A DNA stretch of 64,000 nt from the IMG/VR virus record IMGVR_UViG_2840949845_000002, positions 22,434-86,433 of that record; one strand, written 5' to 3'. Positions 1 to 64,000 of the stretch are shown here, piece after piece (positions within the stretch are counted from its first letter, which is position 1; each line of letters begins with the position of its first letter). This DNA comes from a virus. Lineage: Duplodnaviria; Caudoviricetes. Made by a program: the position numbers and the translations under genes. The notes under the pieces are model-generated. The model was not told where the DNA came from. It ran no database searches and saw only the letters and a list, made by a program, of their open reading frames with translations.

Positions 1-1127
1 CGCGGCGGGGCGTAGGGGATGCCGAACTGCTTCACGATGACCTGGCGCAGCGTCTCGTCTTCGCCGGTCATCTCGAATTCGCGCTCCGCCTTGGCCTTGG
101 CGCGGGCGAGCGCGCCGATGCCGCCCAAAACGAAAGGCGACATCGTGCCGGTGATCCAGAACCCGGCGGTGGCGCGCCGCGCCCGTTCGCCGGTGACGAC
201 GCCGTCCTCCGCGATGGTTTGGCCGTCCCCCACCCAGCGACCGCTGGCGAGCATGCCACGGCGTTCCGCGTCGCTGATCCGGCATTGGCTGACCGGGCAC
301 AGCAAGCGGGCTTCGGCCTCGATGTCGTCGAGCGTGCCCTCCTCCGGGTAGTCCAGCGCCATGACGCGGGCCGCGATCGGCGCCGGTGACGACCAGGCCC
401 CGCAATGCGGACAGCGCCAGTACCAGACCCGCCGGTCGCTGTCGGCGTACATGGCCATGATTCCCTCCGACCAGTCGCGGGCGGGATTCATGCCCTTGGC
501 CTTGTCGGGGTGGCTCACGGCCAGGATCATCGACTGCCGACCGAAGGTCTGGCGGCGGATGTCCAGCAGGGCCTTGACGTCGCCCATCTCGCCATAGGCG
601 TCGATCTCGTCGGCGACGATGCGCGGCGCGGACTTGTTGATCAGGTTGCGCTTGGTCGCAGGCAGGAACTCCGCGCGCATGGTGCGGAAATTCTTGAAGT
701 GCAGGCTGTCGTCGACCGACCGCGTCCCAAGGCGGGACGCCATGTCCTCATGCGCCTCGATCATCGGGTTGATGCGCGACTTGACGTAGGCCTCCACCGC
801 CTGGTCGGTCTGCATGTACCAAAGCAGGTTGGCCGGGTCCGACGCGACGGCGTGCAGCAGCCAATTCTCCGCGATGGTGGTCTTCGCGCTCTGGCCCGGC
901 CCGATCACGGCGACGGTCAGGTGATCCAGCGAGGTCAGGCACTCCATCGGCTCGACGACGTAGGGCACCTGGTCGTTGCGCCATTTGCCGACAAAGCCGC
1001 CGCCCTCGTTGGCCAGCACCCGCCGCATCTCGGCGAACTCCGCCACAGTCCGACGCTCTGGGGGCTTCAGGGCGGCCAGGGCCTCCTCGGCCAAGACCCA
1101 AGCCGACGCGAACTCAGGTTCGGTCAT
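1..1127 (-). CDS. Phage terminase large subunit, GpA family (runs off the window edge)
   Basis: Manual translation from ATG at 1127: MTEPEFASAW...VIGPGQSAKTT (Walker A)...RIVADEID (Walker B)...WYWRCPHCG; absent from the ORF track because it has no stop in the window. Confidence 0.9.
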   Translation of the reverse strand, partial: MTEPEFASAWVLAEEALAALKPPERRTVAEFAEMRRVLANEGGGFVGKWRNDQVPYVVEPMECLTSLDHLTVAVIGPGQSAKTTIAENWLLHAVASDPANLLWYMQTDQAVEAYVKSRINPMIEAHEDMASRLGTRSVDDSLHFKNFRTMRAEFLPATKRNLINKSAPRIVADEIDAYGEMGDVKALLDIRRQTFGRQSMILAVSHPDKAKGMNPARDWSEGIMAMYADSDRRVWYWRCPHCGAWSSPAPIAARVMALDYPEEGTLDDIEAEARLLCPVSQCRISDAERRGMLASGRWVGDGQTIAEDGVVTGERARRATAGFWITGTMSPFVLGGIGALARAKAKAEREFEMTGEDETLRQVIVKQFGIPYAPP

Positions 1128-1785
1128 CCCGCAACGCCTTTTGAAGGTCGATCACCATTTGGCCGCGCAGATCGTCGACCAGTTCCCGCAACACCGGCAG
1201 GGCGTCCTCGTCCAGGCCGAGCCGCTTGACCATCAAGACGGGGATGCCGTCGATCCCCTTGGACAGGCGAGACAGCAGGGTGGCCAGCACCGTGCGCATC
1301 TCCTCCGCCTCCACCAACTCATCCCGAGAAAGGCGGAGCTTGTCCTCCAGCATCGCCGCCTGGGCGGCGTCCTTGCGCTGCTTGGCCGTGCTCTCACCGG
1401 CGTGCTGGGCGGGCGCTCGCCGACGCGCCGGGGGCGGGTCATCGTCGATCTCCTCCAGGTCGACATCGACATCGTCGCTCGGCGGAGGCGGCGCCGGGCG
1501 ACGTGGCGGCGGTCGGGGCCGGGCGGATCGGGGAGGAGGAGCGGGTGGCTCCTCTGGATCCAGATAGGCCCGGACCGCCGCCAGATCGAACTCCCAACCA
1601 CCGGCTTTCGTGCCGCGCGTCACCACCGGGAAGCGGGCGTCGGACTCCAGCCGCCGGTCCAGCTTGGGCCGGGTCCAGCCCAGCGCTTCCGCCAGGGCCG
1701 CTTTCCCGATCATCGCGGCGGGCGTGTAACGCGGCGGTGTAACGCCGGTCGATCCGGGCGTTACACGCTTCGCAGATGAGTGCAT
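1114..1785 (-). CDS. Terminase small subunit (Nu1/DUF1441-like)
   Basis: N-terminal winged HTH (KAALAEALGWTRPKLDRR...WEFDLAAV), coiled C-terminus with ELV motif, overlaps the terL start; true start may be slightly downstream. Confidence 0.8.
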   Translation of the reverse strand: MHSSAKRVTPGSTGVTPPRYTPAAMIGKAALAEALGWTRPKLDRRLESDARFPVVTRGTKAGGWEFDLAAVRAYLDPEEPPAPPPRSARPRPPPRRPAPPPPSDDVDVDLEEIDDDPPPARRRAPAQHAGESTAKQRKDAAQAAMLEDKLRLSRDELVEAEEMRTVLATLLSRLSKGIDGIPVLMVKRLGLDEDALPVLRELVDDLRGQMVIDLQKALRDDRT

Positions 1786-1839
1786 TGATTTCGCTCCGCT
1801 TTTTCCCTCCTGCGGGAGCGTGTAACGGACCGTGTAACA
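1724..1839. repeat. Five GTGTAAC(G/A) motifs in both orientations; candidate cosB/R-type terminase binding sites
   Basis: gtgtaacg 1724-1731, 1737-1744, 1820-1827; cgttacac 1759-1766; gtgtaaca 1832-1839. Confidence 0.55.
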
Positions 1840-1869
1840 CGTTTTTTTTGCTCAACGAGAGCCAGAGCC

Positions 1870-1915
1870 TGCGGTGTGCAATGCCCGCGTGTGCCAACCC
1901 CCTTGGGAAGGACCC
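1870..1915 (-). other. Putative cos region (cosQ plus cosN candidate)
   Basis: GGGTCCT (identical to lambda cosQ) on - strand at 1915-1909, then a gcgg-N10-ccgc dyad at 1871-1888 about 20 bp further on, just upstream of terS. Confidence 0.55.
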
Positions 1916-1943
1916 ATTGAGGGGGGCGCCCCCTCCGGCCCCA

Positions 1944-2651
1944 TCACTTCCTTGCTGTCGCCAGAGCCGCGCCCATGGCCTTGTCGAACTCGGCCTTCAG
2001 CGAGGCCCGCACCACGTCCTTGGCCCGCTCGCTGTAGCCCAGGCGCTGCTTGACGGGCAGCGCGTCGCCGAACCGGACCAGCAGCTTCAGCCCGGTCAGC
2101 ACGCCGTCCACCTTCCGCAGCTTGCCCTTGGTCCCGTAATCGCGCCAATAGCCGCGCTTGGGGTCCGCCCGCCGGTAGTCCCGCTTCGGTCGCCGCCAGA
2201 CCCCGCTGACCGTCTGGCCAGAGCGGAAGTTGATGGTCCCGACGAAGGTGTCGGGCCGGGCGGCCAACCGGCGGAGCTTGCCCTTGGGCAGGTTGCCGTA
2301 CTGGTTCAGATCGACCGCCTTCGGGTTGAACAGCGTGCCGCCTCGCTTGGAAGGCGGCAGGTGATGCTGACCGCCCGTCTCGAAGGGTTCCAGATACTGC
2401 GCCGCGATGTCCTTGACGAAGACCGTGGCCGTCAAGTCCGCCTTCTTCGCCGCCGTCACGCCGATCGAGCGCTGCGTGAACAGCGTCGGTCGGTCAAAGA
2501 CTTCGCTGAGAGCATCCTTTTCGGCCCTTTGGACCCGCTTCGCCACGGCGGTCAAGGCGCGGGCGGTTGCAAAGGGAATTTGCTTCTTGGCCAGATCGCT
2601 CAGCGTTGTCTGAAGCGGCTTCAGGTCCGCTTTGACATCGATGTCAAACAC
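1944..2651 (-). CDS. Conserved phage protein upstream of terminase (tail-completion/gpZ-like)
   Basis: 235 aa basic ORF, KQIPFATARALT...VFDRPT motif common upstream of GpA-type terminases. Confidence 0.6.
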   Translation of the reverse strand: MFDIDVKADLKPLQTTLSDLAKKQIPFATARALTAVAKRVQRAEKDALSEVFDRPTLFTQRSIGVTAAKKADLTATVFVKDIAAQYLEPFETGGQHHLPPSKRGGTLFNPKAVDLNQYGNLPKGKLRRLAARPDTFVGTINFRSGQTVSGVWRRPKRDYRRADPKRGYWRDYGTKGKLRKVDGVLTGLKLLVRFGDALPVKQRLGYSERAKDVVRASLKAEFDKAMGAALATARK

Positions 2652-2657
2652 AGCCCT

Positions 2658-2900
2658 TCACCGTTCACCCGTGAACGATTCCGCCAGCCGGTTCCGTCGG
2701 CGGCGGTCGCGAAAATCCAAGGCCAACAGAACCAACCGGCCAAGGACGAGAACCACCGTGCCCCAGAACGCCAGCTCCTGGGCTGGACCGCGCAGCGCGT
2801 CCAACCACAGCCCCATCGTCGAGAACAAAGCGACGATCACCCCGTCGACCGTAGCCCGACCGTTGAGACCGTGCACCAGGTCATCCAGTTGCATGGTCAT
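2658..2900 (-). CDS. Small two-TM membrane protein, holin-like
   Basis: Two hydrophobic segments, very basic tail RDRRRRNR, dual Met start MTMQ, AGGAG RBS. Confidence 0.45.
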   Translation of the reverse strand: MTMQLDDLVHGLNGRATVDGVIVALFSTMGLWLDALRGPAQELAFWGTVVLVLGRLVLLALDFRDRRRRNRLAESFTGER

Positions 2901-3688
2901 GCCGCATTCTCCTTGACCAGCCCGGCCAGTCGCTTCCAACCCGCCTCGAAATAGCGCTCGTCCCGCTCGACGCCGATGAAGCGGCGGCCACTCGACAGCG
3001 CCGCCTCCCCAGTCGAGGCGCTACCCGCGAAGCAGTCCAGAACGGTCTCGCCAACCGGGCACAGCGTGCCGATCAGGTCGGTCAGCAGCCCCACCGGCTT
3101 CTCCGTCGGATGCAGCCCCTTCCGCACCGGCGGATGACGCAGGATGTTGGCCATGTCGCGGCGCAGCGGCGGGTCGCCCTTGCCCTTGCTGAAATGGTGG
3201 ATCAGCTCGTGCTGAAGCCGGAAATGCGTCCCCATCCCGAAATAGGTTTTGTCCCACACCAGCAGCCCGACCCGACGCAGATCGGCGCTCTCCATCGCGT
3301 CCCCGGCGGCCCCGCGCAGCCACAGATCGTCCGGCGCGCCGGGATCCACCGCGTCGGCCAAATGGTCGCCCATCCGCCAATCGATGAAGCACAGGGCGTG
3401 GCCGCCGGGCTTCAGCACGCGCCGCCATTCCAGCGCGCAGCCCCGCAGCAGATGCAGGAAGCCCCGCGTGCTGAGACTGTCCGACCCGAACCACCGGGCC
3501 GGATCGCCTTTGGTCGAGCGAGTCATGGTCTTACCTAAAGCGGTGCGTCCGGCCTCGCTCGTCGCCCCGCTTGAATAAGGCACGTCGGTCAGAACCAGCG
3601 AGACGGAAGCGTCGTCCAGTTCCCGCATCCGTTCGATGCAGTCGCCCAACATCAGCGTCGCCGCGCCAACGGTCACAGTGTGAAGCAT
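2897..3688 (-). CDS. N6A/N4C DNA methyltransferase (beta class), orphan
   Basis: GDC...TDVPY (motif IV), HPTEKP, VLDCFAGSAST (motif I), GRRFIGVE. Confidence 0.85.
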   Translation of the reverse strand: MLHTVTVGAATLMLGDCIERMRELDDASVSLVLTDVPYSSGATSEAGRTALGKTMTRSTKGDPARWFGSDSLSTRGFLHLLRGCALEWRRVLKPGGHALCFIDWRMGDHLADAVDPGAPDDLWLRGAAGDAMESADLRRVGLLVWDKTYFGMGTHFRLQHELIHHFSKGKGDPPLRRDMANILRHPPVRKGLHPTEKPVGLLTDLIGTLCPVGETVLDCFAGSASTGEAALSSGRRFIGVERDERYFEAGWKRLAGLVKENAA

Positions 3689-3732
3689 GGAGATAATCCC
3701 GGTTTGCGTGCCCGGCGATCCGCCGACGCGGA

Positions 3733-4392
3733 TCAGGCGTTGGCCAGATCGAGCGTGATCGCTCGCCATGGCGATTCTTGGGAATCACGGCGGTAAAAGC
3801 GGACGTAGGTCTTGGTCCCCTCGACGCGGATGCTGTCGGAAATCGCGTCCATCGCCTGGCGCCACCGATCATCCGTGATGTCGACCCGACGCAACGCGAA
3901 GATTTTCTCCCGCGACACCTGCCCCTCTTTGTCGACGGAAAAGGCGTGATCCACCAGAACGCGGATGTTCGCGTTCACCCCCTGGCTCCAATCGCCGATG
4001 CATTCGTCAATCAAACCCTTGGCGATTTGCAGTTGCGGGCCGAACGTCATGTGATCCGCGACGGCAACCTGCACCTTGAGCTTTCCGTCCAGGCTCGTGA
4101 AGGTCATGTTTCCTTTTTTGCCGCCGCGCTTCGCTTTGTACTGATCCGTCAAAATCGCCAGGAAAGCGCCCACCTCGCTGAACACCGTCGATTTGAACGC
4201 GGCGATCAATCCCGACAGGGAATCCGCCTGATTCAGCAGATCGCGGACCAACTGGTCTTCCAGAAGATCCTGCGCTTTCACCAGCCGCGCCGGAATCATC
4301 CGGCCCCGCGCATCCTCGTAATAATCGGGGCGCGCCACCTCCGGCGTTACACCGACCTTGACGGTTTCCAATTGTGGAGCCGACTGAGACAT
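3733..4392 (-). CDS. DUF3164 family protein
   Basis: GGKKGNMTFTSLDG...LQIAKGLIDEC...W..AMDAI.DS...KTYVRFY...ITLDLA signature. Confidence 0.8.
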   Translation of the reverse strand: MSQSAPQLETVKVGVTPEVARPDYYEDARGRMIPARLVKAQDLLEDQLVRDLLNQADSLSGLIAAFKSTVFSEVGAFLAILTDQYKAKRGGKKGNMTFTSLDGKLKVQVAVADHMTFGPQLQIAKGLIDECIGDWSQGVNANIRVLVDHAFSVDKEGQVSREKIFALRRVDITDDRWRQAMDAISDSIRVEGTKTYVRFYRRDSQESPWRAITLDLANA

Positions 4393-4467
4393 CGTTGTAA
4401 TCCTTGATGTTTTTCGTGATGCGCGGGCGGAGCGTGTAACGACGATTGGTCGACCGTGTAACGTTTC

Positions 4468-4497
4468 AGCTTGCGATAATCATCCTTTTCGCAAGCT
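4468..4497. other. Putative tyrosine recombinase crossover site (12-6-12 inverted repeat)
   Basis: agcttgcgataa-tcatcc-ttttcgcaagct, one mismatch between arms, 33 bp from the recombinase stop codon. Confidence 0.65.
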
Positions 4498-4530
4498 CAG
4501 CTTTACGCTCTGAGGTGCTGAGCGGCTCCG

Positions 4531-5532
4531 TCAGTCTTCAGCGACCAAACAAGCGGTTTGACCGGCCAAATCGGCCCTGTTGTCGTCATAGCGCAGGGTC
4601 ACGCGCGGGTCTCGATGACGTGCGAAACTCTGTACGGCCCGAATGTTGCCGTTTGTTGCATCCAATGCGCTGGTGATAGCGGCATGGCGCAAGCCGTGCG
4701 GTCTCGTCTGGATCCCGATATCCTCACCAAGCAGCCGCACAATCTGGTGGACAGCCGTGCCCGTCAGACGGCCATCGCCTGCACCGGCATTGTCCAACCG
4801 GAAGAAGATTGGGCCGGGCTGACGACCGCGCACATCGATCCAACTATCCAGCGCCGCTTTGGTGGCGGCCGGCAGCGTGATCGTTTCGCGCTGGTGACGC
4901 CCTTTACCCAGAATCGACAGCGTGGCAGTTGCCGGGTCATAGTGCTCCATATTGAGGGACACCACTTCACCACGCCGCAGCGCCGTATCGTGCAACAACC
5001 GAACAATGGCAGTATCTCGCACTCCCTTGGCGTCTGCCCGATCCTGCGCATGGTTGAGGATCGCGCGCACCCCATCCCGGCCTGGGCCGCGTGTGTCGCG
5101 GTATGAGGCACCATCGACGTTCTCCACTTCAAGATCCCAGCTGACCAGGCCAATCGTGGCGCCCAGCTTGACGAGTGAACGCAGAGCAGCGAGCCGACGA
5201 TTGATGGTCGCAGGTGACAGCCCACGCGCCAGCAGCGCCGACCGATAGCCGAGTGCAAGAGCGTTGGCTTGACCAGCAGAGAGGCCCAGCAGCTCGCGGG
5301 CGACACGATCAACGGTATCGGCATACACCGCCATACCAGGTTGGCCTGCGACGAATGCTCGGAAATCCTCCAGATCGCGGCGGTAAGCCGCGATGGTATT
5401 GGCCTTTCGACCGGCCAAAAAGCTGTCGATCAACCGCTCTTGCAGAGCGCCGATGGGCAAGGCATCGCCAAGCCCGACCGGCACCCTGGCAGGCACTGTA
5501 CCGTCGGAGCGCGCATCAATATCATTGTGCAT
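4531..5532 (-). CDS. Tyrosine recombinase (XerC/Cre-like resolvase type)
   Basis: SAM-like N-domain (TINRRLAALRSL); catalytic R (ALRRGE), K (GKG), HGLRH, RH, LRY. Confidence 0.9.
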   Translation of the reverse strand: MHNDIDARSDGTVPARVPVGLGDALPIGALQERLIDSFLAGRKANTIAAYRRDLEDFRAFVAGQPGMAVYADTVDRVARELLGLSAGQANALALGYRSALLARGLSPATINRRLAALRSLVKLGATIGLVSWDLEVENVDGASYRDTRGPGRDGVRAILNHAQDRADAKGVRDTAIVRLLHDTALRRGEVVSLNMEHYDPATATLSILGKGRHQRETITLPAATKAALDSWIDVRGRQPGPIFFRLDNAGAGDGRLTGTAVHQIVRLLGEDIGIQTRPHGLRHAAITSALDATNGNIRAVQSFARHRDPRVTLRYDDNRADLAGQTACLVAED

Positions 5533-5641
5533 GAGCGAATCCAGCCAGCCCAGACAGCAGAAGACCCGCGTGGCCGTAGCCAGCGGGTCTTCATTTGGGC
5601 GGAATTTGTCCGCCTCAGTATGTCAATGGATTAACTTCCTA

Positions 5642-6427
5642 TCAAGGCATTTGTTCCCACGGTCGAGCGAGCGCGAGCAACCCTGAAATCCGGTGATCCT
5701 GCAATCGACCCGCGAGCAGTCCCATCAACCGCGTCAGCCCATCGTGCCACTCGGCATAGTCGCAGTTCGTTTCGATGATCTCCGCGTCGCTGTGCTCCGG
5801 TTCCACCGGGCACCAGCGCACCAACAGCTCTCGCCCGTCGTCCACCGCGCGAAAGCGGAATCCGTTTTCCTCTTCCACCAACCGCCGACGGCCTTGCGCG
5901 TCGAACAGAGACCGACCGCAGGCCAGATAACGCGCAGCGACCTCCGACCGCAGCGGCGTCGGCTGCCATTCCTCGGCCACTTCATGGCGGTAGCGGCCTG
6001 GCCGATCCGATGGCCGCATCGCCGCGACCAACGGCTGCTGAAGCGGCAACCAGTCCGGGCGCGTGCCGATGGAACCATGAGACCGGACCAACCGTCGTTC
6101 GCCGCTGGGCAACGCTTCAATGGCGGTTGCGACGGCCTCGGCGTCGGGGGCCAAACGTGGAGCAATCCCCCGCGTTGGCCCTTTCCCGTCCAGACGGGCG
6201 CCAATCGCCCCGATCGCTGCGACACGCACGCAGCTGTCCACGCCCCAACTGCCGGGATAGTCGGCGCCCGACAAGCGGCGGCGCTGGTTGCCGATGGCGA
6301 ACTGTGCGGCGGCCTCAACCACATGCAGCGTCGCTCCATCACGCAGGGCCTTCTGGTCGCGGCACGCCCAGACCACAAGGTCTTCCAGGTCAATAGACCG
6401 CTTGGGGGAATGGCAGGCGACGGCCAT
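5642..6427 (-). CDS. Phage hypothetical protein at the late-regulator (Q-like) position
   Basis: 261 aa, IDLEDLVVWA N-terminus and Y.EWHDGL C-terminus; heads the late gene block; function inferred from position only. Confidence 0.5.
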   Translation of the reverse strand: MAVACHSPKRSIDLEDLVVWACRDQKALRDGATLHVVEAAAQFAIGNQRRRLSGADYPGSWGVDSCVRVAAIGAIGARLDGKGPTRGIAPRLAPDAEAVATAIEALPSGERRLVRSHGSIGTRPDWLPLQQPLVAAMRPSDRPGRYRHEVAEEWQPTPLRSEVAARYLACGRSLFDAQGRRRLVEEENGFRFRAVDDGRELLVRWCPVEPEHSDAEIIETNCDYAEWHDGLTRLMGLLAGRLQDHRISGLLALARPWEQMP

Positions 6428-6430
6428 GGT

Positions 6431-6727
6431 TTAAGCCGCCGTGCCCAAGGGAGCCGACTGGCTCAACGTCGGCCCCATCAACCGCAGGATGCCCGCCACC
6501 AGGGTGTCGATGGCCTCCATCGGGATCAGGCTGGGGTCGATCCGCCCGGTGTCCTGGATGTAGCGGGCCTTGGCGAACAGATCGTCGGGCGAAACGATCT
6601 CGCCTTGGGACAAAAGACGCTCCTCGTATCCCATGATCGCGTCGACCTCTTCGGCCTCGGCGAAGGGCGCGCGCCCTTGATAGGCCATAAAGACGGGAAG
6701 CAGCGGCACGGCGGTGGACATGGACAA
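6431..6727 (-). CDS. Hypothetical protein
   Basis: 98 aa ORF, GGAGG RBS, 3 nt from the next gene. Confidence 0.6.
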   Translation of the reverse strand: MSMSTAVPLLPVFMAYQGRAPFAEAEEVDAIMGYEERLLSQGEIVSPDDLFAKARYIQDTGRIDPSLIPMEAIDTLVAGILRLMGPTLSQSAPLGTAA

Positions 6728-6880
6728 CCTCCCGAATTTCCCGCAGCGGGTTGGAAACAGCCAGAATCTAGGATTGTTTGCCCATAGATATTACCAATTC
6801 CTTTCGGATCATTACCATGATGGGAATTTATCTTTCTTCTGGTCTTTCAAGCCGCCGGAACCTCCTGTCAACCCACCAAT

Positions 6881-6895
6881 GTTCTTGAGAAGTTC
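6881..6895. promoter_or_regulatory. Alphaproteobacterial LexA (SOS) box
   Basis: GTTC-ttgagaa-GTTC (GTTC-N7-GTTC) upstream of the umuC fragment; TTGACA on the - strand at 6871-6866. Confidence 0.7.
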
Positions 6896-6942
6896 TTATT
6901 TTGAGTCATCCTGACGAACCCTGTCAGTCCACGGAGGACGCC

Positions 6943-7269
6943 GTGTGCGAACCGCAATCGCCACCGGCGCGGCCCGGCGCATCGGGCGCGGCCCGGCGCA
7001 TCGGGCGCGACGGCTTCCCGTTCGCCAAGGCGGGGGTGATCCTGTCCGGCCTGCTGCCGGTGGCGAATCGGCAACCCGATCTGCTGAACGCCGCCGACCG
7101 GCAACGCGGCGCCCGGCTGATGGCGGCGCTCGACACCATCAACCAGCGGATGGGGCGGGACACGCTGGCGCCCGCCGCCACCATGGGCCGGGCGTGGCGC
7201 ATGCGGCAGGAACAGCGGTCGCCCAGCTACACCACCAAACTGGACGATGTGCCGGTGGCGCGCGCCTGA
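6943..7269 (+). pseudogene. umuC: UmuC / Y-family Pol V C-terminal fragment (DUF4113)
   Basis: FAKAGVILSGL...QPDLL...LMAALDTINQRMGRDTL...WRMRQEQRSPSYTT; polymerase core missing; GGAGG RBS before GTG 6943. Confidence 0.75.
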
Positions 7270-7459
7270 GTCGCTCGGCGGCCAGCTTGCGGGTGATTTT
7301 TCATCGGCGGTCAAACCAAAGCTGCGATATTGTGCGTGAGCCTATCCTTTGGCGATAGCTCCTGTGTATTTAAGCAATCCATGCTTTTGAGTAAGCGGAA
7401 GACATTCTGGGTGATGCCGGCGGATCGGAAACGATCCATCTATTTTTCGAGGTGATGTC

Positions 7460-9805
7460 ATGATGGGAAGTATTGTTGGTTCTGTCTGGCGTGAACTTCG
7501 GGACCACCGGCGCAAAAACAAAGATATTATGGCGCTTTCTAGTGGATTTGGCTATAATGTATGCCGCCTATTCACCAACAAAAATTGGGTAGTACTGCCA
7601 ATTAATTTCATGCTTTATACTATTATTTCTTGCATTGCTTCAGTCTATATACCGCTTTCTCTGGAGGAGTCACAGGCTGGAACCGTCAAGGACATTGCCA
7701 GCTACATAATTTCCGCGCAGGTAACTTTGGTTGCACTTGCGATCCCAGTCATTATAGCCGGTGCTCAATTGCTGCTGAGCGCGCGGTCGGTCAAAGGGCG
7801 TGAATTCGATCTTGCTATTTTGCTTGATATTGGCAGGCCGCGTGAGATCACATCAAGCTCTCTTTTGCTCACTGCCGTGATGTTTTCTCTATTTTCATGG
7901 CCGCATGAAATCATCGCTGGTCCGATGCTAAGTGGTGCTCGTCCATATATTCTCGCTATTGCGGGGATCTGGTTTCTGGCTAACTTGGCTGGTTATGTGC
8001 ATTTCATCCATACCGCCCTTGATCTGGTCTCAAACGAGGGCCGCATCCGGCTGCGCAAGAGGGCAATTGCTTGGTTCGGATTCGATGAGGAAATAGGCGA
8101 CAATCGTCTTAGGGACCTCTGGTATGAGTTCCGCCAGGAACTTGAAGCGAGTGGTCTCGCCGGGACCTGGACCGTCGGGTGGGTGCCTCCCCTTAACGAG
8201 TCGTGGTTCGGATTTGCGCGCGCAGGTCGGATAAACGACGTCCGAACGACGGTTTTACGGATCGCGCTGCGCTGGCTTCGCTTCCGTAACGGTGACAAAT
8301 CGACGGTGGTGGGGATTGCCTTTTATTTAGGGAGTGACTGCAAGTCTGGCCAACATTTCCTCGTAGACAAGCGCCCGGATTTAATTGGTAGAATCTTACT
8401 GCGTTCATCCTTGAAAATCGGCGGGAGGGCGTCGTTTGGAAAGTCACGCTTTCGCCCAAGCGCGTTGCTGGAGGCTCTTGGGTCAGACGTGGAACATCAA
8501 ATTCTTACTGGGACCCCTGCGGACGCTGATGCGGCGTTCAGCGAATTATTGGATATGCTGCATGTACTGTTGCGGGCGTCGATGACCACGAATGGAAACT
8601 ATGCAACGAAAAATCCGATGATGTCATTGCTGAGGAATTGGGTTGATCCGGTCCATTCCTTAAGTTGGGTCGCGGCAGGCGCTCTGCAAAAATCACCGGA
8701 ATTTGCCTCTAACATCGCGGTGAAGCTGGCTCAAGCTTGTCGGCACGCGGTTACGGATAGATTCCCCCCTGAGATTGTTCGCGTCTTCGCGGAGGCGATA
8801 GGATTGCTGCTGTATCGCGTCTCTCGCCGCTCACATGAAGAAGGAAAAATTGAATCAATCGCACACCGCGAGTTCGTGAAACGGGGGGAGTGGGCGCTTG
8901 GATACCCACTGAACGCACTTTACCACGGGGCTGAATTTGACGATCCGTGGCGGGCTTTTCAACAGAGCGCCGAGACTCGGCTAATATTTGTTGGATTTCT
9001 GGCTTCCAACGTGAGCTATGTCGCATGGGTTAATGATTTGTACGCAGCAAGAAGCTATTTAACAGTATTTGCAAATTATTCTAAAGATATTGATGCATCA
9101 CGAGCGCCAATCGAATGGCGACGCATGCCCGATGATTTGTGGAAAAAGGACAGGGCGGAGGCCCGCACTATTTTGAGTGAATATGGCTCTGAGGACACGG
9201 CCATGGCTAATTGGCGGCGACAGGTATTGATAGATCGCTTGTTGCTGGCGCAGTTGGTTTGGGCGCAATGGATCGCTGAAGGCGCGCGCACGGATGATGA
9301 GTGGATAAAGCTCGTAACACGTCTTTCCAAAATTATTCGAGGTGATAAATATAGTATTTTTCGATATTTTCTCTCATTCGGTCATATCTTTCGCCGCTTC
9401 GTCGCTATGTGTGAAACAACCGACCAAGACGATCACGAGACTATCAATGAATTTGTGAGCAGTATCGACCGTGTGCGTGATTCCGATAAAGAGGGATTTT
9501 TTTATAGTGATGCTGTTCATCGAATAAAGGACCTTGTGCCTGGGTTAATCATACATGCCCTTGTCACCTTCGACGCGCAAGGGATGCAAGGAGCTGTGAA
9601 CGAAATCACGGAGGCCAAAAACTCTGGTATGATTGACGGCCAGAAAGCAAAAGAAATTTTCGATAGTCTTCATAGCATTTCTTGCGATCTGCCGAAGGGG
9701 ATCGTGGAAACGCTCAGCCCACATTTCTCCGATTGGACGGAGCGACTCGCGGCGCTTCAAGTATCTCTTCTTGCATGTAGAAGGATTTTTGACAGTGATC
9801 GTTGA
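7460..9805 (+). CDS. Large hypothetical membrane protein (moron)
   Basis: 781 aa, about 4 N-terminal TM segments, AT-richer than its flanks, opposite strand to the surrounding phage genes. Confidence 0.75.
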   Translation: MMGSIVGSVWRELRDHRRKNKDIMALSSGFGYNVCRLFTNKNWVVLPINFMLYTIISCIASVYIPLSLEESQAGTVKDIASYIISAQVTLVALAIPVIIAGAQLLLSARSVKGREFDLAILLDIGRPREITSSSLLLTAVMFSLFSWPHEIIAGPMLSGARPYILAIAGIWFLANLAGYVHFIHTALDLVSNEGRIRLRKRAIAWFGFDEEIGDNRLRDLWYEFRQELEASGLAGTWTVGWVPPLNESWFGFARAGRINDVRTTVLRIALRWLRFRNGDKSTVVGIAFYLGSDCKSGQHFLVDKRPDLIGRILLRSSLKIGGRASFGKSRFRPSALLEALGSDVEHQILTGTPADADAAFSELLDMLHVLLRASMTTNGNYATKNPMMSLLRNWVDPVHSLSWVAAGALQKSPEFASNIAVKLAQACRHAVTDRFPPEIVRVFAEAIGLLLYRVSRRSHEEGKIESIAHREFVKRGEWALGYPLNALYHGAEFDDPWRAFQQSAETRLIFVGFLASNVSYVAWVNDLYAARSYLTVFANYSKDIDASRAPIEWRRMPDDLWKKDRAEARTILSEYGSEDTAMANWRRQVLIDRLLLAQLVWAQWIAEGARTDDEWIKLVTRLSKIIRGDKYSIFRYFLSFGHIFRRFVAMCETTDQDDHETINEFVSSIDRVRDSDKEGFFYSDAVHRIKDLVPGLIIHALVTFDAQGMQGAVNEITEAKNSGMIDGQKAKEIFDSLHSISCDLPKGIVETLSPHFSDWTERLAALQVSLLACRRIFDSDR

Positions 9806-10006
9806 TGGAGTCACAGGGAACGGCAACGTTGGGGCATAGACCGTCAATTTTGGGGTGATTCGGTCTGTCAGCCCCCTACAGGCAACAACTGTCCACCAAA
9901 ACCGGATGGGTTCGTCCAATCGTCGGGACAAGAGTGCTTCAGCGGCCTCTACCGTGGGCTGGCGGTGGGATGGTCGCCGCGCCCACGGTTGGGGGTGGTG
10001 GGGTGG

Positions 10007-10819
10007 TTATTCGGTTTCTCGGTCGGGGCGGAAGGCCTTTTGCATCGCGATGGTGGCGTCGAGGATGCGCAGGCCGATGGTTCGGTCGATTTCTCTGGCG
10101 ACCAGGGTGCGCATGGTCTTGATGACGCGCAGGTCGGAATTGGTCAGGGGGCTGGACAGCAGGGGGTTGGGGTCCAGGTCGGTGTCGATGCCGCGACGCC
10201 AGAAATCCGCCGCCTTGCACGCGGCGCAGAAAGGCGGGTTGCGGGTTTCGGGGATTGAGTTCGCGCCGATCGGCGGCGTCAGCAGCGCGCGCAGCCGGAT
10301 CTGGTCGTCGCGTCCCAAGCTGCGGTAGGCCATGACCATCGATTCTTCCTCGGGCGCCAGCGTGCCGGGCAATCCGGTGGTTCTGGCGCCGGTCGCGGCG
10401 TCGAACACTTCGACCATCTGGATCGTCACCAACGCGGAGCGTTCGGTGTCCGACTTCGCCGTGATGTAGAGCGCTTGCTTTTTGGTGAGGTGGAAGGCGC
10501 CTTTGCTCGGGCGTCCACGTCGGCGGGGAAACTCCGCCGTGCGGCGGAGTTTCCGATCAGCGTCGGAAATAGGTTCATCTGGAGTGTGCGGCGCCTGCCG
10601 CGAACTGCGATTTTCCGGGACATCCCGGAAAACCTCTCCGAAGGTCATGAGCGCGGCCATGTGGCGTTCGATCAACCGACGAATATCATGAGGGTCCACC
10701 ATCCCCAACGCTTCGGCAAGCCGGAGGTCGCGGATGCGCGGCTCGTGATTGATCGTGGTGTCGATGTCGGTCGGTGATAACGCGGGCAAGGCTTGCCCGT
10801 TGTCGCCCATGATGTTCAT
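10007..10819 (-). CDS. Rha-like antirepressor/regulatory protein, copy 1
   Basis: EPRIRDLRLAEALG...IRRLIERH...GRP...HLTKKQALYITAKSDT; AGGAGG RBS; lies downstream of a C4-like RNA. Confidence 0.7.
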   Translation of the reverse strand: MNIMGDNGQALPALSPTDIDTTINHEPRIRDLRLAEALGMVDPHDIRRLIERHMAALMTFGEVFRDVPENRSSRQAPHTPDEPISDADRKLRRTAEFPRRRGRPSKGAFHLTKKQALYITAKSDTERSALVTIQMVEVFDAATGARTTGLPGTLAPEEESMVMAYRSLGRDDQIRLRALLTPPIGANSIPETRNPPFCAACKAADFWRRGIDTDLDPNPLLSSPLTNSDLRVIKTMRTLVAREIDRTIGLRILDATIAMQKAFRPDRETE

Positions 10820-10878
10820 GGCGATGGCCTCCTGTGCGGCATTGCCGACGGAGGGCTGCTTTCTAGGACAACCCTGGC

Positions 10879-10953
10879 GCCGGGGGCTAGAAACCTGTCA
10901 CAGGTCAGGCCGGACTATTCCCCTTGCGGGTCTTGTATTATCCGACCCCCGGC
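10879..10953 (-). ncRNA. C4-type antisense RNA, copy 1 (seeds CCUGUG and UUUCUAG)
   Basis: 75 nt closed by GCCGGGGG/CCCCCGGC, CCC-GCAA-GGG hairpin, GGCCUG-loop-CAGGUU stem; complementary targets at 11027-11046, 10859-10867 and 10831-10836. Confidence 0.8.
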
Positions 10954-11026
10954 AAAGGGGTATGCACCGGACGGACTCCGGGCACGAAAATGGCCGCATC
11001 GCGAAAAACGCGCGGACGGCCTGCCG

Positions 11027-11086
11027 CCTGTAAGGAGGTTTCTAAGCTCCGGGGCGAAGAATGGCTCCGCTGGGCGGCAGGGTCAA
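11027..11086 (-). promoter_or_regulatory. Promoter (-35 TTGACC) and upstream C4 target pair of cassette 1
   Basis: TTGACC at 11086-11081; targets TTAGAAAC and TTACAGG downstream on the - strand. Confidence 0.6.
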
Positions 11087-11329
11087 GGGCGTCCCGTCAA
11101 CGCGGCGTGGACTCGCGTGTATTTCTGTGAAAGAACGCAACCAATCTTTCCGGTCCTTGCACCTGGGCCAGTCGGACCGACGCGGCGAGTCAGCGCTGCG
11201 CCGGCTGGGCAACTGTCGCCCTCTGATACGGTCGCGCAACGCGGAGAAGGGGCCACCGGCGGCCGGAAAGACCATCGTTCGCGTGGCGATGGGGTGATCG
11301 CGACACCCCGCCGCGATTGCGCGCCCGGC

Positions 11330-12100
11330 TCATGCCCCCAGCGAGGCGTTGTGCAGGGCGATGACGTGACGAACGATGTCGGCGGCGGCGGGATCATGGG
11401 GCACCACCACCAGCAGCGTCAGCGCCGTGCCGGTTCCCCAATCGACCAGGATGGCCCCCGGATCGCTGGCGGCGTTGGACCAGGGGCGGTTGATCGCCGC
11501 CTGGACGCCAACCGGCTTGGGCGGCTCCACGCTGGGCGGCGGCGGCGACTCGGCGTCGATGAGCGGCGGCGGCAGGGCGGGACCGTCCGCGTTCGGCCAG
11601 ATCGCGGCGCCGGTTGGCCGCTGGGGCGGCGGTTCGGCCCCGGAAAACAGATCGGCCGGACGCGGCCCGGCAGCCGGTTCAGGCTTGGGCGCCTTGAACG
11701 CCTCCACCTCCGCGCGGGTCACGTCGGGGCGGATCACGCCCTGCGCGACCGCCTCCTCGCGCACCTCCTCAGGCAGGGTGGCTATGACGTAGAGCGTGCT
11801 GTAGGCCTCCGGCAACTGGTCCAGCGGCACCTTCCCCGCATCGACGAATTCCGCCACCTCGCGCAGCTTGCGCGCGGTGGACGGGCCGAACGGCAGGTCG
11901 GCCTGCACCATCGCCTCATACTCGCCGTGGGGCAGAGCGGCTTTCGCCTCGTTCAGCCGTCGGCCCACCTGCACGGTGGATTCCAGGGCGTTGGTCCATT
12001 CGCGGCGGATGTCGGCCACGAACTCCGCGCGGCTGGTCAGCGCGCGCGGCGCGTTCAGCATCGAAAGCCGGGTGTTCCCCAAACGGCGGGCGTTGGTCAT
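11330..12100 (-). CDS. DUF3102-like DNA-binding protein (possible ParA partner)
   Basis: VGRRLNEAKAALPHGEYEAMVQADLPFGPSTARKL motif; starts 1 nt after the parA stop. Confidence 0.65.
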   Translation of the reverse strand: MTNARRLGNTRLSMLNAPRALTSRAEFVADIRREWTNALESTVQVGRRLNEAKAALPHGEYEAMVQADLPFGPSTARKLREVAEFVDAGKVPLDQLPEAYSTLYVIATLPEEVREEAVAQGVIRPDVTRAEVEAFKAPKPEPAAGPRPADLFSGAEPPPQRPTGAAIWPNADGPALPPPLIDAESPPPPSVEPPKPVGVQAAINRPWSNAASDPGAILVDWGTGTALTLLVVVPHDPAAADIVRHVIALHNASLGA

Positions 12101-12101
12101 G

Positions 12102-12722
12102 TCAGATCCCCATCTCTTCGGCCAAATAGGCCCACAGGTCGCGGAACAAGGGGCCGGTGCGGGTTCCGGCGATCTCCGCCGTTCCCAGCCCGGCGGTGAA
12201 GCTGCGCGGCACCTCCTGAAGCTGGGGGATCATGACCGGGGCCAGAGTCCCCATCCTCCCCACGATCTCCCGCGCGTCCACGGTCTCGCGCAGGCGCGGC
12301 TGGATCTGGCTCAACAGCAACCGAATCGGGCGACGCCGGGCGCGCAGATAGGGGAGCATCGCGTCCATGCTGACCAGATCCTCCGGGCCGGGGCGCACGG
12401 GGGCCAGCACCAGATCGGCGGAGTCGAACAGGATCGCCGTCGGGCCGGGGAAGACCTCAATCGCCGTCGGCGTGTCGATCACCAGCAGATCCAGCCCGTC
12501 GGGCGTCGGGGCGCGGTCGATCGCCGACAACAATCGGTGTTCATGCGCGATCACCACCGCGTCGCCGGGCCGCTGGCCATGCCAGAAGGTCAGCGACCCT
12601 TGCGGATCCGTGTCCAGAGTTCCCACCCGCAGCCCTGCCACCGCCGCCGCCACCGCCAGATTCCGCGCCGTCGCCGTTTTCGGCCCGCCGCCCTTGCCCT
12701 GAACCACCAGGATGGTTTTCAT
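12102..12722 (-). CDS. parA: ParA family ATPase (short ParF type)
   Basis: QGKGGGPKT deviant Walker A, LDTDPQGSL, LLVIDTP, ADLVLAP. Confidence 0.85.
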   Translation of the reverse strand: MKTILVVQGKGGGPKTATARNLAVAAAVAGLRVGTLDTDPQGSLTFWHGQRPGDAVVIAHEHRLLSAIDRAPTPDGLDLLVIDTPTAIEVFPGPTAILFDSADLVLAPVRPGPEDLVSMDAMLPYLRARRRPIRLLLSQIQPRLRETVDAREIVGRMGTLAPVMIPQLQEVPRSFTAGLGTAEIAGTRTGPLFRDLWAYLAEEMGI

Positions 12723-12846
12723 CGCCGCGCCCCCCGCCGGAAACCGTTCACCGGGGAACGATTCCCCGCCCCCACCGGGCGCGCGCCGTCGCGCGTCCGG
12801 CCCATTGATCCATCGAATGGCATCTCTCGCGCTCCAAAGGCTGGAA

Positions 12847-13632
12847 TCAGTGGGACGTGAAGTGCGGAGCGCCCGCGCGCCATTGCGTGGTCTTGACCGA
12901 CAGGATTTCGCCGATCTGGTCGCGCACATCCGCCTTGCCGGTGACGTCCCACAATTCCGCCATCACCCGGTTGATCTCGACCATCAACTCCGTCGCCCGT
13001 TCCAACGCGATCTGGACGTCCACCGGCAGAGCCAGAAAGCCGGGCGCCCAGGTCGGCGGGGAGAGTCTCGACCGGATTTGCGGCCGCGCCGTCAGTTGGG
13101 GACGGCGCCGCCCCCCTTGGATGACGGGTTGGATCGGCTGGCCCCGCCGCAGCGCGTCGAGGGCGGCGCCGGTCAGCGTGTTGCGGACCCGCGTTTCCTC
13201 CAGCGCGGCGGCCATGCGGGCGCGCTCGTCGATCCGATCCAGGTCGGCCTTGGTCAGCGCCGGGACGGGCGGCGGCGACGCCCGACCGCTGGTCACGGTG
13301 TCGAACACCTCGACGATCTGGATCGTGATCTCGGTCGCCCGTTCCGTCTCGGCCTTGGTCGCGATGTAGATCGCCTGTTTCTTCGTCAGCCAGAATTCGG
13401 CGGCGGGGCGCCCGCGTCCGGGATTTTTCCGCACGGTGCGGAAAATTCCGCCAAGCCGCTCCAGCGCCTCTCGGTGGCGCTCAATCAGCGGGCGGATATC
13501 AGCGGAACGCTTGAAACCCAGCGCTTCGGCCAAGCGCAGATCCAGAATGCGCGGCTCGCCGTTGATGGTGGTGTCGATGTCGGACTGTGATAATCCGGGC
13601 AAAGCTTGCCCGTTGTCGCCCATGCTGTTCAT
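12847..13632 (-). CDS. Rha-like antirepressor/regulatory protein, copy 2
   Basis: N-terminal domain closely similar to copy 1 (MNSMGDNGQALPGLS...EPRILDLRLAEALG...WLTKKQAIYIATKAET); unrelated C-terminus. Confidence 0.7.
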   Translation of the reverse strand: MNSMGDNGQALPGLSQSDIDTTINGEPRILDLRLAEALGFKRSADIRPLIERHREALERLGGIFRTVRKNPGRGRPAAEFWLTKKQAIYIATKAETERATEITIQIVEVFDTVTSGRASPPPVPALTKADLDRIDERARMAAALEETRVRNTLTGAALDALRRGQPIQPVIQGGRRRPQLTARPQIRSRLSPPTWAPGFLALPVDVQIALERATELMVEINRVMAELWDVTGKADVRDQIGEILSVKTTQWRAGAPHFTSH

Positions 13633-13691
13633 GGCGATAGCCCCCTTGTCGGCATTGCCGGCGGAGGGCCGCTTGTCACGACGACCCTGGC

Positions 13692-13766
13692 GCCGGGGGC
13701 TGACAACCTGACAAGGACAGGCCGGACTATTTCCCTTGCGGGTGTTGCATTCATCCGTCCCCCGGC
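13692..13766 (-). ncRNA. C4-type antisense RNA, copy 2 (seeds CCUUGU and UUGUCAG)
   Basis: Same 75 nt scaffold as copy 1; targets at 13841-13860, 13673-13679 and 13644-13650; TTGACG -35 at 13902-13897. Confidence 0.8.
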
Positions 13767-13997
13767 ATAGGGGCATGCGCCGGACAGAATCCGGGCATGA
13801 AAATAGCCGCATCGCGAAAAAACGCGCGGGCGGCTTGCCGCCTTGTCATGGAGTTGTCAGGCTCCGGGGGGAAGAGTCGCTCCGTTGGGTGGGCCGCGTC
13901 AAGGGGCGCAGTGTTGCATTTTCCGCGAACGGTGCGCGGAAATTCCGGCAAACCGTTCCAAATCTCCTGCTGCAGTATTTACACGAGAAAAGCGCTT

Positions 13998-16223
13998 TCA
14001 AAGACGAACAGGAATATCAATAACCGGCGCAAGTTGCTCAAGTGTAGTTCTGTAACGGCGCACCACCTGATCGTAGATGTCTGGCACTCGTGGAGCTTTT
14101 ACAGTTACGATAAGTGCATACCTCAGCTTTTCGGCGGGCCTAAAATCTTGTCCGCCTGCTCGAGCGTTATAGTGGATATCAAAAACAGGATCTTTCAAGC
14201 TCTTTCCTCGGAATGACTGGGTATGATGCAAACAGTTATCCCACTTGTGTGCGTCGCGACGTAGTTCATCCTCAGTGGCATAGAGCTTGCCCTGCTTAAA
14301 GAAGCTTGTTGTTTTAGGGTGTATGGATTCCCCATCAATCTTATCTTTATTTGGTCGGAATAATACCTCAAGTCCTGCTCTTGTATAGTTGCTTGGGTGA
14401 TGTGGATCTACAGTGGATGCGTAGCAAATCGTTGCTGATATCTCAACCATTCCACTTAATTGATCGGCTGGGACAGGAATTTGAGCTCTGATGTATTTGG
14501 ATGCGCTTATTTCACCCTGGTAAACAACCCGAACCACGCCGGGAGCGCACACAACAATTTCCTCAAGATCCCGAGCTACGCGTCCCCAGCCAACTTCCGT
14601 ACGTGGATAGCCGCTCGGGGTGCTCGTATGAACAAGCAGTGCATTGATCGCCAACCCTCGGAGAGAATCGCCAAAGTGAGCCCTGATGCCCATCCCCATG
14701 CGCATTGTGTCTGGAGCGGCAAAGCTTGTCCCACCGGTCGGCATGAGTGTTGGGACTGAGCCAGGCCCCAGCACCAGATAGGGCTCGGCTATAGAACCAC
14801 CGAAGCTGACGAGCGAGGGCTTGACTCGACCAGGGCTTCTTCCTGGACCTATTGAACTGTAGGGTGCCCTTTTCCATGCAGAACTGCGAGAATCAGCAGC
14901 GCCAATTGATAATGCATTGACACAATCAGCTGGAACTTGAATGCGGTTGTAACCGTTATCCGCGTCGCGCTCTCCTCCATTTCCTACCGCGATAGTCGCC
15001 AGGGTTTCACCATCTGATAGGTATTCATCAAGAACTGCTGTCCACGCGTGGATCTCATCATCCTCGACTGGCAACTCTGGGCCGATACTAAAGTTGATAA
15101 AATCATAACGCTTACTTGCGAGTGCATCTTGAATACGCTGCAATGTTTCATAAAGCTCCAACGGATTTTGGTTCAGATCTCCGTCAAGAACTCTGTAGTG
15201 ATCAACTCGTGCATACGGAAGGGGTAAAGGAAGTCCAGGCGTAATATGGCCGAAAAGAGCTGCCGATGTCACATTAAGCCCGTGCTCAAGATAGTCGTCT
15301 TCAGCTGGACCAATGCCACTCGGTTCGATAGCTGTTGCCCAAGCAGAAACTGGATGATCATGAGGCAGTCCACCATCAAAGATGGCCGCCTTGATAGAAG
15401 GATCAATAGGCGGTCCTTTGGGCAATGCAATTGACGGCGTAGATGGGATTGACGACGAACGGAAAGGTGGTCGTAACAGCCGAAGCTTTGGCATTTCTCT
15501 AACCGCCCGAACAAAGCTATAGGCTGCTAGATATTCTGCTTGCTTGCGAGAAGCGCTGACAGGGACAAAGCTCACGCCCGACGATGTGATTCTATGATCA
15601 AGGTCTGGCTTAAATCCTAACCCGTGAACGTAATCAACAAAACCCTCTAGGACGAAAGAATCGACCATTGATCCGCCACCATGCAGGGCCACTTCAAAGA
15701 CAATTTCTTCCGATTCCGATGTAATACTCTTCAGTTTTTCGGCAGGTTCTGGTGCCGACAACTGTTCGATGGCGGTTAGTTCGTCAGCTCCCGACGATCC
15801 AGCCCACCAATCCGGGATTGACGTCGACCAGTCACGAAACGCTCGTCGAGATCCCGCGACGAAGAGCTCCGTCGTAAGAGCTTCCTCCGGTTCCCGGCCC
15901 TTGCTGCGCGCTGCTGGGAGTATTCTACGAGGACGACTTCCAACGGCTCGAAGGCCGACCGCTGTCAAGAGCTTGCCGGGAAAATAAGATTTCGCAATGT
16001 ATTCTGGATGCAAGGTCATCCGCATAACAGCATGATCATGCGGACAAGCTTTCTCTGGTAGCGCATCAAGGCTCCTAACCGCTGCCGATAACATTGGCGT
16101 AAGGCGCGACTGCGCTTGAAAGAACGTGTATGGGGCCTGTTTATCAGGATTTCCTGTGCGAACGATTACTGGCTCCGTTAATCGCTCACCCTTGCCCAGC
16201 AGAAAGTTTCTCTTGTTCGACAT
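13998..16223 (-). CDS. ietS: S8 (subtilisin-like) serine protease, IetS-like
   Basis: Catalytic triad motifs IFDGG, EHGLNV, GGTSFAAP; oxyanion motif AVGNGG; directly downstream of an AAA ATPase. Confidence 0.8.
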   Translation of the reverse strand: MSNKRNFLLGKGERLTEPVIVRTGNPDKQAPYTFFQAQSRLTPMLSAAVRSLDALPEKACPHDHAVMRMTLHPEYIAKSYFPGKLLTAVGLRAVGSRPRRILPAARSKGREPEEALTTELFVAGSRRAFRDWSTSIPDWWAGSSGADELTAIEQLSAPEPAEKLKSITSESEEIVFEVALHGGGSMVDSFVLEGFVDYVHGLGFKPDLDHRITSSGVSFVPVSASRKQAEYLAAYSFVRAVREMPKLRLLRPPFRSSSIPSTPSIALPKGPPIDPSIKAAIFDGGLPHDHPVSAWATAIEPSGIGPAEDDYLEHGLNVTSAALFGHITPGLPLPLPYARVDHYRVLDGDLNQNPLELYETLQRIQDALASKRYDFINFSIGPELPVEDDEIHAWTAVLDEYLSDGETLATIAVGNGGERDADNGYNRIQVPADCVNALSIGAADSRSSAWKRAPYSSIGPGRSPGRVKPSLVSFGGSIAEPYLVLGPGSVPTLMPTGGTSFAAPDTMRMGMGIRAHFGDSLRGLAINALLVHTSTPSGYPRTEVGWGRVARDLEEIVVCAPGVVRVVYQGEISASKYIRAQIPVPADQLSGMVEISATICYASTVDPHHPSNYTRAGLEVLFRPNKDKIDGESIHPKTTSFFKQGKLYATEDELRRDAHKWDNCLHHTQSFRGKSLKDPVFDIHYNARAGGQDFRPAEKLRYALIVTVKAPRVPDIYDQVVRRYRTTLEQLAPVIDIPVRL

Positions 16224-16226
16224 GTT

Positions 16227-17345
16227 TTAATCCTCAAATTTATCATGCGTTCTGCATGCGTTCCTGATGGTATCTCTGCTGATCCCCGTAAGCTCAGACA
16301 CTTGCCGTTGTGATAAGATATCTCCAAGAACCATTTCTGAAGCAATTGCCAGTCTATTAGGTTTGTCGATTTCCATTATTCGTTCTCGGAGAATTTGTTG
16401 CAGATGAATTGATAGAGGTTGCTCACTTAGCGCTGCTGCCCTTCTGGCCGCATTTACCCGTCTCTCTACGTCACTGAAAGACAGCCCATGGAAAACTATA
16501 GACATCGCTCGCACCCAATGATTTGACTTTTCAACGTGCTCAGTTAATAGGGCGTCGAGAAGAGCCTGAAGACCAGATATATCTGGCATCGGAAAATCAA
16601 CCACAATTTCAAATCGACGCCAAACGGCAGGATCTAGCAATCCAGCATGATTTGTTGCTGCAATTAGCAAACCTGTTGGCGGCCAGTCATCAATTTCTTG
16701 AAGAAGAACAGTTACAAGACGCTTTAGCTCTCCAATTTCACTTCCATCATCCCGTCTTTTTGCAATTGCATCCAGTTCATCCAAAAGAAGAACGCAATCT
16801 ATTTTCTTTGCATAATCAAGAACGTTGCGGATGTTGTTCCCTGTGCGCCCCAGGTAACTACTCATTACAGCGGCCAGATCAAGAACAAGCAGCGGCCGCC
16901 CCATTTCATGAGCAAGCCAGCGGGCTGATAGCGTTTTTCCCACACCCGGAGGGCCTGTGAAAAGCACGGTACGTGTTGGGTTGAGCCCCACAGCGGCAAG
17001 GCGGTCGGAATTGAGACGCTCAAGCATTAATTGGCTCAATCGCTCCTTGATCTGAGGGGCAAGAACCGGCGGATGATCAATGCCTGTGACCGTCTCTACT
17101 CGGAGAAGCTCCAGTCGAGAGTCCACATCGACTGGGAGAGGTTGCTCTGCCTGCCGACGGAGAGGGGAGGACCTCGTCGGCGCCTCGCGCAACAGCGATG
17201 TTAAGCCATCCCCGAGTTCAGGAACCTGTTGCCCGTACTTCTTTGCAGCACGATGGATGAAGAGTTGCACATCCTGCTGGCGCCCTGAGAGCGCCAAGCG
17301 GGAAAGGCGGACGAAATCAGACGAAATTTCCTTTTGGAAGTCCAC
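16227..17345 (-). CDS. ietA: AAA+ ATPase, IetA-like
   Basis: GPPGVGKT, LLLDELDAIAKRR, AATNH, LDPAVWRRF; 3 nt from the S8 protease; GTG start inferred. Confidence 0.85.
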   Translation of the reverse strand: MDFQKEISSDFVRLSRLALSGRQQDVQLFIHRAAKKYGQQVPELGDGLTSLLREAPTRSSPLRRQAEQPLPVDVDSRLELLRVETVTGIDHPPVLAPQIKERLSQLMLERLNSDRLAAVGLNPTRTVLFTGPPGVGKTLSARWLAHEMGRPLLVLDLAAVMSSYLGRTGNNIRNVLDYAKKIDCVLLLDELDAIAKRRDDGSEIGELKRLVTVLLQEIDDWPPTGLLIAATNHAGLLDPAVWRRFEIVVDFPMPDISGLQALLDALLTEHVEKSNHWVRAMSIVFHGLSFSDVERRVNAARRAAALSEQPLSIHLQQILRERIMEIDKPNRLAIASEMVLGDILSQRQVSELTGISRDTIRNACRTHDKFED

Positions 17346-17499
17346 TTCACACCGGCATATGAGGAAAACAGGAACGAAATGAGTATGGCGGGATGGACTA
17401 AAATTCGCAACATGTTTTGGTATGTCGTCCATTTCACCGGGCGATGCCGCGCGGTGCGCGGCGGCACGTCCAGATCCAGCCCAAGCTGCGCCGCGCCCC

Positions 17500-17751
17500 T
17501 CACGGCCCGCCCTCATCGCGCCGGTCCACCGGCGTCGTCAACCGCATCTCGCCCAGCGCCTGGGCCGCGAATCGCTTCACCTCGCTGCTGAAGGTGTAGC
17601 CGGGGGTCTGGCCGACATGGCCCGGCGGCGCGCAGGACGGGCGCAGGAAATCCCACAGCACGAACACCCGGTCGCATCGCAAAACCCGGCGGATGCTGTC
17701 GGGGAAGCGATAGACGCCGTTTTCCCAAATATCATCAGGGCTTAGGGGCAT
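17500..17751 (-). CDS. Small phage hypothetical protein
   Basis: 83 aa ORF coupled to the replication initiator. Confidence 0.5.
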   Translation of the reverse strand: MPLSPDDIWENGVYRFPDSIRRVLRCDRVFVLWDFLRPSCAPPGHVGQTPGYTFSSEVKRFAAQALGEMRLTTPVDRRDEGGP

Positions 17752-17754
17752 CGG

Positions 17755-18561
17755 TCAGGCCCTCGTTTCGGGGTGGGACCACAGGGAGGCTTGGCCGGAC
17801 AACCGGGTTTCGACTCGAACCTCGACGTTGCGGATCCGTGGCAGCTTGGCCAAATCGTCGGAAAACCGCTGGCGAATCTGATCGGCGACGAAGCGGCTGG
17901 GGGCGGCGATGAGCAGAAGCTGGTTGCCTGTGACCGACACCCGGCAATCACGGAACCACTGGCCGTGTCGGTGGCCGCCGATCCGCTGCGCGATCAGGCC
18001 GTGCAGATCGCGCTCGGTCTCGTCGGGCTGTCCGGCGCTCACGCGCTCACGCGCAAGGGCGCGCGTGGGTTCACGGGTTATATCACAGGGTTTGGGCGAC
18101 TCCGGCGTCGGGCAAAAATCCCGCGTTTTGTCGCCCAAAGCCGAAGGGTCTGTCGCCAAATCCGGGCTTTCCCCGACTCCCCGGTCGGCGACGCCGGTGT
18201 CGGCGAAAGCATCGCCCGGACCAGCGTCCAGCGCCTCCTCCCGCTCCAGCCAATCCAGGCGAAAGCGCATCCGCGTCGCCTGCCCTCGTCCGCCCGGACG
18301 ATCCCGCTCGATCACGCCGCTGGCCAGCAGGGCGGCGCGCGCCCGCTCCACGTCGCGGGTGGACAAGGCCGAGTCCTGAGCCACGGTTTCGACGCTGGCC
18401 CAGGTCAGCAGATCGCCCAGGCCGCGCCACATCTCGCGGTTCACACGGCCCAGCATGACCAGGGCGACCACCTTGTCGCGTGGCTTCAGCGCGGAACTGG
18501 AAAGCACGGCGTCACGGAAGCGGCCCACGATTTCCCGAAAGTCACAGAGTTTTGCGGTCAT
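17755..18561 (-). CDS. Replication initiator: N-terminal HTH plus C-terminal DnaA_N-like domain
   Basis: TWASVETVAQDSALSTRDVERARAALLASGVI (wHTH); QWFRDC...IAAPSRFVADQIRQRF resembles DnaA domain I. Confidence 0.7.
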   Translation of the reverse strand: MTAKLCDFREIVGRFRDAVLSSSALKPRDKVVALVMLGRVNREMWRGLGDLLTWASVETVAQDSALSTRDVERARAALLASGVIERDRPGGRGQATRMRFRLDWLEREEALDAGPGDAFADTGVADRGVGESPDLATDPSALGDKTRDFCPTPESPKPCDITREPTRALARERVSAGQPDETERDLHGLIAQRIGGHRHGQWFRDCRVSVTGNQLLLIAAPSRFVADQIRQRFSDDLAKLPRIRNVEVRVETRLSGQASLWSHPETRA

Positions 18562-19036
18562 GGCGCACCTGTCCTGTCCCCGGCAGCCTTTGGCCAGCCG
18601 GTGGCAAGGCCGTTTCCTGCGGGCGCACGATTCCGTGGCTGCAAGAAAACAGCGGAATTAATTCCTTTTTGCGGTATCCTTCAGAGCGCGCGCAGGGCTG
18701 TCCCGTTGTCGATCAACGGGTCATGGACATCCTGGGGGCGTCTGGAAGGGGGGCGGCCTGTGCAGGGCCGTCCCAATCAGGGTGGGGCGCGCGGCATCAC
18801 GGCAAAGCTCCAGGGTTCACCGCCGCGACGGGCGGCGTTGTTTCACAGACGCGCATCGCTCCCGACCGCTGTGGCGGTCGAAAGCGGCGTGGGCCTCGAT
18901 GTCGATTGGGGCGGCTGAAGGCCCGGAAATAGGCGCGACGGCGGGCCGCGCGCCCACGGCGTTTGAAAATGTCGCGGCATCAGCAAGATAGATCTGGGAT
19001 CTGGTTGGAAATGGTGGGGGATGGGGCGACGCCCCG

Positions 19037-19270
19037 TCATGCCCGGCCCTGGGTTGGCGTCGGCACAGCCCGCGCGATCACGCGCTGGTAGCCCGCCGCG
19101 CGCCGCAGGAACGCGGCGAACGCGTCCGCCTCATCGTCGGCCAACTCGGCCAGATCGGCGACGCCATAGAGCGTCTGGGTCAGCCGCTCGACCTTCGGAA
19201 CGGTGGATGGCGCGGACGCGGCAAAGGTTTCCCAGGCGGCGAGCGCGGCCTGTTGCGCGCGGGTCAGCAT
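19037..19270 (-). CDS. Hypothetical protein
   Basis: 77 aa ORF with GGAAGG RBS in the early operon. Confidence 0.5.
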   Translation of the reverse strand: MLTRAQQAALAAWETFAASAPSTVPKVERLTQTLYGVADLAELADDEADAFAAFLRRAAGYQRVIARAVPTPTQGRA

Positions 19271-19516
19271 CGCGTTGCCTTCCTTCGCGGAAACGTGAAC
19301 AGGGGGGCCGTTTGTGCATGAGAAATCGGATGGTAAGACCACCACACCCGGATGCCGCAGCCTTCCGATGAATAACCTCTGGCATGCTTGACCAGATTGC
19401 GCCGAATCAGTTCAGCGGCGCCGCTCTTGACTGCCGGGGAACGCTCCTGATGGCGTCGGTCAGACATGAGGCCATCCCCAATTGACCGGCGAGCGGCGGT
19501 CATCTCTGATTCGCCG

Positions 19517-19804
19517 TCAGCAATCACCAGCTTTCTCCCTTTGCTTGGCTGTTGCTGCGTCACGCAAAGCGAGCGATTGTTCCCCGGTCAACAACCCTGG
19601 ATGAGGGGCTGGCGTTGGAGCCACAAAATCATTTGGGACCAGGCGATCCATGGCCTCCAGCGTCTGGAGCTTTGGATTTCCAGACGGCGATAGGACTTCG
19701 TTGACGGCGTACCAGCTGATCCCAGCCGCCTTCGCTGCCTGATGGCGGTTTAGGCCAGAAGACAGGAAATAGGAGCGAATGCGGTGAACGGCTTGGTCGA
19801 TCAT
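19517..19804 (-). CDS. Cro-like HTH regulator
   Basis: LNRHQAAKAAGISWYAVNEVLS..GNPKLQTLEAM; divergent from the repressor across the operator cluster. Confidence 0.7.
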   Translation of the reverse strand: MIDQAVHRIRSYFLSSGLNRHQAAKAAGISWYAVNEVLSPSGNPKLQTLEAMDRLVPNDFVAPTPAPHPGLLTGEQSLALRDAATAKQREKAGDC

Positions 19805-19812
19805 GGTTCTAA

Positions 19813-19880
19813 TTTGCGCTATAGCGCAAACTTGTCAAGCGCCATAATCACGCTACAGCGCAATCGCGTTCTAGCGCAAA
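19813..19880. promoter_or_regulatory. OR-like triple operator
   Basis: Perfect 18-bp palindrome tttgcgctatagcgcaaa 19813-19830; variants cgctacagcgcaa 19851-19863 and tcgcgttctagcgcaaa 19864-19880. Confidence 0.8.
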
Positions 19881-19897
19881 ATCCGCACAATGGAGAT

Positions 19898-20284
19898 ATG
19901 GCTACAATAGATGTCGAAAGAGAGCGTCGCCGTTCAGCCCTGATCCAATTTTGGGAAACGAACCGGCACGCCTTGAAGAGTATCCGCCAATGGGCTGAAG
20001 CCTCGAAGGTGGGATACAATACTCTCAATGAATTTATCCGACGCAAGAAGGATAAAAACATGCTTGCTGACACCTACGAGAAACTTGCTCGTGGGGCCAG
20101 CATTCTTTTAAGCCGCGATGTAACAATTCATGAGTTGTTGAATGAGGAAGCTTTTGACGAAAAAAGCGAGGCAACTCAACGCATAGAGCGTATCGCGCTC
20201 CTTATTTCTCATCTTCCCGATCATGAGCAAGAAGCTTTCGAGGTTGTCCTCCAGGGGCGAGTTCAAGCCCTCGGGAAGTCTTAG
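19898..20284 (+). CDS. CI-like HTH repressor without an S24 peptidase domain
   Basis: SIRQWAEASKVGYNTLNEFIR HTH, 128 aa, GGAG RBS. Confidence 0.75.
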   Translation: MATIDVERERRRSALIQFWETNRHALKSIRQWAEASKVGYNTLNEFIRRKKDKNMLADTYEKLARGASILLSRDVTIHELLNEEAFDEKSEATQRIERIALLISHLPDHEQEAFEVVLQGRVQALGKS

Positions 20285-20399
20285 AAAAACGCCAAAAAGC
20301 AATTCTTTCAACTTTTTCAAGATCGGCATCAGTGAGACGTGACAGCAGCTCAATAATTTTCTTTCTTCGATTGGCCGCCCGGCTGGTCCCAGATGTCAC
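20202..20399 (-). CDS. Putative small protein resembling the repressor C-terminal helix pair
   Basis: GAGGT RBS 7 nt before GTG 20399; RRKKIIELLSRLTDADLEKVERIAFWR aligns with the CI C-terminus. Confidence 0.45.
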   Translation of the reverse strand: MTSGTSRAANRRKKIIELLSRLTDADLEKVERIAFWRFSKTSRGLELAPGGQPRKLLAHDREDEK

Positions 20400-20427
20400 T
20401 GCACTTACCTCTGCTTGCGAAATCAAA

Positions 20428-20459
20428 TTCACCCGACCGATACGCGTCGGTCGGGTGAA
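20428..20459. terminator. Perfect 13-bp hairpin (terminator/attenuator candidate)
   Basis: ttcacccgaccga-tacgcg-tcggtcgggtgaa. Confidence 0.55.
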
Positions 20460-20463
20460 CAGC

Positions 20464-20904
20464 TTATGCGGCCAATGGCTCAACCCAGAGCCAGCAGCCT
20501 TCGGGCGTAAACGGCCCTGCGTCCTTGGCGCTCACAGCCTCATCATAGGTTGGCATCTCGATTCCAGCCGCAGCAAGCGCGGCCCGCGTGTTGTCCCAGG
20601 CCGTCACGCGCTGAGGCCCTTCCGGCGGAAAGGGGTCGTGCGCAATCAAATGATCGTCACCAAAAAGCTGCTCGCTGATGCGATGCACGAAAAGATTGTC
20701 GAGAAGAAGGACATGCATGGCCTGATCCGCCGCATAGGGCAGAGCATAATAGCGGCAAGGCTGGTGCTTCTGCGCATCGCTCAAGATTGCTTTAAGGTGA
20801 CGGAAGCCGGTATCCCGTAATTCCTCTGGATGATTGAAGCGCTTCACCATGGCATTTTCATGCTTTGTGAAGTCAACATCGATGACATTCTTAGCCTTTT
20901 CCAA
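20464..20904 (-). CDS. Hypothetical protein with a DUF1399/GRDP-like motif
   Basis: LPYAADQAMHVLLLD...LFG...IAHDP resembles P..VD..WH..ILDT...FG..IHHDP; AGGAG RBS. Confidence 0.6.
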   Translation of the reverse strand: MEKAKNVIDVDFTKHENAMVKRFNHPEELRDTGFRHLKAILSDAQKHQPCRYYALPYAADQAMHVLLLDNLFVHRISEQLFGDDHLIAHDPFPPEGPQRVTAWDNTRAALAAAGIEMPTYDEAVSAKDAGPFTPEGCWLWVEPLAA

Positions 20905-20913
20905 TATGCTCTC

Positions 20914-21966
20914 CTATGATTTGCGCATCTTCGCGCGTGTTATCGCCGAAATTTTGAAGACCAACGCAGCCAAGCTGGTTAAATCTCCGGCAGCAAACTT
21001 GGTTCCTCGCAGCTTGTCTTTGATGTTCCTGATCTGCGTATAGACCGTCGCCTCGCTGGTTGACCGACGCCGGGCGATCTCACCTGGCCCAAGCCCGGAG
21101 CCAATGAGAGCTGCGACGCGGGCTTCAGCCGGGTGCAAGCCGAGCGCTCGCTCCAGCGCAGACGCGATCGCAGCATCGTCTTCTCCAAATCGAGAGATCA
21201 CAATAATTGCTGTTCCAAGTGATTGTCCGCTGGAGATTGAAGCAAAATGAACGCCACCACTGTATGACAGTGGCAATACTTTATAGAAGTCCTGGAGAGT
21301 GGCTGCGCTCGATACGGCGCAGTCCAATTTGGCGCAGTCATCCGGGTCTGTGGCTCTAATTCTTCCAAAATCATCGAACATCATGGATGTTTCAGATGAT
21401 ATCAAATCGATGAAGCTATCATTTAAATGAAATCTATTCATATTGACATCAAAAATGCCCACAGCTAAATCCAATAAATTTAATGAACAATGCATATTAT
21501 TCAAAAAATCATTGACGGTTAACATTTCCTCAAAAGAATTTCCACGAATCTTTGTATTGATGTAATTCTCAACACCAGATGTCTGAATACAGACTCGCGA
21601 TTGGACGCACGTCCCATCTCCGTATAGACGATGAGAAACAGACATCCTTCCAGATGGATATTCACTGATCCAATCCAGTCCTGTGTTAAGTCTTCGCGCA
21701 ATTCGGACGTTGGATATCCAATCGGCGGGATTGGCGACGGCAACCCTGTTTCCAATCAGGCCAGCTTCAAGGAGCTTCCAGAACAGCGATTCATGTGTCT
21801 CTGAGGTGTAGTCAGAGACAGGGGCAATTCGTCTTTGAGAACCGTTTGCCCAGATAATTTGGTCTGTCGGGCTATACACCAAAACCGCTCCTCCCAACGG
21901 CTGTGAGGCGCGGATAAAGAGAATTGCATCCAAATTCAAATCAGAAGGTAAGGGCAGATTGTCCAT
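20914..21966 (-). CDS. PAS-domain(s) plus LuxR-type HTH transcriptional regulator
   Basis: VLVYSPTDQIIWAN and AVGIFDVNMNRFHLNDSF PAS-like starts; C-terminal LHPAEARVAALIGSGLGPGEIARRRSTSEATVYTQIRNIKDKL. Confidence 0.8.
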   Translation of the reverse strand: MDNLPLPSDLNLDAILFIRASQPLGGAVLVYSPTDQIIWANGSQRRIAPVSDYTSETHESLFWKLLEAGLIGNRVAVANPADWISNVRIARRLNTGLDWISEYPSGRMSVSHRLYGDGTCVQSRVCIQTSGVENYINTKIRGNSFEEMLTVNDFLNNMHCSLNLLDLAVGIFDVNMNRFHLNDSFIDLISSETSMMFDDFGRIRATDPDDCAKLDCAVSSAATLQDFYKVLPLSYSGGVHFASISSGQSLGTAIIVISRFGEDDAAIASALERALGLHPAEARVAALIGSGLGPGEIARRRSTSEATVYTQIRNIKDKLRGTKFAAGDLTSLAALVFKISAITRAKMRKS

Positions 21967-22108
21967 TTATCACAACCGGAACTAAGACAAATTTAATGTT
22001 ACGCTACCACGTATGGAATGTGACCAGTACCAAAATTTTGGTATACGGTGTGAGAATGTCGTTTTCTGGGGCCTGGCTTTGGTTTTCCAGGCGTTATCAG
22101 GATAAAAA

Positions 22109-22158
22109 TTGCGCTATAGCGCAAACATGAGCCTTGATAAATTTGCGCTGTAGCGCGA
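22109..22158. promoter_or_regulatory. OL-like double operator
   Basis: ttgcgctatagcgcaa 22109-22124 (same core as OR) and tttgcgctgtagcgcga 22142-22158. Confidence 0.8.
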
Positions 22159-22191
22159 GCATGCCTCTTCTCCTGATGAAGGGCGAGCAAA

Positions 22192-22527
22192 ATGGATAGG
22201 CGCGACGAGACGGATTGGCATCATTCCCCCAACGGCAGCACGCCGTCCCACCGACTCAGCCTCTTCAACCAGCGGCGTGCGTCCATTGAGGCGCAATTCG
22301 CCATGGGCGCGATCGGCATCGCCAAGCGGCGCGATCTTCTGATCGCCGCGCGCGACGACGCTGGGATCACGGGCATGCGGACCAACGCCAAACCGACGGT
22401 TCCGCTGGGGTTGGGAGCGAGCGAGGAGAGTGAGCGGCGGCGGCGGCGGCGGGCGGACCAACGTCGGTACGCCCGCAAGCAGGCCAGTGATGCCGTTGCG
22501 CCGATGGAGGTGGGCAACCATGGCTGA
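22192..22527 (+). CDS. Arg-rich early hypothetical protein (N-like position)
   Basis: First ORF after OL; contains ERRRRRRADQRR. Confidence 0.45.
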   Translation: MDRRDETDWHHSPNGSTPSHRLSLFNQRRASIEAQFAMGAIGIAKRRDLLIAARDDAGITGMRTNAKPTVPLGLGASEESERRRRRRADQRRYARKQASDAVAPMEVGNHG

Positions 22528-23224
22528 GACCGCTTCCGACCGTCAGCGCGCCGCAGCGCTGCTGCGCAAGCTGCGCGCCATCACCATAGAGGCCGGCGCC
22601 AGCGAGGCCGAGGCGATGACCGCCGCCGCCATGGCCCGTCGGCTGGTTGACCAGCATGGTCTGCCCGAGAGTGGCGAGCCAGTCATTGAGGCGCGGGTCT
22701 TCGTCGGTCGGGTGCGCACCCGTCCAATCGACAAGCTGTGGTCGGCGATTGGCCGCTTCTGTCATGTGTCGGCCATTTTTTGCCCTGAGGCGCGCGGCAT
22801 AGAAATCGCCTACATCGGTCGCGCCGCCGATGTGATGCTGGCCGAGTGGCTGCACGCGGTCCTGAAGCGGCACATCGACAAAGCTCTGGCAGAATTCAAG
22901 ACGCTGGCGGAATACCGCCGTCGGAAGCCAGCCCGCCGACGCGTCGCCGCGTCGGCCTTTGTCGAGGCCATGGCCCAATCCCTGCGCACCCGGCTCGACG
23001 CCATGGCCGATCAACGGATCGCCGAGCCGAAATTGGCGGAAGCCCGTCGGTGGATCGCCAACCGTTATGGCCAGTTGGCCGACATCAAGATCGCCTCGAT
23101 CTCCGACGCGCAGGTTGACGGCGCCCGGCGTCGAGGGCGGCAGGCGGCTGCCGACGTGGCGATCAGCACGCCGGTCGCGGCACAGCCGGCGATTGCCGGC
23201 TTGATTGGAGGATCCAGAGGATGA
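22520..23224 (+). CDS. DUF2786-like phage protein
   Basis: LLRKLRAIT...EAEAMTAAAMARRLVDQHGL N-terminal motif; GGAGG RBS. Confidence 0.65.
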   Translation: MAETASDRQRAAALLRKLRAITIEAGASEAEAMTAAAMARRLVDQHGLPESGEPVIEARVFVGRVRTRPIDKLWSAIGRFCHVSAIFCPEARGIEIAYIGRAADVMLAEWLHAVLKRHIDKALAEFKTLAEYRRRKPARRRVAASAFVEAMAQSLRTRLDAMADQRIAEPKLAEARRWIANRYGQLADIKIASISDAQVDGARRRGRQAAADVAISTPVAAQPAIAGLIGGSRG

Positions 23225-23466
23225 TCGCGATCAAATCCACACCTGCGACCGATTCGACGGCCATCTTCCTGGACCGGCCCCCAGAGCCTCCGGCGACGGC
23301 CTCGCCAGCGGGCGAGGAGTCCGGCCTCGCGCAATGGCACAAAGAGGACGCCGAGAAGGCCGAGCGCGCGGCCGCACAGACTCTGTTGCCCATGCTGCGT
23401 GTCCGTTTGCTCGAAACAGCCCGCATGCATCGCGACTGCGCCGAGCTGGCGCGCGAGGGGGCCTGA
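23221..23466 (+). CDS. Hypothetical protein
   Basis: 81 aa ORF overlapping the upstream stop (ATGA). Confidence 0.5.
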   Translation: MIAIKSTPATDSTAIFLDRPPEPPATASPAGEESGLAQWHKEDAEKAERAAAQTLLPMLRVRLLETARMHRDCAELAREGA

Positions 23467-23468
23467 CT

Positions 23469-23732
23469 GTGGCAGCTAAGGTTTCGGATCTCGTTGGGCT
23501 TCCAAACTGGCCACGCATGCTCAGCCGCGATCAGGCCGCACGCTATGTCGGCGTCTCGCCAGTGCAGTTCGACCGCGAGGTTTCGACGGGCCGCTGGCCA
23601 ACGCCAGAGCGGCGCGGCAGCCGAGTCACATGGGATCGCCGACTGATCGACAGGGCGCAAGACAAGAACAGCGGCATCGTGGCAAGCTCGGAGTCGTCGG
23701 CGCACGAGCCGACGGTTGATCCGTGGGCGTGA
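23469..23732 (+). CDS. Excisionase / AlpA-like HTH
   Basis: WPRMLSRDQAARYVGVS..FDREV..GRWPTP...VTWDRRLID; directly upstream of int. Confidence 0.7.
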   Translation: MAAKVSDLVGLPNWPRMLSRDQAARYVGVSPVQFDREVSTGRWPTPERRGSRVTWDRRLIDRAQDKNSGIVASSESSAHEPTVDPWA

Positions 23733-24919
23733 CCGTGGGCAAGATTGAGGTTGATCTACCGCGCTACGTCATAGCCAAGCGTCGCGGCGACCGCTTGGCC
23801 TTCTATTTCCAGGTCCCGAAGCGCCTTCAGCCCGAGGGCTGGCCATCGGGCGCCATGCGGCTGAAGGACAGCCAAGGCGTCGCCATCGAGGAGCCAGCCG
23901 AGGCCATCAGACGTGGACGCGAGCTGAACGAGATGCTGAACCGGGCGCGCGCGCAGGTGGCCGCAGGCCCGATCCAGGGCACTTTGCCGTGGCTGATTTC
24001 CGAATACCAGCACTCGGACAAGTACCGGAACCGCGCCGAACAGACGCGCTACCAGTACGACCTGATCGCGCGGATGATGATTGCGTGGTCAAAGGAGAAG
24101 AACCACCCGCAAGTCGGGCAGATGACGGTCCCGTCGGCTTTGAAGTTCCTCGACCAGTTCGAGGACCGACCGACCTACCGGATTCGTGCCGCCGCCTTCG
24201 GATCGGTCCTCTGGAATTTCGGTCGCCGACTGGGTGTGGTGTCCGTCAACGTGTGGAAGGACCTCGACCTGGAGGCGCCGGATCCGGATGTCCATATCTG
24301 GTCCGACGAGGAGATCGCCGCCGTCGTCGCCAAGGCCGACGAGATGGCCCGCGCCAGCGTCGGCACCGCCGTGATGCTGGCCTCCGAATCCGGCCAACGG
24401 CAAGCCGACGTCCTCGACATGCGCCGTGGCCGGGAATGGGACGGCGTCACCCTCCGCCGCGTCCAGAACAAGACCAAGGCGTATGTGACGGTGCCGGCAA
24501 CCAAGCTCCTCCTTGATCGGCTCGCCAGCCTCTCGAAGGACAACCTCCTCCTCGTGGCCTCCGAAACGACCCGGCGGCAGTGGCGCCAGCAGACATTCAG
24601 CCGGACCTTCCGCGAGATCGCTGACGCCGCTGGCTTCCCCCAGATCGAATTCCGGTCCCTGCGGGCCACCTGCGTGTGCCGCCTCGCGTCGGCCGGGTGC
24701 TCGATTCCGGAAATAGCCAGCATCACCGGCCACACGCTGGTGTCCGTGCATCACATCCTGAAGCACTATTGGCGACCCGACAGCGACCAAGCCAGGAATG
24801 CGATTTCCAAGGTCGAAGCGTTCCGGCTGTACCCAGTCACTTGGACTTGGAGAGAGGTGGGATTGGGTGGGATCTGCGGGGATGTCGTGGGACGCGTTGA
24901 AAATCGGGCGTTTTCCTGA
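23723..24919 (+). CDS. int: Phage integrase (tyrosine recombinase); last ~30 codons come from the inserted Mu-like end
   Basis: SGQRQAD, QNKT, RSLRAT, ITGH, KHY catalytic motifs; the sequence after ...ISKVEAFR (24827) does not look like integrase. Confidence 0.85.
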   Translation: MGVTVGKIEVDLPRYVIAKRRGDRLAFYFQVPKRLQPEGWPSGAMRLKDSQGVAIEEPAEAIRRGRELNEMLNRARAQVAAGPIQGTLPWLISEYQHSDKYRNRAEQTRYQYDLIARMMIAWSKEKNHPQVGQMTVPSALKFLDQFEDRPTYRIRAAAFGSVLWNFGRRLGVVSVNVWKDLDLEAPDPDVHIWSDEEIAAVVAKADEMARASVGTAVMLASESGQRQADVLDMRRGREWDGVTLRRVQNKTKAYVTVPATKLLLDRLASLSKDNLLLVASETTRRQWRQQTFSRTFREIADAAGFPQIEFRSLRATCVCRLASAGCSIPEIASITGHTLVSVHHILKHYWRPDSDQARNAISKVEAFRLYPVTWTWREVGLGGICGDVVGRVENRAFS

Positions 24920-24998
24920 GGGGTGCCCACGAAGCGGCTGGAAATTTTGATTTTGGAGTAGGGCGCGAAATCGGGAGGGCGGACAGTTGAAATTGGAG
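24828..24998 (+). repeat. Mu-type left end: TGT terminus and three TTGnnnTTGGAG transposase-binding candidates
   Basis: ttggacttggag 24841-24852, ttgattttggag 24947-24958, ttgaaattggag 24987-24998; preceded by CCGGC 24823-24827. Confidence 0.7.
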
Positions 24999-25004
24999 CA
25001 TGCG

Positions 25005-25040
25005 AAGGTGGCGGGCCGGGAGAGGCGCCGCCTTTTTTGT
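25005..25040 (+). terminator. Rho-independent terminator insulating the left end
   Basis: aaggtggcg...cgccgcctt stem followed by a T-run. Confidence 0.5.
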
Positions 25041-25098
25041 TGGGTCGAGACTGCGGCCTAGGGGGCGAGTTATGATGCGGTCGTTCAACCCATGAAAG

Positions 25099-25398
25099 GT
25101 GAGTGCGATGCGACCGTGGATGCTGATCCTTCCGTTGCTTCTGGCGGTTTCCGCCGAAGCCTCCGCAGAGCTGACCAAAATGCGCCAGTACCAGCACCAA
25201 GAGGGCCGATCCCTGAAGGACTACATCAACGATGGGTATGAGATAAAAGCCATCACAAACAGGGATAACGTATCAGATTTCAACTACTTCCTGCAAAAAG
25301 GGACAGATTTTGTTCGATGCAGTGAGATGACAACAGGTCTGGCCGTGTTCAGAGAGGTTTCTTGCGCGGTTCTCATCCAGCCATTGCCATATCAATAG
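25099..25398 (+). CDS. Small secreted hypothetical protein (left-end moron)
   Basis: Signal peptide MRPWMLILPLLLAVSAEASA; two Cys; AT-richer. Confidence 0.6.
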   Translation: MSAMRPWMLILPLLLAVSAEASAELTKMRQYQHQEGRSLKDYINDGYEIKAITNRDNVSDFNYFLQKGTDFVRCSEMTTGLAVFREVSCAVLIQPLPYQ

Positions 25399-25563
25399 AT
25401 TTTCAAGCAAGACGGCAGCGACAACGGCTGTCATTCGGCTCGTTGTCGTTGTCAGGCTGCGGACTGCATACCCGATTATGCATCCAAAACGCGTATAGGG
25501 CTGATTCATTTCTCGTAAATACATTTGTACGATCATTGCGTAGGCTGGGGTTGTTTATGAGCC

Positions 25564-26112
25564 TCAAGCCCGGCGTTTGCTCGATGCGGGATCGGCGGCG
25601 GCGGCGCGGAGTTCCTGGCGAAGGGCGGCGGTGACTTCGCCGACCTCGGTCAAGCGGTCGTCGGGATCGGTCACTGTGGCGACGATCCGATCATGCTCCT
25701 TCGCCGCCCGCTCCGTTGCTTGATGGATGGCTATCGAGACGCCCATCTCCTTGTAGATCAACAAAATCTTCTCGGTTAGCCGCCCCATCAACCGGGCGTC
25801 AGTTGCGGGCGCAAACGTCTCGGCTGTGGCGGTCGGCGCAGTTGACGCAGCAGCGGCGTCGCCGGGCCGCATCGAGCCGTTTCCGGTCGCCAACCAGTCG
25901 AGTGAGATGCCGCAGACCTGAGCGGCAGCGACTATTCCGGACCAGCCAGGGTCGGACGCACCAGACAGCCACTTTTTTACACCAGACAGGGAGGCACCCG
26001 TCGCCTTCGCCAACTCCTCCTGCGTCAAACGCCCCTTCATAGCCAGTCGGAGGCGGTCGCCGAAAGCTTTCCGGTTCGAGCCAAGATCCGTAAAGCGATG
26101 ATCGTTATCCAT
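25564..26112 (-). CDS. Mu-like repressor (XRE HTH)
   Basis: LTQEELAKATGASLSGVKKWLSG.SDP...ISLDWLATG; divergent from ner. Confidence 0.85.
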   Translation of the reverse strand: MDNDHRFTDLGSNRKAFGDRLRLAMKGRLTQEELAKATGASLSGVKKWLSGASDPGWSGIVAAAQVCGISLDWLATGNGSMRPGDAAAASTAPTATAETFAPATDARLMGRLTEKILLIYKEMGVSIAIHQATERAAKEHDRIVATVTDPDDRLTEVGEVTAALRQELRAAAADPASSKRRA

Positions 26113-26200
26113 TGGTCACTTTACGGTTCTATAGAGACTTGATTTCACAGGGAAATTTACAAGGCGTGCCGTCTTCACGCCAAAAAGAACCGTAAAGTGA
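26088..26200. promoter_or_regulatory. Operator/enhancer repeats between c and ner
   Basis: tcactttacggttct 26116-26130 and its exact reverse complement 26186-26200; partial copy ccgtaaagcga 26088-26098. Confidence 0.7.
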
Positions 26201-26307
26201 TCTTTTGGCTTGCCATGGTTCCTTATAGTGCCCATAATTTCCCCGTTAGTCCAAAACGCACCACGAAATGACCGGCCTGGCGGGGCCGGTTTGACAGGGG
26301 GAGAGGC

Positions 26308-26604
26308 ATGGCGCGCACCGCCGACATGGTTCCGGCTGAAATCCGGTTCCGACTGAACAGCAAGGGCCTGACCTTCGCCGACGTCGATCGGGCCTATGGC
26401 CTGAAGGACGGCACGGCGCGCAAGGCGGCACGGCAACCGCACATCGATGGCGAACTCGCCATCGCGGAGATGCTGTCGTGCTCGCCGCGCGAGCTTTGGC
26501 CCTCGCGGTTCGGCGTCGGCGGCAAACGCCTGAAGCCTCAACCCGTGAAAAACTATACGGACCCGCCGCGCCTTTCGCACCGTCAAAAGCAGAGAGCCGC
26601 GTGA
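26308..26604 (+). CDS. ner: Ner/Nlp family DNA-binding protein
   Basis: AEIRFRLNSKGLTF...GELAIAEMLSCSPRELWPSRF. Confidence 0.85.
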   Translation: MARTADMVPAEIRFRLNSKGLTFADVDRAYGLKDGTARKAARQPHIDGELAIAEMLSCSPRELWPSRFGVGGKRLKPQPVKNYTDPPRLSHRQKQRAA

Positions 26605-26606
26605 AC

Positions 26607-27449
26607 ATGAAAACCTCTGGCATGAAATCCCTCGGGTTGCAGGACATCCCGATTTCCGACATCGACATCAGCTTCCGGCTGCGCCCCGTCGATGACGGCT
26701 ACGCCACGCTGTTGGCGGAGAACATCCAGGAGGCCGGGCGCCTGCGGCAGCCGGTCGAGGTGCGGACGGTGAAGGGCGGCGGGTTCCGCCTGATCGCTGG
26801 CGCCCATCGGTTGGCCGCCTGCACCAAGCTGGATTGGCCCACCATCCCCGCCTTCGTGTTCGAGGCGACCGAGGACGAAGCCCGGTTGGCCGAAATCGAC
26901 GAGAACCTTGTCCGGCATGAGTTGAACCCGCTGGACCGCGCGACCTTCCTGTTCGAGCGCAAGAGCATCTACGAGCGGCTGAACCCGGAGACGAAGAACG
27001 GCGCGCAAGGCGGCGTCGGCGGCAAGCGGAATGAGAACGAAACGATTTCGTTCTCAAAGGACACCGCCGCGCGCATCGGCCTGACCGACCGCACCATCCA
27101 GTTGGCGGTGAAGATCGCCACCGGCCTTGCCCCAGACGTCAAGGTGTCGGTCGCCGGAACCGCCATCGCCAAGACGCAGGCCGAACTGCTGGCGCTCGCC
27201 AAGCTGGGGCCAGCCGAACAGCGGGCGGTGTTGGGGATGTTGCTGGGGGACGAACCCAAGGCGAAGTCGGTGCGCGAGGCCATGGCGGCGCTGACGAACC
27301 GTCCGGCCAAGGTGGCGGACGGCTACGCCAAGTTGTTGACCGCGTGGCGCCACGCCGGGACGGGCGAGCGGCGGGCGTTCGTGGAGTTCCTGCGGAAGGA
27401 CGGCGCGCTGGATCAGTTCGACGCCGATGATTCGGAGGTCGCAGCATGA
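26607..27449 (+). CDS. ParB-like N-terminal domain protein
   Basis: RLRPVD...GRLRQPVEVR...LIAGAHRLAA...EIDENLVRHEL, followed by an HTH. Confidence 0.8.
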   Translation: MKTSGMKSLGLQDIPISDIDISFRLRPVDDGYATLLAENIQEAGRLRQPVEVRTVKGGGFRLIAGAHRLAACTKLDWPTIPAFVFEATEDEARLAEIDENLVRHELNPLDRATFLFERKSIYERLNPETKNGAQGGVGGKRNENETISFSKDTAARIGLTDRTIQLAVKIATGLAPDVKVSVAGTAIAKTQAELLALAKLGPAEQRAVLGMLLGDEPKAKSVREAMAALTNRPAKVADGYAKLLTAWRHAGTGERRAFVEFLRKDGALDQFDADDSEVAA

Positions 27450-27488
27450 GGTTCGCCTCCCTCATCAACGACAGGCATACCGAAGCCT

Positions 27489-27956
27489 TCACTGAGGCCA
27501 GATCGGCCCCGGATGGGTGGCTTCAGGAAGCTCGATCTGTCCTGGATCGCGCGGCTTCCACGGGAGCTTCATTTCAAGCCACCACTCCAGCACTGCGGCG
27601 GCTGTGCGGTCGCCTTCAGGCAGTTCTTGAGGAATGATCCAGATGGATTTCTCGCTGGCCGTCGCATTCGCGGTGCATACCGTCACCATCTGTAAGTGCC
27701 GCTCAAGCAACACTCGCCACGCTCCACTGCTGATGCTGTCCCACGTCGATGGCACCGGAGATCTGGAAAAGGCAATGACCGCCTCATCCGCCTCTGCTTC
27801 AAAGCGCGCGTGGTACCGAAGAGCCCTTATTCTTATCAGCTTAGGCCGGAAAACGTCGTTCATTGGCCACAAGGCTCCCAACAGATCCCATGCTGTCAAT
27901 GCCATGGGGATCCATGAGTTTTCAGGCAAACCAGTCCTCTCTTCCAGAAACACCAT
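27489..27956 (-). CDS. Hypothetical protein antisense to the early operon (moron)
   Basis: 155 aa Trp-rich ORF in an AT-richer gap of the + strand operon. Confidence 0.55.
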   Translation of the reverse strand: MVFLEERTGLPENSWIPMALTAWDLLGALWPMNDVFRPKLIRIRALRYHARFEAEADEAVIAFSRSPVPSTWDSISSGAWRVLLERHLQMVTVCTANATASEKSIWIIPQELPEGDRTAAAVLEWWLEMKLPWKPRDPGQIELPEATHPGPIWPQ

Positions 27957-28088
27957 TAAAGCCGAAAAGCCCTTTTTCACCCGATCCCCCATCGGTTGTG
28001 TTGCAGCTCCGATGGTAGGGGAGGATCGACCGACCGTCACTCGCCCCACGGGTGCGGTCGGTCGATTTTCAGCGACCTGGGGCGCGTG

Positions 28089-28544
28089 ATGGCGCCCCGG
28101 CAGCGCGACAACGGCACGCTCGACCTTCTCTCCTGGCAGCCGCCGGAGCCGGTGCGGGCGTTTCCCGCCGAGAAGGTGCGGGCGGCGTCCTTGCGCGCCG
28201 CCTTCGCCAAGGCGATCTCGCTCGCCTTGAAGGAGTGCGAGCAGGACCGCGAGGAGATCGCCGTCGCCATCGGCGAGTATTTGGGCGAGCCGTGCTCGAA
28301 AGCCATGCTGGACGCCTACGCCAGCGAGGCGCGGGAGGAGCACGTCATCAACGTCGTGCGCTTTATCGCCCTGATGCACGCCACCGGCGACCGGCGGCTT
28401 TTGCAGATGCTGGCCGAACCGTTCGGGTTGGCGGTGATCGACGCCCGTTATCTGCCCGCCATCGAAGACGCCTTGCTCGACGACAAAATCGCCGAATTGA
28501 CCCAGCGCCGCCAGTTTGCGCGGCGCAAGTGGAAGGGAGCTTGA
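28089..28544 (+). CDS. Conserved Mu-like early protein upstream of the transposase
   Basis: MLDAYASEAREEH.I...RFIALMHATGD..LL..LAEPFG motif. Confidence 0.7.
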   Translation: MAPRQRDNGTLDLLSWQPPEPVRAFPAEKVRAASLRAAFAKAISLALKECEQDREEIAVAIGEYLGEPCSKAMLDAYASEAREEHVINVVRFIALMHATGDRRLLQMLAEPFGLAVIDARYLPAIEDALLDDKIAELTQRRQFARRKWKGA

Positions 28545-28547
28545 GCT

Positions 28548-30623
28548 ATGAAGGAATGGCGCTCCGCTGCTGAATGGGCCGACTTGAAGTTGCCCGCTAT
28601 GCCGACGAGCAAAGCGGGAGTCATTCTTCGGGCCACGACTGGAAAATGGAGGTCTCGCCCCCGCGAAGAGCAAGGCGGCGGCCTGGAATACCACATGTCG
28701 TCCCTGCCCACGGCGGCGCAGGTCAAGCTGACGCTCCTGGAGAAGAAGTCCCGGCAATCCGCTGAGACCGCCGCGCCCCCCGCGAACCGGACCGAGCTGT
28801 GGCGCTGGTACGATGGCCTGCCCGACGCCAAGAAGGCCAAGGCCCGCATGCGTGCGGAAATCCTGGACGCCATCGTCGCCCTGCACCGCAACGGCGTCAC
28901 CAAGGACGTCGCCGTCATGACGGTGGCGCAGCATCACAATGTCGGTCCCAGCACGATCTACAACTGGCTGAAGCTGGTCGCCGGGCATGACCGCGCCGAT
29001 TGGCTGCCCTGCCTCGCCCCGCACCATGCCGGTCGGACGGCGACGGTCGAGTGCGATCCCGCCGCGTGGGACATGCTGAAATCCGACTATCTGCGCGCCG
29101 CCGCCCCGCCGTTCAGCGACTGCTACGAACGGATGGTCCGCGCGGCGAAGGAGCAGGGGTGGAGCGTCCCGTCCGAGCGGACCCTGTTGCGCCGCCTTAC
29201 GGCCACGGTGCATCCGGCGGTGATCGTGATGGCGCGCGAGGGGGCGGAAAAGGTCAAGCAGATGTTCCCGGCCCAGGAGCGCGACCGTTCGCACTTCACG
29301 GCGCTGGAGGCGATCAACGGCGACGGCCACCGCTGGGATCTTTGGGTCGAATGGCCGGACGGCACGGTGGCCCGCCCCAACATGGTGGCGTTTCAGGATC
29401 TCTATTCCGGCATGATCCTGGCGTGGCGGGTCGATCAGACGGCGAACAGTTGGTCGGTGCGGCTGGCGATTGGCGACTTGATCGAAGACTACGGCATTCC
29501 GAAAAAGTGCTGGCTCGACAATGGTCGCGACTTTGCCAGCAAGTGGCTGACCGGCGGCATTCCGAACCGCTACCGCTTCAAGGTGAGGGAGGAGGAGCCG
29601 GTCGGCATCCTGACGCAGCTCGGCGTCGAAATCCATTGGACCACCCCCTATTCGGGACAGTCCAAACCAATTGAACGCGCCTTCCGGGACTTCGCCAGCG
29701 ACATCTCCCGCCATCCGGCGTTCGAGGGCGCCTACACCGGCAACAGCCCGGTCAACAAGCCGGAGAATTACCGAAGCCGCGCCATCAAGTTGGAAGATTT
29801 CCTGAAGGTTCTGGCCTCGGAAATCAACCAGCACAACGACCGGATCGGGCGCATCGCTCGAAATTGTCGTGGCCGTTCCTTCCGCGACACCTTCCTCGAC
29901 AGCCACAAGGACGCCGTCGTCACCCGCGCGACCGAGGAACAGCGTCGGCTGTGGTTGCTGGCCGCCGAGGGCGTCACCGTCAGCAACCGCGACGGGGCGC
30001 TCAAGCTGTTCGGCAACCGCTATTGGGCGGATTTCCTGCATCTGCACATGGGCGAAACGGTCGCCGCGCGCTTCGATCCGGAGTTCCTGCACGACGGCGT
30101 GCATGTCTACCGGCTGGACGGCGTCTATCTTGGCCATGCGCCGGTGCTTGAGGCCGCCGGTTTCGACAGCGCCGACGCCGCCCGCGAACACGCCCGTCAG
30201 CGCCGCCGCTGGCTGAACGCCAACAAGGCGATGCTCGACGCCGAACGCCGCATGTCGGCGGCGCAGGTGGCGTCTCTGGTGCCGCTCAATCTTGGCCCCG
30301 CCGCCCCGCCGGAGGCCAAGGTGGTGCAGTTGCCGCGCCCGGTGCTGGATCTGAAGCAGACCCCAAAGCCCGATCTGACCGTCGTGCAAGAGGAACGCCG
30401 CGAAGCGCTCGTCACTGAGTTCCGTCGGCCCGACGCAACGCCCGCGAAGGATGAAAAGACCCTGCGCTTGGAAAAGGCCGCCCGGATCGAGGCGGCGATC
30501 ACCGCCGGGACGGCGGTCGAAGCCGAGGCGGCGTGGTTCACCCGCTACAGCCGCCAGCCGGAATGGAAGGCGTTCAAGCGGCTGGCCGAGGACTTCTCGA
30601 CCGACGCACAAGCGACCGCCTGA
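28548..30623 (+). CDS. MuA-type DDE transposase
   Basis: N-terminal Mu DNA-binding domain (GGGLEYHMSSLP); DDE motifs NGDGH, LDNGRDF, KPIERAF. Confidence 0.95.
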   Translation: MKEWRSAAEWADLKLPAMPTSKAGVILRATTGKWRSRPREEQGGGLEYHMSSLPTAAQVKLTLLEKKSRQSAETAAPPANRTELWRWYDGLPDAKKAKARMRAEILDAIVALHRNGVTKDVAVMTVAQHHNVGPSTIYNWLKLVAGHDRADWLPCLAPHHAGRTATVECDPAAWDMLKSDYLRAAAPPFSDCYERMVRAAKEQGWSVPSERTLLRRLTATVHPAVIVMAREGAEKVKQMFPAQERDRSHFTALEAINGDGHRWDLWVEWPDGTVARPNMVAFQDLYSGMILAWRVDQTANSWSVRLAIGDLIEDYGIPKKCWLDNGRDFASKWLTGGIPNRYRFKVREEEPVGILTQLGVEIHWTTPYSGQSKPIERAFRDFASDISRHPAFEGAYTGNSPVNKPENYRSRAIKLEDFLKVLASEINQHNDRIGRIARNCRGRSFRDTFLDSHKDAVVTRATEEQRRLWLLAAEGVTVSNRDGALKLFGNRYWADFLHLHMGETVAARFDPEFLHDGVHVYRLDGVYLGHAPVLEAAGFDSADAAREHARQRRRWLNANKAMLDAERRMSAAQVASLVPLNLGPAAPPEAKVVQLPRPVLDLKQTPKPDLTVVQEERREALVTEFRRPDATPAKDEKTLRLEKAARIEAAITAGTAVEAEAAWFTRYSRQPEWKAFKRLAEDFSTDAQATA

Positions 30624-30695
30624 TCGGCCAGCAACGACGCGGCCCCGATCCTTTGCCGAGGACCGGGGCCGCAACCTGAAACACACACCAACAGG

Positions 30696-31478
30696 ATGGA
30701 CGATATGACCGTCGCCCCCTTCCCCGTCAAGTCCGACGCCACTGCCGCCGACGCGACGGAACAACCGCTCGTCACCGCGCCGCTCGCCAACGTGTCGCTA
30801 TTCGCCGAGTTGGCGGAGCGCGTCACAGGCCGCCATCGCGGCCTGCCCGGCATGGCCGTGTGGTACGGCCCCAGCGGCTACGGCAAGACCCGCGCCGCCA
30901 TCTACGGCGCCAACCGATTCCGCGCCACCTATGTCGAGGTTGGCGCGACCTGGACGCAGGCGAAGTTCTGCCGGGCGCTGCTGACCCAGCTCGGCCTGCC
31001 GCCGACCGGCACCGTCGCCGACATGGCGGAACGGATCATCGACGCCCTGCGCGGTTCCCGCCGTCCCGTAATCATCGACGAATTCGACCATGTCGTGACG
31101 CGCAAGTACGTTGATCTGGTGCGCGAGATCCACGACCAATCCGGCGCCGCCATCATCCTGATCGGCGAGGAGATGCTGCCGCACAAGCTGAAGCTGTTCG
31201 AGCGTTTCCACAATCGTGTGCTCGACTGGTGCCCGGCGCAGCCCTGCGATGGGCGCGATGCCGGCATCCTGGTCGGGGTGTTCGCGCCGGGCATCGCGGT
31301 GGCCGCCGATCTGCTGACCCGCATCGTCAAGGAAAGCGGGGGCCGACCACGCCGCATCGCGGTCAATCTGGACCGCGTGCGGGAGTATTGCGAACTGGAG
31401 GGGCTGGACGCCATCGACGTCGCCCGTTGGGGCAGCCGCCCGCTGTTCAGCGGCGAGCCTCCGGCGCGGAGGGCGTGA
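30696..31478 (+). CDS. MuB-type AAA+ ATPase
   Basis: GPSGYGKT, VIIDEFD, ILIGEE, RFHNRV; follows the transposase. Confidence 0.9.
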   Translation: MDDMTVAPFPVKSDATAADATEQPLVTAPLANVSLFAELAERVTGRHRGLPGMAVWYGPSGYGKTRAAIYGANRFRATYVEVGATWTQAKFCRALLTQLGLPPTGTVADMAERIIDALRGSRRPVIIDEFDHVVTRKYVDLVREIHDQSGAAIILIGEEMLPHKLKLFERFHNRVLDWCPAQPCDGRDAGILVGVFAPGIAVAADLLTRIVKESGGRPRRIAVNLDRVREYCELEGLDAIDVARWGSRPLFSGEPPARRA

Positions 31479-31479
31479 G

Positions 31480-32100
31480 ATGCCGCGCAAGCCCGTCCAC
31501 ATCACAGCGAAGATCGCGGTGCGCACACCTTGCGGAGAGCAGGGATGCTGGTCGGTCATCCGCGAATTGCGCCGCTTCGACCGCCCCTTGCTGGTCTCGC
31601 GCGTCCAGGCCCACCCGACCACGGTCGCCGACTATCTGCGGCGCCTGACGCTGGCTGGCTATGTGACCCGCTCCGACAACGCCGTCTACGAGTTGGTGAA
31701 TGACCAACCCGACGCGCCGCGTCTCCGGCGCGATGGGACACCGGCAGCCGAACCGGGCATTGGGCAGGAGCAGATGTGGCGCAGCATGAAGATGCTGGGG
31801 GAGTTCTCGCCCCGCGAACTCGCCGCAGCCGCCAGCACTGACGCGGCCCGCGTCACACCGACAACCGCCGCCAGCTACGTCAAGCATCTCTGGCGCGCCG
31901 GTTATCTGCTGTGTGTGGCCGAAGCCCGGTTCGGTGTCGGCAAGGCGGGAGCGCAGGCCCGCTATCGGCTGAAACCGTCGATGAACACCGGCCCGCTGGC
32001 GCCGCAGGTTCAGCGCACCGATTGGGTCTGGGACCCCAACACCCGCAAGGCTTTGGCGCCGGAGACGCGGGATCAGGGAGGGCTTCATGCTGAGCAGTGA
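31480..32100 (+). CDS. Mu-like early winged-HTH protein
   Basis: EQMWRSMKMLGEFS...SYVKHLWRAGYL...NTGPLAP. Confidence 0.7.
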   Translation: MPRKPVHITAKIAVRTPCGEQGCWSVIRELRRFDRPLLVSRVQAHPTTVADYLRRLTLAGYVTRSDNAVYELVNDQPDAPRLRRDGTPAAEPGIGQEQMWRSMKMLGEFSPRELAAAASTDAARVTPTTAASYVKHLWRAGYLLCVAEARFGVGKAGAQARYRLKPSMNTGPLAPQVQRTDWVWDPNTRKALAPETRDQGGLHAEQ

Positions 32101-32404
32101 TCTGAAATCCCTTCGTGGCGCATTGGAATGCTACGCCGAACGGCTCGGAGGGCGCCTCTCCTTCAACGCGGCCAGCACGGCGGACCTGTTCCGGACGCTC
32201 GACGGCCTGATCGTCCAGGCCGAGGGGATGGAGGGCACGCCCTCCCCGCCCGCCGTTCGCATCGCCGGAGGCGCCTTGCCGAGCGGCGTCGCCGATTTGG
32301 CCGCCCGCCGCGCAGCCATGCGTCAGGACCGGCCAATCAAGATGGCGGATCGTATCCCGTGCTGGCCGCAACCGACCGATCCGACCGGAGGGTCAGCCGC
32401 ATGA
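32087..32404 (+). CDS. Hypothetical protein (semi-essential region)
   Basis: GGAGG RBS; translationally coupled. Confidence 0.55.
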   Translation: MLSSDLKSLRGALECYAERLGGRLSFNAASTADLFRTLDGLIVQAEGMEGTPSPPAVRIAGGALPSGVADLAARRAAMRQDRPIKMADRIPCWPQPTDPTGGSAA

Positions 32405-32793
32405 GCGCCCGCGTCCTGCCACAGCCCGACGCGTTGGTGGAGATCGACATCCCCACCAACGGACAGGCCGCTGGACACGTCGTCACGCGTCGCGTGGTGA
32501 CGATCCGCAACCACTCCGACGGACGCTACACCTGCCTGTTGGCCGATCAGTCCACGGGCGATCTGTCCGCCGCCACCATCGCACCGGCGACGGATGGTCA
32601 TTGGCTGTGCGTTGAACCGCCGGTGTCGGTTGACGCGGCGATCCACGTCGCCCGGATGGTGGCGGGTGGCGTCACCAGCCACGCCAGCGTCACCAGCCAA
32701 ATGCGGCTGTTGGCCGACGCGGTGCTGTTCCTGACGGGGCATCACCGCCCCGCCGGGCCGCTGTCGCCAACCCGCATCGTCGGTGGCCCATGA
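32401..32793 (+). CDS. Hypothetical protein
   Basis: ATGA overlap, GGAGG RBS. Confidence 0.55.
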   Translation: MSARVLPQPDALVEIDIPTNGQAAGHVVTRRVVTIRNHSDGRYTCLLADQSTGDLSAATIAPATDGHWLCVEPPVSVDAAIHVARMVAGGVTSHASVTSQMRLLADAVLFLTGHHRPAGPLSPTRIVGGP

Positions 32794-32975
32794 GCGCCGA
32801 CACCATCCAGGCCGCCCTGTTCGGCGCGTTCGGGCTGTCGCCGCCCAGCCGCCCGCCGGACCCGGCGCCCGCCGACCGCTTCCCGACCTTCACCCGTCCG
32901 GCGGCCCCGCCGGTCGCGCTCAACCCTTTGCGTCTCGCCGTCGGCGGGACCGTCACCCACTCCCCCAAGAGGTAA
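32790..32975 (+). CDS. Hypothetical protein
   Basis: ATGA overlap. Confidence 0.4.
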   Translation: MSADTIQAALFGAFGLSPPSRPPDPAPADRFPTFTRPAAPPVALNPLRLAVGGTVTHSPKR

Positions 32976-32978
32976 GCC

Positions 32979-33791
32979 ATGCCCGATCAATCACCCGTTT
33001 TTCCGTTCCAGGCACCGCTCATCCCGCTGCCGTCGGGCGCGCCGACGCTGGCCAAGCACCTGCACGCGATGTTGAGCATCGTCCGCCGCCACGCCCCCCT
33101 TGCGGGCATGCTGTCCGAGCAGGAGATCGCCGCCACCGACGCCGCCTTTGCGGCGCTGGTCGGGTTGCCCGCCGCCAAGGCCAGCGTGGAGGTGTTGAAT
33201 AGCAAGGTGTACTGGCGCGACGAAGACGAGAATTTGACGCTGGAGAGCATGGTCAAGCCCCATCGCTTTTTGGAGGATGACTTCGTCCGCACCGTCGCCA
33301 CCGCCGCCCTGTCGACGTCCATGACCCTGGCGCGGCTCAAAGCGCTCTCGTTCGCCGAAGCGCAGGCGCTGATCGACACCCTGGCGTCGGCTCATGGCGT
33401 CAAAGCGGGCGGCAGGGCCGGAAACGTCTCCTTCGTCAGTTACGACCGAGCCTTCAAGGTCCAGATCGCCGTTCAGGAGCGTCTGGCCGTGAACGCCAAC
33501 ATCGTGACGGCCAAGACGGCGCTGAACGAATGGTTGGCCGCCGCCGACGCGGGGGACGAAGTCCGCGCCCTCATCAACGCGGCGTTCGGGTTGGGCGATC
33601 AGGACGGGGTCCGTGTCGCCGAGTTGGTGCGGCTCAAGCGTCTGGTCATCAACCATCCGCTGTGGAACGCGGCCATGGCCGCGATTGATGACGCGTTGGA
33701 GGTGGCGGGCAAGGCCCAATACCTGAGGGTCTACCAGCGCGCGCCGGACGGCAAATACGTCCAAATCCCGCTCGATCTGGCCAGCGTGTGA
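32979..33791 (+). CDS. DUF3164 family protein with N-terminal extension
   Basis: GGRAGNVSFVSYD..KVQIAVQE...W.AAMAAIDDAL...YLRVYQR...IPLDLA. Confidence 0.8.
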   Translation: MPDQSPVFPFQAPLIPLPSGAPTLAKHLHAMLSIVRRHAPLAGMLSEQEIAATDAAFAALVGLPAAKASVEVLNSKVYWRDEDENLTLESMVKPHRFLEDDFVRTVATAALSTSMTLARLKALSFAEAQALIDTLASAHGVKAGGRAGNVSFVSYDRAFKVQIAVQERLAVNANIVTAKTALNEWLAAADAGDEVRALINAAFGLGDQDGVRVAELVRLKRLVINHPLWNAAMAAIDDALEVAGKAQYLRVYQRAPDGKYVQIPLDLASV

Positions 33792-33799
33792 GGTGCGCC

Positions 33800-34381
33800 A
33801 TGGATCACACCGAAGCCGTAACTGACGGCCTGACGATCCAGGTCGAGCTGGTTCAGTACCCCGAGGCGCTGAACGGCCCTGCGGGTCACGCGCTCGCCGC
33901 TCGCCTGTCGGAAGTGGCAAGCGCCGCGCTTTCCATCCGAGCGCCGGTCGCCGCTGCGGCCTTCACTTTGCTGGCCGACGCCGAACAGGAGGTCGATGAC
34001 CTGCGGTCGCTGCTTTTCACTCAGCCGCCCAGTCCGGCGGCTCGCCGGTACGCGATCCGGCTGGCGGCTGCGGCCATCGCCCTGGTCGCCGCGCTCGACG
34101 CCAGCGAGGCCGAACGGAGCGCCTCGCCGTCGCTGGAAAGCGAGGTGACGCGTTGGTTGCGCCAGACCATTGGTGAACTGGTGGGCCGAACCGCAGCGGC
34201 AGCCATCCTTGCAGTCACGCCCCGGATGCTCGTCAGCGCCGTCCTGGTCGCCCCACAAATGGACGCCTTGGAAACCGGCATCCGGCTGCGCTGGGGCGTG
34301 TCTCTGGTCATCGCCAGCAACAACAGCGTCGCCGACGTGGCCAAGGCCATTGTCGCCGCCCAAAAGAGGAGCGCCGTCTGA
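33800..34381 (+). CDS. Hypothetical protein
   Basis: GAGG RBS, Ala-rich, coupled. Confidence 0.55.
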   Translation: MDHTEAVTDGLTIQVELVQYPEALNGPAGHALAARLSEVASAALSIRAPVAAAAFTLLADAEQEVDDLRSLLFTQPPSPAARRYAIRLAAAAIALVAALDASEAERSASPSLESEVTRWLRQTIGELVGRTAAAAILAVTPRMLVSAVLVAPQMDALETGIRLRWGVSLVIASNNSVADVAKAIVAAQKRSAV

Positions 34382-34770
34382 TGGCGAAGCCCAAACCTTC
34401 CATCGTCGTCGAGATCCAGCAATCCACAGGACTTCGGCTGAGTGACGCCGCTTGGGCGGCGCTGGAAAAGCTGCTGGCCGACGTCGGCGTCATTCTGGCA
34501 TCCGAATACCACAACATCGACCGCGCGGGGCTGGCCCGGCGCACCGAAACCGCACAGGAAGGGCTGTTCCGCGCGTTCAATCGGTCGCTGGACACCGCTC
34601 ATCAAATCCAGTCGGCCCGTTCGGAGTTCATCGCCGGTGCGGCCTGCATGTTGGCGCAGGCCGCTTCGATTGATGCCACCGCTCGTGAGGCTGTGGCGGC
34701 GGGGAAGCCCGCACCGAACTCAACCTCTGCTGACGCAAGGTTCGGTCAGCCCCCGGAGGGGTCCGCATGA
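34381..34770 (+). CDS. Hypothetical protein
   Basis: TGATG coupling. Confidence 0.55.
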   Translation: MAKPKPSIVVEIQQSTGLRLSDAAWAALEKLLADVGVILASEYHNIDRAGLARRTETAQEGLFRAFNRSLDTAHQIQSARSEFIAGAACMLAQAASIDATAREAVAAGKPAPNSTSADARFGQPPEGSA

Positions 34771-34929
34771 GCAACCCTCATCCCGACATCCCGGCTTTGC
34801 TTGCCGAGGCCGACGAACTGCCCGACCCGCAAAAGTCGCTGCTGTCCCACAACGAACGAGTGCTGATCGAATTCTGTCAGCGGTTGGCGGCGGCCCTGCG
34901 GGCTTGCGCGGAAAAGGAGGTCTGACGCC

Positions 34930-35163
34930 ATGACCCTGTACCCCATTCATGCCCAGATCGCCGCCGTGGAGGCGGCGGCCAAGGCCGATCCGACCAACCG
35001 CGCGTTGGCGCAGGCTGCTTTGACCTTGGGCGCGGTGTCCGTCGCTTGCGGCGGCCCTATCAAGGACGTCGATCAATGCCCGTGCTGCGGCTCTGTTTGG
35101 GAGGTCGATGCGTGGCCGGTCGATGACCGTCTCACCCGTGCCATGGAAGGGCTGATGCCATGA
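34930..35163 (+). CDS. Small Cys-containing hypothetical protein
   Basis: AGGAGG RBS; CPCCG motif. Confidence 0.5.
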   Translation: MTLYPIHAQIAAVEAAAKADPTNRALAQAALTLGAVSVACGGPIKDVDQCPCCGSVWEVDAWPVDDRLTRAMEGLMP

Positions 35164-35804
35164 CAGCCCCGCTGCCCCGCGATCTGATCTACGAGGCCAT
35201 GAATGCGATCCAGGTCGGCGACCGCTGTGTCCAGGCCAGCTTGTTCCTCTTGGAGGCGGCATCGTCTCGCCGTCAGCAAGGTCACGCGCTGCTGCACGCA
35301 CTCGCCCGTGAGATCGCCAAGGGCGCGACGGTCGAAGCTTTGGCGCTGGCCCTGGTCTACGAGCGTCAAATCTACGCCGCCCACAGCGACGACCTTGCCA
35401 AGATACAGGCGGACCTGGATAGCATTCGCGACCACCTCAAACCCGAAGTCGCGGCTTGGAGCGCCTTTGTCAAGGTCCGCAACTATCGCGCCCGGCTGGC
35501 TGATTGGAAGGGAAGGAAACCAAGGAAACCGAAAGTGGCGGGGAAAAGGACAGGCCGCGCAGTCTCTGGTCTGACGGTTTCCGAGGAAGCTCTTCTGGTG
35601 GAGATGCTGAAGGATGCGGATCGCGGCGATGTGACGTGGTTTTTCGACAAGTCAAGACCGGCGTTGAAGGGGCTTCTGCGCCGTGGCCTTGCCGCCATGT
35701 TCACCCCGGCCATCGGCATGTGCGAAGGCGTCCCCTATGCGCTGACCGCCAAGGGGCGCGGTGATGCTCTCGCCGTTCTTCATGAGATTGGAGAAGCGCC
35801 GTGA
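35160..35804 (+). CDS. Hypothetical protein
   Basis: 214 aa, ATGA overlap. Confidence 0.55.
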   Translation: MTAPLPRDLIYEAMNAIQVGDRCVQASLFLLEAASSRRQQGHALLHALAREIAKGATVEALALALVYERQIYAAHSDDLAKIQADLDSIRDHLKPEVAAWSAFVKVRNYRARLADWKGRKPRKPKVAGKRTGRAVSGLTVSEEALLVEMLKDADRGDVTWFFDKSRPALKGLLRRGLAAMFTPAIGMCEGVPYALTAKGRGDALAVLHEIGEAP

Positions 35805-36037
35805 CCATCACCCTGTCCATCGACCTGTACGACGATGGGGCGGTTCCTGTGTTGCTGGTGGCCGGGTTGCCCGGCTACGACGGACAGGTCGCCTTCCTGA
35901 TCGACGGCCTTTCCGTTCGGACGCTCCGCCCGACGCGCGGGCTGCCCGCGCGCCTGCCCGAGCGCCCGATGGGCCGGGGCTTGCCGTCGCTGGCCGACAT
36001 TCTGCGGCAAGCCGCCCAACCGGAGGGTCAGCGATGA
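35801..36037 (+). CDS. Hypothetical protein
   Basis: GTGA overlap, GGAG RBS. Confidence 0.5.
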   Translation: MTITLSIDLYDDGAVPVLLVAGLPGYDGQVAFLIDGLSVRTLRPTRGLPARLPERPMGRGLPSLADILRQAAQPEGQR

Positions 36038-36303
36038 GCGCCGCCAAGCTGGCGATTGCCGCAGGAGCCGCCCTGCGCCGCTTGCGCCGGGGCGACGCGG
36101 CGGTGGGAGCCTTCCGGGCCGAGCTGGTCGGCGTGCTGACGGGCGTCGTCACCAGCGCGAGCAACCGCCCGCAACCCCTGCGGCTCGACACGGATCCGTG
36201 CGAGATGATCGACTTGGCGGTGGAGCTGTGCCGCGACGCTGGCGTGTCTGGTCTCGACATGGCCGCGCGCTTCAACGACGCGGTCGAGCGGAGGCGGCGC
36301 TGA
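36034..36303 (+). CDS. Hypothetical protein
   Basis: ATGA overlap, GGAGG RBS. Confidence 0.5.
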   Translation: MSAAKLAIAAGAALRRLRRGDAAVGAFRAELVGVLTGVVTSASNRPQPLRLDTDPCEMIDLAVELCRDAGVSGLDMAARFNDAVERRRR

Positions 36304-36572
36304 TGGCCAAGCAACTCCACCTGTTCCGCAAGCCGCGCCGTCCAGCCAAGTCAAATCCGCGCACGCTGCATGTGAGCGACGCGGGAAGCGCCGGTGTCGC
36401 TGGCCGCTATGGCGTCGTGACGCTGTGTTGCGACCTGTGCGGCCACGAAACGGAGTGGCTGCCCGCCCGCAGCGTCACCGTCGAACTGAAAGGCCGCGTC
36501 TGCCCCAAATGCAAGGGCGACCCGGCCACCGTCAAACCATCCGGCGGAACCGCCGACAAGGAGCCGTCATGA
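36303..36572 (+). CDS. Zn-ribbon hypothetical protein
   Basis: CDLCGH...CPKC. Confidence 0.6.
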   Translation: MAKQLHLFRKPRRPAKSNPRTLHVSDAGSAGVAGRYGVVTLCCDLCGHETEWLPARSVTVELKGRVCPKCKGDPATVKPSGGTADKEPS

Positions 36573-37054
36573 CCGCCGCAAGAACCGTCAAAAAGCCCCA
36601 AGCCCCTGACGCCCTCAAGCCGCTTGTCGCCAAGGTCCAGACCCTGCGCCGGATGGTTCCGGCCCTGTCGGACGAAGACACGTGGCGCGCCTTCTTGGCG
36701 GTCAACGCCAACGGCGTCACGTCCACCCGCGCCATGTCCGAAGGTCAGTTGTGCACCGTGGTCGAGGCCCTGCACCAAGCAGGCGCGCCGCGCAAAGCGC
36801 CCGGCGCGAAGGCTCCCGCTCGTTACGCCGACACGGCGCAAATGGCGATGATCCGGGCGCTGTGGTTGGAACTGGCCGAGCTTGGCGCCGTCAAGGATCG
36901 GTCGGAGGCGGCGCTGTCCGCCTTCATCAAGCGGCAGACCCGCCAGGATGTCGGTCGGCTGTTTCCGTCCAGCGCCGCCGCTGTGATCGAAGCGCTGAAG
37001 AGCTGGCGCGCCCGCGTCACCACCGCCAGCCCGCCGGAGGTTCCCGCGTTATGA
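36569..37054 (+). CDS. gemA: GemA / Mu gp16 (DUF1018) family
   Basis: MIRALWLELAELGAVKDRSEAALSAFIKRQT...VIEALKSW. Confidence 0.8.
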   Translation: MTAARTVKKPQAPDALKPLVAKVQTLRRMVPALSDEDTWRAFLAVNANGVTSTRAMSEGQLCTVVEALHQAGAPRKAPGAKAPARYADTAQMAMIRALWLELAELGAVKDRSEAALSAFIKRQTRQDVGRLFPSSAAAVIEALKSWRARVTTASPPEVPAL

Positions 37055-37587
37055 CCAACGACGTCCCGCCTGGCCTGACGCCCCACATCCTGCCCGGCAT
37101 CCTGCGCGACATAGCCGAGATCGCGGGCTTGCAGGCCGCTGTCGATCTGTGTCTCGCCGCGCGCGGGCGTCGCTTCTACATCCCCGCACGCGCAACCTTG
37201 ACCAAGGCGCACCCGCTGGTGCGCGCGGTCGGTTGGCAGTCGGCAAGGCTGATCGCCCAAGCCTACGGCCATGAAAGTCTGTCGATCCCCAACGCCCGCC
37301 CGGTCCTGCGCGCCTATCGCGCGCGGGTTCTGCGGACGGCGGGCTACTCGACGGCGCAGATCGCCATGTTGCTCGACATGGATCGCGGCCACGTCCAGCG
37401 CCTTGCGCCCGCCGCCGAGTACCCGCCCGGCCCGGTCGAAAAGAGGGCGGTGCGGGCGATCCTGGACGAAGCGCCCCGCCGCTTCAGCCGCATGAAGCCG
37501 GGCGAAGCGCCGTCGGCCCCGCCGCCGGTTCCGCCCCCTGGCCCATCGCCTCTGTTCCTTTGGGCGGGCGTGAAGCTGCCCGGCTGA
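37051..37587 (+). CDS. Mor/C family late transcription activator
   Basis: LPGILRDIAEIAGLQAAVDL...GRRFYIP...C-terminal HTH; last gene before the lysis module. Confidence 0.75.
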   Translation: MTNDVPPGLTPHILPGILRDIAEIAGLQAAVDLCLAARGRRFYIPARATLTKAHPLVRAVGWQSARLIAQAYGHESLSIPNARPVLRAYRARVLRTAGYSTAQIAMLLDMDRGHVQRLAPAAEYPPGPVEKRAVRAILDEAPRRFSRMKPGEAPSAPPPVPPPGPSPLFLWAGVKLPG

Positions 37588-37607
37588 CGCCGCATCCACC
37601 ACCATTA
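37588..37607 (+). promoter_or_regulatory. Late promoter motif copy 1 (Plys-like)
   Basis: cgccgcatccaccaccatta, identical to 45790-45809. Confidence 0.7.
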
Positions 37608-37639
37608 CGAGCGAGGCGGCGGCGGGCGACACTCGCCCC

Positions 37640-38230
37640 ATGACAACCACGCCCCCGACGCTCTCCGACGCCTTCCCCGCCGCCATCGCCTTTGTGCTGG
37701 GGCATGAGGGTGGATTTTCCGACGATCCCGCCGACAGCGGCGGCCCGACGCGCTGGGGCGTGTCGTTGGCTTGGCTGCGCAAGGCCGGTCTGCTCGACCT
37801 TGACCATGACGGACGCCCCGACGGCGACGTGAACGGCGACGGCGCGGTTGACGCCGAAGACGTCCGCGTCCTGCCGCGCGACCACGCCATCCGGCTGTAC
37901 CGCCTGCATTGGTGGGACGCGCTGGGCTACGCCCGGATCACGGATCCGGCCATCGCCGCCAAAACCTTCGACCTTGCCGTGAACATGGGCGCCGCCGCCG
38001 CCCACCGCTGCCTTCAGCGCGCCTTGCGCGCGGCGTGGTTCCCGGTCGCGGACGATGGCCAGCTTGGACCGAAATCCCTTGCGGCCATCAACGCCGCCGA
38101 TCCCCGCAGCCTGATGCCCGCCTTCAAATCCGAAGCGGCGGGCCATTACCGCGCCCTCATCGCCGCCCGCCCGGTTCTCGCCAAGTTCGAGAACGGCTGG
38201 CTCAACCGCGCCTACGCGCAACCCCTGTGA
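37640..38230 (+). CDS. Endolysin, glycoside hydrolase family 108 with peptidoglycan-binding domain
   Basis: HEGGFSDDPADSGGPTRWGV...FDLAVNMG...DGQLGPKSL...GWLNRA. Confidence 0.9.
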   Translation: MTTTPPTLSDAFPAAIAFVLGHEGGFSDDPADSGGPTRWGVSLAWLRKAGLLDLDHDGRPDGDVNGDGAVDAEDVRVLPRDHAIRLYRLHWWDALGYARITDPAIAAKTFDLAVNMGAAAAHRCLQRALRAAWFPVADDGQLGPKSLAAINAADPRSLMPAFKSEAAGHYRALIAARPVLAKFENGWLNRAYAQPL

Positions 38231-38865
38231 CCGGAGACGCACCATTGCCCCCCTTGTCCATCACCATCCTCGCGTCGGTCGCCCTGGCTGTCGGTCTGCT
38301 GACCGCCGGGATCCTGTCGCCGCGCCACGCTGGCCGCCGTTTGTTCGCCGCCCTGCTCGTCGCGCTGGCGCCGCTTCCGGCTCTGGCCGACGCGGCGGGC
38401 GTCAACACGGCGGTCGATTTGTCCGCCCTTGCCAGCGGCGTCATCGCCGCTCTCGGCGCCGCCGCGCTGTGGGTCGGTCGCGCCGTCACCAGCGCGTTGA
38501 TCGGCTATCTGGCGCAAAAGACCAAGCTGGAGCTGGACGACCACACCCGCGCCTATCTGGACCAAGCGCTGGAGCGCGCTGTCCAGTACGCGCAAAGCAG
38601 CGCGGAGCGTCTGGTCGGTCGCGCCGCGTCGGAGATCGACGTTCACAACGCCGTCGTGGCCCACGCGGTCAATTACGCGGTGGACCGCGTGCCGGGCGCC
38701 CTGGCCCATTTCGGCCTCACACCTGAAGCGCTGACCGGCATGGTTGAGGCGCGCATCCAGGCGAGCGCACCGACGCTGTTCGGGTCCGTCAGCCTTCGGA
38801 ATGGATCGGTGGCGTTCCAGGACGGCCCGGCCCCCTTATCCGCCGGGGCGCAGGCGGGTGGCTGA
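38227..38865 (+). CDS. Membrane protein, holin-like
   Basis: About three hydrophobic segments followed by LDQALERAVQYA...YAVDRVPGAL; follows the endolysin. Confidence 0.55.
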   Translation: MTGDAPLPPLSITILASVALAVGLLTAGILSPRHAGRRLFAALLVALAPLPALADAAGVNTAVDLSALASGVIAALGAAALWVGRAVTSALIGYLAQKTKLELDDHTRAYLDQALERAVQYAQSSAERLVGRAASEIDVHNAVVAHAVNYAVDRVPGALAHFGLTPEALTGMVEARIQASAPTLFGSVSLRNGSVAFQDGPAPLSAGAQAGG

Positions 38866-39067
38866 CGACGCCGACCGCGCCGGAGAGGCCGACCAATCCG
38901 AGGTCAGCCTCTCCGGCGCAGTCGCCCACATCCGCGACGTGCTGTCCGGGGCGGGCGCTGACTGTTGCGTCGATTGCGACGCGCCCATCCCACCCGCCCG
39001 CCGGGCCGCCTACCGGGCCGCCACCCGTTGCGTGGATTGTCAGGCCGAACATGAAGGACGCCGGTGA
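38858..39067 (+). CDS. TraR/DksA C4 zinc-finger protein
   Basis: CVDCDAPIPPARR...RCVDCQ. Confidence 0.85.
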   Translation: MADDADRAGEADQSEVSLSGAVAHIRDVLSGAGADCCVDCDAPIPPARRAAYRAATRCVDCQAEHEGRR

Positions 39068-39489
39068 TGCCCGATTGGTTGAAGGAATGGTGGCCATTTG
39101 TGGCGCTGGCGGTCGCGGTGGGATCCCCGTTGGTTCACGCCTGGGTGGGCTGGTCGGTGCGGGCGCGCTTCGCCAGCAAGGATGATCTGGCCGGTGAAGG
39201 CAAGGCGCGCGGGGAAGCGCTCGACATGGAGCGGAAGGCGCGGCACGAGCGCGAGGACGCGATGCGCGAAGCGGTCAACGCTTTGCTTGGTCGGGTTGAT
39301 CGGCTTGAAAGCGCCATCGAGCATCTGCCGACGGCGGAAGCCGTCGCGACGCTCACCCTGCAATTGACCCGCGTCGAGGGGAAGCTCGCCGTGTTCGAGG
39401 AACGGGCCAACGGCGTCGTGGCTTTGTTTGAGCGCACGGATCGGCAGGTCCAGGTGATGGATGAATTCCTGCGGAAGGTGAAAGCATGA
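39064..39489 (+). CDS. DUF2730 family (Mu gp25-like)
   Basis: N-terminal TM helix, FASKDDL, LESAIEHLPT. Confidence 0.7.
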   Translation: MMPDWLKEWWPFVALAVAVGSPLVHAWVGWSVRARFASKDDLAGEGKARGEALDMERKARHEREDAMREAVNALLGRVDRLESAIEHLPTAEAVATLTLQLTRVEGKLAVFEERANGVVALFERTDRQVQVMDEFLRKVKA

Positions 39490-39794
39490 GCAACACCAAT
39501 TTTCTGGCCCATTTGGCCGAAGACCGGCGTCTTGTCATCCTGCGGCTGTTGACCGAAGCGGGCGGGACGGCGAACGACAGCGTTCTTGAAGCCGGGCTGC
39601 AACAGCTCGGTCATCGGCGCGGCTTGACCCGCGACGTGGTGCGCGCCGACATCGACTGGTTGAAGGCGCGCCGTCTGGTGGCGGTGGAGATGGTCAAGGA
39701 CACCGTCATGGTGGCCAGCATCACGGAACGCGGTCTGAACGTCGCCGAGGGTCATGAGACCGTTGACGGCGTCAAACGCCCGTCGCTCGTCTGA
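39486..39794 (+). CDS. Mu gp26-like winged-helix protein
   Basis: EDRRLVILRLL...ANDSVL...ITERGLNVAEG...GVKRP. Confidence 0.8.
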   Translation: MSNTNFLAHLAEDRRLVILRLLTEAGGTANDSVLEAGLQQLGHRRGLTRDVVRADIDWLKARRLVAVEMVKDTVMVASITERGLNVAEGHETVDGVKRPSLV

Positions 39795-39799
39795 TCGCC

Positions 39800-40357
39800 A
39801 TGGCACGCCTTTCCGCCGCCGACAAATGGCCGACCGACATCCGCGCGCTGGTGGGCAAGCTGCGCGGGCAAGGGGCGACCATCGACCAAATCCGCGCCAA
39901 GCTGCAAGAGCTTGACGTCTCCGTTCCGCGCTCGACGCTGGGGCGCGAGATTAAGGAGTTGGATGAGGTCATCGCCGACATCCGACGGGCGCGCGAGATC
40001 GCCGAGGCCATCGGCACCCGGATCGACGAAGGGTCGGCGTCAAGCACCGCGCGCGCCAACGTCGAAATCCTGCAAGCCTTGACCCAACGGCTGCTGTTTG
40101 CGGCGCGCGGTGAAGGCGGCGAGATCGCCATTGAGGCGAAGGACGCCAAAGCCTATTCGGAAGTGCTGCGCAATCTGGCCTCCGCGTCCAAGGTCGATTT
40201 GGACCGGGAAATCAAATGGCGCGATGAGCTGCGCGCCAAGGTCGACGCCGCGCTGAAGGCCGCAGAGGCGGACGCGTCCAAAGGCGGCGGAAAGCCCGTC
40301 GATCTGAAGGAGGCGCTGGTGCGCGTTCGGCAGGAAGTCTACGGGATTTTCTCATGA
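39800..40357 (+). CDS. DUF3486 / Mu gp27-like (terminase small subunit)
   Basis: Directly upstream of terL; VPRSTLGR motif; ends IYGI-like (VYGIF). Confidence 0.7.
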   Translation: MARLSAADKWPTDIRALVGKLRGQGATIDQIRAKLQELDVSVPRSTLGREIKELDEVIADIRRAREIAEAIGTRIDEGSASSTARANVEILQALTQRLLFAARGEGGEIAIEAKDAKAYSEVLRNLASASKVDLDREIKWRDELRAKVDAALKAAEADASKGGGKPVDLKEALVRVRQEVYGIFS

Positions 40358-41730
40358 GCGCCGCCGTCCCTCTCTACACCTATCAGAAGCGCTGGCTTCA
40401 GGATAAGGCGCGCTTCAAGGTCGGCATGTTCGCGCGCCAATGCGGCAAGACCTTCACAACGACGCTGGAGGTGGTGGACGACTGCTTTGCCGCTGCGGCG
40501 GAGGGGCGGCGCGAGCGTTGGGTCATCCTGTCGCGCGGCGAGCGGCAGGCCAAAGAGGCGATGGACGAAGGAATCAAGCGCCACGCCCAAGCCTACCAGA
40601 TGAGCTTGGACGCGATGGAGTATGATTGGGTGGGGGGCAGCGCCAGTTACAAGGCGTTGGAGGTGACTTTGGAGGGCGGCAGCCGCATCACCGCCTTGCC
40701 CGCCAACCCCGACACCGCGCGCGGCTTTTCGGCCAATGTGTTTCTGGATGAGTTCGCCTTCCACGCCGACAGCCGCGCGATCTGGAAGGCGCTGTTTCCG
40801 GTCATTTCCAACGGCTGGAAACTGCGCGTCGTCTCGACGCCGAACGGCAAGGGCAACAAATTCTATGATCTTGTCACAGGGGCCGACGACGGCTGGTCGC
40901 GCCACCATGTCGATATTTATCAGGCGGTCGCTGACGGTCTGCCGCGCGACATTGACGAGCTGCGCGAGGCCATTGGGGATCCCGACGCCTGGGCGCAGGA
41001 GTTCGAGTTGCAATGGCTGGACGAAGCGTCCAGTTGGCTGAGCTATGAGGAGATCGCCGCCGTCGAGGATCCCGACGCGGGGCGTCCGGAGCTGTATCGC
41101 GGCGGTCCCGTCTATGTTGGCAACGACATCGCGCGCCGCAACGATCTGTTCGTTGTGTGGGCGTGGGAGCTGGTTGGCGACGTCTTGTGGACTCGGGAAA
41201 TCATCGAGCGCCGCCGCATCACCTTTTCCGAACAGGACGCCATCATTGACGACGTGATGCGCCGCTATCGCCCCGTCCGCTTGGCGATGGACCAGACCGG
41301 CATGGGCGAAAAGCCGGTCGAAGACACCCAGCGCCGGTGGGGAACGCATGCGGTGGAGGGCGTGCTGCTCACCGGGTCGCGCCGCCTCGACATCGCCACC
41401 TCGGCCAAACAGGCGTTCGAGGATCGCAAGGTCCGCATCCCCGCCGGTCGCCCGGAGCTGCGCGCCGATCTGCACAAGCTCAAGAAGACGGTCGGGGCCA
41501 CCGGCGCGCCGCGCTTGGTGGCGGATCGCGACGGCGACGGTCACGCTGACCGGACGTGGGCCGCCTTTCTTGGGATCGCCGCCAGGGACACCGCGCCGAT
41601 GGAATACGACTATCAACCAGCCTACGGCGCGCCCACGCCCGCTGACCGCTTTCGCCGCCCGCGTCATGACGACGATGACGGGTCGCCGTTCCATCACCAG
41701 CGCTGCCGTTTTGGCCGGGGAAGCTATTGA
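40354..41730 (+). CDS. Terminase large subunit (Mu gp28-like)
   Basis: ARQCGKT, FLDEFAFH, VSTPNGKGNKFY, GNDIAR, DQTGMG, HADRTWA. Confidence 0.9.
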   Translation: MSAAVPLYTYQKRWLQDKARFKVGMFARQCGKTFTTTLEVVDDCFAAAAEGRRERWVILSRGERQAKEAMDEGIKRHAQAYQMSLDAMEYDWVGGSASYKALEVTLEGGSRITALPANPDTARGFSANVFLDEFAFHADSRAIWKALFPVISNGWKLRVVSTPNGKGNKFYDLVTGADDGWSRHHVDIYQAVADGLPRDIDELREAIGDPDAWAQEFELQWLDEASSWLSYEEIAAVEDPDAGRPELYRGGPVYVGNDIARRNDLFVVWAWELVGDVLWTREIIERRRITFSEQDAIIDDVMRRYRPVRLAMDQTGMGEKPVEDTQRRWGTHAVEGVLLTGSRRLDIATSAKQAFEDRKVRIPAGRPELRADLHKLKKTVGATGAPRLVADRDGDGHADRTWAAFLGIAARDTAPMEYDYQPAYGAPTPADRFRRPRHDDDDGSPFHHQRCRFGRGSY

Positions 41731-43295
41731 TGCCGCCGAAATCCTTCCTGGACGTCAACGGCCAGCCCATGCGGCGGGCGGCGCTTGCGACGCCCCAGGC
41801 CACGCCAACCGTCGTCGGCCTGCGGTCGATCCTGTCAGACCATCCGGCGGGCGGCTTGACGCCGGATCGGCTGGCGCGGCTGTTGCGGGCGTCCGAGCAT
41901 GGCGACGCCACCGCCTATCTGGAATTGGCCGAGGATATGGAGGAGCGGGACTTGCATTATCGGGGCGTCCTGTCCACCCGCAAGCTGTCGGTGGCGCAGC
42001 TTGAGGTGACGGTCGAGGCCGCGTCGGACGCCGCCGACGATCAAAAAGCCGCCGCTCTGGTGCGCGACGCCATCGCCGCCTTCGACATCGAGGAGATGCT
42101 GTTCGACCTTCTGGACGGTCTGGGCAAAGGGTACAGCGTCGTCGAGATGATTTGGGACACCACCGCCGCCGATGGCTGGCGAGTGGTCGGCTTTGAGTAT
42201 CGCGACCCACGTTGGTTCCAATATGACCGCGTTGATGGGCGCACCCTGCGTCTGGTGGACGGCAGCGCCAACGGCGAGGATCTCCAACCCAACCGCTTCA
42301 TCATCCACAGACCCAAAACGAAGAGCGGCGTGCCGATCCGGGGTGGCCTAGCGCGGGTTTCCGCCTGGGCCTATCTGTTCAAGACCTTCACCATCAAGGA
42401 TTGGGTGGTGTTCGCCGAGGTCTATGGCCACCCCTTGCGGCTGGGGAAATATGGCCTCGGGGCCAGCGAGCGCGACAAGGACGTGCTGCTCGCCGCCGTC
42501 CGCGATCTGGGCAGCGACGCCGCCGCCATCATCCCGGAAAGCATGCAGATCGAATTTCAGCAGGCGTCCACCGGCAGCGTGGAATTGTGGGAGAAGCTCG
42601 CCGACTGGTTGGATCGGCAAGTGTCCAAGGCCGTCCTGGGGCAAACCACCACCACCGACGCGATCTCGGGCGGCCACGCCGTCGGCAAAGAGCATCGCCA
42701 GGTGCAAGGGGACATCGAACGGGCCGATGGCCGCCAGCTTGCCGCCACCTTGAACCGTGATTTCGTTCCGGTGCTGGTGTCGGTCAATCTTGGGCCGCGC
42801 GACCGTTATCCCAAGATCCGCATTGGCCGCCCGGACGAAGAGGACATCGGCGCGCTGGTCGAGCGCGTGGTCAAGCTGGTGCCGTTGGGCCTGAAGGTCG
42901 GCATGTCCACCATCCGAGACCGGATCGGCATTCCCGACCCGGCCCCGGATGAGGAATTGCTGACGCCCCCGTCGGCTCCACCCCCGCCGCAGAGCGTCCC
43001 AACGCCCGCCACGCAATCGGTCCAGGCGGACGCGGTTCCGTCCTTCGATCTTGACGCGGCCATCGCCGAACAGCTCGCCGCTGAAGGCTGGAACATGGCC
43101 GCCATCGTCGATCCGATCCGCGCCCTGTTGAGCGAGGCGAAAAGCCTGGAGGACGTCCAGGCGCGCCTGACGGCTCCCGAGATGGTGGCCCGCCTGTTGG
43201 GGGCGATGGACAGTTCCGGGATTGAGGAGGCACTGAGCCGGGCTGGCATCGGCGCTTGGTTGGCCGGGCGCGCGGAGGGTGGCGATGCGCCGTGA
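41727..43295 (+). CDS. Portal protein (DUF935, Mu gp29)
   Basis: MEERDLH...KGYSVVE...FAEVYGHPLRLGKY...SKAVLGQT. Confidence 0.9.
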   Translation: MMPPKSFLDVNGQPMRRAALATPQATPTVVGLRSILSDHPAGGLTPDRLARLLRASEHGDATAYLELAEDMEERDLHYRGVLSTRKLSVAQLEVTVEAASDAADDQKAAALVRDAIAAFDIEEMLFDLLDGLGKGYSVVEMIWDTTAADGWRVVGFEYRDPRWFQYDRVDGRTLRLVDGSANGEDLQPNRFIIHRPKTKSGVPIRGGLARVSAWAYLFKTFTIKDWVVFAEVYGHPLRLGKYGLGASERDKDVLLAAVRDLGSDAAAIIPESMQIEFQQASTGSVELWEKLADWLDRQVSKAVLGQTTTTDAISGGHAVGKEHRQVQGDIERADGRQLAATLNRDFVPVLVSVNLGPRDRYPKIRIGRPDEEDIGALVERVVKLVPLGLKVGMSTIRDRIGIPDPAPDEELLTPPSAPPPPQSVPTPATQSVQADAVPSFDLDAAIAEQLAAEGWNMAAIVDPIRALLSEAKSLEDVQARLTAPEMVARLLGAMDSSGIEEALSRAGIGAWLAGRAEGGDAP

Positions 43296-43307
43296 TGTTT
43301 GTGAATT

Positions 43308-43406
43308 CCCCGCCGATGGGCTGGCGGGGGCCAGGGTGTTGAAGCACCCCAGCCGCGAGGTGGAGCCTCGCACGACCGAAATCGTCCCGCCTCACCAGCG
43401 CTGGTG
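43308..43406 (+). other. Structured leader upstream of com (four-way junction candidate)
   Basis: ggcggg 43323-28 pairs with cccgcc 43386-91 and encloses three hairpins; palindrome caccagcgctggtg 43393-43406. Confidence 0.5.
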
Positions 43407-43432
43407 GACGGACACCATAGGCAGTCACACGT

Positions 43433-43627
43433 ATGGAGGAAATCCGTTGCGGCTCCTGCGCCAAACTTTTGGCGCGGGGAACCGCAGAAATGCTCGAAAT
43501 CAAGTGCTCGCGTTGCGGCACGATCAACCATGTGAGGGTCAAGAACCCCCCATCAGAGCGCCCAAGAGCGTCCGACTCGGCACAGGACACTCATGGGCAG
43601 GATCGACGGGGAGCATCCCCGCCTTAG
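43433..43627 (+). CDS. com: Com family zinc-finger translational activator
   Basis: EIRCGSCAKLLA...LEIKCSRCGTIN; overlaps the mom start. Confidence 0.9.
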   Translation: MEEIRCGSCAKLLARGTAEMLEIKCSRCGTINHVRVKNPPSERPRASDSAQDTHGQDRRGASPP

Positions 43628-44318
43628 CGCGGTTGGCGCGCGTGGTTACAGTCATGACGAGGCGGGTCGCGTCGTCGGTTTTGGCGATGCCGAATTCCGC
43701 ATCGCTGAAATTCCACGGGCAGTGGCGGCGGAGATCATCATCCGCCACCACTATTCCGGGCGCATCGTCCAGAACAGCTACATTCACCTTGGCGTGTTTC
43801 TGCGCGGCGAGCTGGTTGGCGCGCTGCAATTTGGCTACGCCATGAACCCGGCGTCGGGCAAGAGCGTGGTGGCCGGAACCGGAAACCGCGACTATCTGGA
43901 ACTCAACCGGATGTGGTTGAGCGACGTCGTCCCCCGCAACGGGGAGAGCATGGCGATCAGCTACGCGACCAAATACATCAAAGCCCGCTTTCCTGCCGTG
44001 CAATGGATCCAGTCTTTTGCCGATGAGCGGTGCGGGTGTTGGGGCGTGGTTTATCAAGCCTGCAACTTTGTCTATTGCGGCTTCCACTTCACCGACTTCT
44101 ATCAATTGGACGGTGAATGGTTTCACGAGATGCTTTTGACAGCCCACAAAAAGATGGGGACGCGAGGCGCGCGGCTGCGGGAAAATCTGCACCGCGCGAC
44201 CAAGCATCGGTTTCGGCAATTCCGTTACGTGCTGTTTCTGAAACAATCCGCGCGGAAGCGGCTGCTGCGGAAAACCGCCGCTTACCCAAAGCCGGGTTTG
44301 GGGGCTCCTCATGGCTAA
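43593..44318 (+). CDS. mom: Mom family adenine-modifying enzyme
   Basis: HHYSG...HLGVF...GALQFGYAMNP...LELNRMWL...PRNGES..IS...WIQSFADERCG..GVVYQACNF. Confidence 0.9.
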   Translation: MGRIDGEHPRLSAVGARGYSHDEAGRVVGFGDAEFRIAEIPRAVAAEIIIRHHYSGRIVQNSYIHLGVFLRGELVGALQFGYAMNPASGKSVVAGTGNRDYLELNRMWLSDVVPRNGESMAISYATKYIKARFPAVQWIQSFADERCGCWGVVYQACNFVYCGFHFTDFYQLDGEWFHEMLLTAHKKMGTRGARLRENLHRATKHRFRQFRYVLFLKQSARKRLLRKTAAYPKPGLGAPHG

Positions 44319-45534
44319 AGTTTCGCCCCTGTCGCTGCCGCCCGACCAAGCCCTTCGTTTTTTCCGCGACAAAATCACGGAAGGCTCGTTCGATCATCGG
44401 GACATCTTTGGTGGTCTGCACGCAACCTATTTCACGGTGGCCAAGGCGATGGAGTTGGATGTGCTGGAGGCCATCCGAACCGCCACCGACGCCGCCATGG
44501 CCGAGGGTCAAACCAAGGAGCGCTTCGCCGCCGATCTGACGCCCACCCTGCAAAAGCTTGGCTGGTGGGGCGCGCAGGTTCGCGTCGATCCCTTGGACGG
44601 GCAAGAAAAGCTGGTCCAGCTCGGCAGCGCGCGGCGGCTGGCCACCATCTATGACACCAACCTGCGCACCGCCTACTCCGCCGGGCGCTGGGAGCGCATC
44701 CAGTCCCGCAAGGACAGCCGCCCCTGGCTGCGCTATGTCTGCGTCCTGGATGGCCGCGAACGCCCGCAACACCGGGCATGGCACGGCACGGTGTTGCGGG
44801 TGGATGATCCGTGGTGGCGCACCCACTACCCGCCCTGCGGTTGGTTCTGCCGCTGCTCGGTGCAGCAGCTCTCCGACGATGATCTGACCCGATTGGGGCT
44901 TGAGCCGTCCGCGCGGGCGCCCGATCTGAAAAACCAGCCCTGGACCAACCCGCGCACGGGGGCCACCGTCCAACTGCCCGACGGGATTGATCCGGGCTTC
45001 GGTCACAATGTCGGGCTTGCAGCCGATCAGGCCGCGCGCGTGCGGCTGATCGAAAAGCTCGACGCAACCGATCCGCCCTTGGCGGCGGGCGTCGTCGGCG
45101 ACGGGATGAAAAGCGTGGCCTTCGTCGACTTCTTGCGTGAAGGCGCCAACCGGCTGGGTGATTGGCCGGTTGGCGTCCTGGCGCCCGGCCTCGCCGCTGA
45201 CGCCATGGCGCTGAAGGTGCGGGTGGTGCGGTTGTCCCGCGACAGCGCCGACAAGCAGGCGCGCAACCACAAAGACATTGGGGCCGCCGACTATCAAGGG
45301 CTGGCCGCCGTCTTGCGGTCGGACAAGACGCCGCTCCCCGCCAACAAACCTCGGCACTGGGCGCTGACGGGCGAGCACAACGGCAAAATTTACAAGACGA
45401 TCATCAAGACGGCGCGGTTTGGACGCGAGGCTTTCCTGCAATCCTTCCACGTCATTGACGCGGCGGAGCTTGCCCGCATCGAATTGCGCGGTTGGGCCGC
45501 CGTCGATCCCGGCCCGGAGGGTATGGTGATGTGA
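44311..45534 (+). CDS. MuF/gp30 minor head protein with C-terminal PBECR-like nuclease extension
   Basis: RLATIYDTNLRTAY...DGRERPQH...YPPCGWFCRC (MuF); C-terminal KQARNHKDI...YKTIIKTA...FLQSFH. Confidence 0.85.
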   Translation: MAKVSPLSLPPDQALRFFRDKITEGSFDHRDIFGGLHATYFTVAKAMELDVLEAIRTATDAAMAEGQTKERFAADLTPTLQKLGWWGAQVRVDPLDGQEKLVQLGSARRLATIYDTNLRTAYSAGRWERIQSRKDSRPWLRYVCVLDGRERPQHRAWHGTVLRVDDPWWRTHYPPCGWFCRCSVQQLSDDDLTRLGLEPSARAPDLKNQPWTNPRTGATVQLPDGIDPGFGHNVGLAADQAARVRLIEKLDATDPPLAAGVVGDGMKSVAFVDFLREGANRLGDWPVGVLAPGLAADAMALKVRVVRLSRDSADKQARNHKDIGAADYQGLAAVLRSDKTPLPANKPRHWALTGEHNGKIYKTIIKTARFGREAFLQSFHVIDAAELARIELRGWAAVDPGPEGMVM

Positions 45535-45633
45535 TTGGGCGGTCGGGAAGGCTCCCCCCGGAAATGGATACCGGCCTCTTCCACGCGCCCTGTCGGCTAC
45601 GGCTGGGAGTTTCACCGTGTTTCGACCGCCCAA
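45535..45633 (+). ncRNA. Candidate structured, pseudoknotted RNA directly after muF
   Basis: ttgggcggtcg 45535-45 pairs with cgaccgcccaa 45623-33; internal hairpins; ctccc 45552-56 is complementary to the loop gggag 45605-09. Confidence 0.5.
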
Positions 45634-45789
45634 ACCCACTGTAGCGCCGGAGCGGCCCGTCGGCAAGATCAGCGGGCCTTCTGGAAAGGCCGCCAAGCAC
45701 GATCTTGGGCGCTTGGGCTACCCGCGTGCCGGAAAAATCCTTTAACGCGTTTTTTAACGCCTTTCCGGCCCGTTTCAGGGGCGCCCGAC

Positions 45790-45809
45790 CGCCGCATCCA
45801 CCACCATTA
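45790..45809 (+). promoter_or_regulatory. Late promoter motif copy 2 (PI-like)
   Basis: Exact 20-bp copy of 37588-37607 upstream of the protease/head operon. Confidence 0.7.
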
Positions 45810-45841
45810 TGGCGGCGGTTCCCTGGACGCATGATGCGTCC

Positions 45842-46978
45842 ATGAATTCCCCCCGCCCCATCCAGCCGCATCCGGCGCTCCGTCTGTCGATGGCCTCCAG
45901 TTCGGGGGCCGCCGACGTCGTCGCCTTTTCCGTCCTGGTGTCGAGCCTGCCCGAACTCGCGTCGGCGACGTCGGGTTGGATCAAGCTGGCGCCGCTTGGC
46001 GTGGTGTGTGGCCGGGATGGCCGGGGGCCTTACAATTTCGGAAACCAAACGCAGGCCGCCGCCATCGTCGCGGCGTCCAAGGCCTACGCTGGGCCGACCG
46101 ATCCGTTGATCGACTACGACCACGCCTTCGATTTGTCCGCCAGCCGTGGGCTTGGCAACGCCCCCGCCGCCGGGTGGATCAAGGATCTCGATGTGCGCGC
46201 CGACGGGATTTACGCGCGGGTCGAATGGACGAAGGCCGCCGCCGTCAAGATGAAGCGCGGAGAATACCGCTACGTCAGCCCGACCTTCAATCACGCCGCC
46301 GACGGCACAGTGGTCCGCATTCTTCGCGCGGGCCTGACGAACCACCCGAATTTCAACCTTCCCGCCCTTGCTGCCGCAACCCCACACCAGGAGCCTGTGA
46401 TGGACCCCACCCTTGCGGCGCTGTGCGCCGCGCTGGGAATGCCGGTCGGGACGGACGTGAACGCGGCGATCAGCCGTGTTCACGCCCTGACCGCCGCTTC
46501 CGCCGCCGCCCGCGCCGATTTCGACCGCATCGCCACCGCCGCCGGGCTGTCCGTCGGCGCCGAACCCACGGCCATCGCCGCCGCCGTCTCCGCCGATCCC
46601 GACCCCAAGGCGTGGGTGCCGATGGCGACCTACACCGCCGCCGCCGCCACCCTGGCCGAGTTGCAAGGCCAGACGCTGGAGCGGGAAGCGACCGCCGCCG
46701 TCGATAAGGCGGTGACGGAGGGTAAGGTCGCGCCCGCCACCCGTGAGCATTTCCTCAAGGTGTACCGCGCCGACCCGTCGGGCTGGACCGCCTTCGCGGC
46801 GGCTTTGCCGGTGGTGGTGCCACCGGGCAAGACGGCGGGGGGCGGCGTTTCCGGCCAGCCGTCCGGCGGTTCCGTGACGGGCGCGCTGGATGACGGGCAG
46901 AAATCCGTCCTGGCCATGATGGGCGTGGACCCGGCCAAGGCGGCCAAGGTCATGGAAGAGATGGGGTGGGCGTCATGA
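45842..46978 (+). CDS. Mu I-type prohead protease/scaffold
   Basis: GRDGRGP...IDYDH...APAAGWI...EYRYVSPTF...AGLTNHPN; Ala-rich scaffold tail; start uncertain. Confidence 0.85.
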   Translation: MNSPRPIQPHPALRLSMASSSGAADVVAFSVLVSSLPELASATSGWIKLAPLGVVCGRDGRGPYNFGNQTQAAAIVAASKAYAGPTDPLIDYDHAFDLSASRGLGNAPAAGWIKDLDVRADGIYARVEWTKAAAVKMKRGEYRYVSPTFNHAADGTVVRILRAGLTNHPNFNLPALAAATPHQEPVMDPTLAALCAALGMPVGTDVNAAISRVHALTAASAAARADFDRIATAAGLSVGAEPTAIAAAVSADPDPKAWVPMATYTAAAATLAELQGQTLEREATAAVDKAVTEGKVAPATREHFLKVYRADPSGWTAFAAALPVVVPPGKTAGGGVSGQPSGGSVTGALDDGQKSVLAMMGVDPAKAAKVMEEMGWAS

Positions 46979-47730
46979 CGGCCTTGACCGCCCCGCGCGG
47001 GACGTTGGCGCGTTCGGGCGCGCTCCTGTCGGTCGCGCTCGCCGCCGCGACCAAAATCCAGGCGGGCGCGCTGGTCTGCGCCAACGCCTCCGGCTACGCC
47101 GTGAACGGCACGGCCATCGCCGGGCTGACGGCGCTGGGCCGGGCGGAGCAGACCATCGACAACAGCGCCGGAGCCGCTGGCGATGAACGGATCGACGTGT
47201 GTCCCGGCATTTTCCGCTGGAACAACGCGTCCAGCGGCGACGCCGTGACCTTGGCGGATCTCGGTCGGCACGCCTGGATCGTGGACAACCAAACGGTCGG
47301 ACGGACGCCGTCGGCCAGCCGCAGCCCCGCCGGTGTGGTGGTCGATGTGGATGGCGATGGGGTGTGGGTGCGCAGCGGCCCGGCGGTTCCGCGCCCGCAG
47401 CGCTATGTCCTCCCGCTGGTCATCGCCAGCCTCACCGGCGCGGGCGTCTATCGGATCGTGGCCCCGGTCGCCGGAACCATCGTGGCGATCCGCTCGGTTC
47501 TGGCGGGCGCGCTCGCCACCGGCGACGCCACGGTGACGGCGTCCATCGGCGGCGTCGCCGTGACGGGCGGCGTCCTCACGATCACGCAGGCCGGGTCCGC
47601 CGCCGGTGACGTTGACGCCGCCCTGCCCACCGCCGCCAACGCCGTGTCTGTGGGCGACGTCATCGCCCTGACGGTGGGCGGCGCCAATTCGGCCAACGTC
47701 GGCGCGTCCGCGCTGATCGACATCGTTTGA
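46975..47730 (+). CDS. Head decoration-like protein with extra C-terminal beta domain
   Basis: MTALTAPR...GYAV...GRAEQTIDNSAGAAGD...DNQTV...GVWV; located between protease and capsid genes. Confidence 0.6.
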   Translation: MTALTAPRGTLARSGALLSVALAAATKIQAGALVCANASGYAVNGTAIAGLTALGRAEQTIDNSAGAAGDERIDVCPGIFRWNNASSGDAVTLADLGRHAWIVDNQTVGRTPSASRSPAGVVVDVDGDGVWVRSGPAVPRPQRYVLPLVIASLTGAGVYRIVAPVAGTIVAIRSVLAGALATGDATVTASIGGVAVTGGVLTITQAGSAAGDVDAALPTAANAVSVGDVIALTVGGANSANVGASALIDIV

Positions 47731-47743
47731 CCGGAGAGACAGC

Positions 47744-48637
47744 ATGGAAATCAATCGCGGCAATCTCCGCATGATCTATGTCGGGTTTCGCACCGACTTC
47801 CAGGGCGCTTTTACGGCGGTTGTCCCAACATGGCCCGCCATCGCCATGTCGGTCCCCAGCGCGACGCGGGAAAACCAGTATGGCTGGCTCGGCAAATTCC
47901 CGCGCATCCGCGAATGGATCGGCGACCGGGTGGTCAACAGCATCGCGGCGTCGGATTACACGATCCGCAACAAGGATTTTGAAGGCACGATTTCGCTCGA
48001 CCGGAACGACATCGCCGACGACCTGCTTGGCGTCTACAAGCCGATTGTCCAGGAGTTCGGTCGTTCGACCGCCACGCACCCCGACGAGCTGGCCTGGGGG
48101 CTTCTGACGCGGGGCTGGGACGCCGCCTGTTACGATGGCCAGCCCTTCTTCGACACCGATCATCCGGTTCTCGACGCGGCGGGCAAGGAAACCTTCTACA
48201 GCAACAGCGGCGGCGGCAACGGCGCGCCGTGGTTCTTGATCGACGACCGCCGGGTCATCAAGCCGGTGATCTATCAGGAACGTCAGACGTTCAACTTTGT
48301 GGCGCTCGACAATCCCGACGACGCCAACGTCTTCTTCAAGAAGCAATACATCTACGGCGTGGATGGCCGTTCCAACGTTGGGTTCAGCTTTCCTCAGCTT
48401 GCCTACGGCTCCAAGCAACCGCTGACCCTGACCAGCTTCGAGACCGGCTACGTCAACATGTCGTCGCTGAAGGCGGACTATGAGCGTCCGCTCGGCATCA
48501 AGCCGACCAAGCTTGTGGTTGGGGCGTCCAACATCAAGGCCGCCAACCTGATCGCCAACAGCGAGAAGCTTGACGGCGACGTCGTCAACCCCTGGAAAGG
48601 GTTGGTCACGGTCGTGTTGTCGGAGTGGCTGCCATGA
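47744..48637 (+). CDS. Major capsid protein (Mu gpT family)
   Basis: YGWLGKFPRIREWIGDR...CYDGQPFFDTDHPV...YGVDGR...PQLAYGSK. Confidence 0.92.
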   Translation: MEINRGNLRMIYVGFRTDFQGAFTAVVPTWPAIAMSVPSATRENQYGWLGKFPRIREWIGDRVVNSIAASDYTIRNKDFEGTISLDRNDIADDLLGVYKPIVQEFGRSTATHPDELAWGLLTRGWDAACYDGQPFFDTDHPVLDAAGKETFYSNSGGGNGAPWFLIDDRRVIKPVIYQERQTFNFVALDNPDDANVFFKKQYIYGVDGRSNVGFSFPQLAYGSKQPLTLTSFETGYVNMSSLKADYERPLGIKPTKLVVGASNIKAANLIANSEKLDGDVVNPWKGLVTVVLSEWLP

Positions 48638-49056
48638 CCCCGGCCATCCGCATCCGGGCGCGGTCGCCGCGCGGCCATTGCCGTTGCGGCGTCCGGCACC
48701 CGCCAACCCCGACGTTGCATCCGCCCGGCGCCTTCAGCCCCGAACAGGTCGATGTCCTGCTCGACGACCCCGCTTTGGTGGTTGAAGTGGTTGGCGAGCT
48801 GGCGATGGGCGCGCTCACGGGGTCGGAGATCGCCACGGTGATGGCGGACGTCCTTTTCCCGGATGGCGGCGTCTTGACCGGCTGGGAAGCGCACGCGCCC
48901 AACCCGCCGCCCACCGGCGCGCCCGAGGATGGGGCGGACGGTGGGGCAGACCAACCCGACGAAGCCGCCCCGCCAAGCGTCGATGAACCCGCGCCCGCCC
49001 CGGCGGTTGAGGACGCCCCGGCCCGCGCCCCGGTCCGCAAGGCGAAGGGAACCTGA
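48634..49056 (+). CDS. HI1506-like small head-associated protein
   Basis: GHCRCG...FSPEQVDVLLDDPALVVE. Confidence 0.55.
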   Translation: MTPAIRIRARSPRGHCRCGVRHPPTPTLHPPGAFSPEQVDVLLDDPALVVEVVGELAMGALTGSEIATVMADVLFPDGGVLTGWEAHAPNPPPTGAPEDGADGGADQPDEAAPPSVDEPAPAPAVEDAPARAPVRKAKGT

Positions 49057-49057
49057 C

Positions 49058-49498
49058 ATGCCCTATGCGAGCCTGTCCGATCTGATCGACCGCTACGGCG
49101 AGCCGCTGCTGCTGCAACACGCCGACCGGAACCGCGACGGCGTCGCCGACGAGGCGGTGATCGCGCGCGCCTTGGCCGACGCCGACGCGGAGATCGACGG
49201 CTGGCTGGCCAAGCGCTGCCCGGTCCCGGTCGATCCCCCGTCGCCCCGGCTGCGGGCGTTGGCGACGGAAATCGCGTGGTATCGGCTGCACCAGGACGGG
49301 GTTGATGAAAAGACCCCGGCCCGGCTGGCTTACACCGACGCCATCGCGTATTTGCGGCGGGTGTCCGAGGGGCAGGCCGACCTGCCCGGCGCGGTCGGTC
49401 TTGTCGGCTCCGCCCCGCCGTCCAGCGCGTCGCCCGGCGGCGCGCGCGTGGCCGGAGCCGAGCGCGTGTTCAGCCGCGACCGTTTGCGGGGGTTGTGA
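49058..49498 (+). CDS. Head-tail adaptor (Mu gp36, DUF1320)
   Basis: YASLSDLIDRYG...ALADADAEIDGWL...VFSRDRLRG. Confidence 0.85.
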   Translation: MPYASLSDLIDRYGEPLLLQHADRNRDGVADEAVIARALADADAEIDGWLAKRCPVPVDPPSPRLRALATEIAWYRLHQDGVDEKTPARLAYTDAIAYLRRVSEGQADLPGAVGLVGSAPPSSASPGGARVAGAERVFSRDRLRGL

Positions 49499-50067
49499 TG
49501 ACCGGCGCCCGCATCACCCTCACCGTCGAGGACAGCGGCCTGAACGCGCTGTTCGCGCGCCTGATCGCCGCCGGGGCCGACCTTGGTCCGGTCATGGCGG
49601 AAACCGCCGGAGACATGGAGGAAACCACCCGTCGCCGCTTTGACACGGGAAGCGGACCGGGCGGCGTCGCTTGGCCGCCCTCGGCGCGCGCCAAAAAGAC
49701 GGGCGGCAAGACCCTGGTGGACAGCGGCCAATTGGAGGCGTCCATCACGTCGCGTTCCTCGGCGATGGAGGCCGAGGTGGGCACCAACAAGGAATACGCC
49801 GCGCTTCATCAATTTGGCGGCGCCATCGACCGTCCGGCGCGCACCGTCGTCACCTATCGCACGGTCAAAGGAGCCATGAATCGCTTCCAAGACTGGCGGT
49901 TCGTGAAGAAGAGCCGCGCCAACTTCGCGGAAGAGCACGCCGTCGCCGGTCACAAGGCGGTCTACCCGGCCCGCCCGTTTCTGGGGATTGACGGCGCAGA
50001 CGAGGGGCGGATCGCCCGGTTGATCGAACGCCACCTTGCGCGCGCCATCGCCGGGGGTGTGGCGTGA
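49495..50067 (+). CDS. Virion morphogenesis protein (Mu gpG-like)
   Basis: TLVDSGQL..SI...VGTNKEYAALHQFGG...PARPFLGI. Confidence 0.85.
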   Translation: MMTGARITLTVEDSGLNALFARLIAAGADLGPVMAETAGDMEETTRRRFDTGSGPGGVAWPPSARAKKTGGKTLVDSGQLEASITSRSSAMEAEVGTNKEYAALHQFGGAIDRPARTVVTYRTVKGAMNRFQDWRFVKKSRANFAEEHAVAGHKAVYPARPFLGIDGADEGRIARLIERHLARAIAGGVA

Positions 50068-50498
50068 TCCGCCGCGCGTCCGTCGTCGCCCGCCTGAAGG
50101 CGCAAGCCCCGTCCTTGCGGCTGGTCGAGGGCCTCGCCCAGTTGGCGGCGCTGAAACAGAACCCGCCCACCAACGTCCAGCCCGCCGCCTATGTGGTGCC
50201 GGTGTCGGAGACAGCCAGCGACAACCGGCTGGCCAACGGCGTGGCCCAACGCAACGCCGTCACCTTCGGCGTGGTGTTGTGCGTCACCGATCTGTCCGAT
50301 CCGCGCGGGGTGGACGCGGGGGACGCGCTGGATCGTGCGCGGGGCGAAATCCGGGCGGCGCTGGTGGGGTGGACGCCCGAGGGCGCGGACGGCCCGGCGT
50401 TGTTTCTTGGCGGTGAAACCGTCGATTTGGACAGGTTCGGCGCGCTCTGGTGGATGGACCGCTTCCGCGCGACCGAGAGCATCAGGAGGATTGGATGA
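50064..50498 (+). CDS. Tail terminator-like protein
   Basis: PAAYVVP...ALVGWTP...LWWMDRF. Confidence 0.7.
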   Translation: MIRRASVVARLKAQAPSLRLVEGLAQLAALKQNPPTNVQPAAYVVPVSETASDNRLANGVAQRNAVTFGVVLCVTDLSDPRGVDAGDALDRARGEIRAALVGWTPEGADGPALFLGGETVDLDRFGALWWMDRFRATESIRRIG

Positions 50499-50692
50499 AG
50501 GACAACCCTACGCCGGGGCGCGGCGGCTGCTACGCGCTGGACGAGGCGACCAATCAGGTCGTTGACGCCTCCGCCCCCACCGCCGCCCCGGACAGCACCG
50601 CCGAAACGGCCAACGACGGCGCGACCACCGCCGAACCAACCATCGCCTCGACGCCGGAACCCGCGCGCCGTCGCCGTCCGCAGGAGCCTTGA
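50495..50692 (+). CDS. Small hypothetical protein
   Basis: AGGAGG RBS; GGCY motif; coupled. Confidence 0.5.
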   Translation: MKDNPTPGRGGCYALDEATNQVVDASAPTAAPDSTAETANDGATTAEPTIASTPEPARRRRPQEP

Positions 50693-50695
50693 GCC

Positions 50696-51943
50696 ATGGC
50701 TGACGAGCAGTATTACGACAAGCTGGCTTTGATGGTGAAGGCGGAAACGGCGTATGGCGAAGACGCTGGCCCAAGCTCCACGGCCAACGCCATCCTGGCC
50801 CAAAATGTCCGCATCAAGCCGATGGCGGCGGAACAGATCGAACGGAAATTCTACCGCAATTTCTGGGGCGCGCGCCCCAAGCTGCGCACCGGCAGGCACG
50901 TCACCTTCGACTATGAAATCGAAGCGGCGGGTTCCGGGACACCGGGCGTCGCTCCGGCCTACGCGCCGATCCTGCGCATGGGCGCGTTGGCGCAAACGGC
51001 GGTGGTTGGCTTGGCGACCATCGCCGCCACGGCGGTTCCGGCCAACGGGGCGTTGGGGCGCTTCACCTATGCCAAAACGACGAAATTCGACGGGGCGTAC
51101 AAGCGCGCCGTCACCCTGACCTGCACGACGGCGGGCGGCAGCGGCGTGGCCGCCTTCACCGTGTCCGCGCCGCAGACGCCCGGCGACGCCGCCTACAGCG
51201 TCACCGGCGTGGTGATGACCACCGCGTCCCCGTTCACGCTTCCCGGCGGCGCGGTCATCACGCCGAGCGCCATTTCCGTCAATTTCGCGCTCGGCGACGC
51301 ACTGACCATCGCCCTGACGCCGGAGCGCGTGCTGTACACCCCGGTCAGCGGCGGCGTGGAAAGCTGCACCACCTACGCCAACCTGGACGGCACGCTGCAT
51401 GTCGGTTTGGGCTGTCACGCTGAAATCGGCCTGAAAATCAGCAAAAAGGGCTTCCCGATTTGGAACGTGCAGTCGTGGGGCCTGTTCGTGCCGATCACGG
51501 CAAGCGGTCTGCCCACCGACTGCGATTATTCCGGCTTCAAGGATCCCGATGAAAGCGCGCCGGAGACGGTGCCGGTCTTCCGCCTGGACGGCTACGCCCC
51601 AGCCCTGTCGGAATTGACGATCCAGCTCGGCAACAAGGTCGGTTTGCGCCAGGTGGTGAACAGGCGGGGCATCCGCGTGTCGGGCCGCGACGCCACCGCC
51701 AGCCTGACCATCGACGCGCCGCCGTTGGCCGAGAAGGATTATTACGCGCTGGTGGACAGCAGCGCGACGGTTCCGCTGTGGGTGCGTCACGGCACGGTCG
51801 CGGGCAACCGGATCGACGTCGAGGCGACGGCGCAGTTGCAGGAAGTCGATCTGGCCGACGACGAAAACATCAAAACGCTTCAGATCAAGGCCGGGCTGCA
51901 ACCGACGCTGGGCAACGACGAAGTCGTCTTCTCCATCCTTTGA
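50696..51943 (+). CDS. Siphovirus tail tube protein with internal beta-rich insertion
   Basis: KAETAYGEDA...EIEAAGSGTPGVAPAY..IL...HGTVAGN...PTLGNDE. Confidence 0.75.
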   Translation: MADEQYYDKLALMVKAETAYGEDAGPSSTANAILAQNVRIKPMAAEQIERKFYRNFWGARPKLRTGRHVTFDYEIEAAGSGTPGVAPAYAPILRMGALAQTAVVGLATIAATAVPANGALGRFTYAKTTKFDGAYKRAVTLTCTTAGGSGVAAFTVSAPQTPGDAAYSVTGVVMTTASPFTLPGGAVITPSAISVNFALGDALTIALTPERVLYTPVSGGVESCTTYANLDGTLHVGLGCHAEIGLKISKKGFPIWNVQSWGLFVPITASGLPTDCDYSGFKDPDESAPETVPVFRLDGYAPALSELTIQLGNKVGLRQVVNRRGIRVSGRDATASLTIDAPPLAEKDYYALVDSSATVPLWVRHGTVAGNRIDVEATAQLQEVDLADDENIKTLQIKAGLQPTLGNDEVVFSIL

Positions 51944-51968
51944 TCCTTCTTAAAACGGGGTTTTCACC

Positions 51969-52307
51969 ATGTTCATCGTCTCGAAAAAGGCCGATCCCAC
52001 CACCTTCTGGGCCACCGTCACCGGCTACGCCCCCGCCACAAAGCCCGGCGCCGCCCGCGTCAAATTCGATTTCGACATCCATTTCAAGCTGATCGACACC
52101 AAGCAGGACGACAATCAAGTCACCGATTGGGAGTGGTTTGAGGAGCATGTGATCGACTGGAAACGGGTCGAGGATGGCGAGGGGGGGCCGCTGGAGTTCT
52201 GCGAAGAGAATTTGCGCGCCGCCCACGCGATGGAATGGGCGCGGCTGCCGATCATCCAAGCCTATTACCAGGAAGTCTCCGGCACGGCGCAACGCAAAAA
52301 AAACTGA
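51969..52307 (+). CDS. Tail assembly chaperone (G)
   Basis: Between tube and TMP; ends in the slippery sequence A AAA AAC before TGA. Confidence 0.75.
   Translation: MFIVSKKADPTTFWATVTGYAPATKPGAARVKFDFDIHFKLIDTKQDDNQVTDWEWFEEHVIDWKRVEDGEGGPLEFCEENLRAAHAMEWARLPIIQAYYQEVSGTAQRKKN
52298..52304 (+). other. -1 programmed ribosomal frameshift site (G/GT)
   Basis: Heptamer A AAA AAC; the -1 frame is open into the downstream DUF1799-like ORF. Confidence 0.75.
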
Positions 52308-52771
52308 TGGCCGCCGCGCGCTGGTGGGCGCGCGGCGGCAAACCGGCGACGGCCCCGCCGTCCGTCGGCGCGGCGAAGGTGGCAAGCGATCTTGCCGCCT
52401 TCGGCGCTCCACCGGAGTTGGTGGCGCGCTGGAACAAGGCGGCGGCGGGCGCGGGCCAGGACGGGGAAACGTCAAACTTTCTCGTCCGCCCGGATTGCTG
52501 GCGCGCCGTTCGGTTGTTTTGCGCCCTGGAAACCCAATGGCATTGGGTCGGGTTGGGCCTCGTCGGGGCAAGCCGCACCGGCTTGCGCTATGAGGCCGTC
52601 GAGATCACGGCGAGGCTGTCGAAAATGACCTTGAACCCCGCGCTGTTCACCGATCTTCGCGTCATGGAACATGCCGCGCTGGACGAACTGGCGATGGCGG
52701 CCCGCGAAGACGCGCGTCGGGAGCGCGCCCAACCGGGCAAGGCTGGCAAGAAGAGGGGCAAGCGGTCGTGA
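52307..52771 (+). CDS. DUF1799-like chaperone (T part of G-T)
   Basis: V.PDCWRAVRLF..LETQW...TGLRYEAV...DLRVMEHAAL. Confidence 0.75.
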   Translation: MAAARWWARGGKPATAPPSVGAAKVASDLAAFGAPPELVARWNKAAAGAGQDGETSNFLVRPDCWRAVRLFCALETQWHWVGLGLVGASRTGLRYEAVEITARLSKMTLNPALFTDLRVMEHAALDELAMAAREDARRERAQPGKAGKKRGKRS

Positions 52772-55700
52772 CGCTTCAGCTCGCCATCAAGGTCCGCGCC
52801 GACAGCAGCGTCCCGTCCGACCTCGCGCCGTCCAGCGCGGCGCTGGATCAATTCGGCGCGCGCGCCAAGGCGTCGGCGGGCGGAAGCAGCCTGTGGGCGG
52901 CGGAGGCGCAACGCTCGGCCAACGCCGCCCAAGCGCTCCGGCAAAGCCATGAGGGCGTCGCCGCCAGCATGGCCACCGGGGCGCGTGCGGCGGTCCTGTT
53001 CGCAGCCAGCTTGGCGGCGGGCAAGCTGCTCGAATACGCCGACACCTGGACGCAGATCGGCAACCGCCTGCGTCTGGCCGCCCAAGACACCAGCCAGATG
53101 AAGGCGGTGCAGGAGCAGCTTTTCCAAGCGGCTCAGAAGGCCGGGGTTGGCATGACCTCGGTGGTCGACGTCTACAGCCGCGCGTCCCAGTCAGCCCGCG
53201 AACTCGGCGCAAGCCAGGAGCAACTGACCCGCTTTTCCGGCGGCGCCGCCCAAGCGGTGGCCTTGGGCGGGGCGAGCGCCGAAGCGGCGGCGGGCGCGCT
53301 TCAGCAGTTGGGGCAGGCGTTGGGGTCGGGAACGGTCCATGCCGAAGAGTTCAATTCGGTGTTGGATGGCGCGCCGCGCATCGCCCAAGCGGTGGCCGCC
53401 GGTCTGACCGCCACGGGCGGGTCTGTGGCCCGTCTGAAGGAAATGATTAACGACGGCAAGGTGTCGAGCAAAGAGTTCTTCGACGCCTTCCTGTCGCAAA
53501 TCCCACGGATTGAGAGCGAGTTTGGGACGGCGGCGCCCACCATGGCGCAGGCGATGACGACGCTTCAAAACGCCATGACCAAGTTGGTTGGCGAGAGCAA
53601 CAACGCGCTGGGCGTCACCGCCACCTTGGCGCAGGTCATCCAGGCGCTGGGAAAGAACCTTGACGGCGCTGCGGGCGTCGCTGGACAGATGGCGCTGGGG
53701 CTGGCCGCCATCGGCGCGGCGCGGGTTGTCCCGACCGGCATCCAGGCGTTGACCACCGCCATCGACGATCAACGGGTGGCGCTCTACGCCAAAGCCGTCG
53801 CGACAGTGGAAGCGGCGAACGCGGAGAAGCTTGCCGCCGCCCAATCGCTGATTACCGCCCAACGGGCGCAGGCGGCCACCGCCGCCACGCTGGCCGGGGC
53901 CGAGGCGGAATTCGCCGCGAAGGCCGCCGCCGCGTCCAGCGCCGCCGCTGGCGTGACGGCGGCGGAGGTGGCGCTGACGCAGGCGCGCGCCAAGACGTCG
54001 TTGACCACCAACGTCTATGTGGCCAACAAGGCGCTCGCGGCGGAACGGGAGGCTCAAGCCGCCGCAACGGCGGCGCGCGAGGCGTCGATTGCCGCTGACG
54101 CGCAAAAGGTCGCCTCGTTGACGCGGTTGCGCGCGGTTCAGGCCGAGGCCGCCGTCGCTGGCGGCGCTGTGGCCGCCGCCAACACTCACCTCACCATCGC
54201 CGCCGAGGGCGCGGCGGCGGCGTCCGGCGCGCTCGCCCAACGGGCGTCCCTGTTGAGCGCGGCATGGGGTGGAGTGAAGAGCGCCGGTACGGCGTTGGTG
54301 GGGATGTTGGGCGGACCTTGGGGGGCTGCTTTTCTCGCCGCGTCTGGGGCCGTCTATTATCTTTCGACCCGCACCACCGCCGCTGACCAAGCCCAAGACG
54401 TCTACAACAGAACCTTGGCTGAGGGGCGGAAGCGTATTGATGACCTTGCAGGCGCAACCCGTAATCAATCAGCCGCCCTTCTTGAAAAGCAACGAGGCGA
54501 TGTGGCAAGCGCTCAGGCTGAGAATGCGAAAGCTCAGGCGGCGGTTGCCGCAGCCGCCGCAATGGAGCGGCGGCCTAGCGCGCGTGGTCTCGGTGGCGCA
54601 GCCGCCTCCGCCGCCATGCTGCAAGCTTCGGAAATTGCGACGATAACGAAAAAGACCGCCGAGGCGGCGGCGGCGGCGCTTGATGGCATGATGTCCGTCA
54701 GCCAAAAGACCGGCGACGCCGTTGGTCTGGAACTGGCCAGCAAGCTGGCGCGCGGCACCGGAGCCTTTTCCGCGTTGGACAAGGCGACCAGCGACGTCAT
54801 GAAGTCGCTCGGCCTGACGATCCAGTCCGGTCGTCTGATGTCCAACGAGCAGGCCGACGTCGAGAAATCGACGCAGGTTCTGAACCGGGCGCTTGCCGCC
54901 GGTCCAGGCTTCTTGCGCAGTTGGGGGGCAAGCGCCGCTCAGATCAACCTTGTGCTCGACACGATGAGGCAGAAGATTGATCCGGTCGCCTCGGCGGTCG
55001 CCGACCTGAACCGGCAGATCGCCCAAATGCAAGTGCCGGACGGCGCGGCGCGGGCGGCGTTGACCACCCTGCAACAGATCAACCAGGAGCGCGCCAAGGC
55101 CGGACAGCAGCCGCTGACCACGGTCAGCCCGGAATATCTGACGCTGTTGGACAAGGCGAAGGAGCTGGAAACCCAGCGCGCGCAAGCGCAGGCGAACGCC
55201 CGTGCGAAGCTCATCCCTCTTGAGGAGAAGATCGCCCGCGCGCAGGCGGCGGGCAATGACGTGCTCGCCGCCAAGCTCACCCGCGAAAAAGCCATCACGG
55301 AGATGGAGGCGAAGGGCGTTGAAACGGCGGTGGCGGCGGGGCTGGCGCAGCAAGATTTCGACGTTTCCGTTACGGCGGCGGGCGCGGCGGCGGGTGAGGC
55401 CGGAAAGGGCTTTTTGCGGGCCGCCGATGGGCAGATGCGCTTGGCGCAGGCCGCTGGTCTGGGCGAAGCAGCGGCGCGTCAAGCCGCCTACGCGAACAAG
55501 CTCGCCGAAGAAGCAGCCAAGGGCAACGGCAACGTCGCCGCCCAAACCGCCGCGAACCAACGTGAAGAAGCCGCCGCCATTCTGACAATCCGCAACGAGA
55601 CGGTGCGCGGGTTGGTGTTGGAAACTGCCAACACCAACGCCCTGACCACCGCCATGGCGGCGGGCGGCGAAGCGGTGCGGGTGGCGCAGGAGAACGAATA

Positions 55701-58700
55701 CAAGCTCGGCCTGATCCGCAAGCTTGGCACCGACGCGACGGTGGCCGGAACGGCGGCGCAAAAGGCGCTGAACGACGCGCTGGACGCCTATCGCGCCAAC
55801 CGCGCGGCCAACGACAACAACAAGCTTGAGCAAGAGCGCCGCGCGGCCAACGACAATCTGGCGCTCGCTCAGCGCGAGTTGGCGTTGATGGGCGAGGCCG
55901 AGGGCGTGCGGTCACGCGCGCTCGAAACCATGCGCAACCAGCAAGAGGCCGCGCGCAAGGTCGCCGAATTGGGCGAAGAGGGCGCGCGGCAGTGGTTGGC
56001 GTGGCAAGAGCAGATCGCCGACACCCGCGCCTTGATCGATTTCCAGAAGGAGGTGAAGCAGACATCCAAGAGCATCGCCGACGATCTGGCCGCCAAGATG
56101 TTCGACAAGGGCGGGTCGATCCTGGATTGGTGGCGGAACCTTCTGAAGCGGATGGCGATTGAGATCGCCAGCACGCAGTTCATCATGCCCATCGTCCAAC
56201 AGGTGGTCGGCGCGGTCCCGCAGCTTTTCGGCATCCAGGCGCCGGCCAGCGTCGGCGGCGGGCAGACGGCGACGGGCGGCGGTCTGACGAACACGCTGAC
56301 CAACACGGCGCTGTCGAAGGCGGGCGGCTGGGCGCTGGACAAGCTGGCGCCCGGCGGCCTGATGAACGGGCTGGACGCCTGGGGCTATTCGACGTTGGGC
56401 GTCGGTTCGGCAAGCTACGGCGCGCCGATGGTTGCCAGCAACGGCCTGTTGACCGGCGGCGGGGCGACCAGCCTCGCGACGCCGACGGGCATCACGGGCG
56501 GGTTGTCGGGCTATTTCGGCGCGGCGAGCGCGGGCGCGTTCGGCGGGGCGTTGGGGGGGCTGATCGGGACGGCGACCAACAGCAAAGCCATCGGCGGGTT
56601 GTCCGGCGCGGCGCTGGGGGCTGGCTCCGCCTATCTCGCGTCGGCTTTGGGTTTCGGCGCGCTGGGCGGTCCGGTCGGCCTTGCCGTCGGGGCCATCGTC
56701 GGCGGCATCATGGGGCTGCTTGGCACCGCCAAGAAGAGCGTAGGCCCCAACTCCGCCGCGAACGTCAAGTTTACGGCGGGCGTCGCCGGGTTGGGCGACG
56801 CGGCGGCTGACAACGGCGGCGACGTGACCAAGAGCAGCAGCGCCGCGACCGCCGCCGCCGCCCTGGTCAACGGCATCGTCACCGCCGCCGGGACGTCGCT
56901 GCCCAAGTCGGTCAGCGGCGCCGTTGGCGGCATTGAGTTTTTTGAGCAGGGCAACAAGTGGATCTCGCTGGTCAGCAACGTCCGCAAGGAGTTTGGCTCT
57001 GCCGAAGAGGCCGTCACCGATTTCGGCAAGCGGTTGATCGGCGTTTTCCAAGCCGACGGCACCTTGACCGGCGTCAACGCCGACGTCGTCACCGCGTTGA
57101 GAAACAGCAAGGCGACCAGCCCTGATAAATTGTTGGAAGACGTCAACTTCGCCAGCGCCTTCCGCTCGACTTTCGATCAGATGCGCGGGGCGCTCAACCC
57201 GCTGGACAACGACATCAAGAGTTGGACCGACAGCAGCAAGGCGCTGGGCGAGCAGATCAAGACCAACATCCTGGATTGGCGCGACAAGGCGGCGGGGTTG
57301 GGGCTGGCGACCGACAGCGAGCTGAAGCCCGCGTTGACGTCGGCGCTGAACGCGATGATGGGGCTTGGCCCGGCGGTGGAGCCTTTGCGTGGCCTGGCCG
57401 CCGTCACCAAACAGGCCGAGATCAATTTCGAGGCGTTCCGACCGGCGCTGCTGTCGCTGGGGCTGTCCGCCGATGAAGTCGCGGCCAAGCTCACGGCCTA
57501 TGTCGGCGCGCAGAAGGCCGCCGCCGACGCCCAGATCGCCGAGGTGGAGCGCGTCGGCGGGCTGAGCCTGCGCGGCGCGCTGGACCCGTCGGCCCGGCTG
57601 TCGGTGACTGACGCGCTGAAAAACCTGTCGTTGGACCCGGCCAGCTTGACGCCGTTGCGGGTGGCGTTGGAGGCGTTGGACGCATCGGCCCGGCAGGGCG
57701 CGGCGGCGACTGGGCAAGTGACGACGGCGCAGGCGGCGCTGGGCGCGGCGCTTCGCGCGGGCCTGGTGCTGGGCGACCAGTATCAACAGGTCGTTACGGC
57801 CATCGCGTCCAGTTGGACCAGCTCCGCCGAGACGGCCAAGGCGCTGCTGTCCGGGCGGTCGGCCATTGAGACGGCCATCAACCCGTCCTGGCAGGCCAAC
57901 CCCGACGACGCCCTGCGTCTGGCCGGGCTGGACCCGGCGCGGGTGGGTGGATTTGCGGCGAGCTGGGGGGCGCTGTCGGCGGCGCTGACCGCTGGGGCGG
58001 CCTCTGTGGACAGCTTGCGGGCGTCGCACAGCGATTTGGTCGCGGCCTACCGGGCCGGGACGATCACTCTGGCCGAGTATCAGGCGGGCGTCGGTCTGCT
58101 GACCAACGGTTGGGACCGCCAGCGGCAATTGCTGGCCGAACAGGACGCGGCGGCCAAGACTGCGGCTGACGAGCGAGCCGCTGCGGCCAAGGCCGCCAAC
58201 GACGCGCAAGCCACCGCCAACGACGCCCAGATCAGCGCGCAGCGGTCGATTTCTGACGGCTGGTCCCGCATCCGCGAGCAGGCGCTCGCCGCTGTCACAT
58301 CGCTGCGGCTTGACGCCAACTTGTCCACGCTTGGCGCTAAAGCCCGCCTTGATCTGGCCGAAAGCGAAATGTCGTCGGCTTACAGCCGCATCTTTACGGC
58401 ATCCAACGACAACGACCGCGACAAAGCGGCCAGCGATTTCAATTCGCTCTGGCGGCCTTACTTGGAGCAATCCCGCGCCTATTACGCCGACCAGCCCGAA
58501 TATCAGGCGCGACAGGACCGCGTGCTGGCGATGCAGGCGACGCTGGCCGGTCGCGCGGGCGAGCAGGTGGATGCGGCCAGCCGCGCGCTGTCGGTGGCTG
58601 AAGCTCAACGCGACTATCTGGCGAGCATCGACGCGCGGCTGGCCAACGGCTCGACCGGCGGCGGGGCGGGGGCGACGACCACCAGCGCCGCCGGGAGCTT

Positions 58701-59115
58701 CGCGACCAGCGCGCCCGGCAATTGGAAACTGGTCCAGCACGCGGACGGCAATTGGAGCGCCGAGCGCTATGCGACCGGCGCGGCGGCGCTGGGCCAGGGC
58801 GTCTACCAGCGCCCGACCAAATTCCGTGAACTCGGCGAGGCGGGGCCGGAGGCCATCATGCCGCTGGCCAACATCGGCGGGCGGCTGGGCATCCACGCGG
58901 TGGTTTCGTCCGGCGGCAGCGCCGCGCCGGTTGATATGACGCCGGTGGTGATGGCCGTCGGAGGCACGTCGGGCGCGGTGCTGGAAATCGGCGGGCTGAT
59001 CGCCGCGCGGCTCGACACGATGATCGGCCAAAACGCCGCGATCCTGCGGGAGTTGACCGAAAGCCGCCGGATCAATCGCGACCTCGTCACGGTCCTGGAA
59101 CGGAGGGCGGCGTGA
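52768..59115 (+). CDS. Tape measure protein
   Basis: 2115 aa, Ala-rich; tape-measure domain QLGQALGSG...EEFNSVLD; C-terminal GEAGPEAIMPL. Confidence 0.92.
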   Translation: MTLQLAIKVRADSSVPSDLAPSSAALDQFGARAKASAGGSSLWAAEAQRSANAAQALRQSHEGVAASMATGARAAVLFAASLAAGKLLEYADTWTQIGNRLRLAAQDTSQMKAVQEQLFQAAQKAGVGMTSVVDVYSRASQSARELGASQEQLTRFSGGAAQAVALGGASAEAAAGALQQLGQALGSGTVHAEEFNSVLDGAPRIAQAVAAGLTATGGSVARLKEMINDGKVSSKEFFDAFLSQIPRIESEFGTAAPTMAQAMTTLQNAMTKLVGESNNALGVTATLAQVIQALGKNLDGAAGVAGQMALGLAAIGAARVVPTGIQALTTAIDDQRVALYAKAVATVEAANAEKLAAAQSLITAQRAQAATAATLAGAEAEFAAKAAAASSAAAGVTAAEVALTQARAKTSLTTNVYVANKALAAEREAQAAATAAREASIAADAQKVASLTRLRAVQAEAAVAGGAVAAANTHLTIAAEGAAAASGALAQRASLLSAAWGGVKSAGTALVGMLGGPWGAAFLAASGAVYYLSTRTTAADQAQDVYNRTLAEGRKRIDDLAGATRNQSAALLEKQRGDVASAQAENAKAQAAVAAAAAMERRPSARGLGGAAASAAMLQASEIATITKKTAEAAAAALDGMMSVSQKTGDAVGLELASKLARGTGAFSALDKATSDVMKSLGLTIQSGRLMSNEQADVEKSTQVLNRALAAGPGFLRSWGASAAQINLVLDTMRQKIDPVASAVADLNRQIAQMQVPDGAARAALTTLQQINQERAKAGQQPLTTVSPEYLTLLDKAKELETQRAQAQANARAKLIPLEEKIARAQAAGNDVLAAKLTREKAITEMEAKGVETAVAAGLAQQDFDVSVTAAGAAAGEAGKGFLRAADGQMRLAQAAGLGEAAARQAAYANKLAEEAAKGNGNVAAQTAANQREEAAAILTIRNETVRGLVLETANTNALTTAMAAGGEAVRVAQENEYKLGLIRKLGTDATVAGTAAQKALNDALDAYRANRAANDNNKLEQERRAANDNLALAQRELALMGEAEGVRSRALETMRNQQEAARKVAELGEEGARQWLAWQEQIADTRALIDFQKEVKQTSKSIADDLAAKMFDKGGSILDWWRNLLKRMAIEIASTQFIMPIVQQVVGAVPQLFGIQAPASVGGGQTATGGGLTNTLTNTALSKAGGWALDKLAPGGLMNGLDAWGYSTLGVGSASYGAPMVASNGLLTGGGATSLATPTGITGGLSGYFGAASAGAFGGALGGLIGTATNSKAIGGLSGAALGAGSAYLASALGFGALGGPVGLAVGAIVGGIMGLLGTAKKSVGPNSAANVKFTAGVAGLGDAAADNGGDVTKSSSAATAAAALVNGIVTAAGTSLPKSVSGAVGGIEFFEQGNKWISLVSNVRKEFGSAEEAVTDFGKRLIGVFQADGTLTGVNADVVTALRNSKATSPDKLLEDVNFASAFRSTFDQMRGALNPLDNDIKSWTDSSKALGEQIKTNILDWRDKAAGLGLATDSELKPALTSALNAMMGLGPAVEPLRGLAAVTKQAEINFEAFRPALLSLGLSADEVAAKLTAYVGAQKAAADAQIAEVERVGGLSLRGALDPSARLSVTDALKNLSLDPASLTPLRVALEALDASARQGAAATGQVTTAQAALGAALRAGLVLGDQYQQVVTAIASSWTSSAETAKALLSGRSAIETAINPSWQANPDDALRLAGLDPARVGGFAASWGALSAALTAGAASVDSLRASHSDLVAAYRAGTITLAEYQAGVGLLTNGWDRQRQLLAEQDAAAKTAADERAAAAKAANDAQATANDAQISAQRSISDGWSRIREQALAAVTSLRLDANLSTLGAKARLDLAESEMSSAYSRIFTASNDNDRDKAASDFNSLWRPYLEQSRAYYADQPEYQARQDRVLAMQATLAGRAGEQVDAASRALSVAEAQRDYLASIDARLANGSTGGGAGATTTSAAGSFATSAPGNWKLVQHADGNWSAERYATGAAALGQGVYQRPTKFRELGEAGPEAIMPLANIGGRLGIHAVVSSGGSAAPVDMTPVVMAVGGTSGAVLEIGGLIAARLDTMIGQNAAILRELTESRRINRDLVTVLERRAA

Positions 59116-60677
59116 CCGATGAAATCGCCTGGATCGCGGAGCTGGATTACCGGCGACCGTCCGGGGTGGCCGAGACGCTGTATTTGTCCCACGGCGCGGT
59201 GCGTCCTATGCCGTCGTCATGTCCAGACCGACCCAATCAAAAGTACGCCAACCGGATGGTTGAGGTGCCGTCCTATCAGACCCGCGCGCTGGGCGATCCG
59301 TCGCGCTTGGGCGGGTCGATTGGCGTCGGCAACCTGACCGTCTCCAACGGCGACGGATCGCTGTCCTATTTGCGCGACTGTCGGCCTGTGGCGGTGCGAC
59401 TGTGGCGTGGGCGGTCGGGCCGACCTTTGGCCGATTGGACGCCGGTCGCGACCTGCGGCGCGCGCGACCTGCGCTGGGACATTGGCGGCGAGCAAGCCGG
59501 GCGGCTGACCGCGCCGATGCTCGATGCGCGCGCCGATTTGGAGGACATGATCCAGGAGGCGACCTATGGCGGATCGAACAGCGGCGCGACGGGCTATGAA
59601 GGCGAGCCGGGCGGCATCAAAGGGCAAACCAAACCGCTGGCGCTGGGCGATCTGACCGACGCGCAAGTTCAGGGCGTGTGGGTCAATCAGGTGGCGCGGG
59701 TCGCGCAACTGCACGATGGGGTGGGCGCGGGCACCCTTGCCGCCGTCACGACGATTTGGGATCGGGGCGGCGCGGCTGGGTTGACGCTGTCGGCGGACAG
59801 CACGGGCACGGTTTTTGACGCCGCAACCCCCTCGTCAACGCAATACGCCACGGATTTGACGCGCGGCTATGTGCGCATCGGCGGGACGCTGGGGGCGCTG
59901 CCGACGTTCGGTCTGCGCGGCGCGGCAGCGGCGGGCGACACCGCGCCGTCAATCTTGCGCTGGCTGCTGACCCGGCGCGGCCATGGCGCGCGGATCGGGG
60001 CCAGCCTCGCGGCTTGGAATACGACGGCCAAGGTCGGGGTGTGGTTGGGTCAGCCCAACACCTACCGCGAGGCGTGGGACGTGGTGGCCGCGTCGGCGGC
60101 GGTCTGGGTGTTGCCCGATGCCGCTGGTCTGTGGCAGGTCGGCGCGCTCGCCGCTCCGGTTGGCGCGCCCGTTTTGGCGCTGTCTGAACGGAAGATCAAA
60201 GAGATTTCGGTGGCCGACGCCACCATCGCCCGGCCCGTTTGGAAAGTCACCGTTCGGTGGGGTCGCATCTACAAGACGTATGCGCGTAGCGATCTGGCGG
60301 GCGCGCTGGTTGGCACGGCAACGGAAGCGCGCTTGGCCGAAGAGTGGCGCTCCGCCGTGGCTTTGGCCTCGGCGGTCAAGGCGATCTGGGGCGACCAAGC
60401 GCGTGAGATCACCATCGACACCGCGCTTCGGGCTGAGGCCGACGCGGCGGCGTTGGCCGCCCAACTGCTGACGCTGTTTGGGCCGCGCCCCGATGGCTCG
60501 CCCCGCCAATTGCTGCGGGTCGCCGTCGAAATGACCGACGCGGTGCTGGCGCTGGCCCACGGCCAAGAGGTCGCGCTGTCCTATCCGCTGGAAGGTCTGA
60601 CCGGCTCTTGGGTGGTCTGGGGCAAGCGCCCCGCCGCGCCAGCGGAACACCTGATCGAATTGGAGCTGTTCGGATGA
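59112..60677 (+). CDS. Tail tip/hub protein
   Basis: 521 aa after the TMP; Y.G...EG...KGQTKPLALG motif. Confidence 0.6.
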   Translation: MTDEIAWIAELDYRRPSGVAETLYLSHGAVRPMPSSCPDRPNQKYANRMVEVPSYQTRALGDPSRLGGSIGVGNLTVSNGDGSLSYLRDCRPVAVRLWRGRSGRPLADWTPVATCGARDLRWDIGGEQAGRLTAPMLDARADLEDMIQEATYGGSNSGATGYEGEPGGIKGQTKPLALGDLTDAQVQGVWVNQVARVAQLHDGVGAGTLAAVTTIWDRGGAAGLTLSADSTGTVFDAATPSSTQYATDLTRGYVRIGGTLGALPTFGLRGAAAAGDTAPSILRWLLTRRGHGARIGASLAAWNTTAKVGVWLGQPNTYREAWDVVAASAAVWVLPDAAGLWQVGALAAPVGAPVLALSERKIKEISVADATIARPVWKVTVRWGRIYKTYARSDLAGALVGTATEARLAEEWRSAVALASAVKAIWGDQAREITIDTALRAEADAAALAAQLLTLFGPRPDGSPRQLLRVAVEMTDAVLALAHGQEVALSYPLEGLTGSWVVWGKRPAAPAEHLIELELFG

Positions 60678-61531
60678 GCGTGGATCGTAGCGCGCTCTGT
60701 CGCATCCTGGACCGCAATCTGGCGCTGGAAGGCTATCTGCGCGGCGATGGCTGGATCCACCTGGACGACGTCCTGCTGCCGACGGTCATCGAGGACGTGG
60801 CGCGCTGGACCGCCAGCGGCGTCGCCACGCTGGACATCGTGACGCCCGCGCGCGACCCGGTGACGGCGCTGATGGTGTCCGGCACCACTCTACGCCGCGA
60901 CGCCGAGGTGCGGATCACCTACGCCGCAAACGACGCCTGCACGGTTCTGGCGCCCGGCGCGCCAACGCCGGAATGGCGGCGGATTTTGGGCCGGAGCTGG
61001 CGGACGAGCGGCCTGCGTTGGACGGCCCGCAACCTGTGGTCTGGCCGACCGACGGCGCGCGATCTGGCGGGCTACGCGATCCCGGTGCTCGACCTGCCGA
61101 CGCGCTGCCGCCCGCTGGTGACGCGGGTCGAGATCGACAACAAAGGCGCGCCGTTCGACCTTGGCCACCTGTTTCTCGCCGAGGCCACGGTCCCGGAATG
61201 GGGCTTCGATTGGGGCCGCGAAATCGTGCCGGAAATCCAGTCCAAGCTGGATCGAACGCCGGGCGGTGGCCGGATCGTCGCCTACCGTCGGCCCATGCGC
61301 GTTCAGACGCTCGCCTTTGAAGATCTGACCGAAGACGAAGCGGCCCAGTTTCAGGATTTGTCGGCGCGGCTTGATCTGGTCGGGCCGGTCGCGGTGATCC
61401 CGGAGCCGACAAAGACGCGGCACCTGTGGCGCGAGGCGTTCGTGGGGTTTCTGCGCGAGGCGGTCGCCCGGCGGCAGGTGCAACCGAGCATGTGGCGGGC
61501 GTCGCTCAAAATTGAGGAGATGGTGGGATGA
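60674..61531 (+). CDS. Tail tip protein
   Basis: 285 aa, ATGA-coupled within the tail operon. Confidence 0.55.
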   Translation: MSVDRSALCRILDRNLALEGYLRGDGWIHLDDVLLPTVIEDVARWTASGVATLDIVTPARDPVTALMVSGTTLRRDAEVRITYAANDACTVLAPGAPTPEWRRILGRSWRTSGLRWTARNLWSGRPTARDLAGYAIPVLDLPTRCRPLVTRVEIDNKGAPFDLGHLFLAEATVPEWGFDWGREIVPEIQSKLDRTPGGGRIVAYRRPMRVQTLAFEDLTEDEAAQFQDLSARLDLVGPVAVIPEPTKTRHLWREAFVGFLREAVARRQVQPSMWRASLKIEEMVG

Positions 61532-61980
61532 CGATCACATGGACCGACGCGGTGGCCAAACTGGCCGCGCGCTACTGGAACAGCGAGCCGGTCAGCGCCG
61601 CAAATCCGGGCGGCTTTGATGAGGCCGTGGACGGGTCGCAGGCCGGTCACGAGGTCAATTTTCCGGCGGCGCTGGAGGCCGTGGGCGTCGCCGCCCAACA
61701 CGTCGGCGACACCGCGCAGGCGGTCGATGCGGCAGCCGCCACCGCCATCGCTCAGATGGCCATCATCCAGGCCAGCGTCGCGGGCGCGCTTGCCGCGAAC
61801 GTGCCTGTCTCGGAGACGGGCGCGCGACTGGTCGCGGCGGTCGATGCGGTAGGCGCGCGGGCGGAGATCGGCGCGGCCTCCGTCGCTGACGTCCAGGCTG
61901 CGCTGCCCGCCGGTCTCACCTACCGCATCGACCAACTCAACCGGCTGGCCGCGCTTGGCGCGGTCGGCGTCAAACTGTAA
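61528..61980 (+). CDS. Tail-associated hypothetical protein
   Basis: ATGA overlap; ANPGGF...GHEVNFPAAL. Confidence 0.55.
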   Translation: MTITWTDAVAKLAARYWNSEPVSAANPGGFDEAVDGSQAGHEVNFPAALEAVGVAAQHVGDTAQAVDAAAATAIAQMAIIQASVAGALAANVPVSETGARLVAAVDAVGARAEIGAASVADVQAALPAGLTYRIDQLNRLAALGAVGVKL

Positions 61981-61992
61981 GTGTGAGGCTGC

Positions 61993-62739
61993 ATGTCAAA
62001 TCTGCTGAATACCCCCGCTGCATTTCCACTGTTCACCGAGAACTTGATCGCCGCAAACGGCACCAATGCAAAGATCTTTGTTGACTGCCTGCCGCCATCC
62101 ATAGTCGCCGCCATCACTGGCGAGACCGCTCTGCCCGGCGAAGGCGCGGTGCGGCAGTGCATCCTGCGTGGCGGCGGTCGGGTGATTGATGGCAGCGTCT
62201 CCAGCACGGATGGCTCGGCAAAGTCGTTGTTGATCTACAATGGAGAGCGGCTGACTGACCAGAGCAACGCGGGCGTCATGTCGCTCACGACCAGCGGCGT
62301 CGCCCGCACAGCCGGGTCGTTTATCTCGGACGGCTGGACGGTGGGCAACGCTCTCATGCTGTTCGGGCCGCCCCTGGCCCGCAATATCGGTTCGGCGACC
62401 CAAGCCAACACGGGGTTGCTCGCCATCGTCACGGCGGTCTCAGCCCTGGCGCTGAGCGTCAGCGGCACGCCGTTCACGGTCGATGCCGCGCTCCCGCCCG
62501 GCGCCCGGCTGTTTCGAGTGTCCCAGCACACGCGCCGTGCGATACCTGCCTCGGCTGGCAATGCCGATGGTACGCCTCCGGTGCCGCTCATTGGTGGTAC
62601 GCAGGATCCATCGGCCCCCTCGCAGCCCGACGCCGGGTGGGAGATGGGCCAGAGCAATGCGGTGATCGTGGCGCTGGTGGCCGCCGTGTCGGCGCTGCCA
62701 GCCAGGATCGACCTGCGCGCATCCGTGGCGATCCGCTGA
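61993..62739 (+). CDS. Tail-associated hypothetical protein
   Basis: 248 aa, GAGG RBS. Confidence 0.55.
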   Translation: MSNLLNTPAAFPLFTENLIAANGTNAKIFVDCLPPSIVAAITGETALPGEGAVRQCILRGGGRVIDGSVSSTDGSAKSLLIYNGERLTDQSNAGVMSLTTSGVARTAGSFISDGWTVGNALMLFGPPLARNIGSATQANTGLLAIVTAVSALALSVSGTPFTVDAALPPGARLFRVSQHTRRAIPASAGNADGTPPVPLIGGTQDPSAPSQPDAGWEMGQSNAVIVALVAAVSALPARIDLRASVAIR

Positions 62740-63416
62740 TGACCCGCGATTTTCTAACGGGGCTACCGCGCGCGCCGCAGCTTATCGGCCAGCCAGCGGC
62801 GAGCATGCAAAACGGTGGCTGGAAGCCCGTCGCGGTCGAGCGCATCTACTTGTCCTCCTCCGAAATATACGCGCCGCTCTACCCGTGCGAGGTGGAAATC
62901 ATCGTCATTTCTCCCGGCGGTCGGGGTTTTCTAAGCGGCGGCGGGGGCGGCGGCTGCGCCTACAAGCGCCGCCGCGTGCTACCGAACGAAAAGCTCATAC
63001 TCACAATCGACCCGGGCACAACCGCCACGAACTATTACGATACGCGCGGCAGCATCTCGATTGACGGCGTGACCGTGACCGGCGGTCAAAATGGTTCGTC
63101 GTCGCAGGCCGCTGGCGACCCATTCGGCGGGATCGGTGGCGTCGCGACCGGCGGACAAATCAACAACAACGGTGGTCAAGGCGGTCGGTGGTCCGGCGGA
63201 GGCGAGCGCGGTGGGTCCGCCGCCAGCTTGACGGGGCCTGGCCTGATGGCCTCCACCGCCAGCACCGGCCCCTATAGTGGTGGCGGTGGATCCGCAGGCG
63301 GCGGGCCAAGCTCGGGCGGCGGCGGGCAGAACTACGGTGGCGGTGGCGGCGGTGGCGGTGAGGGTGGCGGCCAAGGCGGAGCGCATCTGTGCCTCCTCCG
63401 GTTTATCCCAGTTTGA
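62739..63416 (+). CDS. Glycine-rich tail fibre/receptor-binding-like protein
   Basis: SGGGGGGC...GGGGSAGG...YGGGGGG repeats. Confidence 0.6.
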   Translation: MTRDFLTGLPRAPQLIGQPAASMQNGGWKPVAVERIYLSSSEIYAPLYPCEVEIIVISPGGRGFLSGGGGGGCAYKRRRVLPNEKLILTIDPGTTATNYYDTRGSISIDGVTVTGGQNGSSSQAAGDPFGGIGGVATGGQINNNGGQGGRWSGGGERGGSAASLTGPGLMASTASTGPYSGGGGSAGGGPSSGGGGQNYGGGGGGGGEGGGQGGAHLCLLRFIPV

Positions 63417-63427
63417 AGTGAGGCACG

Positions 63428-64000
63428 ATGAACGCTATCTATCTCGAAGTCTCGCTACCGACCCGCGAACCGCGAGCCGGTACTCCGGTCGTCTTGCCGG
63501 GTTGGCTGGCAGCTCTCAACCTGTCGCCCGGCGAACTGACCGATCTGACAGATCGCGGCTACCCCGAAACAGGCTATGTGCACGTCGTTGAGGGGCCGCC
63601 TCCCGAGCCGCCGCCGGGCCACGTCGTCGAGCGCGACGGCTGGACGGTCGGCGCGACGACGGCCAGCCCGCATTGGAGCGCGCGGCCCATCACCGACGCC
63701 GAGAGATCGGTGATGGTGGCCGAGCGGATCGCACTGGTCAAAGCTGAGGCCGAGCGGCGCATCCTGAAAATCGCGCCATTGTGGCGGCAGGCAAATCTAA
63801 CCGCCCGCGCTGCCGAGCTGATGCTGCTTTACGGGGTGCGTGGCGATGATCTGCCTGAGCCGCTGCGGAGTGAATATCGCGAAGGCCAAGCCGTGTGGGA
63901 CCGGATAAAGGCCGTCCGCGCGGCGTCTGGTGTGATTGAGGAGGCGGTGGCGATGGCGGCTGATCCGACTACCGTCGATCTGTCGGTGGGCTGGCCGTGA
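63428..64000 (+). CDS. Tail fibre assembly-like protein
   Basis: VKAEAERRILKIAPLWRQANL...WDRIKAVRAAS..IE...GWP. Confidence 0.6.
   Translation: MNAIYLEVSLPTREPRAGTPVVLPGWLAALNLSPGELTDLTDRGYPETGYVHVVEGPPPEPPPGHVVERDGWTVGATTASPHWSARPITDAERSVMVAERIALVKAEAERRILKIAPLWRQANLTARAAELMLLYGVRGDDLPEPLRSEYREGQAVWDRIKAVRAASGVIEEAVAMAADPTTVDLSVGWP

Follow-up and report, generated by a model that had tools for sequence, protein, structure and literature searches.

Two probable c4-type antisense RNA locks with mutually non-matching seeds, on the sRNA-Xcc1 (RF02221) scaffold, in one prophage

The window, by which we mean the whole 64,000-nt stretch of DNA analysed, contains two cassettes, each of which is probably best explained as a c4-type antisense RNA lock on an sRNA-Xcc1 (RF02221) scaffold. 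Most likely, they represent two mutually non-matching specificities in one prophage, with the antisense lock acting on translation. A c4-style reading of the sRNA-Xcc1 family is not described in the searchable literature. As proposed in the initial annotation, both cassettes belong to one prophage: they are located in the early region of a single myovirus-type prophage, whose late genes are found just left of the window. The annotation had also described two diverged direct-repeat units, which we confirmed, both on the minus strand at the coordinates below, and every seed and target it listed was found in the sequence. Each unit consists of a promoter-like box, two targets, a terminator-like hairpin, a 79-nt RNA, two further targets and a Rha-like gene, in this order. 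The features are as follows.

11082-11087, minus strand: -35-like box CTTGAC of the putative promoter of cassette 1, from the sequence
11039-11045, minus strand: upstream junction-seed target TTAGAAA, cassette 1; six Watson-Crick pairs and one G-U pair with UUUCUAG
11027-11032, minus strand: upstream loop-seed target TACAGG, cassette 1; five Watson-Crick pairs and one G-U pair with CCUGUG
10875-10953, minus strand: RNA1, 79 nt including RCCA (RF02221)
10899-10904, minus strand: RNA1 loop seed CCUGUG
10887-10893, minus strand: RNA1 junction seed UUUCUAG
10860-10866, minus strand: downstream proximal junction-seed target CTAGAAA, cassette 1; perfect 7-nt complement, beginning 8 nt past RNA1
10831-10836, minus strand: downstream distal loop-seed target CACAGG, cassette 1; perfect 6-nt complement
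10828-10833, minus strand: Shine-Dalgarno sequence AGGAGG, cassette 1, fused to CACAGG (joint span 10828-10836)
10007-10819, minus strand: Rha-like gene 1 (270 aa); ATG at 10819, 8 nt past AGGAGG
11330-12100, minus strand: DUF3102 gene (Pfam DUF3102, 36.6 bits), its start overlapping the ParA stop
12102-12722, minus strand: ParA-like ATPase gene between the cassettes (Pfam CbiA/AAA_31; PHROG 164, ParA-like)
13898-13903, minus strand: -35-like box CTTGAC of the putative promoter of cassette 2, from the sequence; weak -10
13854-13860, minus strand: upstream junction-seed target CTGACAA, cassette 2 (corresponding to P1 a1); fully complementary to UUGUCAG over 7 nt and located in a GGAG/CUCC hairpin loop
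13841-13847, minus strand: upstream loop-seed target GACAAGG, cassette 2 (P1 b1); 7-nt complement of CCUUGUC
13808-13826, minus strand: inner part of the terminator-like hairpin of cassette 2, followed by a U tract (terminator scan)
13688-13766, minus strand: RNA2, 79 nt including RCCA (RF02221)
13710-13716, minus strand: RNA2 loop seed CCUUGUC, in hairpin B
13700-13706, minus strand: RNA2 junction seed UUGUCAG
13673-13678, minus strand: downstream proximal junction-seed target TGACAA, cassette 2 (P1 a2); 6-nt complement, beginning 9 nt past RNA2
13644-13650, minus strand: downstream distal loop-seed target GACAAGG, cassette 2 (P1 b2); 7-nt complement, overlapping the G-rich Shine-Dalgarno sequence AAGGGGG
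12847-13632, minus strand: Rha-like gene 2 (261 aa); ATG at 13632, 11 nt past the distal site

The two units are related by direct repeats of 197 nt (82%), 69 nt (88%), 49 nt (73%) and 103 nt (74%), spaced 2813-2900 apart. The last target lies over the Shine-Dalgarno sequence in both cassettes, in agreement with the initial annotation. The terminator-like hairpin of cassette 2 is located between the upstream sites and RNA2; the outer stem of this leader hairpin is 100% paired, with GC to AU covariation in 8 of 19 distinct sequences. The CTTGAC box is found at an equal distance in both cassettes and in the other two cassettes of this genome. In cassette 1, CATTCT, 17 nt beyond it, matches the -10 consensus at three of six positions, and a consensus promoter scan made no call at either box. 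The promoter is the weakest part of the cassettes, with a conserved -35-like CTTGAC only and a poor -10 region.

Both RNAs score above the RF02221 cut-off of 53 bits across the full model (RNA1, 70.3 bits at 10871-10953; RNA2, 55.0 bits at 13684-13766), and their minimum-free-energy folds (-35.2 and -33.3 kcal/mol, respectively) agree with the model structure, which comprises a closing stem, hairpin A and hairpin B bearing the loop seed, with a single-stranded junction seed and, past the stem, RCCA. The expectation that the Rfam C4 and c4-target models would detect the cassettes was not borne out, as neither RF01695 nor RF03163 gave a match even at E<=10. RF02221 stands outside the Rfam C4 clan, though it has the c4 layout in common. 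A custom model of the cassette RNA did not find P1 c4, and the isrK model had no match in these cassettes. Since the C4 and c4-a1b1 models do not match and the custom model misses P1 c4, these searches show a likeness to c4 in design and not homology with it.

At this level the P1 c4 architecture claimed in the initial annotation holds for both cassettes, in the order of parts and in topology. The P1 record is annotated with promoter, a1, b1, C4, a2, and b2 over the icd ribosome-binding site, and in the C4 model alignment a closing stem and two hairpins are accompanied by a loop seed for b2 and a junction seed for a2, with ACC following. P1/P7 immI, where c4 controls icd-ant, has a matching part order including the terminator-like hairpin, an RNA of ~77 nt and a distal site over the ribosome-binding site; P1 c4 has the topology in common, with a single loop seed and a single junction seed before NCC(A), and as in our cassettes it is the loop seed that pairs with the site at the ribosome-binding site. 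In the available excerpts of two papers, a few seed bases set the specificity of P1/P7 c4 (PMC5320573, PMC12197685). In contrast to P1, the closing stem is shorter here (8-9 versus 17 pairs), the first hairpin is larger and contains an AUACAA/GAAUA internal loop, no icd-like leader ORF intervenes before the guarded gene, this gene encodes a Rha-like protein instead of Ant, and the prophage has two locks instead of one.

Each seed of RNA1 differs from its RNA2 counterpart at three or more positions, and all eight target sites have changed accordingly, which implies that the two locks should not open or close each other. The longest matches of RNA1 seeds to the sites of cassette 2 are 3, 3, 2 and 2 nt (cognate 5, 6, 6 and 7), and those of RNA2 seeds to the sites of cassette 1 are 3, 4, 2 and 2 nt (cognate 7, 7, 7 and 6). 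Duplex energies favour the cognate partners; those of the loop seed, for example, are -12.2 with own versus -7.3 with other sites for RNA2, and -10.1 versus -7.8 for RNA1, for which the cognate gap is modest. The two specificities may be orthogonal, as the initial annotation has it, and may define heteroimmunity, as it states for P1/P7 C4 and P4 CI RNAs. Within the genome some cross-talk is possible, because the junction seed of RNA1 is identical in another cassette (L002) and its loop seed is one base off that of a third (L003).

That the scaffold is conserved while seeds and targets change together was borne out by 21 related Azospirillum cassettes, 19 of them distinct. At the downstream sites 94.9% of the cells are paired and the covariation is 0.219, versus 0.069 after shuffling and at most 0.059 in slid controls; at the upstream sites 98.1% are paired and the covariation is 0.247 versus 0.080. 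In both cases none of 500 shuffles reached the observed value, although kinship among the sequences means that the shuffle statistics exaggerate independence. Two-sided changes were found in five of six loop-seed pairs and three of seven junction-seed pairs, and in none of 20 scaffold pairs. The summed upstream and downstream match of the loop seed averages 13.2 nt for cognate and 6.4 nt for non-cognate combinations, and the lowest cognate value is reached by 5 of 386 non-cognate pairs. An alternative is that a DNA-binding protein uses the repeated motifs as operators and that the RNA-like fold is irrelevant, short repeats by promoters and ribosome-binding sites being typical of operators. This is scarcely credible: the motifs are the reverse complements of two stretches that a family-level RNA structure exposes, and they change together with these stretches, with as many as four types of pair at a position, which operators would not be expected to do.

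The excerpts available of the literature on plant pathogens describe sRNA-Xcc1 as trans-acting and virulence-linked (PMC2996969, PMC12189769), and also place it in front of ORF6N or symE genes, its mechanism there being given as unknown (symE: PMC12444791). By comparison, c4-style flanking targets exist in the cassettes described here and in the wider sample below. The RNAs could, in line with that literature, be general trans-acting regulators of host genes elsewhere, with incidental flanking matches. We consider this very improbable, since in all 21 close cassettes, and in most distant ones too, matches to the seeds occur at set positions in the cassette's own flanks, while genome-wide two-site patterns are at or below the rate of reversed-pattern controls (16 versus 32 and 10 versus 11), even with the cassettes' own sites included.

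The seed-target rule also holds in a wider sample of 45 further, more distant RF02221 copies from 48 sources. Both upstream sites of at least 6 nt are present in 36 of these copies and a downstream loop site of at least 6 nt in 35 (non-cognate rate 9-14%); 10 copies are without the downstream loop site and 20 without a junction site of at least 6 nt, and NCCA follows the stem in 22. At 29 of the 35 loci with a downstream loop site, the ATG of an ORF lies 0-12 nt past it. The 29 guarded genes encode five Rha proteins, three Bro-N proteins (two with the P22 antirepressor C-terminal domain), four RTX/M10 proteases, and 17 proteins without a Pfam match.

Based on these observations, we propose that transcription would start just 5' of the first hairpin, and that the transcript would run through a junction-seed target, a loop-seed target, the terminator-like hairpin and the structured RNA, followed by a second junction-seed target 8-9 nt past the RNA and a second loop-seed target over the Shine-Dalgarno sequence of the Rha-like gene. 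The RNA would expose a short seed in the loop of hairpin B and another in the single strand preceding the closing stem. If both pair with the downstream sites, the ribosome-binding site would be covered and the Rha-like protein would not be made. This lock may operate in the lysogen and also on an incoming relative with identical seeds, the RNA presumably acting in trans. The upstream sites may serve as decoys or for feedback, in line with a proposal made for IsrK.

Alternatively, the RNA could be a leader switch acting in cis only, never released and pairing either upstream, leaving the ribosome-binding site free, or downstream, blocking it; it would then be a translational leader and not an immunity RNA with other molecules as its targets. 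Both site sets are on the strand of the RNA and no more than about 130 nt away from it, and covariation is blind to whether pairing is intra- or intermolecular. Nevertheless, we regard this as unlikely: between the RNA and its upstream sites there is a terminator-like hairpin, and the closing stem with RCCA immediately past it, a feature of all 21 close cassettes, mimics the acceptor end of a tRNA and so fits release by RNase P. The RNA may be cut from the transcript by this enzyme as in P1, where C4 is processed by RNase P from a larger transcript (PMC5320573, excerpt), and in Xanthomonas, sRNA-Xcc1 has been detected as a distinct species about 88-100 nt long (PMC2996969, excerpt).

Comparable systems are known elsewhere. 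According to the accessible part of PMC4825925, IsrK/STnc1160 of Salmonella Gifsy-1 has a short terminator-ended leader complementary to a processed small RNA just downstream, and the CI immunity RNA of P4 derives by processing from the transcript under its control, with complementary sites on both sides. The Gifsy-1 operon differs in that it results in an antiterminator-type protein and arrest of growth. The a1-b1 leader of P1 scores 35.1 bits against the isrK model, below the cut-off of 50, and this match covers a terminator-like hairpin of P1 that is comparable to the one in our cassettes and in the equivalent position. P4 CI (seqA/seqB/seqC), which we compared by description only, causes transcription termination (PMC4825925, same part), whereas the distal site on the ribosome-binding site here points to translational control. 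The Group 1 C4-like RNAs of Acinetobacter baumannii, as far as covered by the excerpt of PMC5320573, exist in many scaffold copies per genome differing mainly in their seeds, and are apparently processed from longer transcripts. Unlike the RNAs described here, they match Rfam C4 and are possibly retargeted to host genes, while each of our copies is still flanked by targets that match it.

The guarded Rha-like proteins are probably antirepressors. Gene 2 matches PHROG 63, 'anti-repressor Ant' (E 2.8e-9), and its predicted structure (pLDDT 78) resembles models of a viral 'regulatory protein', Bro-N, Rha and antirepressors; gene 1 had no PHROG match. The two proteins are 37% identical, mostly in the first ~145 residues, with a 28-residue insert, consistent with the common N-terminal domain and dissimilar C-terminal parts annotated initially. 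It is also conceivable, if less probable, that the lock is real but serves to silence DNA-binding regulators or host-harmful proteins. The Pfam Phage_pRha scores of gene 1 (20.8 bits) and gene 2 (27.4 bits) are below the cut-off of 29.9 bits, a search of solved structures gave no match at E<=0.001, the best being weak and to the DNA-binding domain of Mbp1 (E 0.35), and no target repressor was identified within the window. Moreover, RTX/M10 proteases account for 4 of the 29 guarded genes in the wider sample, and RF02221 guards symE in Xanthomonas integrons (PMC12444791, excerpt). Against this stand the PHROG match and the fold of gene 2, the P22 antirepressor domain of two RF02221-guarded genes and the antirepressor guarded by P1 c4, and we favour the antirepressor reading. 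In six other genomes, related Rha-like genes are not preceded by an RNA of this kind.

The cassette pair adjoins defence cargo and is kept in related prophages. The position of the ParA-like gene is kept in L079 and L080, and DUF3102 is its conserved partner in L079-L081. The initial annotation had attributed the pair to duplication and divergence, but the pair is not private to this prophage: three other Azospirillum genomes also have the order cassette, ParA, DUF3102, (cargo), cassette. Together with the 17 combinations of loop and junction seeds among the 21 cassettes, this recurrent order points to an old pair plus module exchange. In the same genome, a second cassette pair flanks a CRISPR-Cas9 locus.

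At curated thresholds, the Rfam scan of the whole window returned exactly two matches, both to RF02221 (sRNA-Xcc1), for which the curated cut-off is 53 bits. They correspond to the 79-nt structured RNAs (RCCA included) of cassette 1 (RNA1, 10875-10953) and cassette 2 (RNA2, 13688-13766):

10871-10953, minus strand: RF02221 match of RNA1, 70.3 bits, model positions 1-87 of 87
13684-13766, minus strand: RF02221 match of RNA2, 55.0 bits, model positions 1-87 of 87

The consensus structure of RF02221 is present in both RNAs, according to the model alignment and to independent folds. The minimum-free-energy structures (-35.2 kcal/mol for RNA1 and -33.3 kcal/mol for RNA2) contain the same helices as the model, with a closing stem of 8-9 bp, hairpin A, which contains an internal loop, then hairpin B, a single strand of 6-7 nt, and finally G-CCA. 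Each RNA exposes two seeds, one in the loop of hairpin B (loop seed) and one in the single strand before the closing stem (junction seed), and each seed is complementary to one upstream and one downstream site, in the order known from P1.

The two repeat units are both located on the minus strand, approximately 2.8 kb apart, and are related by repeat blocks of 197 nt (82% identity), 69 nt (88%), 49 nt (73%) and 103 nt (74%). From 5' to 3', a unit is composed as follows:

CTTGAC box, the 5'-most element in both cassettes
small GGAG/CUCC hairpin with a 6-7-nt motif in its loop
another 6-7-nt motif, 6 bases on
terminator-like hairpin with a U tract
additional hairpin before the RNA
79-nt structured RNA
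repeat of the motif from the small hairpin loop, 8-9 nt past the RNA
repeat of the second motif, fused to a Shine-Dalgarno sequence
ORF of 261 or 270 codons

The distal downstream sites and the ribosome-binding sites to which they are joined are:

10828-10836, minus strand: CACAGG/AGGAGG, cassette 1
13641-13650, minus strand: GACAAGG/GGGGG, cassette 2

The seeds and targets listed in the initial annotation were all found as written, and in both cassettes the last target overlaps the Shine-Dalgarno of the Rha-like gene, as had been noted there. The promoter evidence in the cassettes consists of a -35-like box only. RNA2 contains two copies of the heptamer UUGUCAG within 13700-13716 (minus strand); one is the junction seed, and the other spans the loop and the 3' side of the stem of hairpin B. 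The RNA2 targets likewise have GACAA in common, so that either seed could pair with either site.

The initial annotation described the two RNAs as C4 antisense RNAs and looked to the Rfam C4 and c4-target models for confirmation, which they did not provide: RF01695 (C4), RF03163 (c4-a1b1) and the isrK model gave no match at E<=10 in the region 9800-14200. Applied to P1, the same search finds c4 at 68.8 bits with RF01695, and RF03163 gives 51 bits. In the other direction, a covariance model built from the RNAs studied here (R1) did not find P1 c4 at E<=0.01.

At the level of design the correspondence is close. In the annotated P1 record, which was used as the reference, the order is c4 promoter, a1, b1, the 77-nt C4 RNA, a2 four bases past the RNA, and b2 just before icd; in the Rfam alignment, P1 c4 has a closing stem and two hairpins, a loop complementary to b2, a single strand complementary to a2, and then ACC. 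As in P1, the partner of the loop seed of hairpin B in the cassettes is the distal site on the ribosome-binding site (the b2 equivalent) and that of the junction seed is the proximal site (the a2 equivalent), and the upstream sites are ordered as a1 and b1. A terminator-like hairpin is present in both cases: in P1 it lies between a1/b1 and c4, where the isrK model matches below threshold (35.1 bits, cut-off 50), and in the cassettes it is found at the equivalent place. Since RNAs and sites are laid out as in P1, the RNAs have the c4 design; membership of the C4 family does not follow from this.

The predicted specificities of the two cassettes do not match each other. The longest contiguous match of each RNA to its own four sites is 5-7 bases, against 2-4 bases to the sites of the other cassette, and each of the two seeds differs between RNA1 and RNA2 at three positions. 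In duplex energy the cognate partners are ahead, with a margin of only about 2 kcal/mol for RNA1. Two further RF02221 copies on the same contig have seeds which differ again, and their flanking sites follow the seeds. RNA1 has the same junction seed as one further cassette of the genome, and a loop seed that is one base off that of another. Genome-wide, two-site patterns expected of extra trans targets were no commoner than reversed-pattern controls. For comparison, four changed bases are reported to set apart the specificities of P1 and P7 in the portion of PMC5320573 that we consulted.

A search with RF02221 in 130 genomes of the same bacterial family gave matches in 28 genomes, 18 of them above the cut-off. 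From the close relatives, 21 complete cassettes (19 distinct) were aligned; one truncated cassette (L044), which has no upstream part, was excluded. In the helices between seeds and downstream sites 94.9% of the cells pair, with a covariation score of 0.219 against 0.069 after shuffling, and in those between seeds and upstream sites 98.1% pair (0.247 against 0.080); in both cases 0 of 500 shuffles reached the observed score, a count that overstates independence because the cassette sequences are kin. The sturdier evidence for covariation is provided by the slid controls, in which displaced downstream partners scored at most 0.059, and by the number of distinct pair types, which is up to four at each seed-target position. 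Changes on both sides of a pair were confined to the seed-target helices (five of six loop pairs and three of seven junction pairs) and were found in none of the 20 scaffold pairs. Thus, the earlier proposal that seeds and targets change together on a conserved scaffold is upheld by the covariation in the 21 cassettes. Eleven loop seed types and eight junction seed types are represented in this set, in 17 combinations. Judged from the sequences, this is a c4 design on an sRNA-Xcc1 scaffold, present twice in one prophage with non-matching specificities and with unusually clean natural covariation.

We also considered whether an antiterminator hairpin, GGCGGC/GCCGCC, competes with the terminator of the leader. 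This was rejected, since one pair is broken without compensation in eight of the 19 distinct sequences; the leader terminator hairpin itself is retained in the same set.

The arrangement is best read as a c4-type translation lock that would operate with two mutually non-matching specificities. By analogy to C4, the RNA would be released from the transcript by RNase P processing. The motif RCCA stands right after the closing stem in all 21 close cassettes, and NCCA is present in 22 of 45 wider RF02221 copies. RNase P cleavage of a model substrate is described as requiring that its 3' end carry an RCCA motif (PMC12710915, in part), and processing of C4 by RNase P is likewise mentioned in the consulted part of PMC5320573. 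The upstream sites may serve as a decoy or feedback point, a role which is discussed for Gifsy-1 IsrK and the processed STnc1160 RNA in the portion of PMC4825925 available to us.

Beyond the close relatives, RF02221 matches were found in 40 of 151 sampled Pseudomonadota genomes, in 25 of them above the cut-off. With a covariance model from 25 sequences, 45 further copies were aligned out of 48 sources (29 loci of the phylum sample, 18 loci of the same bacterial family, and P1). Both upstream sites were at least 6 nt long in 36 of these 45 copies. The downstream loop site reached this length in 35 copies and was missing in 10, and a downstream junction site of at least 6 nt was present in 25; when seeds were compared to the flanks of other loci as a control, 9-14% of the comparisons reached 6 nt. 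Of the 35 loci with a downstream loop site, 29 have an ATG 0-12 nt past this site that opens an ORF of at least 40 codons. According to Pfam, these ORFs comprise five Rha proteins, three Bro-N proteins (two of them with the P22 antirepressor C-terminal domain), four RTX/M10 proteases and 17 ORFs without a match. The presence of RTX/M10 protease genes among the guarded genes means that the predicted lock reaches beyond phage regulators. In the searched literature, as far as its text was covered, sRNA-Xcc1 appears as a virulence-linked or unexplained small RNA and no published link to c4 was found; where both are named, they are entered as separate RNAs. Many c4-type copies with differing seeds in a single Acinetobacter genome are reported in PMC5320573, again in the part covered. 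The weaker RF02221 copies at four loci from other genera of the same bacterial family (L031, L033, L046 and L048) precede genes for RTX-repeat or M10 metalloprotease-like proteins of 470-490 aa, whose ribosome-binding region is the complement of the loop seed.

The proteins encoded by the guarded Rha-like genes (gene 1, 10007..10819; gene 2, 12847..13632; both minus strand) are 37% identical overall, mostly in the first approximately 145 residues, and the gene 1 protein has a 28-residue insert relative to that of gene 2. Their scores with the Pfam model PF09669 (Phage_pRha), 20.8 bits for gene 1 and 27.4 bits for gene 2, are below the gathering cut-off of 29.9; in a precomputed table, gene 2 and many homologues are assigned to PF09669. 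Gene 2 matches PHROG 63 'anti-repressor Ant' at 2.8e-9, and gene 1 gave no match to PHROG. The homologues, mostly unnamed Azospirillum proteins, are aligned over 40-78% of the query, which would fit a common N-terminal domain with variable tails. In comparisons of the structure model of gene 2 (mean pLDDT 78.2, pTM 0.49) to solved chains, none was matched at E<=0.001, the best being the Mbp1 DNA-binding domain (E 0.35). Among viral models, the same model matches ones that bear the names regulatory protein, Bro-N, Rha family and antirepressor, with E<=0.001 for four of them. The term 'antirepressor' is a reasonable label, and only a label, suggested by the name-level match to PHROG 63, the viral fold matches and the context. 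No repressor gene of the prophage was recognised among 20 small ORFs within the window, and none of the six loci of close protein relatives has an RF02221 RNA upstream. In two relatives (L016 and L018), the Rha-like frame continues into the ParA frame, resulting in frames of 371 and 478 codons with the ParA C-terminus at the end; either a fusion or a frameshift may account for it.

To the left of the window, contiguous with the terminase gene (3-1127), there are genes for portal, protease, capsid, sheath, tube, baseplate, fibre and lysozyme, all on the minus strand. The other landmarks around the cassettes are:

7460-9805, plus strand: 781-codon ORF in a low-GC island (50-54%), downstream of and convergent with cassette 1
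13998-17516, minus strand: IetA/IetS anti-phage pair of low GC (48-51%), directly upstream of cassette 2
17755-18561: replication-type gene, right of the cassettes
23723-24919: integrase, right of the cassettes; a separate Mu-like prophage starts beyond it

With late genes to the left and the replication-type gene and integrase to the right, both cassettes belong to the early region of a single myovirus-type prophage. The interval between them has a ParA-like gene and a DUF3102 gene. IetA and IetS were detected by PADLOC with 275 and 132 bits, the pair being below the NCBIfam cut-offs. The 781-codon ORF, which gave no match to Pfam, NCBIfam or PADLOC, is possibly unknown defence cargo.

The order cassette, ParA, DUF3102, variable cargo, cassette is repeated in three other Azospirillum genomes (loci L079, L080 and L081). 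Between DUF3102 and the second cassette, one of them carries GmrSD and a C5 cytosine methylase, and the two others carry large TPR proteins. In L079 and L080, the first cassette has Shedu-like (SduA_C) or AAA_21 genes upstream. The second cassette is followed by a C5 methylase or an integrase. Since the order is repeated, we consider the pair a conserved trait of the prophage group, located beside a cargo hotspot, rather than a private duplication of recent date.

Elsewhere in the genome that contains the window (L005, G000:C1:368000-387999; positions 7835-15699), the second RF02221/Rha-like cassette pair brackets a complete type II CRISPR-Cas locus, with all parts on the strand of the cassettes:

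7835-7916 and 14730-14811: cassette RNAs
9062-12409: Cas9
12413-13396: Cas1
between the cassettes: 148-codon ORF
13821-14515: CRISPR array of 10.6 repeats, period 66

In a genome of another species (G020), a cas9 with 75% identity is located approximately 1 kb downstream of the truncated cassette L044.

These observations can be joined into a single, tentative reading, which we hold to be possible but rather improbable as a whole: that the sRNA-Xcc1 family as a whole is a second widespread scaffold of c4-type locks, with a two-part seed code freely assorting between relatives; that the two non-matching locks of the Azospirillum prophages guard antirepressor-like paralogues framing a defence-cargo hotspot; and that a complete CRISPR-Cas9 locus directly downstream of the first guarded gene is one case of this hotspot. 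If so, heteroimmunity among related prophages would be set by the locks as a combinatorial code, and the locks may in addition gate the expression of downstream cargo. With sRNA-Xcc1 as a c4-type lock, the target of each copy would be predictable straight from its sequence. Further, the 21 Azospirillum cassettes with four matching sites each represent a natural compensatory-mutation series, which could inform how orthogonal translational repressors are designed.

The Mu-like prophage at 25564-64000 has an HTH repressor-type gene, a Ner-like wHTH gene, a MuA-type transposase and a MuB-like ATPase, as well as Mom, portal, gpT capsid and tape measure genes. Both prophages have DUF3164 genes (3733-4392 and 32979-33791). 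A 122-codon ORF (6901-7269, plus strand) within the early region of the prophage with the cassettes matches only the C-terminal DUF4113 domain of Y-family polymerases and looks like a gene remnant.

Follow-up and report, generated by a model that had tools for sequence, protein, structure and literature searches.

A PAS-PAS-LuxR regulator, its partner protein and a small ORF between two operator clusters of an Azospirillum mobile element: a possible signal-responsive induction module

The window analyzed here, a 64-kb stretch of DNA, contains at about 7.4-25 kb an integrase-bearing element in which two clusters of palindromes flank a repressor-like gene, a small ORF and a two-gene operon that runs towards the repressor. 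The features are:

17755..18561, minus strand: replication initiator of the element (DnaA_N, RP-C N-terminal), 70% identity in the Azospirillum griseum element L027
19037..19345, minus strand: orf102, small gene 3' of cro in the leftward operon, 77% identity in the A. griseum element
19517..19804, minus strand: cro-like gene, 95 aa, divergent from cI, 67% identity in L027
19814..19879, no strand: OR, three operator palindromes
19898..20284, plus strand: candidate cI-like repressor, 128 aa (ORF, context)
20202..20399, minus strand: small ORF, 65 codons (from the ORF list; syntenic 50-codon ORF in L027)
20427..20460, minus strand: hairpin that immediately follows the stop codon of p146 and resembles a terminator on the minus strand (tail TTGATTTCGC)
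20464..20904, minus strand: p146, orphan 146-aa partner of the LuxR regulator (ORF, model)
20914..21966, minus strand: PAS-PAS-LuxR(HTH) regulator, 350 aa (AlphaFold model, Foldseek)
22028..22043, no strand: candidate LuxR box, a perfect palindrome (TACCAAAATTTTGGTA) located 62 nt before the start codon of LuxR
22109..22158, no strand: OL, two operator palindromes
22192..22527, plus strand: orf111, which opens the rightward operon, 46% identity in L027
22430..23224, plus strand: DUF7168/DUF2786 protein (profile matches)
23205..23732, plus strand: excisionase-like HTH (PHROG 25900 and 66 on residues 96-164), the true start probably being internal
23723..24919, plus strand: tyrosine integrase of the element (profile matches)

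The initial annotation had taken the carrier of these genes for a phage, which the gene content does not bear out: Pfam and PHROG annotation found no virion genes in the integrase-bearing element (about 7.4-25 kb), and those present in the window are part of another, Mu-like prophage starting at about 25.5 kb. Hence, the term "lysis-lysogeny" is not strictly applicable to any switch encoded here. A search for an att direct repeat at the element ends (5400-25700) gave no convincing candidate. A syntenic element in A. griseum (L027) preserves the order Rha, Rep, orf102, cro, cI, p146, LuxR, orf111 and DUF7168, followed by xis and int, with an HTH_17 domain at the xis position there too, and it carries the three-part unit of LuxR, p146 and small ORF in the same slot. 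The cargo slot between Rha and Rep differs, being occupied here by an IteA/IteS-like pair (these being the best NCBIfam matches, below the curated cut-offs) and in L027 by TRADD-N-TM/EACC1; the cassette in the immunity slot has thus been kept while other cargo was exchanged.

A scan for the palindrome TTGCGCTATAGCGCAA, allowing up to 3 mismatches, recovered five copies in the window, arranged as three plus two at a distance of 2.3 kb, whereas none of 100 shuffles gave five matches (shuffle mean 0.26); the two operator clusters claimed at the outset, about 2.3 kb apart, are thereby substantiated. Within OR the site at 19814-19829 is perfect and those at 19848-19863 and 19864-19879 have 3 mismatches apiece, while OL comprises a perfect site at 22109-22124 and one with 2 mismatches at 22143-22158. 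The same 3 + 2 layout is found at the same places in L027. By visual assignment, which applies equally to PR, PL and PRM, the first OR site lies inside the spacer of a leftward TTGACA promoter and the second OL site inside that of a rightward TTGATA promoter; a consensus promoter scan returned two sites, no more than chance would give, neither of them at OR or OL. The block is also AT-richer than its surroundings, in line with what had been claimed for its minus-strand unit, with a GC fraction of 0.385-0.583 in 400-nt windows across about 19800-22200 as against 0.60-0.70 in both flanks. In both genomes this low GC is common to cI and the cassette and unlike the rest of the element. A repressor-like gene lying between two operator clusters, with a cro-like gene divergent from it, is the arrangement that typifies a lambda-type immunity region, and the 128-aa protein would be the binder of the TTGCGCTATAGCGCAA operators.

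Assignment of this 128-aa protein as a candidate HTH repressor is based on its genomic context and on a language-model lead, its Atlas features being nearest to HTH_3 clusters (0.92-0.95), without a profile match: searches of Pfam, PHROGs and NCBIfam with cI, cro, p146, the small ORF and orf102 gave no usable match, PDB sequence-profile searches with the cI and p146 families returned nothing, and no cI match was found among 50,697 phage records. No S24 domain was detected with Pfam or NCBIfam (Pfam yielding just two irrelevant matches with E about 0.1), which agrees with the earlier claim that the repressor lacks the autocleavage domain; its C-terminal part of about 35 aa is helical. Homologues of cI were recovered at 60-66% identity, and more distant ones occur with cro partners in real prophages. 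Four further prophage loci have the cro/cI pair, the cro-like relatives (34-53% identity) adjoining the cI homologues, and in these distant prophages the slot is occupied by other genes. A -10-like hexamer, CACAAT, lies just 6 nt 5' of the cI ATG, suggesting a leaderless mRNA, and L027 has a -10-like hexamer at the same distance.

The 350-aa regulator was modeled by AlphaFold with a pLDDT of 91 as two alpha/beta modules (12-126 and 145-258) followed by helices at 264-343. Foldseek searches with the model retrieved the tandem-PAS protein DosP (9.5e-9), as well as FixL, PpsR and HIF/ARNT, and aligned it with the phage VqmA-DPO structure (7dwm_B; E 8e-6, 205 columns, 16% identity) over a region that covers the HTH. 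Together with Pfam PAS_8 matches on residues about 159-202 of three homologues, this supports two copies of the PAS fold. Pfam GerE matched the window protein with just E 0.01 and 15.9 bits (cut-off 23.5); its homologue P0002 carries PF00196 (GerE), many short GerE-type proteins align with residues 250-320, and the VqmA match includes the HTH, so that the domain can be assigned to the LuxR/GerE type. The architecture initially read from the sequence thus holds. VqmA proteins are characterized by a single PAS domain and an HTH_LuxR within about 240 aa, bind DPO and activate vqmR or qtip. With two PAS domains rather than one, 350 rather than about 240 aa and 16% identity, the window protein falls outside that family, and no VqmA-like proteins were present among its sequence matches.

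The palindrome TACCAAAATTTTGGTA upstream of the LuxR gene is unique both in the window (up to 3 mismatches) and in the 6.46-Mb genome (up to 2 mismatches); searches at these thresholds gave no LuxR box before the small ORF. Under a strict rule, analogous boxes precede LuxR homologues in 7 of 14 loci, as compared with 0.155 on average and at most 2 among 200 shuffles, and their arms vary between loci. We predict that the box is autoregulatory. Given that the OL sites lie at least 66 nt from it, cI probably does not control the cassette.

The partner protein, p146, corresponds to an intact ORF and was modeled with a pLDDT of 90. Its family shares the invariant residues D60, H64, D69, H89, D90, W103 and C137. 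Its previous description as DUF1399/GRDP-like fared less well than the ORF itself: Pfam (DUF1399/PF07173 included) gave no match in any of six family members at E up to 10, and the resemblance is confined to a weak fold echo with a giant-virus protein named GRDP-like (E 0.14, probability 0.91, TM 0.48/0.50, 124 columns). A PF07173 search of the protein's own genome was blank, the controls being equally blank everywhere. Foldseek against PDB folds gave no match (best E 0.77) and a wide fold search with VIA reached at best Z 3.6, blanks which are not proof of a new fold. Atlas features point to PF27765, UCP032817-like (29 of 30 matches, score 0.91). No relatives were confirmed in metagenome and viral contigs, and a scan of genome contigs in the p146/LuxR series recovered nothing besides A. 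griseum and a single doubtful fragment from Akkermansia.

The hairpin directly behind p146 is real (folding z = -3.9; none of 200 shuffles folds as well), the stem comprising 14 pairs, 13 Watson-Crick and one G-U, rather than the perfect 13 bp first described. It scores as an intrinsic terminator on the operon strand and sits between the operon and the small ORF, so that read-through into the latter is an assumption. A hairpin of different sequence with a 12-bp stem occupies the same place in L027.

The small ORF begins with GTG, has GAGG 8 nt upstream and, as stated in the initial annotation, runs antisense into the 3' end of cI, overlapping it by 83 nt; the corresponding overlap in L027 is about 38 nt, and Shine-Dalgarno-like sequences precede the starts in both elements. 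Conservation was assessed on these two sequences, with a comparison of 36 frame pairs as the alignment control, in which the small-ORF pair scored best (61 as against 37 for the next). The intergenic DNA is identical at just 97 of 191 positions; the proteins share 13 of 36 residues, 8 of them through different codons, and the three codon positions are conserved at 19, 20 and 14 of 36 sites, the third being lowest. This protein-level conservation, the synonymous changes and the Shine-Dalgarno-like sequences indicate that the ORF is translated. BLASTP between the two small ORFs gave nothing meaningful, and a motif pattern derived from both occurs nowhere else when the genome is searched in six frames. 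A single study provided RNA-library contigs (X1, X2) that match, with 95-99% identity, cro, cI, p146, LuxR and the region of the small ORF; they span the cI 3' end and small-ORF region (20234-20394), with none over 20395-20537, and being unstranded, of low depth and possibly DNA-containing, they are evidence of neither transcription nor the end of a transcript.

It had been proposed that the product of this ORF mimics CI. In an hhalign comparison residues 7-39 align with residues 91-123 of cI at 30% identity with P 0.0011 and a probability of just 21%, and BLASTP between the two gave nothing meaningful; the small ORF may thus weakly resemble the C-terminal helices of the repressor. Convergent small ORFs 3' of distant cI homologues (L023-L026) were considered as homologues and rejected, since all they have in common is a loose helix motif, pairwise tests came out negative or trivial, and hhalign did no better with them than with the two-sequence profile.

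A survey of 16 loci with the LuxR/p146 cassette showed the p146 partner in 15 and an EamA transporter in 9. Several have further GerE regulators 3' of p146, and most copies, with EamA and such regulators, reside on islands, an ICE or the chromosome, 12 of the loci lying no more than 4.5 kb from integrases, transposases, T4SS genes or phage genes. The 128-aa cI family adjoins the cassette in just 2 of the 16, and in 12 there is no visible repressor-like gene beside it. Hence, the linkage to cI on which the earlier proposal could be checked is borne out by the same unit beside cI in A. griseum and contradicted by the 14 loci in which this cI is not adjacent, where the LuxR/p146 pair evidently works without it. 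The pair is a mobile cassette with its own palindromic box.

A further instance is provided by Azospirillum phage Cd (NC_010355.1), a sequenced temperate phage whose record gives A. brasilense strain Cd as host. Its gp01 is an EamA protein, gp02 is 36% identical to LuxR and gp03 33% identical to p146; these genes are convergent on gp04 (183 aa, HTH_31, repressor-like), with a cro-like ORF beyond it, and the cassette separates gp04 from the early-left (exonuclease) operon. Antisense to the gp04 3' end runs an ORF of 88 codons that starts with ATG and has a Shine-Dalgarno site. The likeness to the present locus therefore extends to a cassette convergent on a repressor-like HTH gene and to a small ORF running antisense into it, while the EamA gene in front is a difference, gp04 is unrelated to the 128-aa cI, and its small ORF has no sequence similarity to those here and in L027. 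In the record the genes are named simply as transporter, response regulator and hypothetical protein; the phage is listed among phages with LuxR-domain genes in one paper (PMC3901668). In prophage locus L038 LuxR and a p146-family protein (hhalign 99%) are likewise convergent on an HTH_31 gene near an integrase. Whether or not it acts as a switch, the LuxR/p146(/EamA) cassette recurs on mobile elements of Azospirillum as a regulatory unit that had not been described.

In lambda, cI, rexA and rexB lie between OR and OL, cI is expressed leaderless from PRM, and OOP is an antisense RNA; the space separating the repressor gene from the early-left operon is a well-known site of unrelated cargo such as rexAB. 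The present block resembles it in the two operator clusters about 2.3 kb apart flanking a repressor and accessory genes, in the -10-like hexamer 6 nt 5' of the cI ATG (here and in L027) and in a predicted convergent transcript overlapping the 3' end of a lysogeny gene. It differs in that the accessory genes run against cI and encode a sensor-regulator rather than exclusion functions, and in the repressor without S24.

Parallels are offered by TF-smORF modules, in which a phage transcription factor, sometimes of LuxR or PAS-LuxR type, switches on a small ORF, belonging to none of the known families, whose product inactivates cI without cleavage and independently of SOS, VqmA-phage/Qtip of vibriophage VP882 being among them (Silpe et al. 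2023, Nature; PMC10432266). One 2.3-kb block here likewise combines a PAS-LuxR with an unannotated small ORF and a repressor that lacks a cleavage domain. However, the small ORF is divergent from the transcription factor in the modules described there (PMC10432266), whereas here it is downstream on the same strand, behind p146 and the hairpin, and overlaps the repressor gene in antisense; moreover, the TF/p146 pair occurs widely in the absence of a cI, the element yielded no virion genes, and the host is an alphaproteobacterium. Another possible parallel is SinR/SinI of Bacillus subtilis, in which a small antagonist shares the multimerisation surface of the repressor and forms a heterodimer with it (PMC3163267): the small ORF aligns with the C-terminal helical segment of the repressor at the values given above, but the gene order here is convergent and overlapping and BLASTP similarity is absent. 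With PAS-domain LuxR solos, such as PAS4-LuxR of Photorhabdus (PMC4235431), the regulator shares a LuxR-type HTH with PAS sensing instead of an AHL-binding domain and no LuxI partner; it is set apart by its tandem PAS domains, the fixed p146 partner in 15 of 16 loci and frequent carriage on mobile elements.

Given this anatomy, its conservation and the predicted folds, we tentatively favor, at somewhat less than even confidence, the reading that the block between OR and OL serves as the immunity region of a small Azospirillum element with an integrase and, as part of the same judgment, a signal-responsive induction module made of a transcription factor and a small protein. The ligand and all regulatory steps in the following scheme are what we infer from these data. 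The non-cleavable 128-aa repressor would sit on the 16-bp operators in the spacers of the leftward promoter, serving cro-orf102-...-rep, and of the rightward promoter, serving orf111-DUF7168-xis-int, while the convergent LuxR/p146 operon would have its own promoter with a private palindromic box. A small ligand, which p146 may make, modify or co-sense, would bind the PAS domains, and ligand-bound LuxR would activate its own promoter through the box. Transcription past the hairpin would then yield an RNA complementary to the 3' end of cI together with the small protein, which, resembling the C-terminal helical segment of the repressor, might titrate it in the manner of SinI/SinR or the phage TF-smORF antirepressors, freeing the leftward and rightward promoters for replication and excision.

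A plainer account, the main rival and in our view only slightly less likely, is that LuxR/p146 is an autonomous accessory sensor, a "moron" in a permissive rexAB-like slot, without a role in induction; it would regulate itself and host or cassette genes, the hairpin terminator insulating the convergent cI and cassette transcripts. The 16 loci of varied context, 9 with EamA and 12 near mobile-element or phage genes, are consistent with this, as are the conserved promoter and box architecture, the presence of the box solely at the cassette's own promoter, the terminator-like nature of the hairpin, the spacing of the OL sites that makes cI control improbable, and the filling of the slot by other genes in distant cI/cro prophages. 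It is, however, at odds with retention of the cassette in two elements whose other cargo slot was swapped and with the recurrence of convergent placement beside three unrelated repressor-like genes, and it leaves the protein-level conservation of the small ORF unexplained. That same conservation weighs against an improbable variant in which transcription from the LuxR promoter hampers cI by collision or antisense pairing, in the style of lambda OOP/cII, the small-ORF product being irrelevant or untranslated. This would account for the convergence and 3' overlap kept in both elements, and the unstranded RNA-library contigs cover the region concerned; yet the synonymous changes and Shine-Dalgarno-like sequences point to a translated ORF, and the terminator-like hairpin lies in the path of such a transcript. 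Most improbable of all appears a Rex-like exclusion or defense function guarding the lysogen from other phages: the position equals that of rexAB and the element has a defense-like pair elsewhere (the IteA/IteS-like genes, below curated cut-offs), but a PAS-PAS-HTH sensor-regulator is unlike a known effector and p146 has no match to known folds.

The interest of the induction-module reading, if it is true, is that Vibrio and Aeromonas phages are so far the main systems in which induction driven by a signal, independent of SOS and effected by a transcription factor with a tiny antirepressor, has been worked out; the principle would extend to plant-associated alphaproteobacteria with a new wiring, combining same-strand read-through with antisense overlap, a tandem-PAS LuxR, an obligatory p146 partner and a possible mimic of the repressor C-terminus. 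A more speculative extension, which we consider unlikely, is that LuxR/p146(+EamA) constitutes an element-encoded non-AHL quorum-sensing system, in which p146, with its invariant D60, H64, D69, H89, D90 and C137, would make or mature the signal, EamA would export it, LuxR would sense it and autoinduce by way of the box, and the read-through mini-protein would trigger excision or lysis wherever a repressor adjoins. An element of this kind, with its own signal synthase, would decide when to leave its host. With respect to the leftward operon, orf102 has no family match above threshold, and its C-terminal part displays a helix motif styled like the cI C-terminus.

The window corresponds to C1:2181087-2245086 of a 6.46-Mb genome of the genus Azospirillum, as the genes examined have their nearest named relatives in A. 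griseum, A. brasilense and A. lipoferum. The palindrome TTGCGCTATAGCGCAA occurs five times in these 64 kb at up to 3 mismatches, a count reached in none of 100 shuffles, and at up to 2 mismatches the sole further site genome-wide is one on contig C4. The five sites form two clusters, with a GC content of 0.385-0.583 between them versus 0.60-0.70 on both flanks, in agreement with the initial annotation, which had described two operator clusters around an AT-richer block and, within it, a 65-codon ORF running antisense into the 3' end of the repressor gene. The block and its flanks are laid out as follows:

19517-19804, minus strand: cro-like gene of 95 aa, divergent from cI and followed by orf102 and then the replication initiator
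19814-19879: left operator cluster (OR), three sites (palindrome scan, at most 3 mismatches)
19898-20284, plus strand: candidate repressor cI, 128 aa (ORF call)
20202-20399, minus strand: small ORF of 65 codons, GTG start with GAGG 8 nt upstream, 83-nt overlap with the 3' end of cI
20427-20460: hairpin directly 3' of the p146 stop codon
20464-20904, minus strand: p146, 146 aa (ORF call), paired with LuxR350
20914-21966, minus strand: LuxR350, 350 aa (ORF call), paired with p146
22028-22043: palindromic box TACCAAAATTTTGGTA upstream of the LuxR350/p146 cassette
22109-22158: right operator cluster (OL), two sites (same scan and threshold)
right of the block, in order: orf111, a DUF7168/DUF2786 protein, an excisionase-like HTH protein and a tyrosine integrase

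The repressor candidate gives no profile match, its language-model features lie nearest to HTH_3 clusters, and its last ~35 residues form a conserved helical motif. As initially observed, it lacks the S24 autocleavage domain and hence needs another route of inactivation. cI/cro pairs were recovered in four further loci, with 35-48% (cI) and 34-53% (cro) identity, which hold RecT, exonuclease, helicase, antiterminator, holin, tail or terminase genes; this family of cI/cro pairs is a phage switch family. One of these pairs lies in a second prophage of the same genome (G000:C2, about 94.5-95.3 kb; cI 40-48% and cro 53% identity), with helicase, sigma-factor-like and terminase genes nearby, and may bear on cross-immunity between the co-resident elements. 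By eye, a leftward promoter with a perfect TTGACA has operator O1 in its spacer, a rightward TTGATA promoter has the second OL site in its own, and a -10-like CACAAT (TACAAT in A. griseum) precedes the cI ATG by 6 nt. Since a consensus promoter scan listed none of the three (leftward, rightward and cI), they are best regarded as putative. Read by eye, cI and cro each have such a hexamer 6-7 nt ahead of the start codon (19886-19898 and 19804-19816; about 9380-9397 in the A. griseum locus), and the two divergent transcripts may both be leaderless. The lambda cI transcript from PRM is leaderless, and the cI start described here would resemble it.

The same element was seen only in A. griseum L-25-5 w-1, in the order Rha, Rep, orf102, cro, cI, p146, LuxR, orf111, DUF7168, HTH_17 and integrase, again with OR and OL clusters of three and two sites. 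Relative to the window, identity is 77% for orf102, 70% for Rep, 67% for cro, 63% for cI, 55% for p146, 51% for Rha, 49% for DUF7168 and 46% for orf111; the LuxR protein is 39% identical to LuxR350, no closer than LuxR paralogues elsewhere. The two elements differ by a cargo exchange between Rha and Rep, the cassette in the immunity slot between OR and OL is kept in both, and low GC is common to cI and the cassette in both genomes. A cI homologue (P0010) and a p146 homologue (P0004), each on a contig of 4161 nt, likely represent a third case of linkage. In Azospirillum phage Cd, the cassette comprises an EamA transporter gene, gp02 (36% identical to LuxR350) and gp03 (33% identical to p146) and converges on gp04, which encodes an HTH_31 protein of 183 aa; the exonuclease operon follows at the far side of the cassette, across the record ends, such that the cassette occupies the same slot between a repressor-like gene and an early operon as in the window. 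An unannotated 87-aa ORF of the phage (3686-3949, plus strand), divergent from gp04, has a Cro-like helix-turn-helix sequence and no Pfam match. In a further prophage (L038), a 95-aa HTH_31 gene near the integrase is the one on which LuxR and a p146 in truncated form (hhalign probability 99%) converge. The repressor-like genes of phage Cd and L038 are unrelated to the cI of the window.

Sixteen loci with LuxR350 homologues were compared: the window, L027-L039 (L027 being the A. griseum locus), L046 and phage Cd. A p146-family gene lies directly downstream on the same strand in 15 of them, with none detected in L039; among loci found through LuxR itself at E < 1e-40, the proportion is 8/9. The three-gene unit initially proposed to accompany cI has its counterpart beside cI in the A. 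griseum element, but not at most of the 16 loci. The EamA gene adjoins the cassette in nine (divergent in eight, on the same strand in phage Cd), and further small GerE regulators follow p146 in several. In L030, L034, L035, L037 and L038 these comprise one or two GerE-type regulators (116-212 aa) together with a ~147-aa protein 3' of p146, which suggests that the EamA-type clusters hold a longer regulatory cascade. Integrases, transposases, T4SS genes or phage genes are found within 4.5 kb of 12/16 loci; no such markers were seen at L028, L033 and L039, and L046 is ambiguous. Judging from these sequence contexts, the LuxR350/p146 cassette is mobile. Upstream of the cassette genes lies an A/T-centred palindrome whose arms vary by locus (for example TGTGGAATTTTCCACA, ATATGGAAATTTCCATAT and GTGCAAAATTTTGCAC), with a (C/A)TGTTA motif 20-27 nt downstream. 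A strict rule recovers this box at 7 of 14 loci, where 200 shuffles gave a mean of 0.155 and never more than 2. The window's version has no second copy within the window when up to 3 mismatches are allowed, and none in the genome at up to 2. This arrangement would represent a promoter under autoregulation, each cassette variant having a private one.

The PAS-PAS-LuxR architecture assigned earlier to LuxR350 is upheld. Its GerE match is sub-threshold, and a word-indexed search returned one relative where an exhaustive one gave 118 representatives, of which ~50 are full length. A model from 41 sequences (pLDDT 91) shows alpha/beta modules at 12-126 and 145-258 and a helical, HTH-containing C-terminal domain at 264-343; Foldseek retrieves tandem-PAS proteins (DosP at 9.5e-9, FixL, PpsR, HIF/ARNT), and Pfam PAS_8 is present in three homologues. 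The match to the phage VqmA-DPO complex 7dwm_B (8e-6, 205 columns) is of 16% identity and does not confirm membership of the VqmA family. The partner protein p146 has five close relatives (56-66% identity) and a confident model (pLDDT 90), with no fold match in the PDB and none in Pfam; its place beside LuxR stands, but the DUF1399/GRDP-like label finds its sole echo in a giant-virus 'GRDP-like' protein, which it matches weakly. PF27765 is suggested by language-model features, and the invariance of D60, H64, D69, H89, D90, W103 and C137 across 13 family members may reflect a metal or catalytic site.

Between the window and the A. griseum element, the intergenic DNA is identical at only 97/191 positions. 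Among 36 frame pairs compared, that of the small ORF and its syntenic 50-codon counterpart scores best (61 versus 37 for the next; BLOSUM62, local). Within a 36-codon block 13 residues are identical, eight of them through different codons, and identities by codon position are 19, 20 and 14 of 36. Both ORFs have a GTG start behind a purine-rich stretch, and a post hoc motif pattern from the two occurs at no other place in the six-frame genome translation. The small ORF is likely a real gene, a grade kept below certainty because BLASTP does not detect the similarity and only two sequences are available. The proposal that it mimics CI is suggestive only: hhalign aligns its residues 7-39 with the C-terminal helices of cI (91-123) at 30% identity (P 0.0011), but with a probability of 21%, and BLASTP against cI finds nothing. 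The hairpin (folding z = -3.9) scores as an intrinsic terminator on the operon strand, and the A. griseum element has at the same place a different 12-bp GC stem without a U tail. Phage Cd has an ORF of 88 codons that extends antisense into gp04; AAGGGAGG lies 7 nt ahead of its ATG, and its sequence is unrelated to the other two small ORFs. In the RNA libraries of one study, contigs match cro, cI, the small-ORF region, p146 and LuxR as variants of 95-99% identity; being unstranded, of low depth and possibly containing DNA, they are no proof of transcription.

We tentatively read the OR-OL block, with its cassette and small ORF, as an induction module, while according this somewhat less than an even chance. 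Plain cargo is a serious possibility ranked just behind it: the repressor-adjacent immunity slot is a classic cargo site, and the cassette is mostly found with no repressor gene nearby and has its own predicted autoregulatory promoter. The lack of a box in front of the small ORF and the terminator-like hairpin separating it from the operon also speak against induction. An induction module is favored, on the other hand, by the retention of the whole arrangement in a diverged element despite turnover of other cargo, the repeated convergence of the cassette on three unrelated repressor-like genes, the position of a conserved small ORF exactly between the cassette and cI, the weak likeness of this ORF to the cI C-terminus, and the other inactivation route that a repressor lacking a cleavage domain needs. 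A TF-smORF logic of induction is, moreover, established in other phages (PMC10432266). An induction variant acting through RNA only is unlikely, and an exclusion function is more improbable still. If the induction reading is true, the module would add a new form to the TF-smORF systems; if false, Azospirillum mobile elements still carry a PAS-PAS-LuxR/p146(/EamA) cassette that had not been described. Literature on Azospirillum LuxR/PAS prophages and phage Cd yielded no description of the module, although the original phage Cd paper may say more; PMC3901668 only names phage Cd in a list of phages that have LuxR-domain genes.

The element housing the block, at about 7.4-25 kb, carries Rha-type genes, ParA, DUF3102, a replication initiator and an integrase, and no virion genes were found in it. 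The window's terminase, portal and other structural genes are those of a separate Mu-like prophage starting near 25.5 kb; hence the earlier designation of the element as a phage is not demonstrated. Its low-GC slot between Rha and Rep holds an S8 peptidase (741 aa) and an AAA ATPase (429 aa) at 14001-17516 on the minus strand, whose best NCBIfam matches are the anti-phage IteS and IteA (1.5e-27 and 5.6e-71, below curated cut-offs) and which match PHROGs 3964 and 3757. The A. griseum element has TRADD-N-associated TM and EACC1-like proteins in their place, and the slot looks like a variable one for defence cargo. The two Rha-type genes (10010-10819 and 12850-13812) share a duplication of ~640 nt at 74-92% identity, spanning 5' gene sequence and the upstream region (10387-11029 and 13287-13843). 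A 781-aa ORF of low GC3 (7460-9805, plus strand) has no match in Pfam, PHROGs or NCBIfam. Further left, 2900-7314 holds a DNA methylase, a Mu-type gene for a DUF3164 protein, a second tyrosine integrase (4534-5532) and, on its own, a C-terminal fragment of UmuC (DUF4113; 6901-7266); these may be vestiges of another element and the left edge of the studied one. The Mu-like prophage, at about 25500-47000, lies immediately right of the element's integrase and includes:

25567-26112: HTH repressor
28548-30620: MuA transposase
30696-31475: MuB-like protein

Its further genes encode ParB-like, DUF3164, GemA, GH108 endolysin, Gp27 and terminase proteins, along with the Mu portal, Mom, Mu F and a Mu-like protease.

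What the first reader, a model, noticed from the sequence alone, without database searches (positions are those of the whole stretch)
20202..20411. Unannotated mini-ORF resembling the C-terminal oligomerisation helices of the adjacent CI (SinI/SinR-like mimic)
Seen: GAGGT RBS (20411-20407), GTG at 20399. Its product NRRKKIIELLSRLTDADLEKVERIAFWR aligns without gaps to CI QRIERIALLISHLPDHEQEAFEVVLQGR with 9 of 28 identities (R,I,L,S,L,D,E,E,R), and the two segments are encoded by different DNA. Established: B. subtilis SinI inactivates SinR by mimicking its multimerisation helices. Inference: a dominant-negative antirepressor whose mRNA is also antisense to the last 83 nt of cI. The alignment is short and could be chance.
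Basis: partly seen in the sequence, partly recalled or inferred. Interest (0 to 1): 0.75.

Follow-up and report, generated by a model that had tools for sequence, protein, structure and literature searches.

The report
Repressor-tail mimic: small antirepressor gene
A 65-codon gene lying tail-to-tail with a prophage-type repressor gene encodes a copy of that repressor's own C-terminal helix pair, and most likely switches the repressor off by pairing with it, as SinI does with SinR.

Summary
GTG 20399, the GAGGT ribosome site at 20411-20407, the stop at 20202, the 83-nt overlap with cI and the 9/28 alignment are all as described.

In the window alone the match is only modest (shuffle p about 0.003-0.02). 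All 8 complete loci of this repressor family in Azospirillaceae carry the same convergent 44-72-codon ORF overlapping the cI 3' end. In 7 of 8 loci its best match in the cognate CI is the C-terminal helix pair:
- Fisher p is 4e-8.
- hhalign P is 6e-5, and 0 of 300 column shuffles reach the observed score.
- Cognate pairing is beaten in 5 of 20000 permutations.

Third-codon identity is at chance (26%) and no RNA hairpin is predicted, so the likeness is held at protein level.

The CI model is an HTH domain, a linker and a two-helix tail. Its top PDB match is SinR. Distant relatives carry an S24 self-cleavage domain instead of the tail.

In 3 of 8 loci a perfect GTTC-N7-GTTC box lies 28-43 nt upstream of the mini-gene. 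This window has none. Here the gene follows a hairpin at the end of a LuxR-like operon that has CI-type operators upstream.

Binding is untested. The kind is known (SinI/SinR, AimX/AimC); this is a new variant.

The parts
20202..20399 (-). Mini-gene, 65 codons, GTG start. Codons 1-38 (20286-20399) form the conserved helix-turn-helix-pair core. Codons 39-65 overlap cI and form an unconserved tail predicted to be disordered.
   Evidence: ORF, start; homology to the CI tail; AF2: H3-20, turn 21-23, H24-46, pLDDT 86-92 for residues 11-40 and <50 for 51-65; tail changes are synonymous in cI and non-synonymous in the mini-gene.
20407..20411 (-). Shine-Dalgarno GAGGT, 7 nt before the GTG.
   Evidence: A purine-rich site precedes the chosen start in 7 of 8 loci (my reading).
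20427..20460 (-). GC-rich hairpin (13-14 bp stem, 6-nt loop) between the stop of the 146-aa gene and the mini-gene. It is terminator-like on the - strand (tail TTGATTTCGC).
   Evidence: A. griseum has a hairpin of quite different sequence at the same place, but without a T tract.
19898..20284 (+). cI-like repressor gene, 128 aa: HTH domain (residues 2-80), disordered linker (81-90), C-terminal helix pair (91-104 and 108-126, encoded at about 20168-20275).
   Evidence: AF2, pLDDT 86.8; top Foldseek hit SinR 1b0n_A; 13 synonymous to 1 non-synonymous natural variants; N-terminal-domain relatives carry Cro/C1 HTH plus Peptidase_S24.
19814..19879 (.). Three operator-like sites (19814-19829 perfect palindrome, 19848-19863, 19864-19879) between cI and the divergent cro-like gene.
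   Evidence: 5 sites in 64 kb, 0.26 expected. Same layout in A. griseum.
22109..22158 (.). Second operator pair (22109-22124 identical to the first site, 22143-22158). It lies between the leftward LuxR-like/146-aa/mini-gene unit and the rightward orf111/DUF7168/xis-like/integrase unit.
19517..19804 (-). cro-like small HTH gene (95 aa), divergent from cI and leading to the replication genes.
   Evidence: weak PHROG repressor matches, E 0.02-0.08.
20464..20904 (-). 146-aa gene of unknown function, directly upstream of the hairpin and mini-gene.
   Evidence: relatives in 12 of 130 family genomes; 11 synonymous to 5 non-synonymous variants.
20914..21966 (-). 350-aa regulator with a LuxR/GerE-type C-terminal HTH and a possibly PAS-like N-terminal part. 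It is the first gene of the unit that ends with the mini-gene.
   Evidence: GerE E 0.01, below cut-off; Atlas structure rows, TM < 0.5: lead only.

Best explanation
The 65-codon ORF is a real gene. Its first ~38 residues are a paralogue of the two C-terminal helices of the neighbouring CI-like repressor, and probably arose by inverted duplication of the cI 3' end.

The repressor has a Cro/C1-type HTH domain, a flexible linker and only this helix pair as its tail. It has no S24 self-cleavage domain, so RecA cannot inactivate it directly. Proposed mechanism (inferred): the helix pair is the repressor's dimerisation or oligomerisation module. The mini-protein pairs with it in place of a second repressor subunit. 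The resulting heterodimers bind the GCGC-N4-GCGC-type operators poorly, which derepresses the cro/replication unit and the xis/int unit.

Transcription of the mini-gene also runs antisense into the last 83 nt of cI, which may add to the effect.

The input differs between relatives. Three loci place the gene behind a LexA-box promoter (SOS input). Four loci with no such box have a transcription-factor gene beside it. In this window the gene is the last cistron, behind a hairpin, of a unit that starts with a LuxR-type regulator and has CI-type operators upstream. It would therefore be silent in the repressed state and reinforce derepression once that unit fires. The primary signal in this window is unknown.
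For: Gene reality:
- In 8 of 8 complete loci of the CI family (CI identity 30-63%) a convergent ORF of 44-72 codons starts 115-160 nt beyond the cI stop and overlaps cI by 29-122 nt.
- 7 of 8 have a purine-rich ribosome site before an ATG or GTG.
- The window and A. griseum mini-proteins are alike at z 8.2-8.9 against shuffles.
- A near-identical contig was gene-called with the same 65-aa product (P0002).

Paralogy with the CI tail:
- The best local match of the part encoded outside cI falls in CI residues ~84-123 in 7 of 8 loci. Per-locus p is 0.0008-0.15 and Fisher p is 4e-8. Reversed sequences score lower in 8 of 8.
- hhalign aligns mini 11-41 with CI 95-125 at P 6e-5. The reversed profile gives P 0.29, and 0 of 300 column shuffles reach the observed score.
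- The cognate CI ranks 1st or 2nd of 8 for every mini-protein, and 5 of 20000 pairing permutations reach the cognate sum.

The likeness is at protein level, not DNA or RNA level:
- Identity by codon position is 52/61/26%, and only 14 of 68 identical residues share a codon.
- The RNA fold of 20170-20380 has z -0.58.

Structure:
- CI is HTH + linker + H91-104/H108-126.
- The mini-protein is H3-20/H24-46, with the turn at the aligned position.
- The top PDB match of CI is SinR in the SinR/SinI complex.

Regulatory logic:
- N-terminal-domain relatives in G041 and G496 carry Peptidase_S24; this CI does not.
- A perfect GTTC-N7-GTTC box lies 28-43 nt upstream of the mini-gene start, on its strand, in L020, L022 and L024. 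The genome's own lexA has the same box.
- The operator motif occurs upstream of the unit that contains the mini-gene, in both the window and A. griseum.

Constraint: there are 4 natural variants in the 114 nt outside cI, against about 14 expected at the synonymous rate of cI and the 146-aa gene. This is my rough estimate.
Against: - No binding test was possible, so heterodimer formation and the oligomerising role of the CI tail rest on analogy.
- In this window there is no LexA box within the switch region, and only 27 nt lie between the hairpin and the ribosome site. The gene has no evident promoter of its own.
- Natural variants in the conserved part are 3 non-synonymous (S6N, R21L, F38I) to 1 synonymous. 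That is too few to show purifying selection on the protein. The low synonymous count would equally fit constraint at RNA level.
- BLASTP with composition adjustment sees no likeness between the window and A. griseum mini-proteins.
- Two loci (L023, L026) give non-significant cognate scores.
- The first hhalign, on a plain MAFFT alignment, gave only E 0.039.
- Start codons in the relatives were chosen by me.
- Shuffle nulls do not keep helical periodicity. The reversed and column-shuffle controls address this only in part.
Confidence: 0.6

Rival explanations
1. The mini-protein is a real paralogue of the CI tail but is not an antirepressor. It could join CI oligomers as a modulator (altered cooperativity or immunity specificity), or it could act on another partner.
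For: Everything that shows paralogy and gene reality fits this equally well. In this window the gene has no stress-responsive promoter.
Against: A LexA-box promoter in 3 of 8 loci, together with a repressor that lacks S24, is the classic setting of an inducer of derepression. The known precedents for such mimics (SinI; AimX) are all antagonists.
Confidence: 0.15
2. The functional element is RNA: an antisense transcript against the cI 3' end, or the cI 3' UTR with its hairpin. The ORF would then be incidental.
For: - The gene overlaps cI by 83 nt.
- There is a hairpin at 20427-20460.
- Synonymous sites in the 114-nt core also change rarely (1 change).
- RNA-library contigs cover 20234-20394 but cannot give the strand.
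Against: - The likeness to the CI tail is at amino-acid level with third positions at chance.
- No stable fold is predicted.
- The ribosome site, start and open frame are kept in 8 diverged loci, while the overlap length varies from 29 to 122 nt.
- In the AimX precedent a stop-codon mutant lost function (passage read).
Confidence: 0.1
3. The ORF is a chance open frame, or a decaying relic of an old inverted duplication, with no present function.
For: - In the window alone the alignment is only p ~0.01-0.02.
- Variants are 3 non-synonymous to 1 synonymous.
- Antisense frames are often open in GC-rich genomes.
- No family library knows the protein.
Against: - It is conserved in 8 of 8 loci at 30-63% CI identity, with cognate-specific likeness.
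- The profile control gives 0 of 300.
- Substitution density in the core is about a quarter to a third of the neutral estimate.
- LexA-box promoters point at it in three loci.
Confidence: 0.05

Closest known systems
SinI / SinR of Bacillus subtilis
   Same: The repressor is an XRE-type HTH domain plus a short C-terminal helix pair. The antagonist is a small protein homologous to that helix pair and encoded next to the repressor gene. [quoted passage not shown] The CI model's top PDB match is SinR chain 1b0n_A.
   Different: - There is no sequence relationship: no Pfam match and no PDB sequence match, and the Foldseek E is only 0.066.
- The setting is a mobile-element lysis/lysogeny-type switch in an alphaproteobacterium, not a chromosomal biofilm switch.
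- The genes are convergent and overlapping. From recall, sinI lies upstream of sinR in the same direction.
AimX / AimC of arbitrium Bacillus phages (bioRxiv 10.1101/2025.11.23.689978; passages read)
   Same: AimX is a small helical antirepressor whose extended transcript is antisense to the repressor ORF. The repressor is HTH + linker + C-terminal helical oligomerisation domain. [quoted passage not shown]
   Different: - Different phylum and no sequence relationship was found.
- Here the mini-protein is detectably homologous to its own repressor's tail. In the passages I read, AimX is described by fold, not as a paralogue.
- The input here is a LexA box or a neighbouring regulator, not arbitrium peptide signalling. 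I did not search for AimR/AimP.
TF-smORF induction modules of plasmid-like phages (Silpe et al. 2023, PMC10432266; passages read) and Qtip of phage VP882
   Same: An unannotated small ORF beside a phage-borne transcription factor (LuxR-type among them) inactivates cI without proteolysis, giving SOS-independent induction. In this window, A. griseum, L023 and L026 a regulator gene lies within about 0.3-0.6 kb of the mini-gene.
   Different: - Those smORFs are counter-oriented to their regulator. The passages I read did not report them as resembling cI.
- Here the regulator is on the same strand, with a 146-aa gene and a hairpin between it and the mini-gene.
- Activation by the regulator is not shown.
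LexA-controlled prophage antirepressors (Gifsy phages, PMC3121763, search listing only; Tum of coliphage 186, recalled)
   Same: The repressor is not cleaved. Induction comes from a separate small protein whose promoter carries an SOS box, as in L020, L022 and L024.
   Different: There is no PHROG match to Ant or Tum families. The window's own copy has no LexA box. As far as I recall, those proteins are not copies of their repressor's tail.

Membership tests
SinI/SinR-type mimic antirepressor (works like) | Small protein homologous to the repressor's C-terminal oligomerisation helices | tested here: met
   same register in 7 of 8 loci, Fisher p 4e-8, hhalign P 6e-5, 0 of 300 column shuffles reach the observed score.
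SinI/SinR-type mimic antirepressor (works like) | Repressor built as an XRE-type HTH domain, a linker and a short helical tail | tested here: met
   AF2 model. Top Foldseek hit is SinR 1b0n_A over 108 columns, but at E 0.066.
SinI/SinR-type mimic antirepressor (works like) | Heterodimer forms and abolishes DNA binding | not testable with these tools
Bench assays are needed.
SinR/SinI sequence families (member of) | Significant sequence match to the Sin families or to solved SinR/SinI chains | tested here: not met
   No Pfam family for CI or the mini-protein at E <= 0.1 apart from two chance-level rows. PDB profile searches give no Sin chain.
SOS-controlled prophage antirepressor | LexA box in the antirepressor's promoter | tested here: not met
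   Window: no perfect box between 19400 and 22400, and only one 1-mismatch box, at the cro-like start. Relatives: met in 3 of 8 loci.
SOS-controlled prophage antirepressor | Cognate repressor lacks a RecA-dependent self-cleavage domain | tested here: met
   CI is 128 aa with no S24 match. N-terminal-domain relatives L037 and L028 do carry Peptidase_S24.
TF-smORF induction module | Transcription-factor gene next to the small ORF, near cI | tested here: met
   LuxR/GerE-type gene 20914-21966 (weak); XRE gene in L023 and Crp-type gene in L026. This is adjacency only.
TF-smORF induction module | The factor activates transcription of the small ORF | not testable with these tools
   Needs reporter assays.
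AimX/AimC arbitrium module | Small ORF convergent with, and antisense to, the repressor gene | tested here: met
   83-nt overlap in the window and 29-122 nt in the relatives.
AimX/AimC arbitrium module | AimR receptor and AimP peptide genes in the module | not tested
   I did not search for them. No Pfam or PHROG row of the neighbouring genes suggested them.

The most novel reading that the evidence does not exclude
A repressor makes its own antidote. The antirepressor was born by inverted duplication of the repressor gene's last ~35 codons. It stays tail-to-tail and overlapping with its parent, and tracks the parent's interface residues, so that each element's mimic fits its own repressor best. 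That would give element-specific induction in cells that carry two such elements, as this genome does. The sensory input would then be exchangeable: a LexA box in some elements, and LuxR-, XRE- or Crp-type regulators in others.
Probability: 0.45. Interest if true: 0.75.

Novelty: new variant of a known kind. Interest (0 to 1): 0.66.

Why it matters
Small proteins that decide prophage induction are mostly unannotated and are usually found one at a time by genetics. This one can be recognised from sequence alone, because it is a copy of its target's tail. That suggests a search rule: look for short convergent ORFs that resemble the C-terminus of a neighbouring repressor lacking a cleavage domain.

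The family also offers a natural series in which one repressor/mimic pair is wired to different inputs, and in which mimic and target appear to co-vary. This makes the specificity of dominant-negative regulation testable. Finally, it adds a repressor/antirepressor module to Azospirillum, a plant-associated genus. My one literature search for Azospirillum + prophage + repressor listed no paper on such a switch among its 10 rows.

Tried and rejected
- Direct homologue searches with the mini-protein found only a near-identical 65-aa protein. The whole-library search also gave two giant repeat proteins. The one I read (P0008) matches through a repeated LamG-like strand-helix motif; I take these as spurious.
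- BLASTP of the window against the A. griseum mini-protein gave E 3.7 on an unrelated stretch.
- Scans of viral contigs and JGI metagenome contigs with the CI alignment found nothing. A DNA search of 40 relatives also found nothing.
- The order-level search covered the same 130 genomes as the family search, so no out-of-sample loci were available.
- Foldseek of the mini-protein model gave nothing.
- An RNA hairpin between the two arms is rejected.
- The hairpin at 20427-20460 as a DNA site for the LuxR-like protein is rejected. A. griseum has a quite different sequence there although the two regulators' HTH regions are nearly the same.
- Homologues of the 146-aa gene elsewhere are followed by LuxR-type genes, not by a mini-gene. 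The mini-gene therefore travels with cI, not with that gene.
- In the RNA-library run X7, contigs cover 19985-20394 and 20538-21000 with a gap over the hairpin. This gives no strand, and DNA carry-over is not excluded, so I draw nothing from it.
- L025/L036 (G073) is cut by its contig end and was left out of all counts.

Full report
**1. What is at the coordinates**

On the - strand a GTG at 20399 is preceded by GAGGT (20411-20407, 7-nt spacing). It opens a 65-codon frame that ends at 20202.

The neighbouring + strand gene runs from ATG 19898 to a stop ending at 20284 and encodes 128 aa. It lies divergent from a small HTH gene (19517-19804, -). Three copies of a GCGC-N4-GCGC-type palindrome sit between the two genes. 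That is the layout of a cI/cro switch, although this 'CI' matches no Pfam, PHROG or NCBIfam family.

The two genes overlap tail to tail by 83 nt. The best local alignment is the same register extended (score 38, 10 identities). In the window alone 16 of 5000 shuffles reach that score, and Smith-Waterman p is 0.01-0.02. This is suggestive only.

**2. Context**

The window lies in a genome of the same GTDB genus as Azospirillum griseum. G050 is listed as the same genus, and its coordinates coincide with the named A. griseum record.

The switch sits in a prophage-like integrative element with these genes:
- an integrase (23723-24919);
- an excisionase-like gene and a DUF7168 gene;
- a replication initiator;
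- a ParA-like and a Rha/Ant-like gene;
- a low-GC pair of an AAA ATPase and an S8 peptidase.

I saw no virion genes among the ORFs scanned between 5.6 and 32 kb.

cI, the mini-gene, a 146-aa gene and a 350-aa LuxR-type gene form a low-GC block (47-51%, against 62-70% for most of the rest of the window).

**3. Comparative evidence that the ORF is a gene**

Direct searches with the mini-protein found only a 65-aa protein with two changes, on another contig. I therefore searched with CI.

| Search | Genomes with a match |
|---|---|
| Family, first CI alignment | 8 of 130 |
| Same 130 genomes, wider CI alignment | 9 of 130 |
| Class-wide sample | 2 of 401 |

This gives 8 complete loci with the short-tailed CI:
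- the window;
- a second locus on another contig of the same genome;
- A. griseum;
- five further genomes.

One more locus is cut by its contig end and was dropped. CI identities among the 8 are 30-63%.

In all 8 an ORF of 44-72 codons lies on the opposite strand. It starts 115-160 nt beyond the cI stop and runs back into cI by 29-122 nt. By my reading, 7 of 8 have a purine-rich ribosome site before an ATG or GTG. The window and A. griseum products are alike at z 8.2-8.9 against shuffles, although composition-adjusted BLASTP missed this.

**4. Evidence that the gene is a copy of the repressor's tail**

I used only the part of each mini-protein encoded outside cI.
- The best local match in the full-length cognate CI falls in residues ~84-123 in 7 of 8 loci. 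Per-locus p is 0.0008-0.15 and Fisher p is 4e-8. Reversed sequences score lower in 8 of 8.
- The first profile comparison, on plain MAFFT alignments, gave E 0.039.
The reversed profile gives P 0.29, and 0 of 300 column shuffles reach the observed score (24.7, against mean 7.6 and maximum 12.2).
- Each mini-protein's own CI ranks first or second of eight. Only 5 of 20000 random pairings reach the cognate sum. Many mini-proteins are no longer detectably alike among themselves. Mimic and target therefore appear to change together.

The likeness is not carried by the DNA. Identity between the aligned codons is 52%, 61% and 26% at positions 1, 2 and 3, and 14 of 68 identical residues share a codon. 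That alignment was chosen at protein level, which inflates positions 1 and 2. The point is that position 3 is at chance. The RNA across both arms folds no better than shuffles (z -0.58).

The arms lie symmetrically about a point 5-53 nt before the end of the cI stop codon in every locus. This is the geometry expected of an inverted duplication of the cI 3' end.

**5. Structure**

- The AF2 model of CI (pLDDT 86.8) is a helical HTH domain (residues 2-80), a disordered linker (81-90) and two helices (91-104 and 108-126).
- Its best match in the PDB is SinR from the SinR/SinI complex (1b0n_A, 108 columns, E 0.066). Other XRE-type regulators follow. The E-value is weak.
- The mini-protein model has two helices (3-20 and 24-46), with the turn at the position aligned to the CI turn, and a disordered tail over the part that overlaps cI.
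- Neither protein has a sequence relative among solved structures.

**6. Why an antirepressor**

More distant relatives of the CI N-terminal domain carry a Peptidase_S24 domain. They are in G041 (same family; 41.2 bits, with Cro/C1 HTH 30.1 bits) and G496 (another family). These are classical self-cleaving repressors. The Azospirillum-type CI has the helix pair instead, so it needs another route to inactivation.

In three of the eight loci (L020, L022, L024; CI 30-38% identical to one another) a perfect GTTC-N7-GTTC lies 28-43 nt upstream of the mini-gene start, on its strand. In two of them it directly follows a TTGAC(A/G) hexamer. Background frequency is 4 boxes in this 64-kb window and 7 in the 29 loci held at that point. 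By my estimate, three hits in 60-nt windows are very unlikely by chance (order 1e-6).

That this motif is the alphaproteobacterial LexA box is recalled. In support, the genome's own lexA has a perfect copy and a 1-mismatch copy within about 75 nt upstream of its ATG.

The four box-less loci with enough sequence each have a regulator gene close by: LuxR-type in the window and A. griseum, XRE-type in L023, and Crp-type in L026. The three LexA-box loci showed none among 9 neighbouring ORFs. This is a small sample.

The pattern matches two described logics. One is the SOS-controlled antirepressor. The other is the TF-smORF module, in which a phage regulator (LuxR-type included) switches on a small ORF that inactivates cI without cleavage (PMC10432266, passages).

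The closest mechanistic precedents are two:
- SinI/SinR (PMC3163267, abstract start seen in the listing).
- The recently described AimX/AimC pair. AimX is a small helical protein whose transcript is antisense to the repressor gene, and it is modelled in the place of the second repressor tail (bioRxiv 10.1101/2025.11.23.689978, passages).

**7. This window in particular**

No LexA box lies near the gene.

A 13-14-bp GC-rich hairpin (20427-20460), terminator-like on the - strand, separates the gene from the 146-aa gene. Only 27 nt lie between the hairpin and the ribosome site. A. griseum has a hairpin of unrelated sequence at the same spot, without a T tract. Transcription must therefore come through the hairpin from upstream.

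Upstream of the LuxR-type gene lies a second pair of operator sites (22109-22124, identical to the first site, and 22143-22158). The spacing is the same 34 bp as in the cI/cro region. These sites face a rightward unit of orf111, DUF7168, an xis-like gene and int. A. griseum has the same layout.

My reading (inference): the unit ending in the mini-gene is shut by the operator-binding repressor during lysogeny. The mini-protein reinforces derepression once that unit fires, and the LuxR-type regulator is a candidate for the primary input.

**8. Natural variation**

I laid three DNA contig sets and one RNA-library contig set, each 95-99+% identical to the window.

| Region | Synonymous | Non-synonymous |
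|---|---|---|
| cI | 13 | 1 |
| 146-aa gene | 11 | 5 |
| Mini-gene, cI overlap | 1 | 5 |
| Mini-gene, 114 nt outside cI | 1 (D24) | 3 (S6N, R21L, F38I) |

- In the overlap, 5 of the 6 changes are synonymous in cI and the sixth is cI's only non-synonymous change. The mini-protein's tail is therefore unconstrained.
- Four changes in the 114 nt outside cI is well below the roughly 14 expected at the neighbours' synonymous rate (my rough estimate). The stretch is constrained.
- The counts are too small to say whether the constraint acts on the protein. This is the main evidence that does not favour my reading.

**9. Verdict**

| Claim | My estimate |
|---|---|
| The ORF is a real gene | about 0.9 |
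| It is a paralogue of the CI tail | about 0.85 |
| It is a dominant-negative antirepressor | about 0.6 |

It works like SinI and AimX but belongs to neither family. I file it as a new variant of a known kind. Its distinctive points are a self-derived mimic that stays overlapping with its parent gene, signs of cognate co-variation, and exchangeable inputs. Binding, translation and the trigger in this window remain to be shown.

Noticed in passing
window 19880-19900; same place in L019, L020, L021, L022, L024: A -10-like hexamer (CACAAT, TACAAT, GAGAAT or TAAGAAT) sits 6-8 nt before the cI ATG in 6 of 8 loci, and there is no room for a normal ribosome site. This suggests a leaderless cI mRNA, as for lambda cI from PRM (lambda recalled).
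   Followed up: partly
window 22109-22158 and L003 6158-6208: A second pair of the cI/cro-type operators lies 2.3 kb away, with the same 34-35 bp spacing. It sits between the LuxR-like unit and the orf111/DUF7168/xis-like/int unit, so the same repressor probably controls integration and excision genes too.
   Followed up: partly
G000 contig 2, 94532-94903 (L026/L029): The same genome holds a second CI-plus-mimic locus (CI 41% identical), with a divergent Crp/FNR-type regulator gene 317 nt upstream of its mini-gene. The tail of that second CI shares a six-residue run with the window's mini-protein.
   Followed up: partly
window 13998-17516: A low-GC gene pair: an S8 subtilase-like protein (741 aa, phrog_3964, E 8e-149) and an AAA ATPase (429 aa, phrog_3757, E 1.5e-102), inside the element. 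It may be a phage-borne accessory or defence-type cargo. It was not checked against PADLOC.
   Followed up: no
L037 (G041) 1489-2238 and L028 (G496) 979-1734: Distant relatives of the CI N-terminal domain are fused to a Peptidase_S24 domain. The short-tailed CI looks like a domain swap from a self-cleaving ancestor type.
   Followed up: yes
loci L006-L017: The 146-aa protein has relatives in 12 of 130 family genomes. In several loci these are followed by small LuxR-type regulator genes. Function is unknown and there is no Pfam family.
   Followed up: partly
window 4531-5532 and 25564-26112: A second tyrosine integrase and a separate CI-type HTH repressor (Phage_CI_repr, HTH_3) flank the element. 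This suggests neighbouring or nested mobile elements.
   Followed up: no
window 19795-19809: A one-mismatch GTTC-N7-GTTC-like site overlaps the start of the cro-like gene. It is probably chance.
   Followed up: no
P0007, P0008: The mini-protein scores E 1e-10 to 9e-5 against giant proteins through many repeats. In the one I read (P0008) the repeat is a LamG-type motif (...RxL[ST]xx[EQ]Ixx L...). This shows how a short helix-cap motif can sum to a misleading E-value.
   Followed up: yes
L020 2207-2743: In the G089 locus the gene next to the LexA-box promoter, on the other strand, is a SocA/Panacea-domain antitoxin-like protein (E 1e-19).
   Followed up: no
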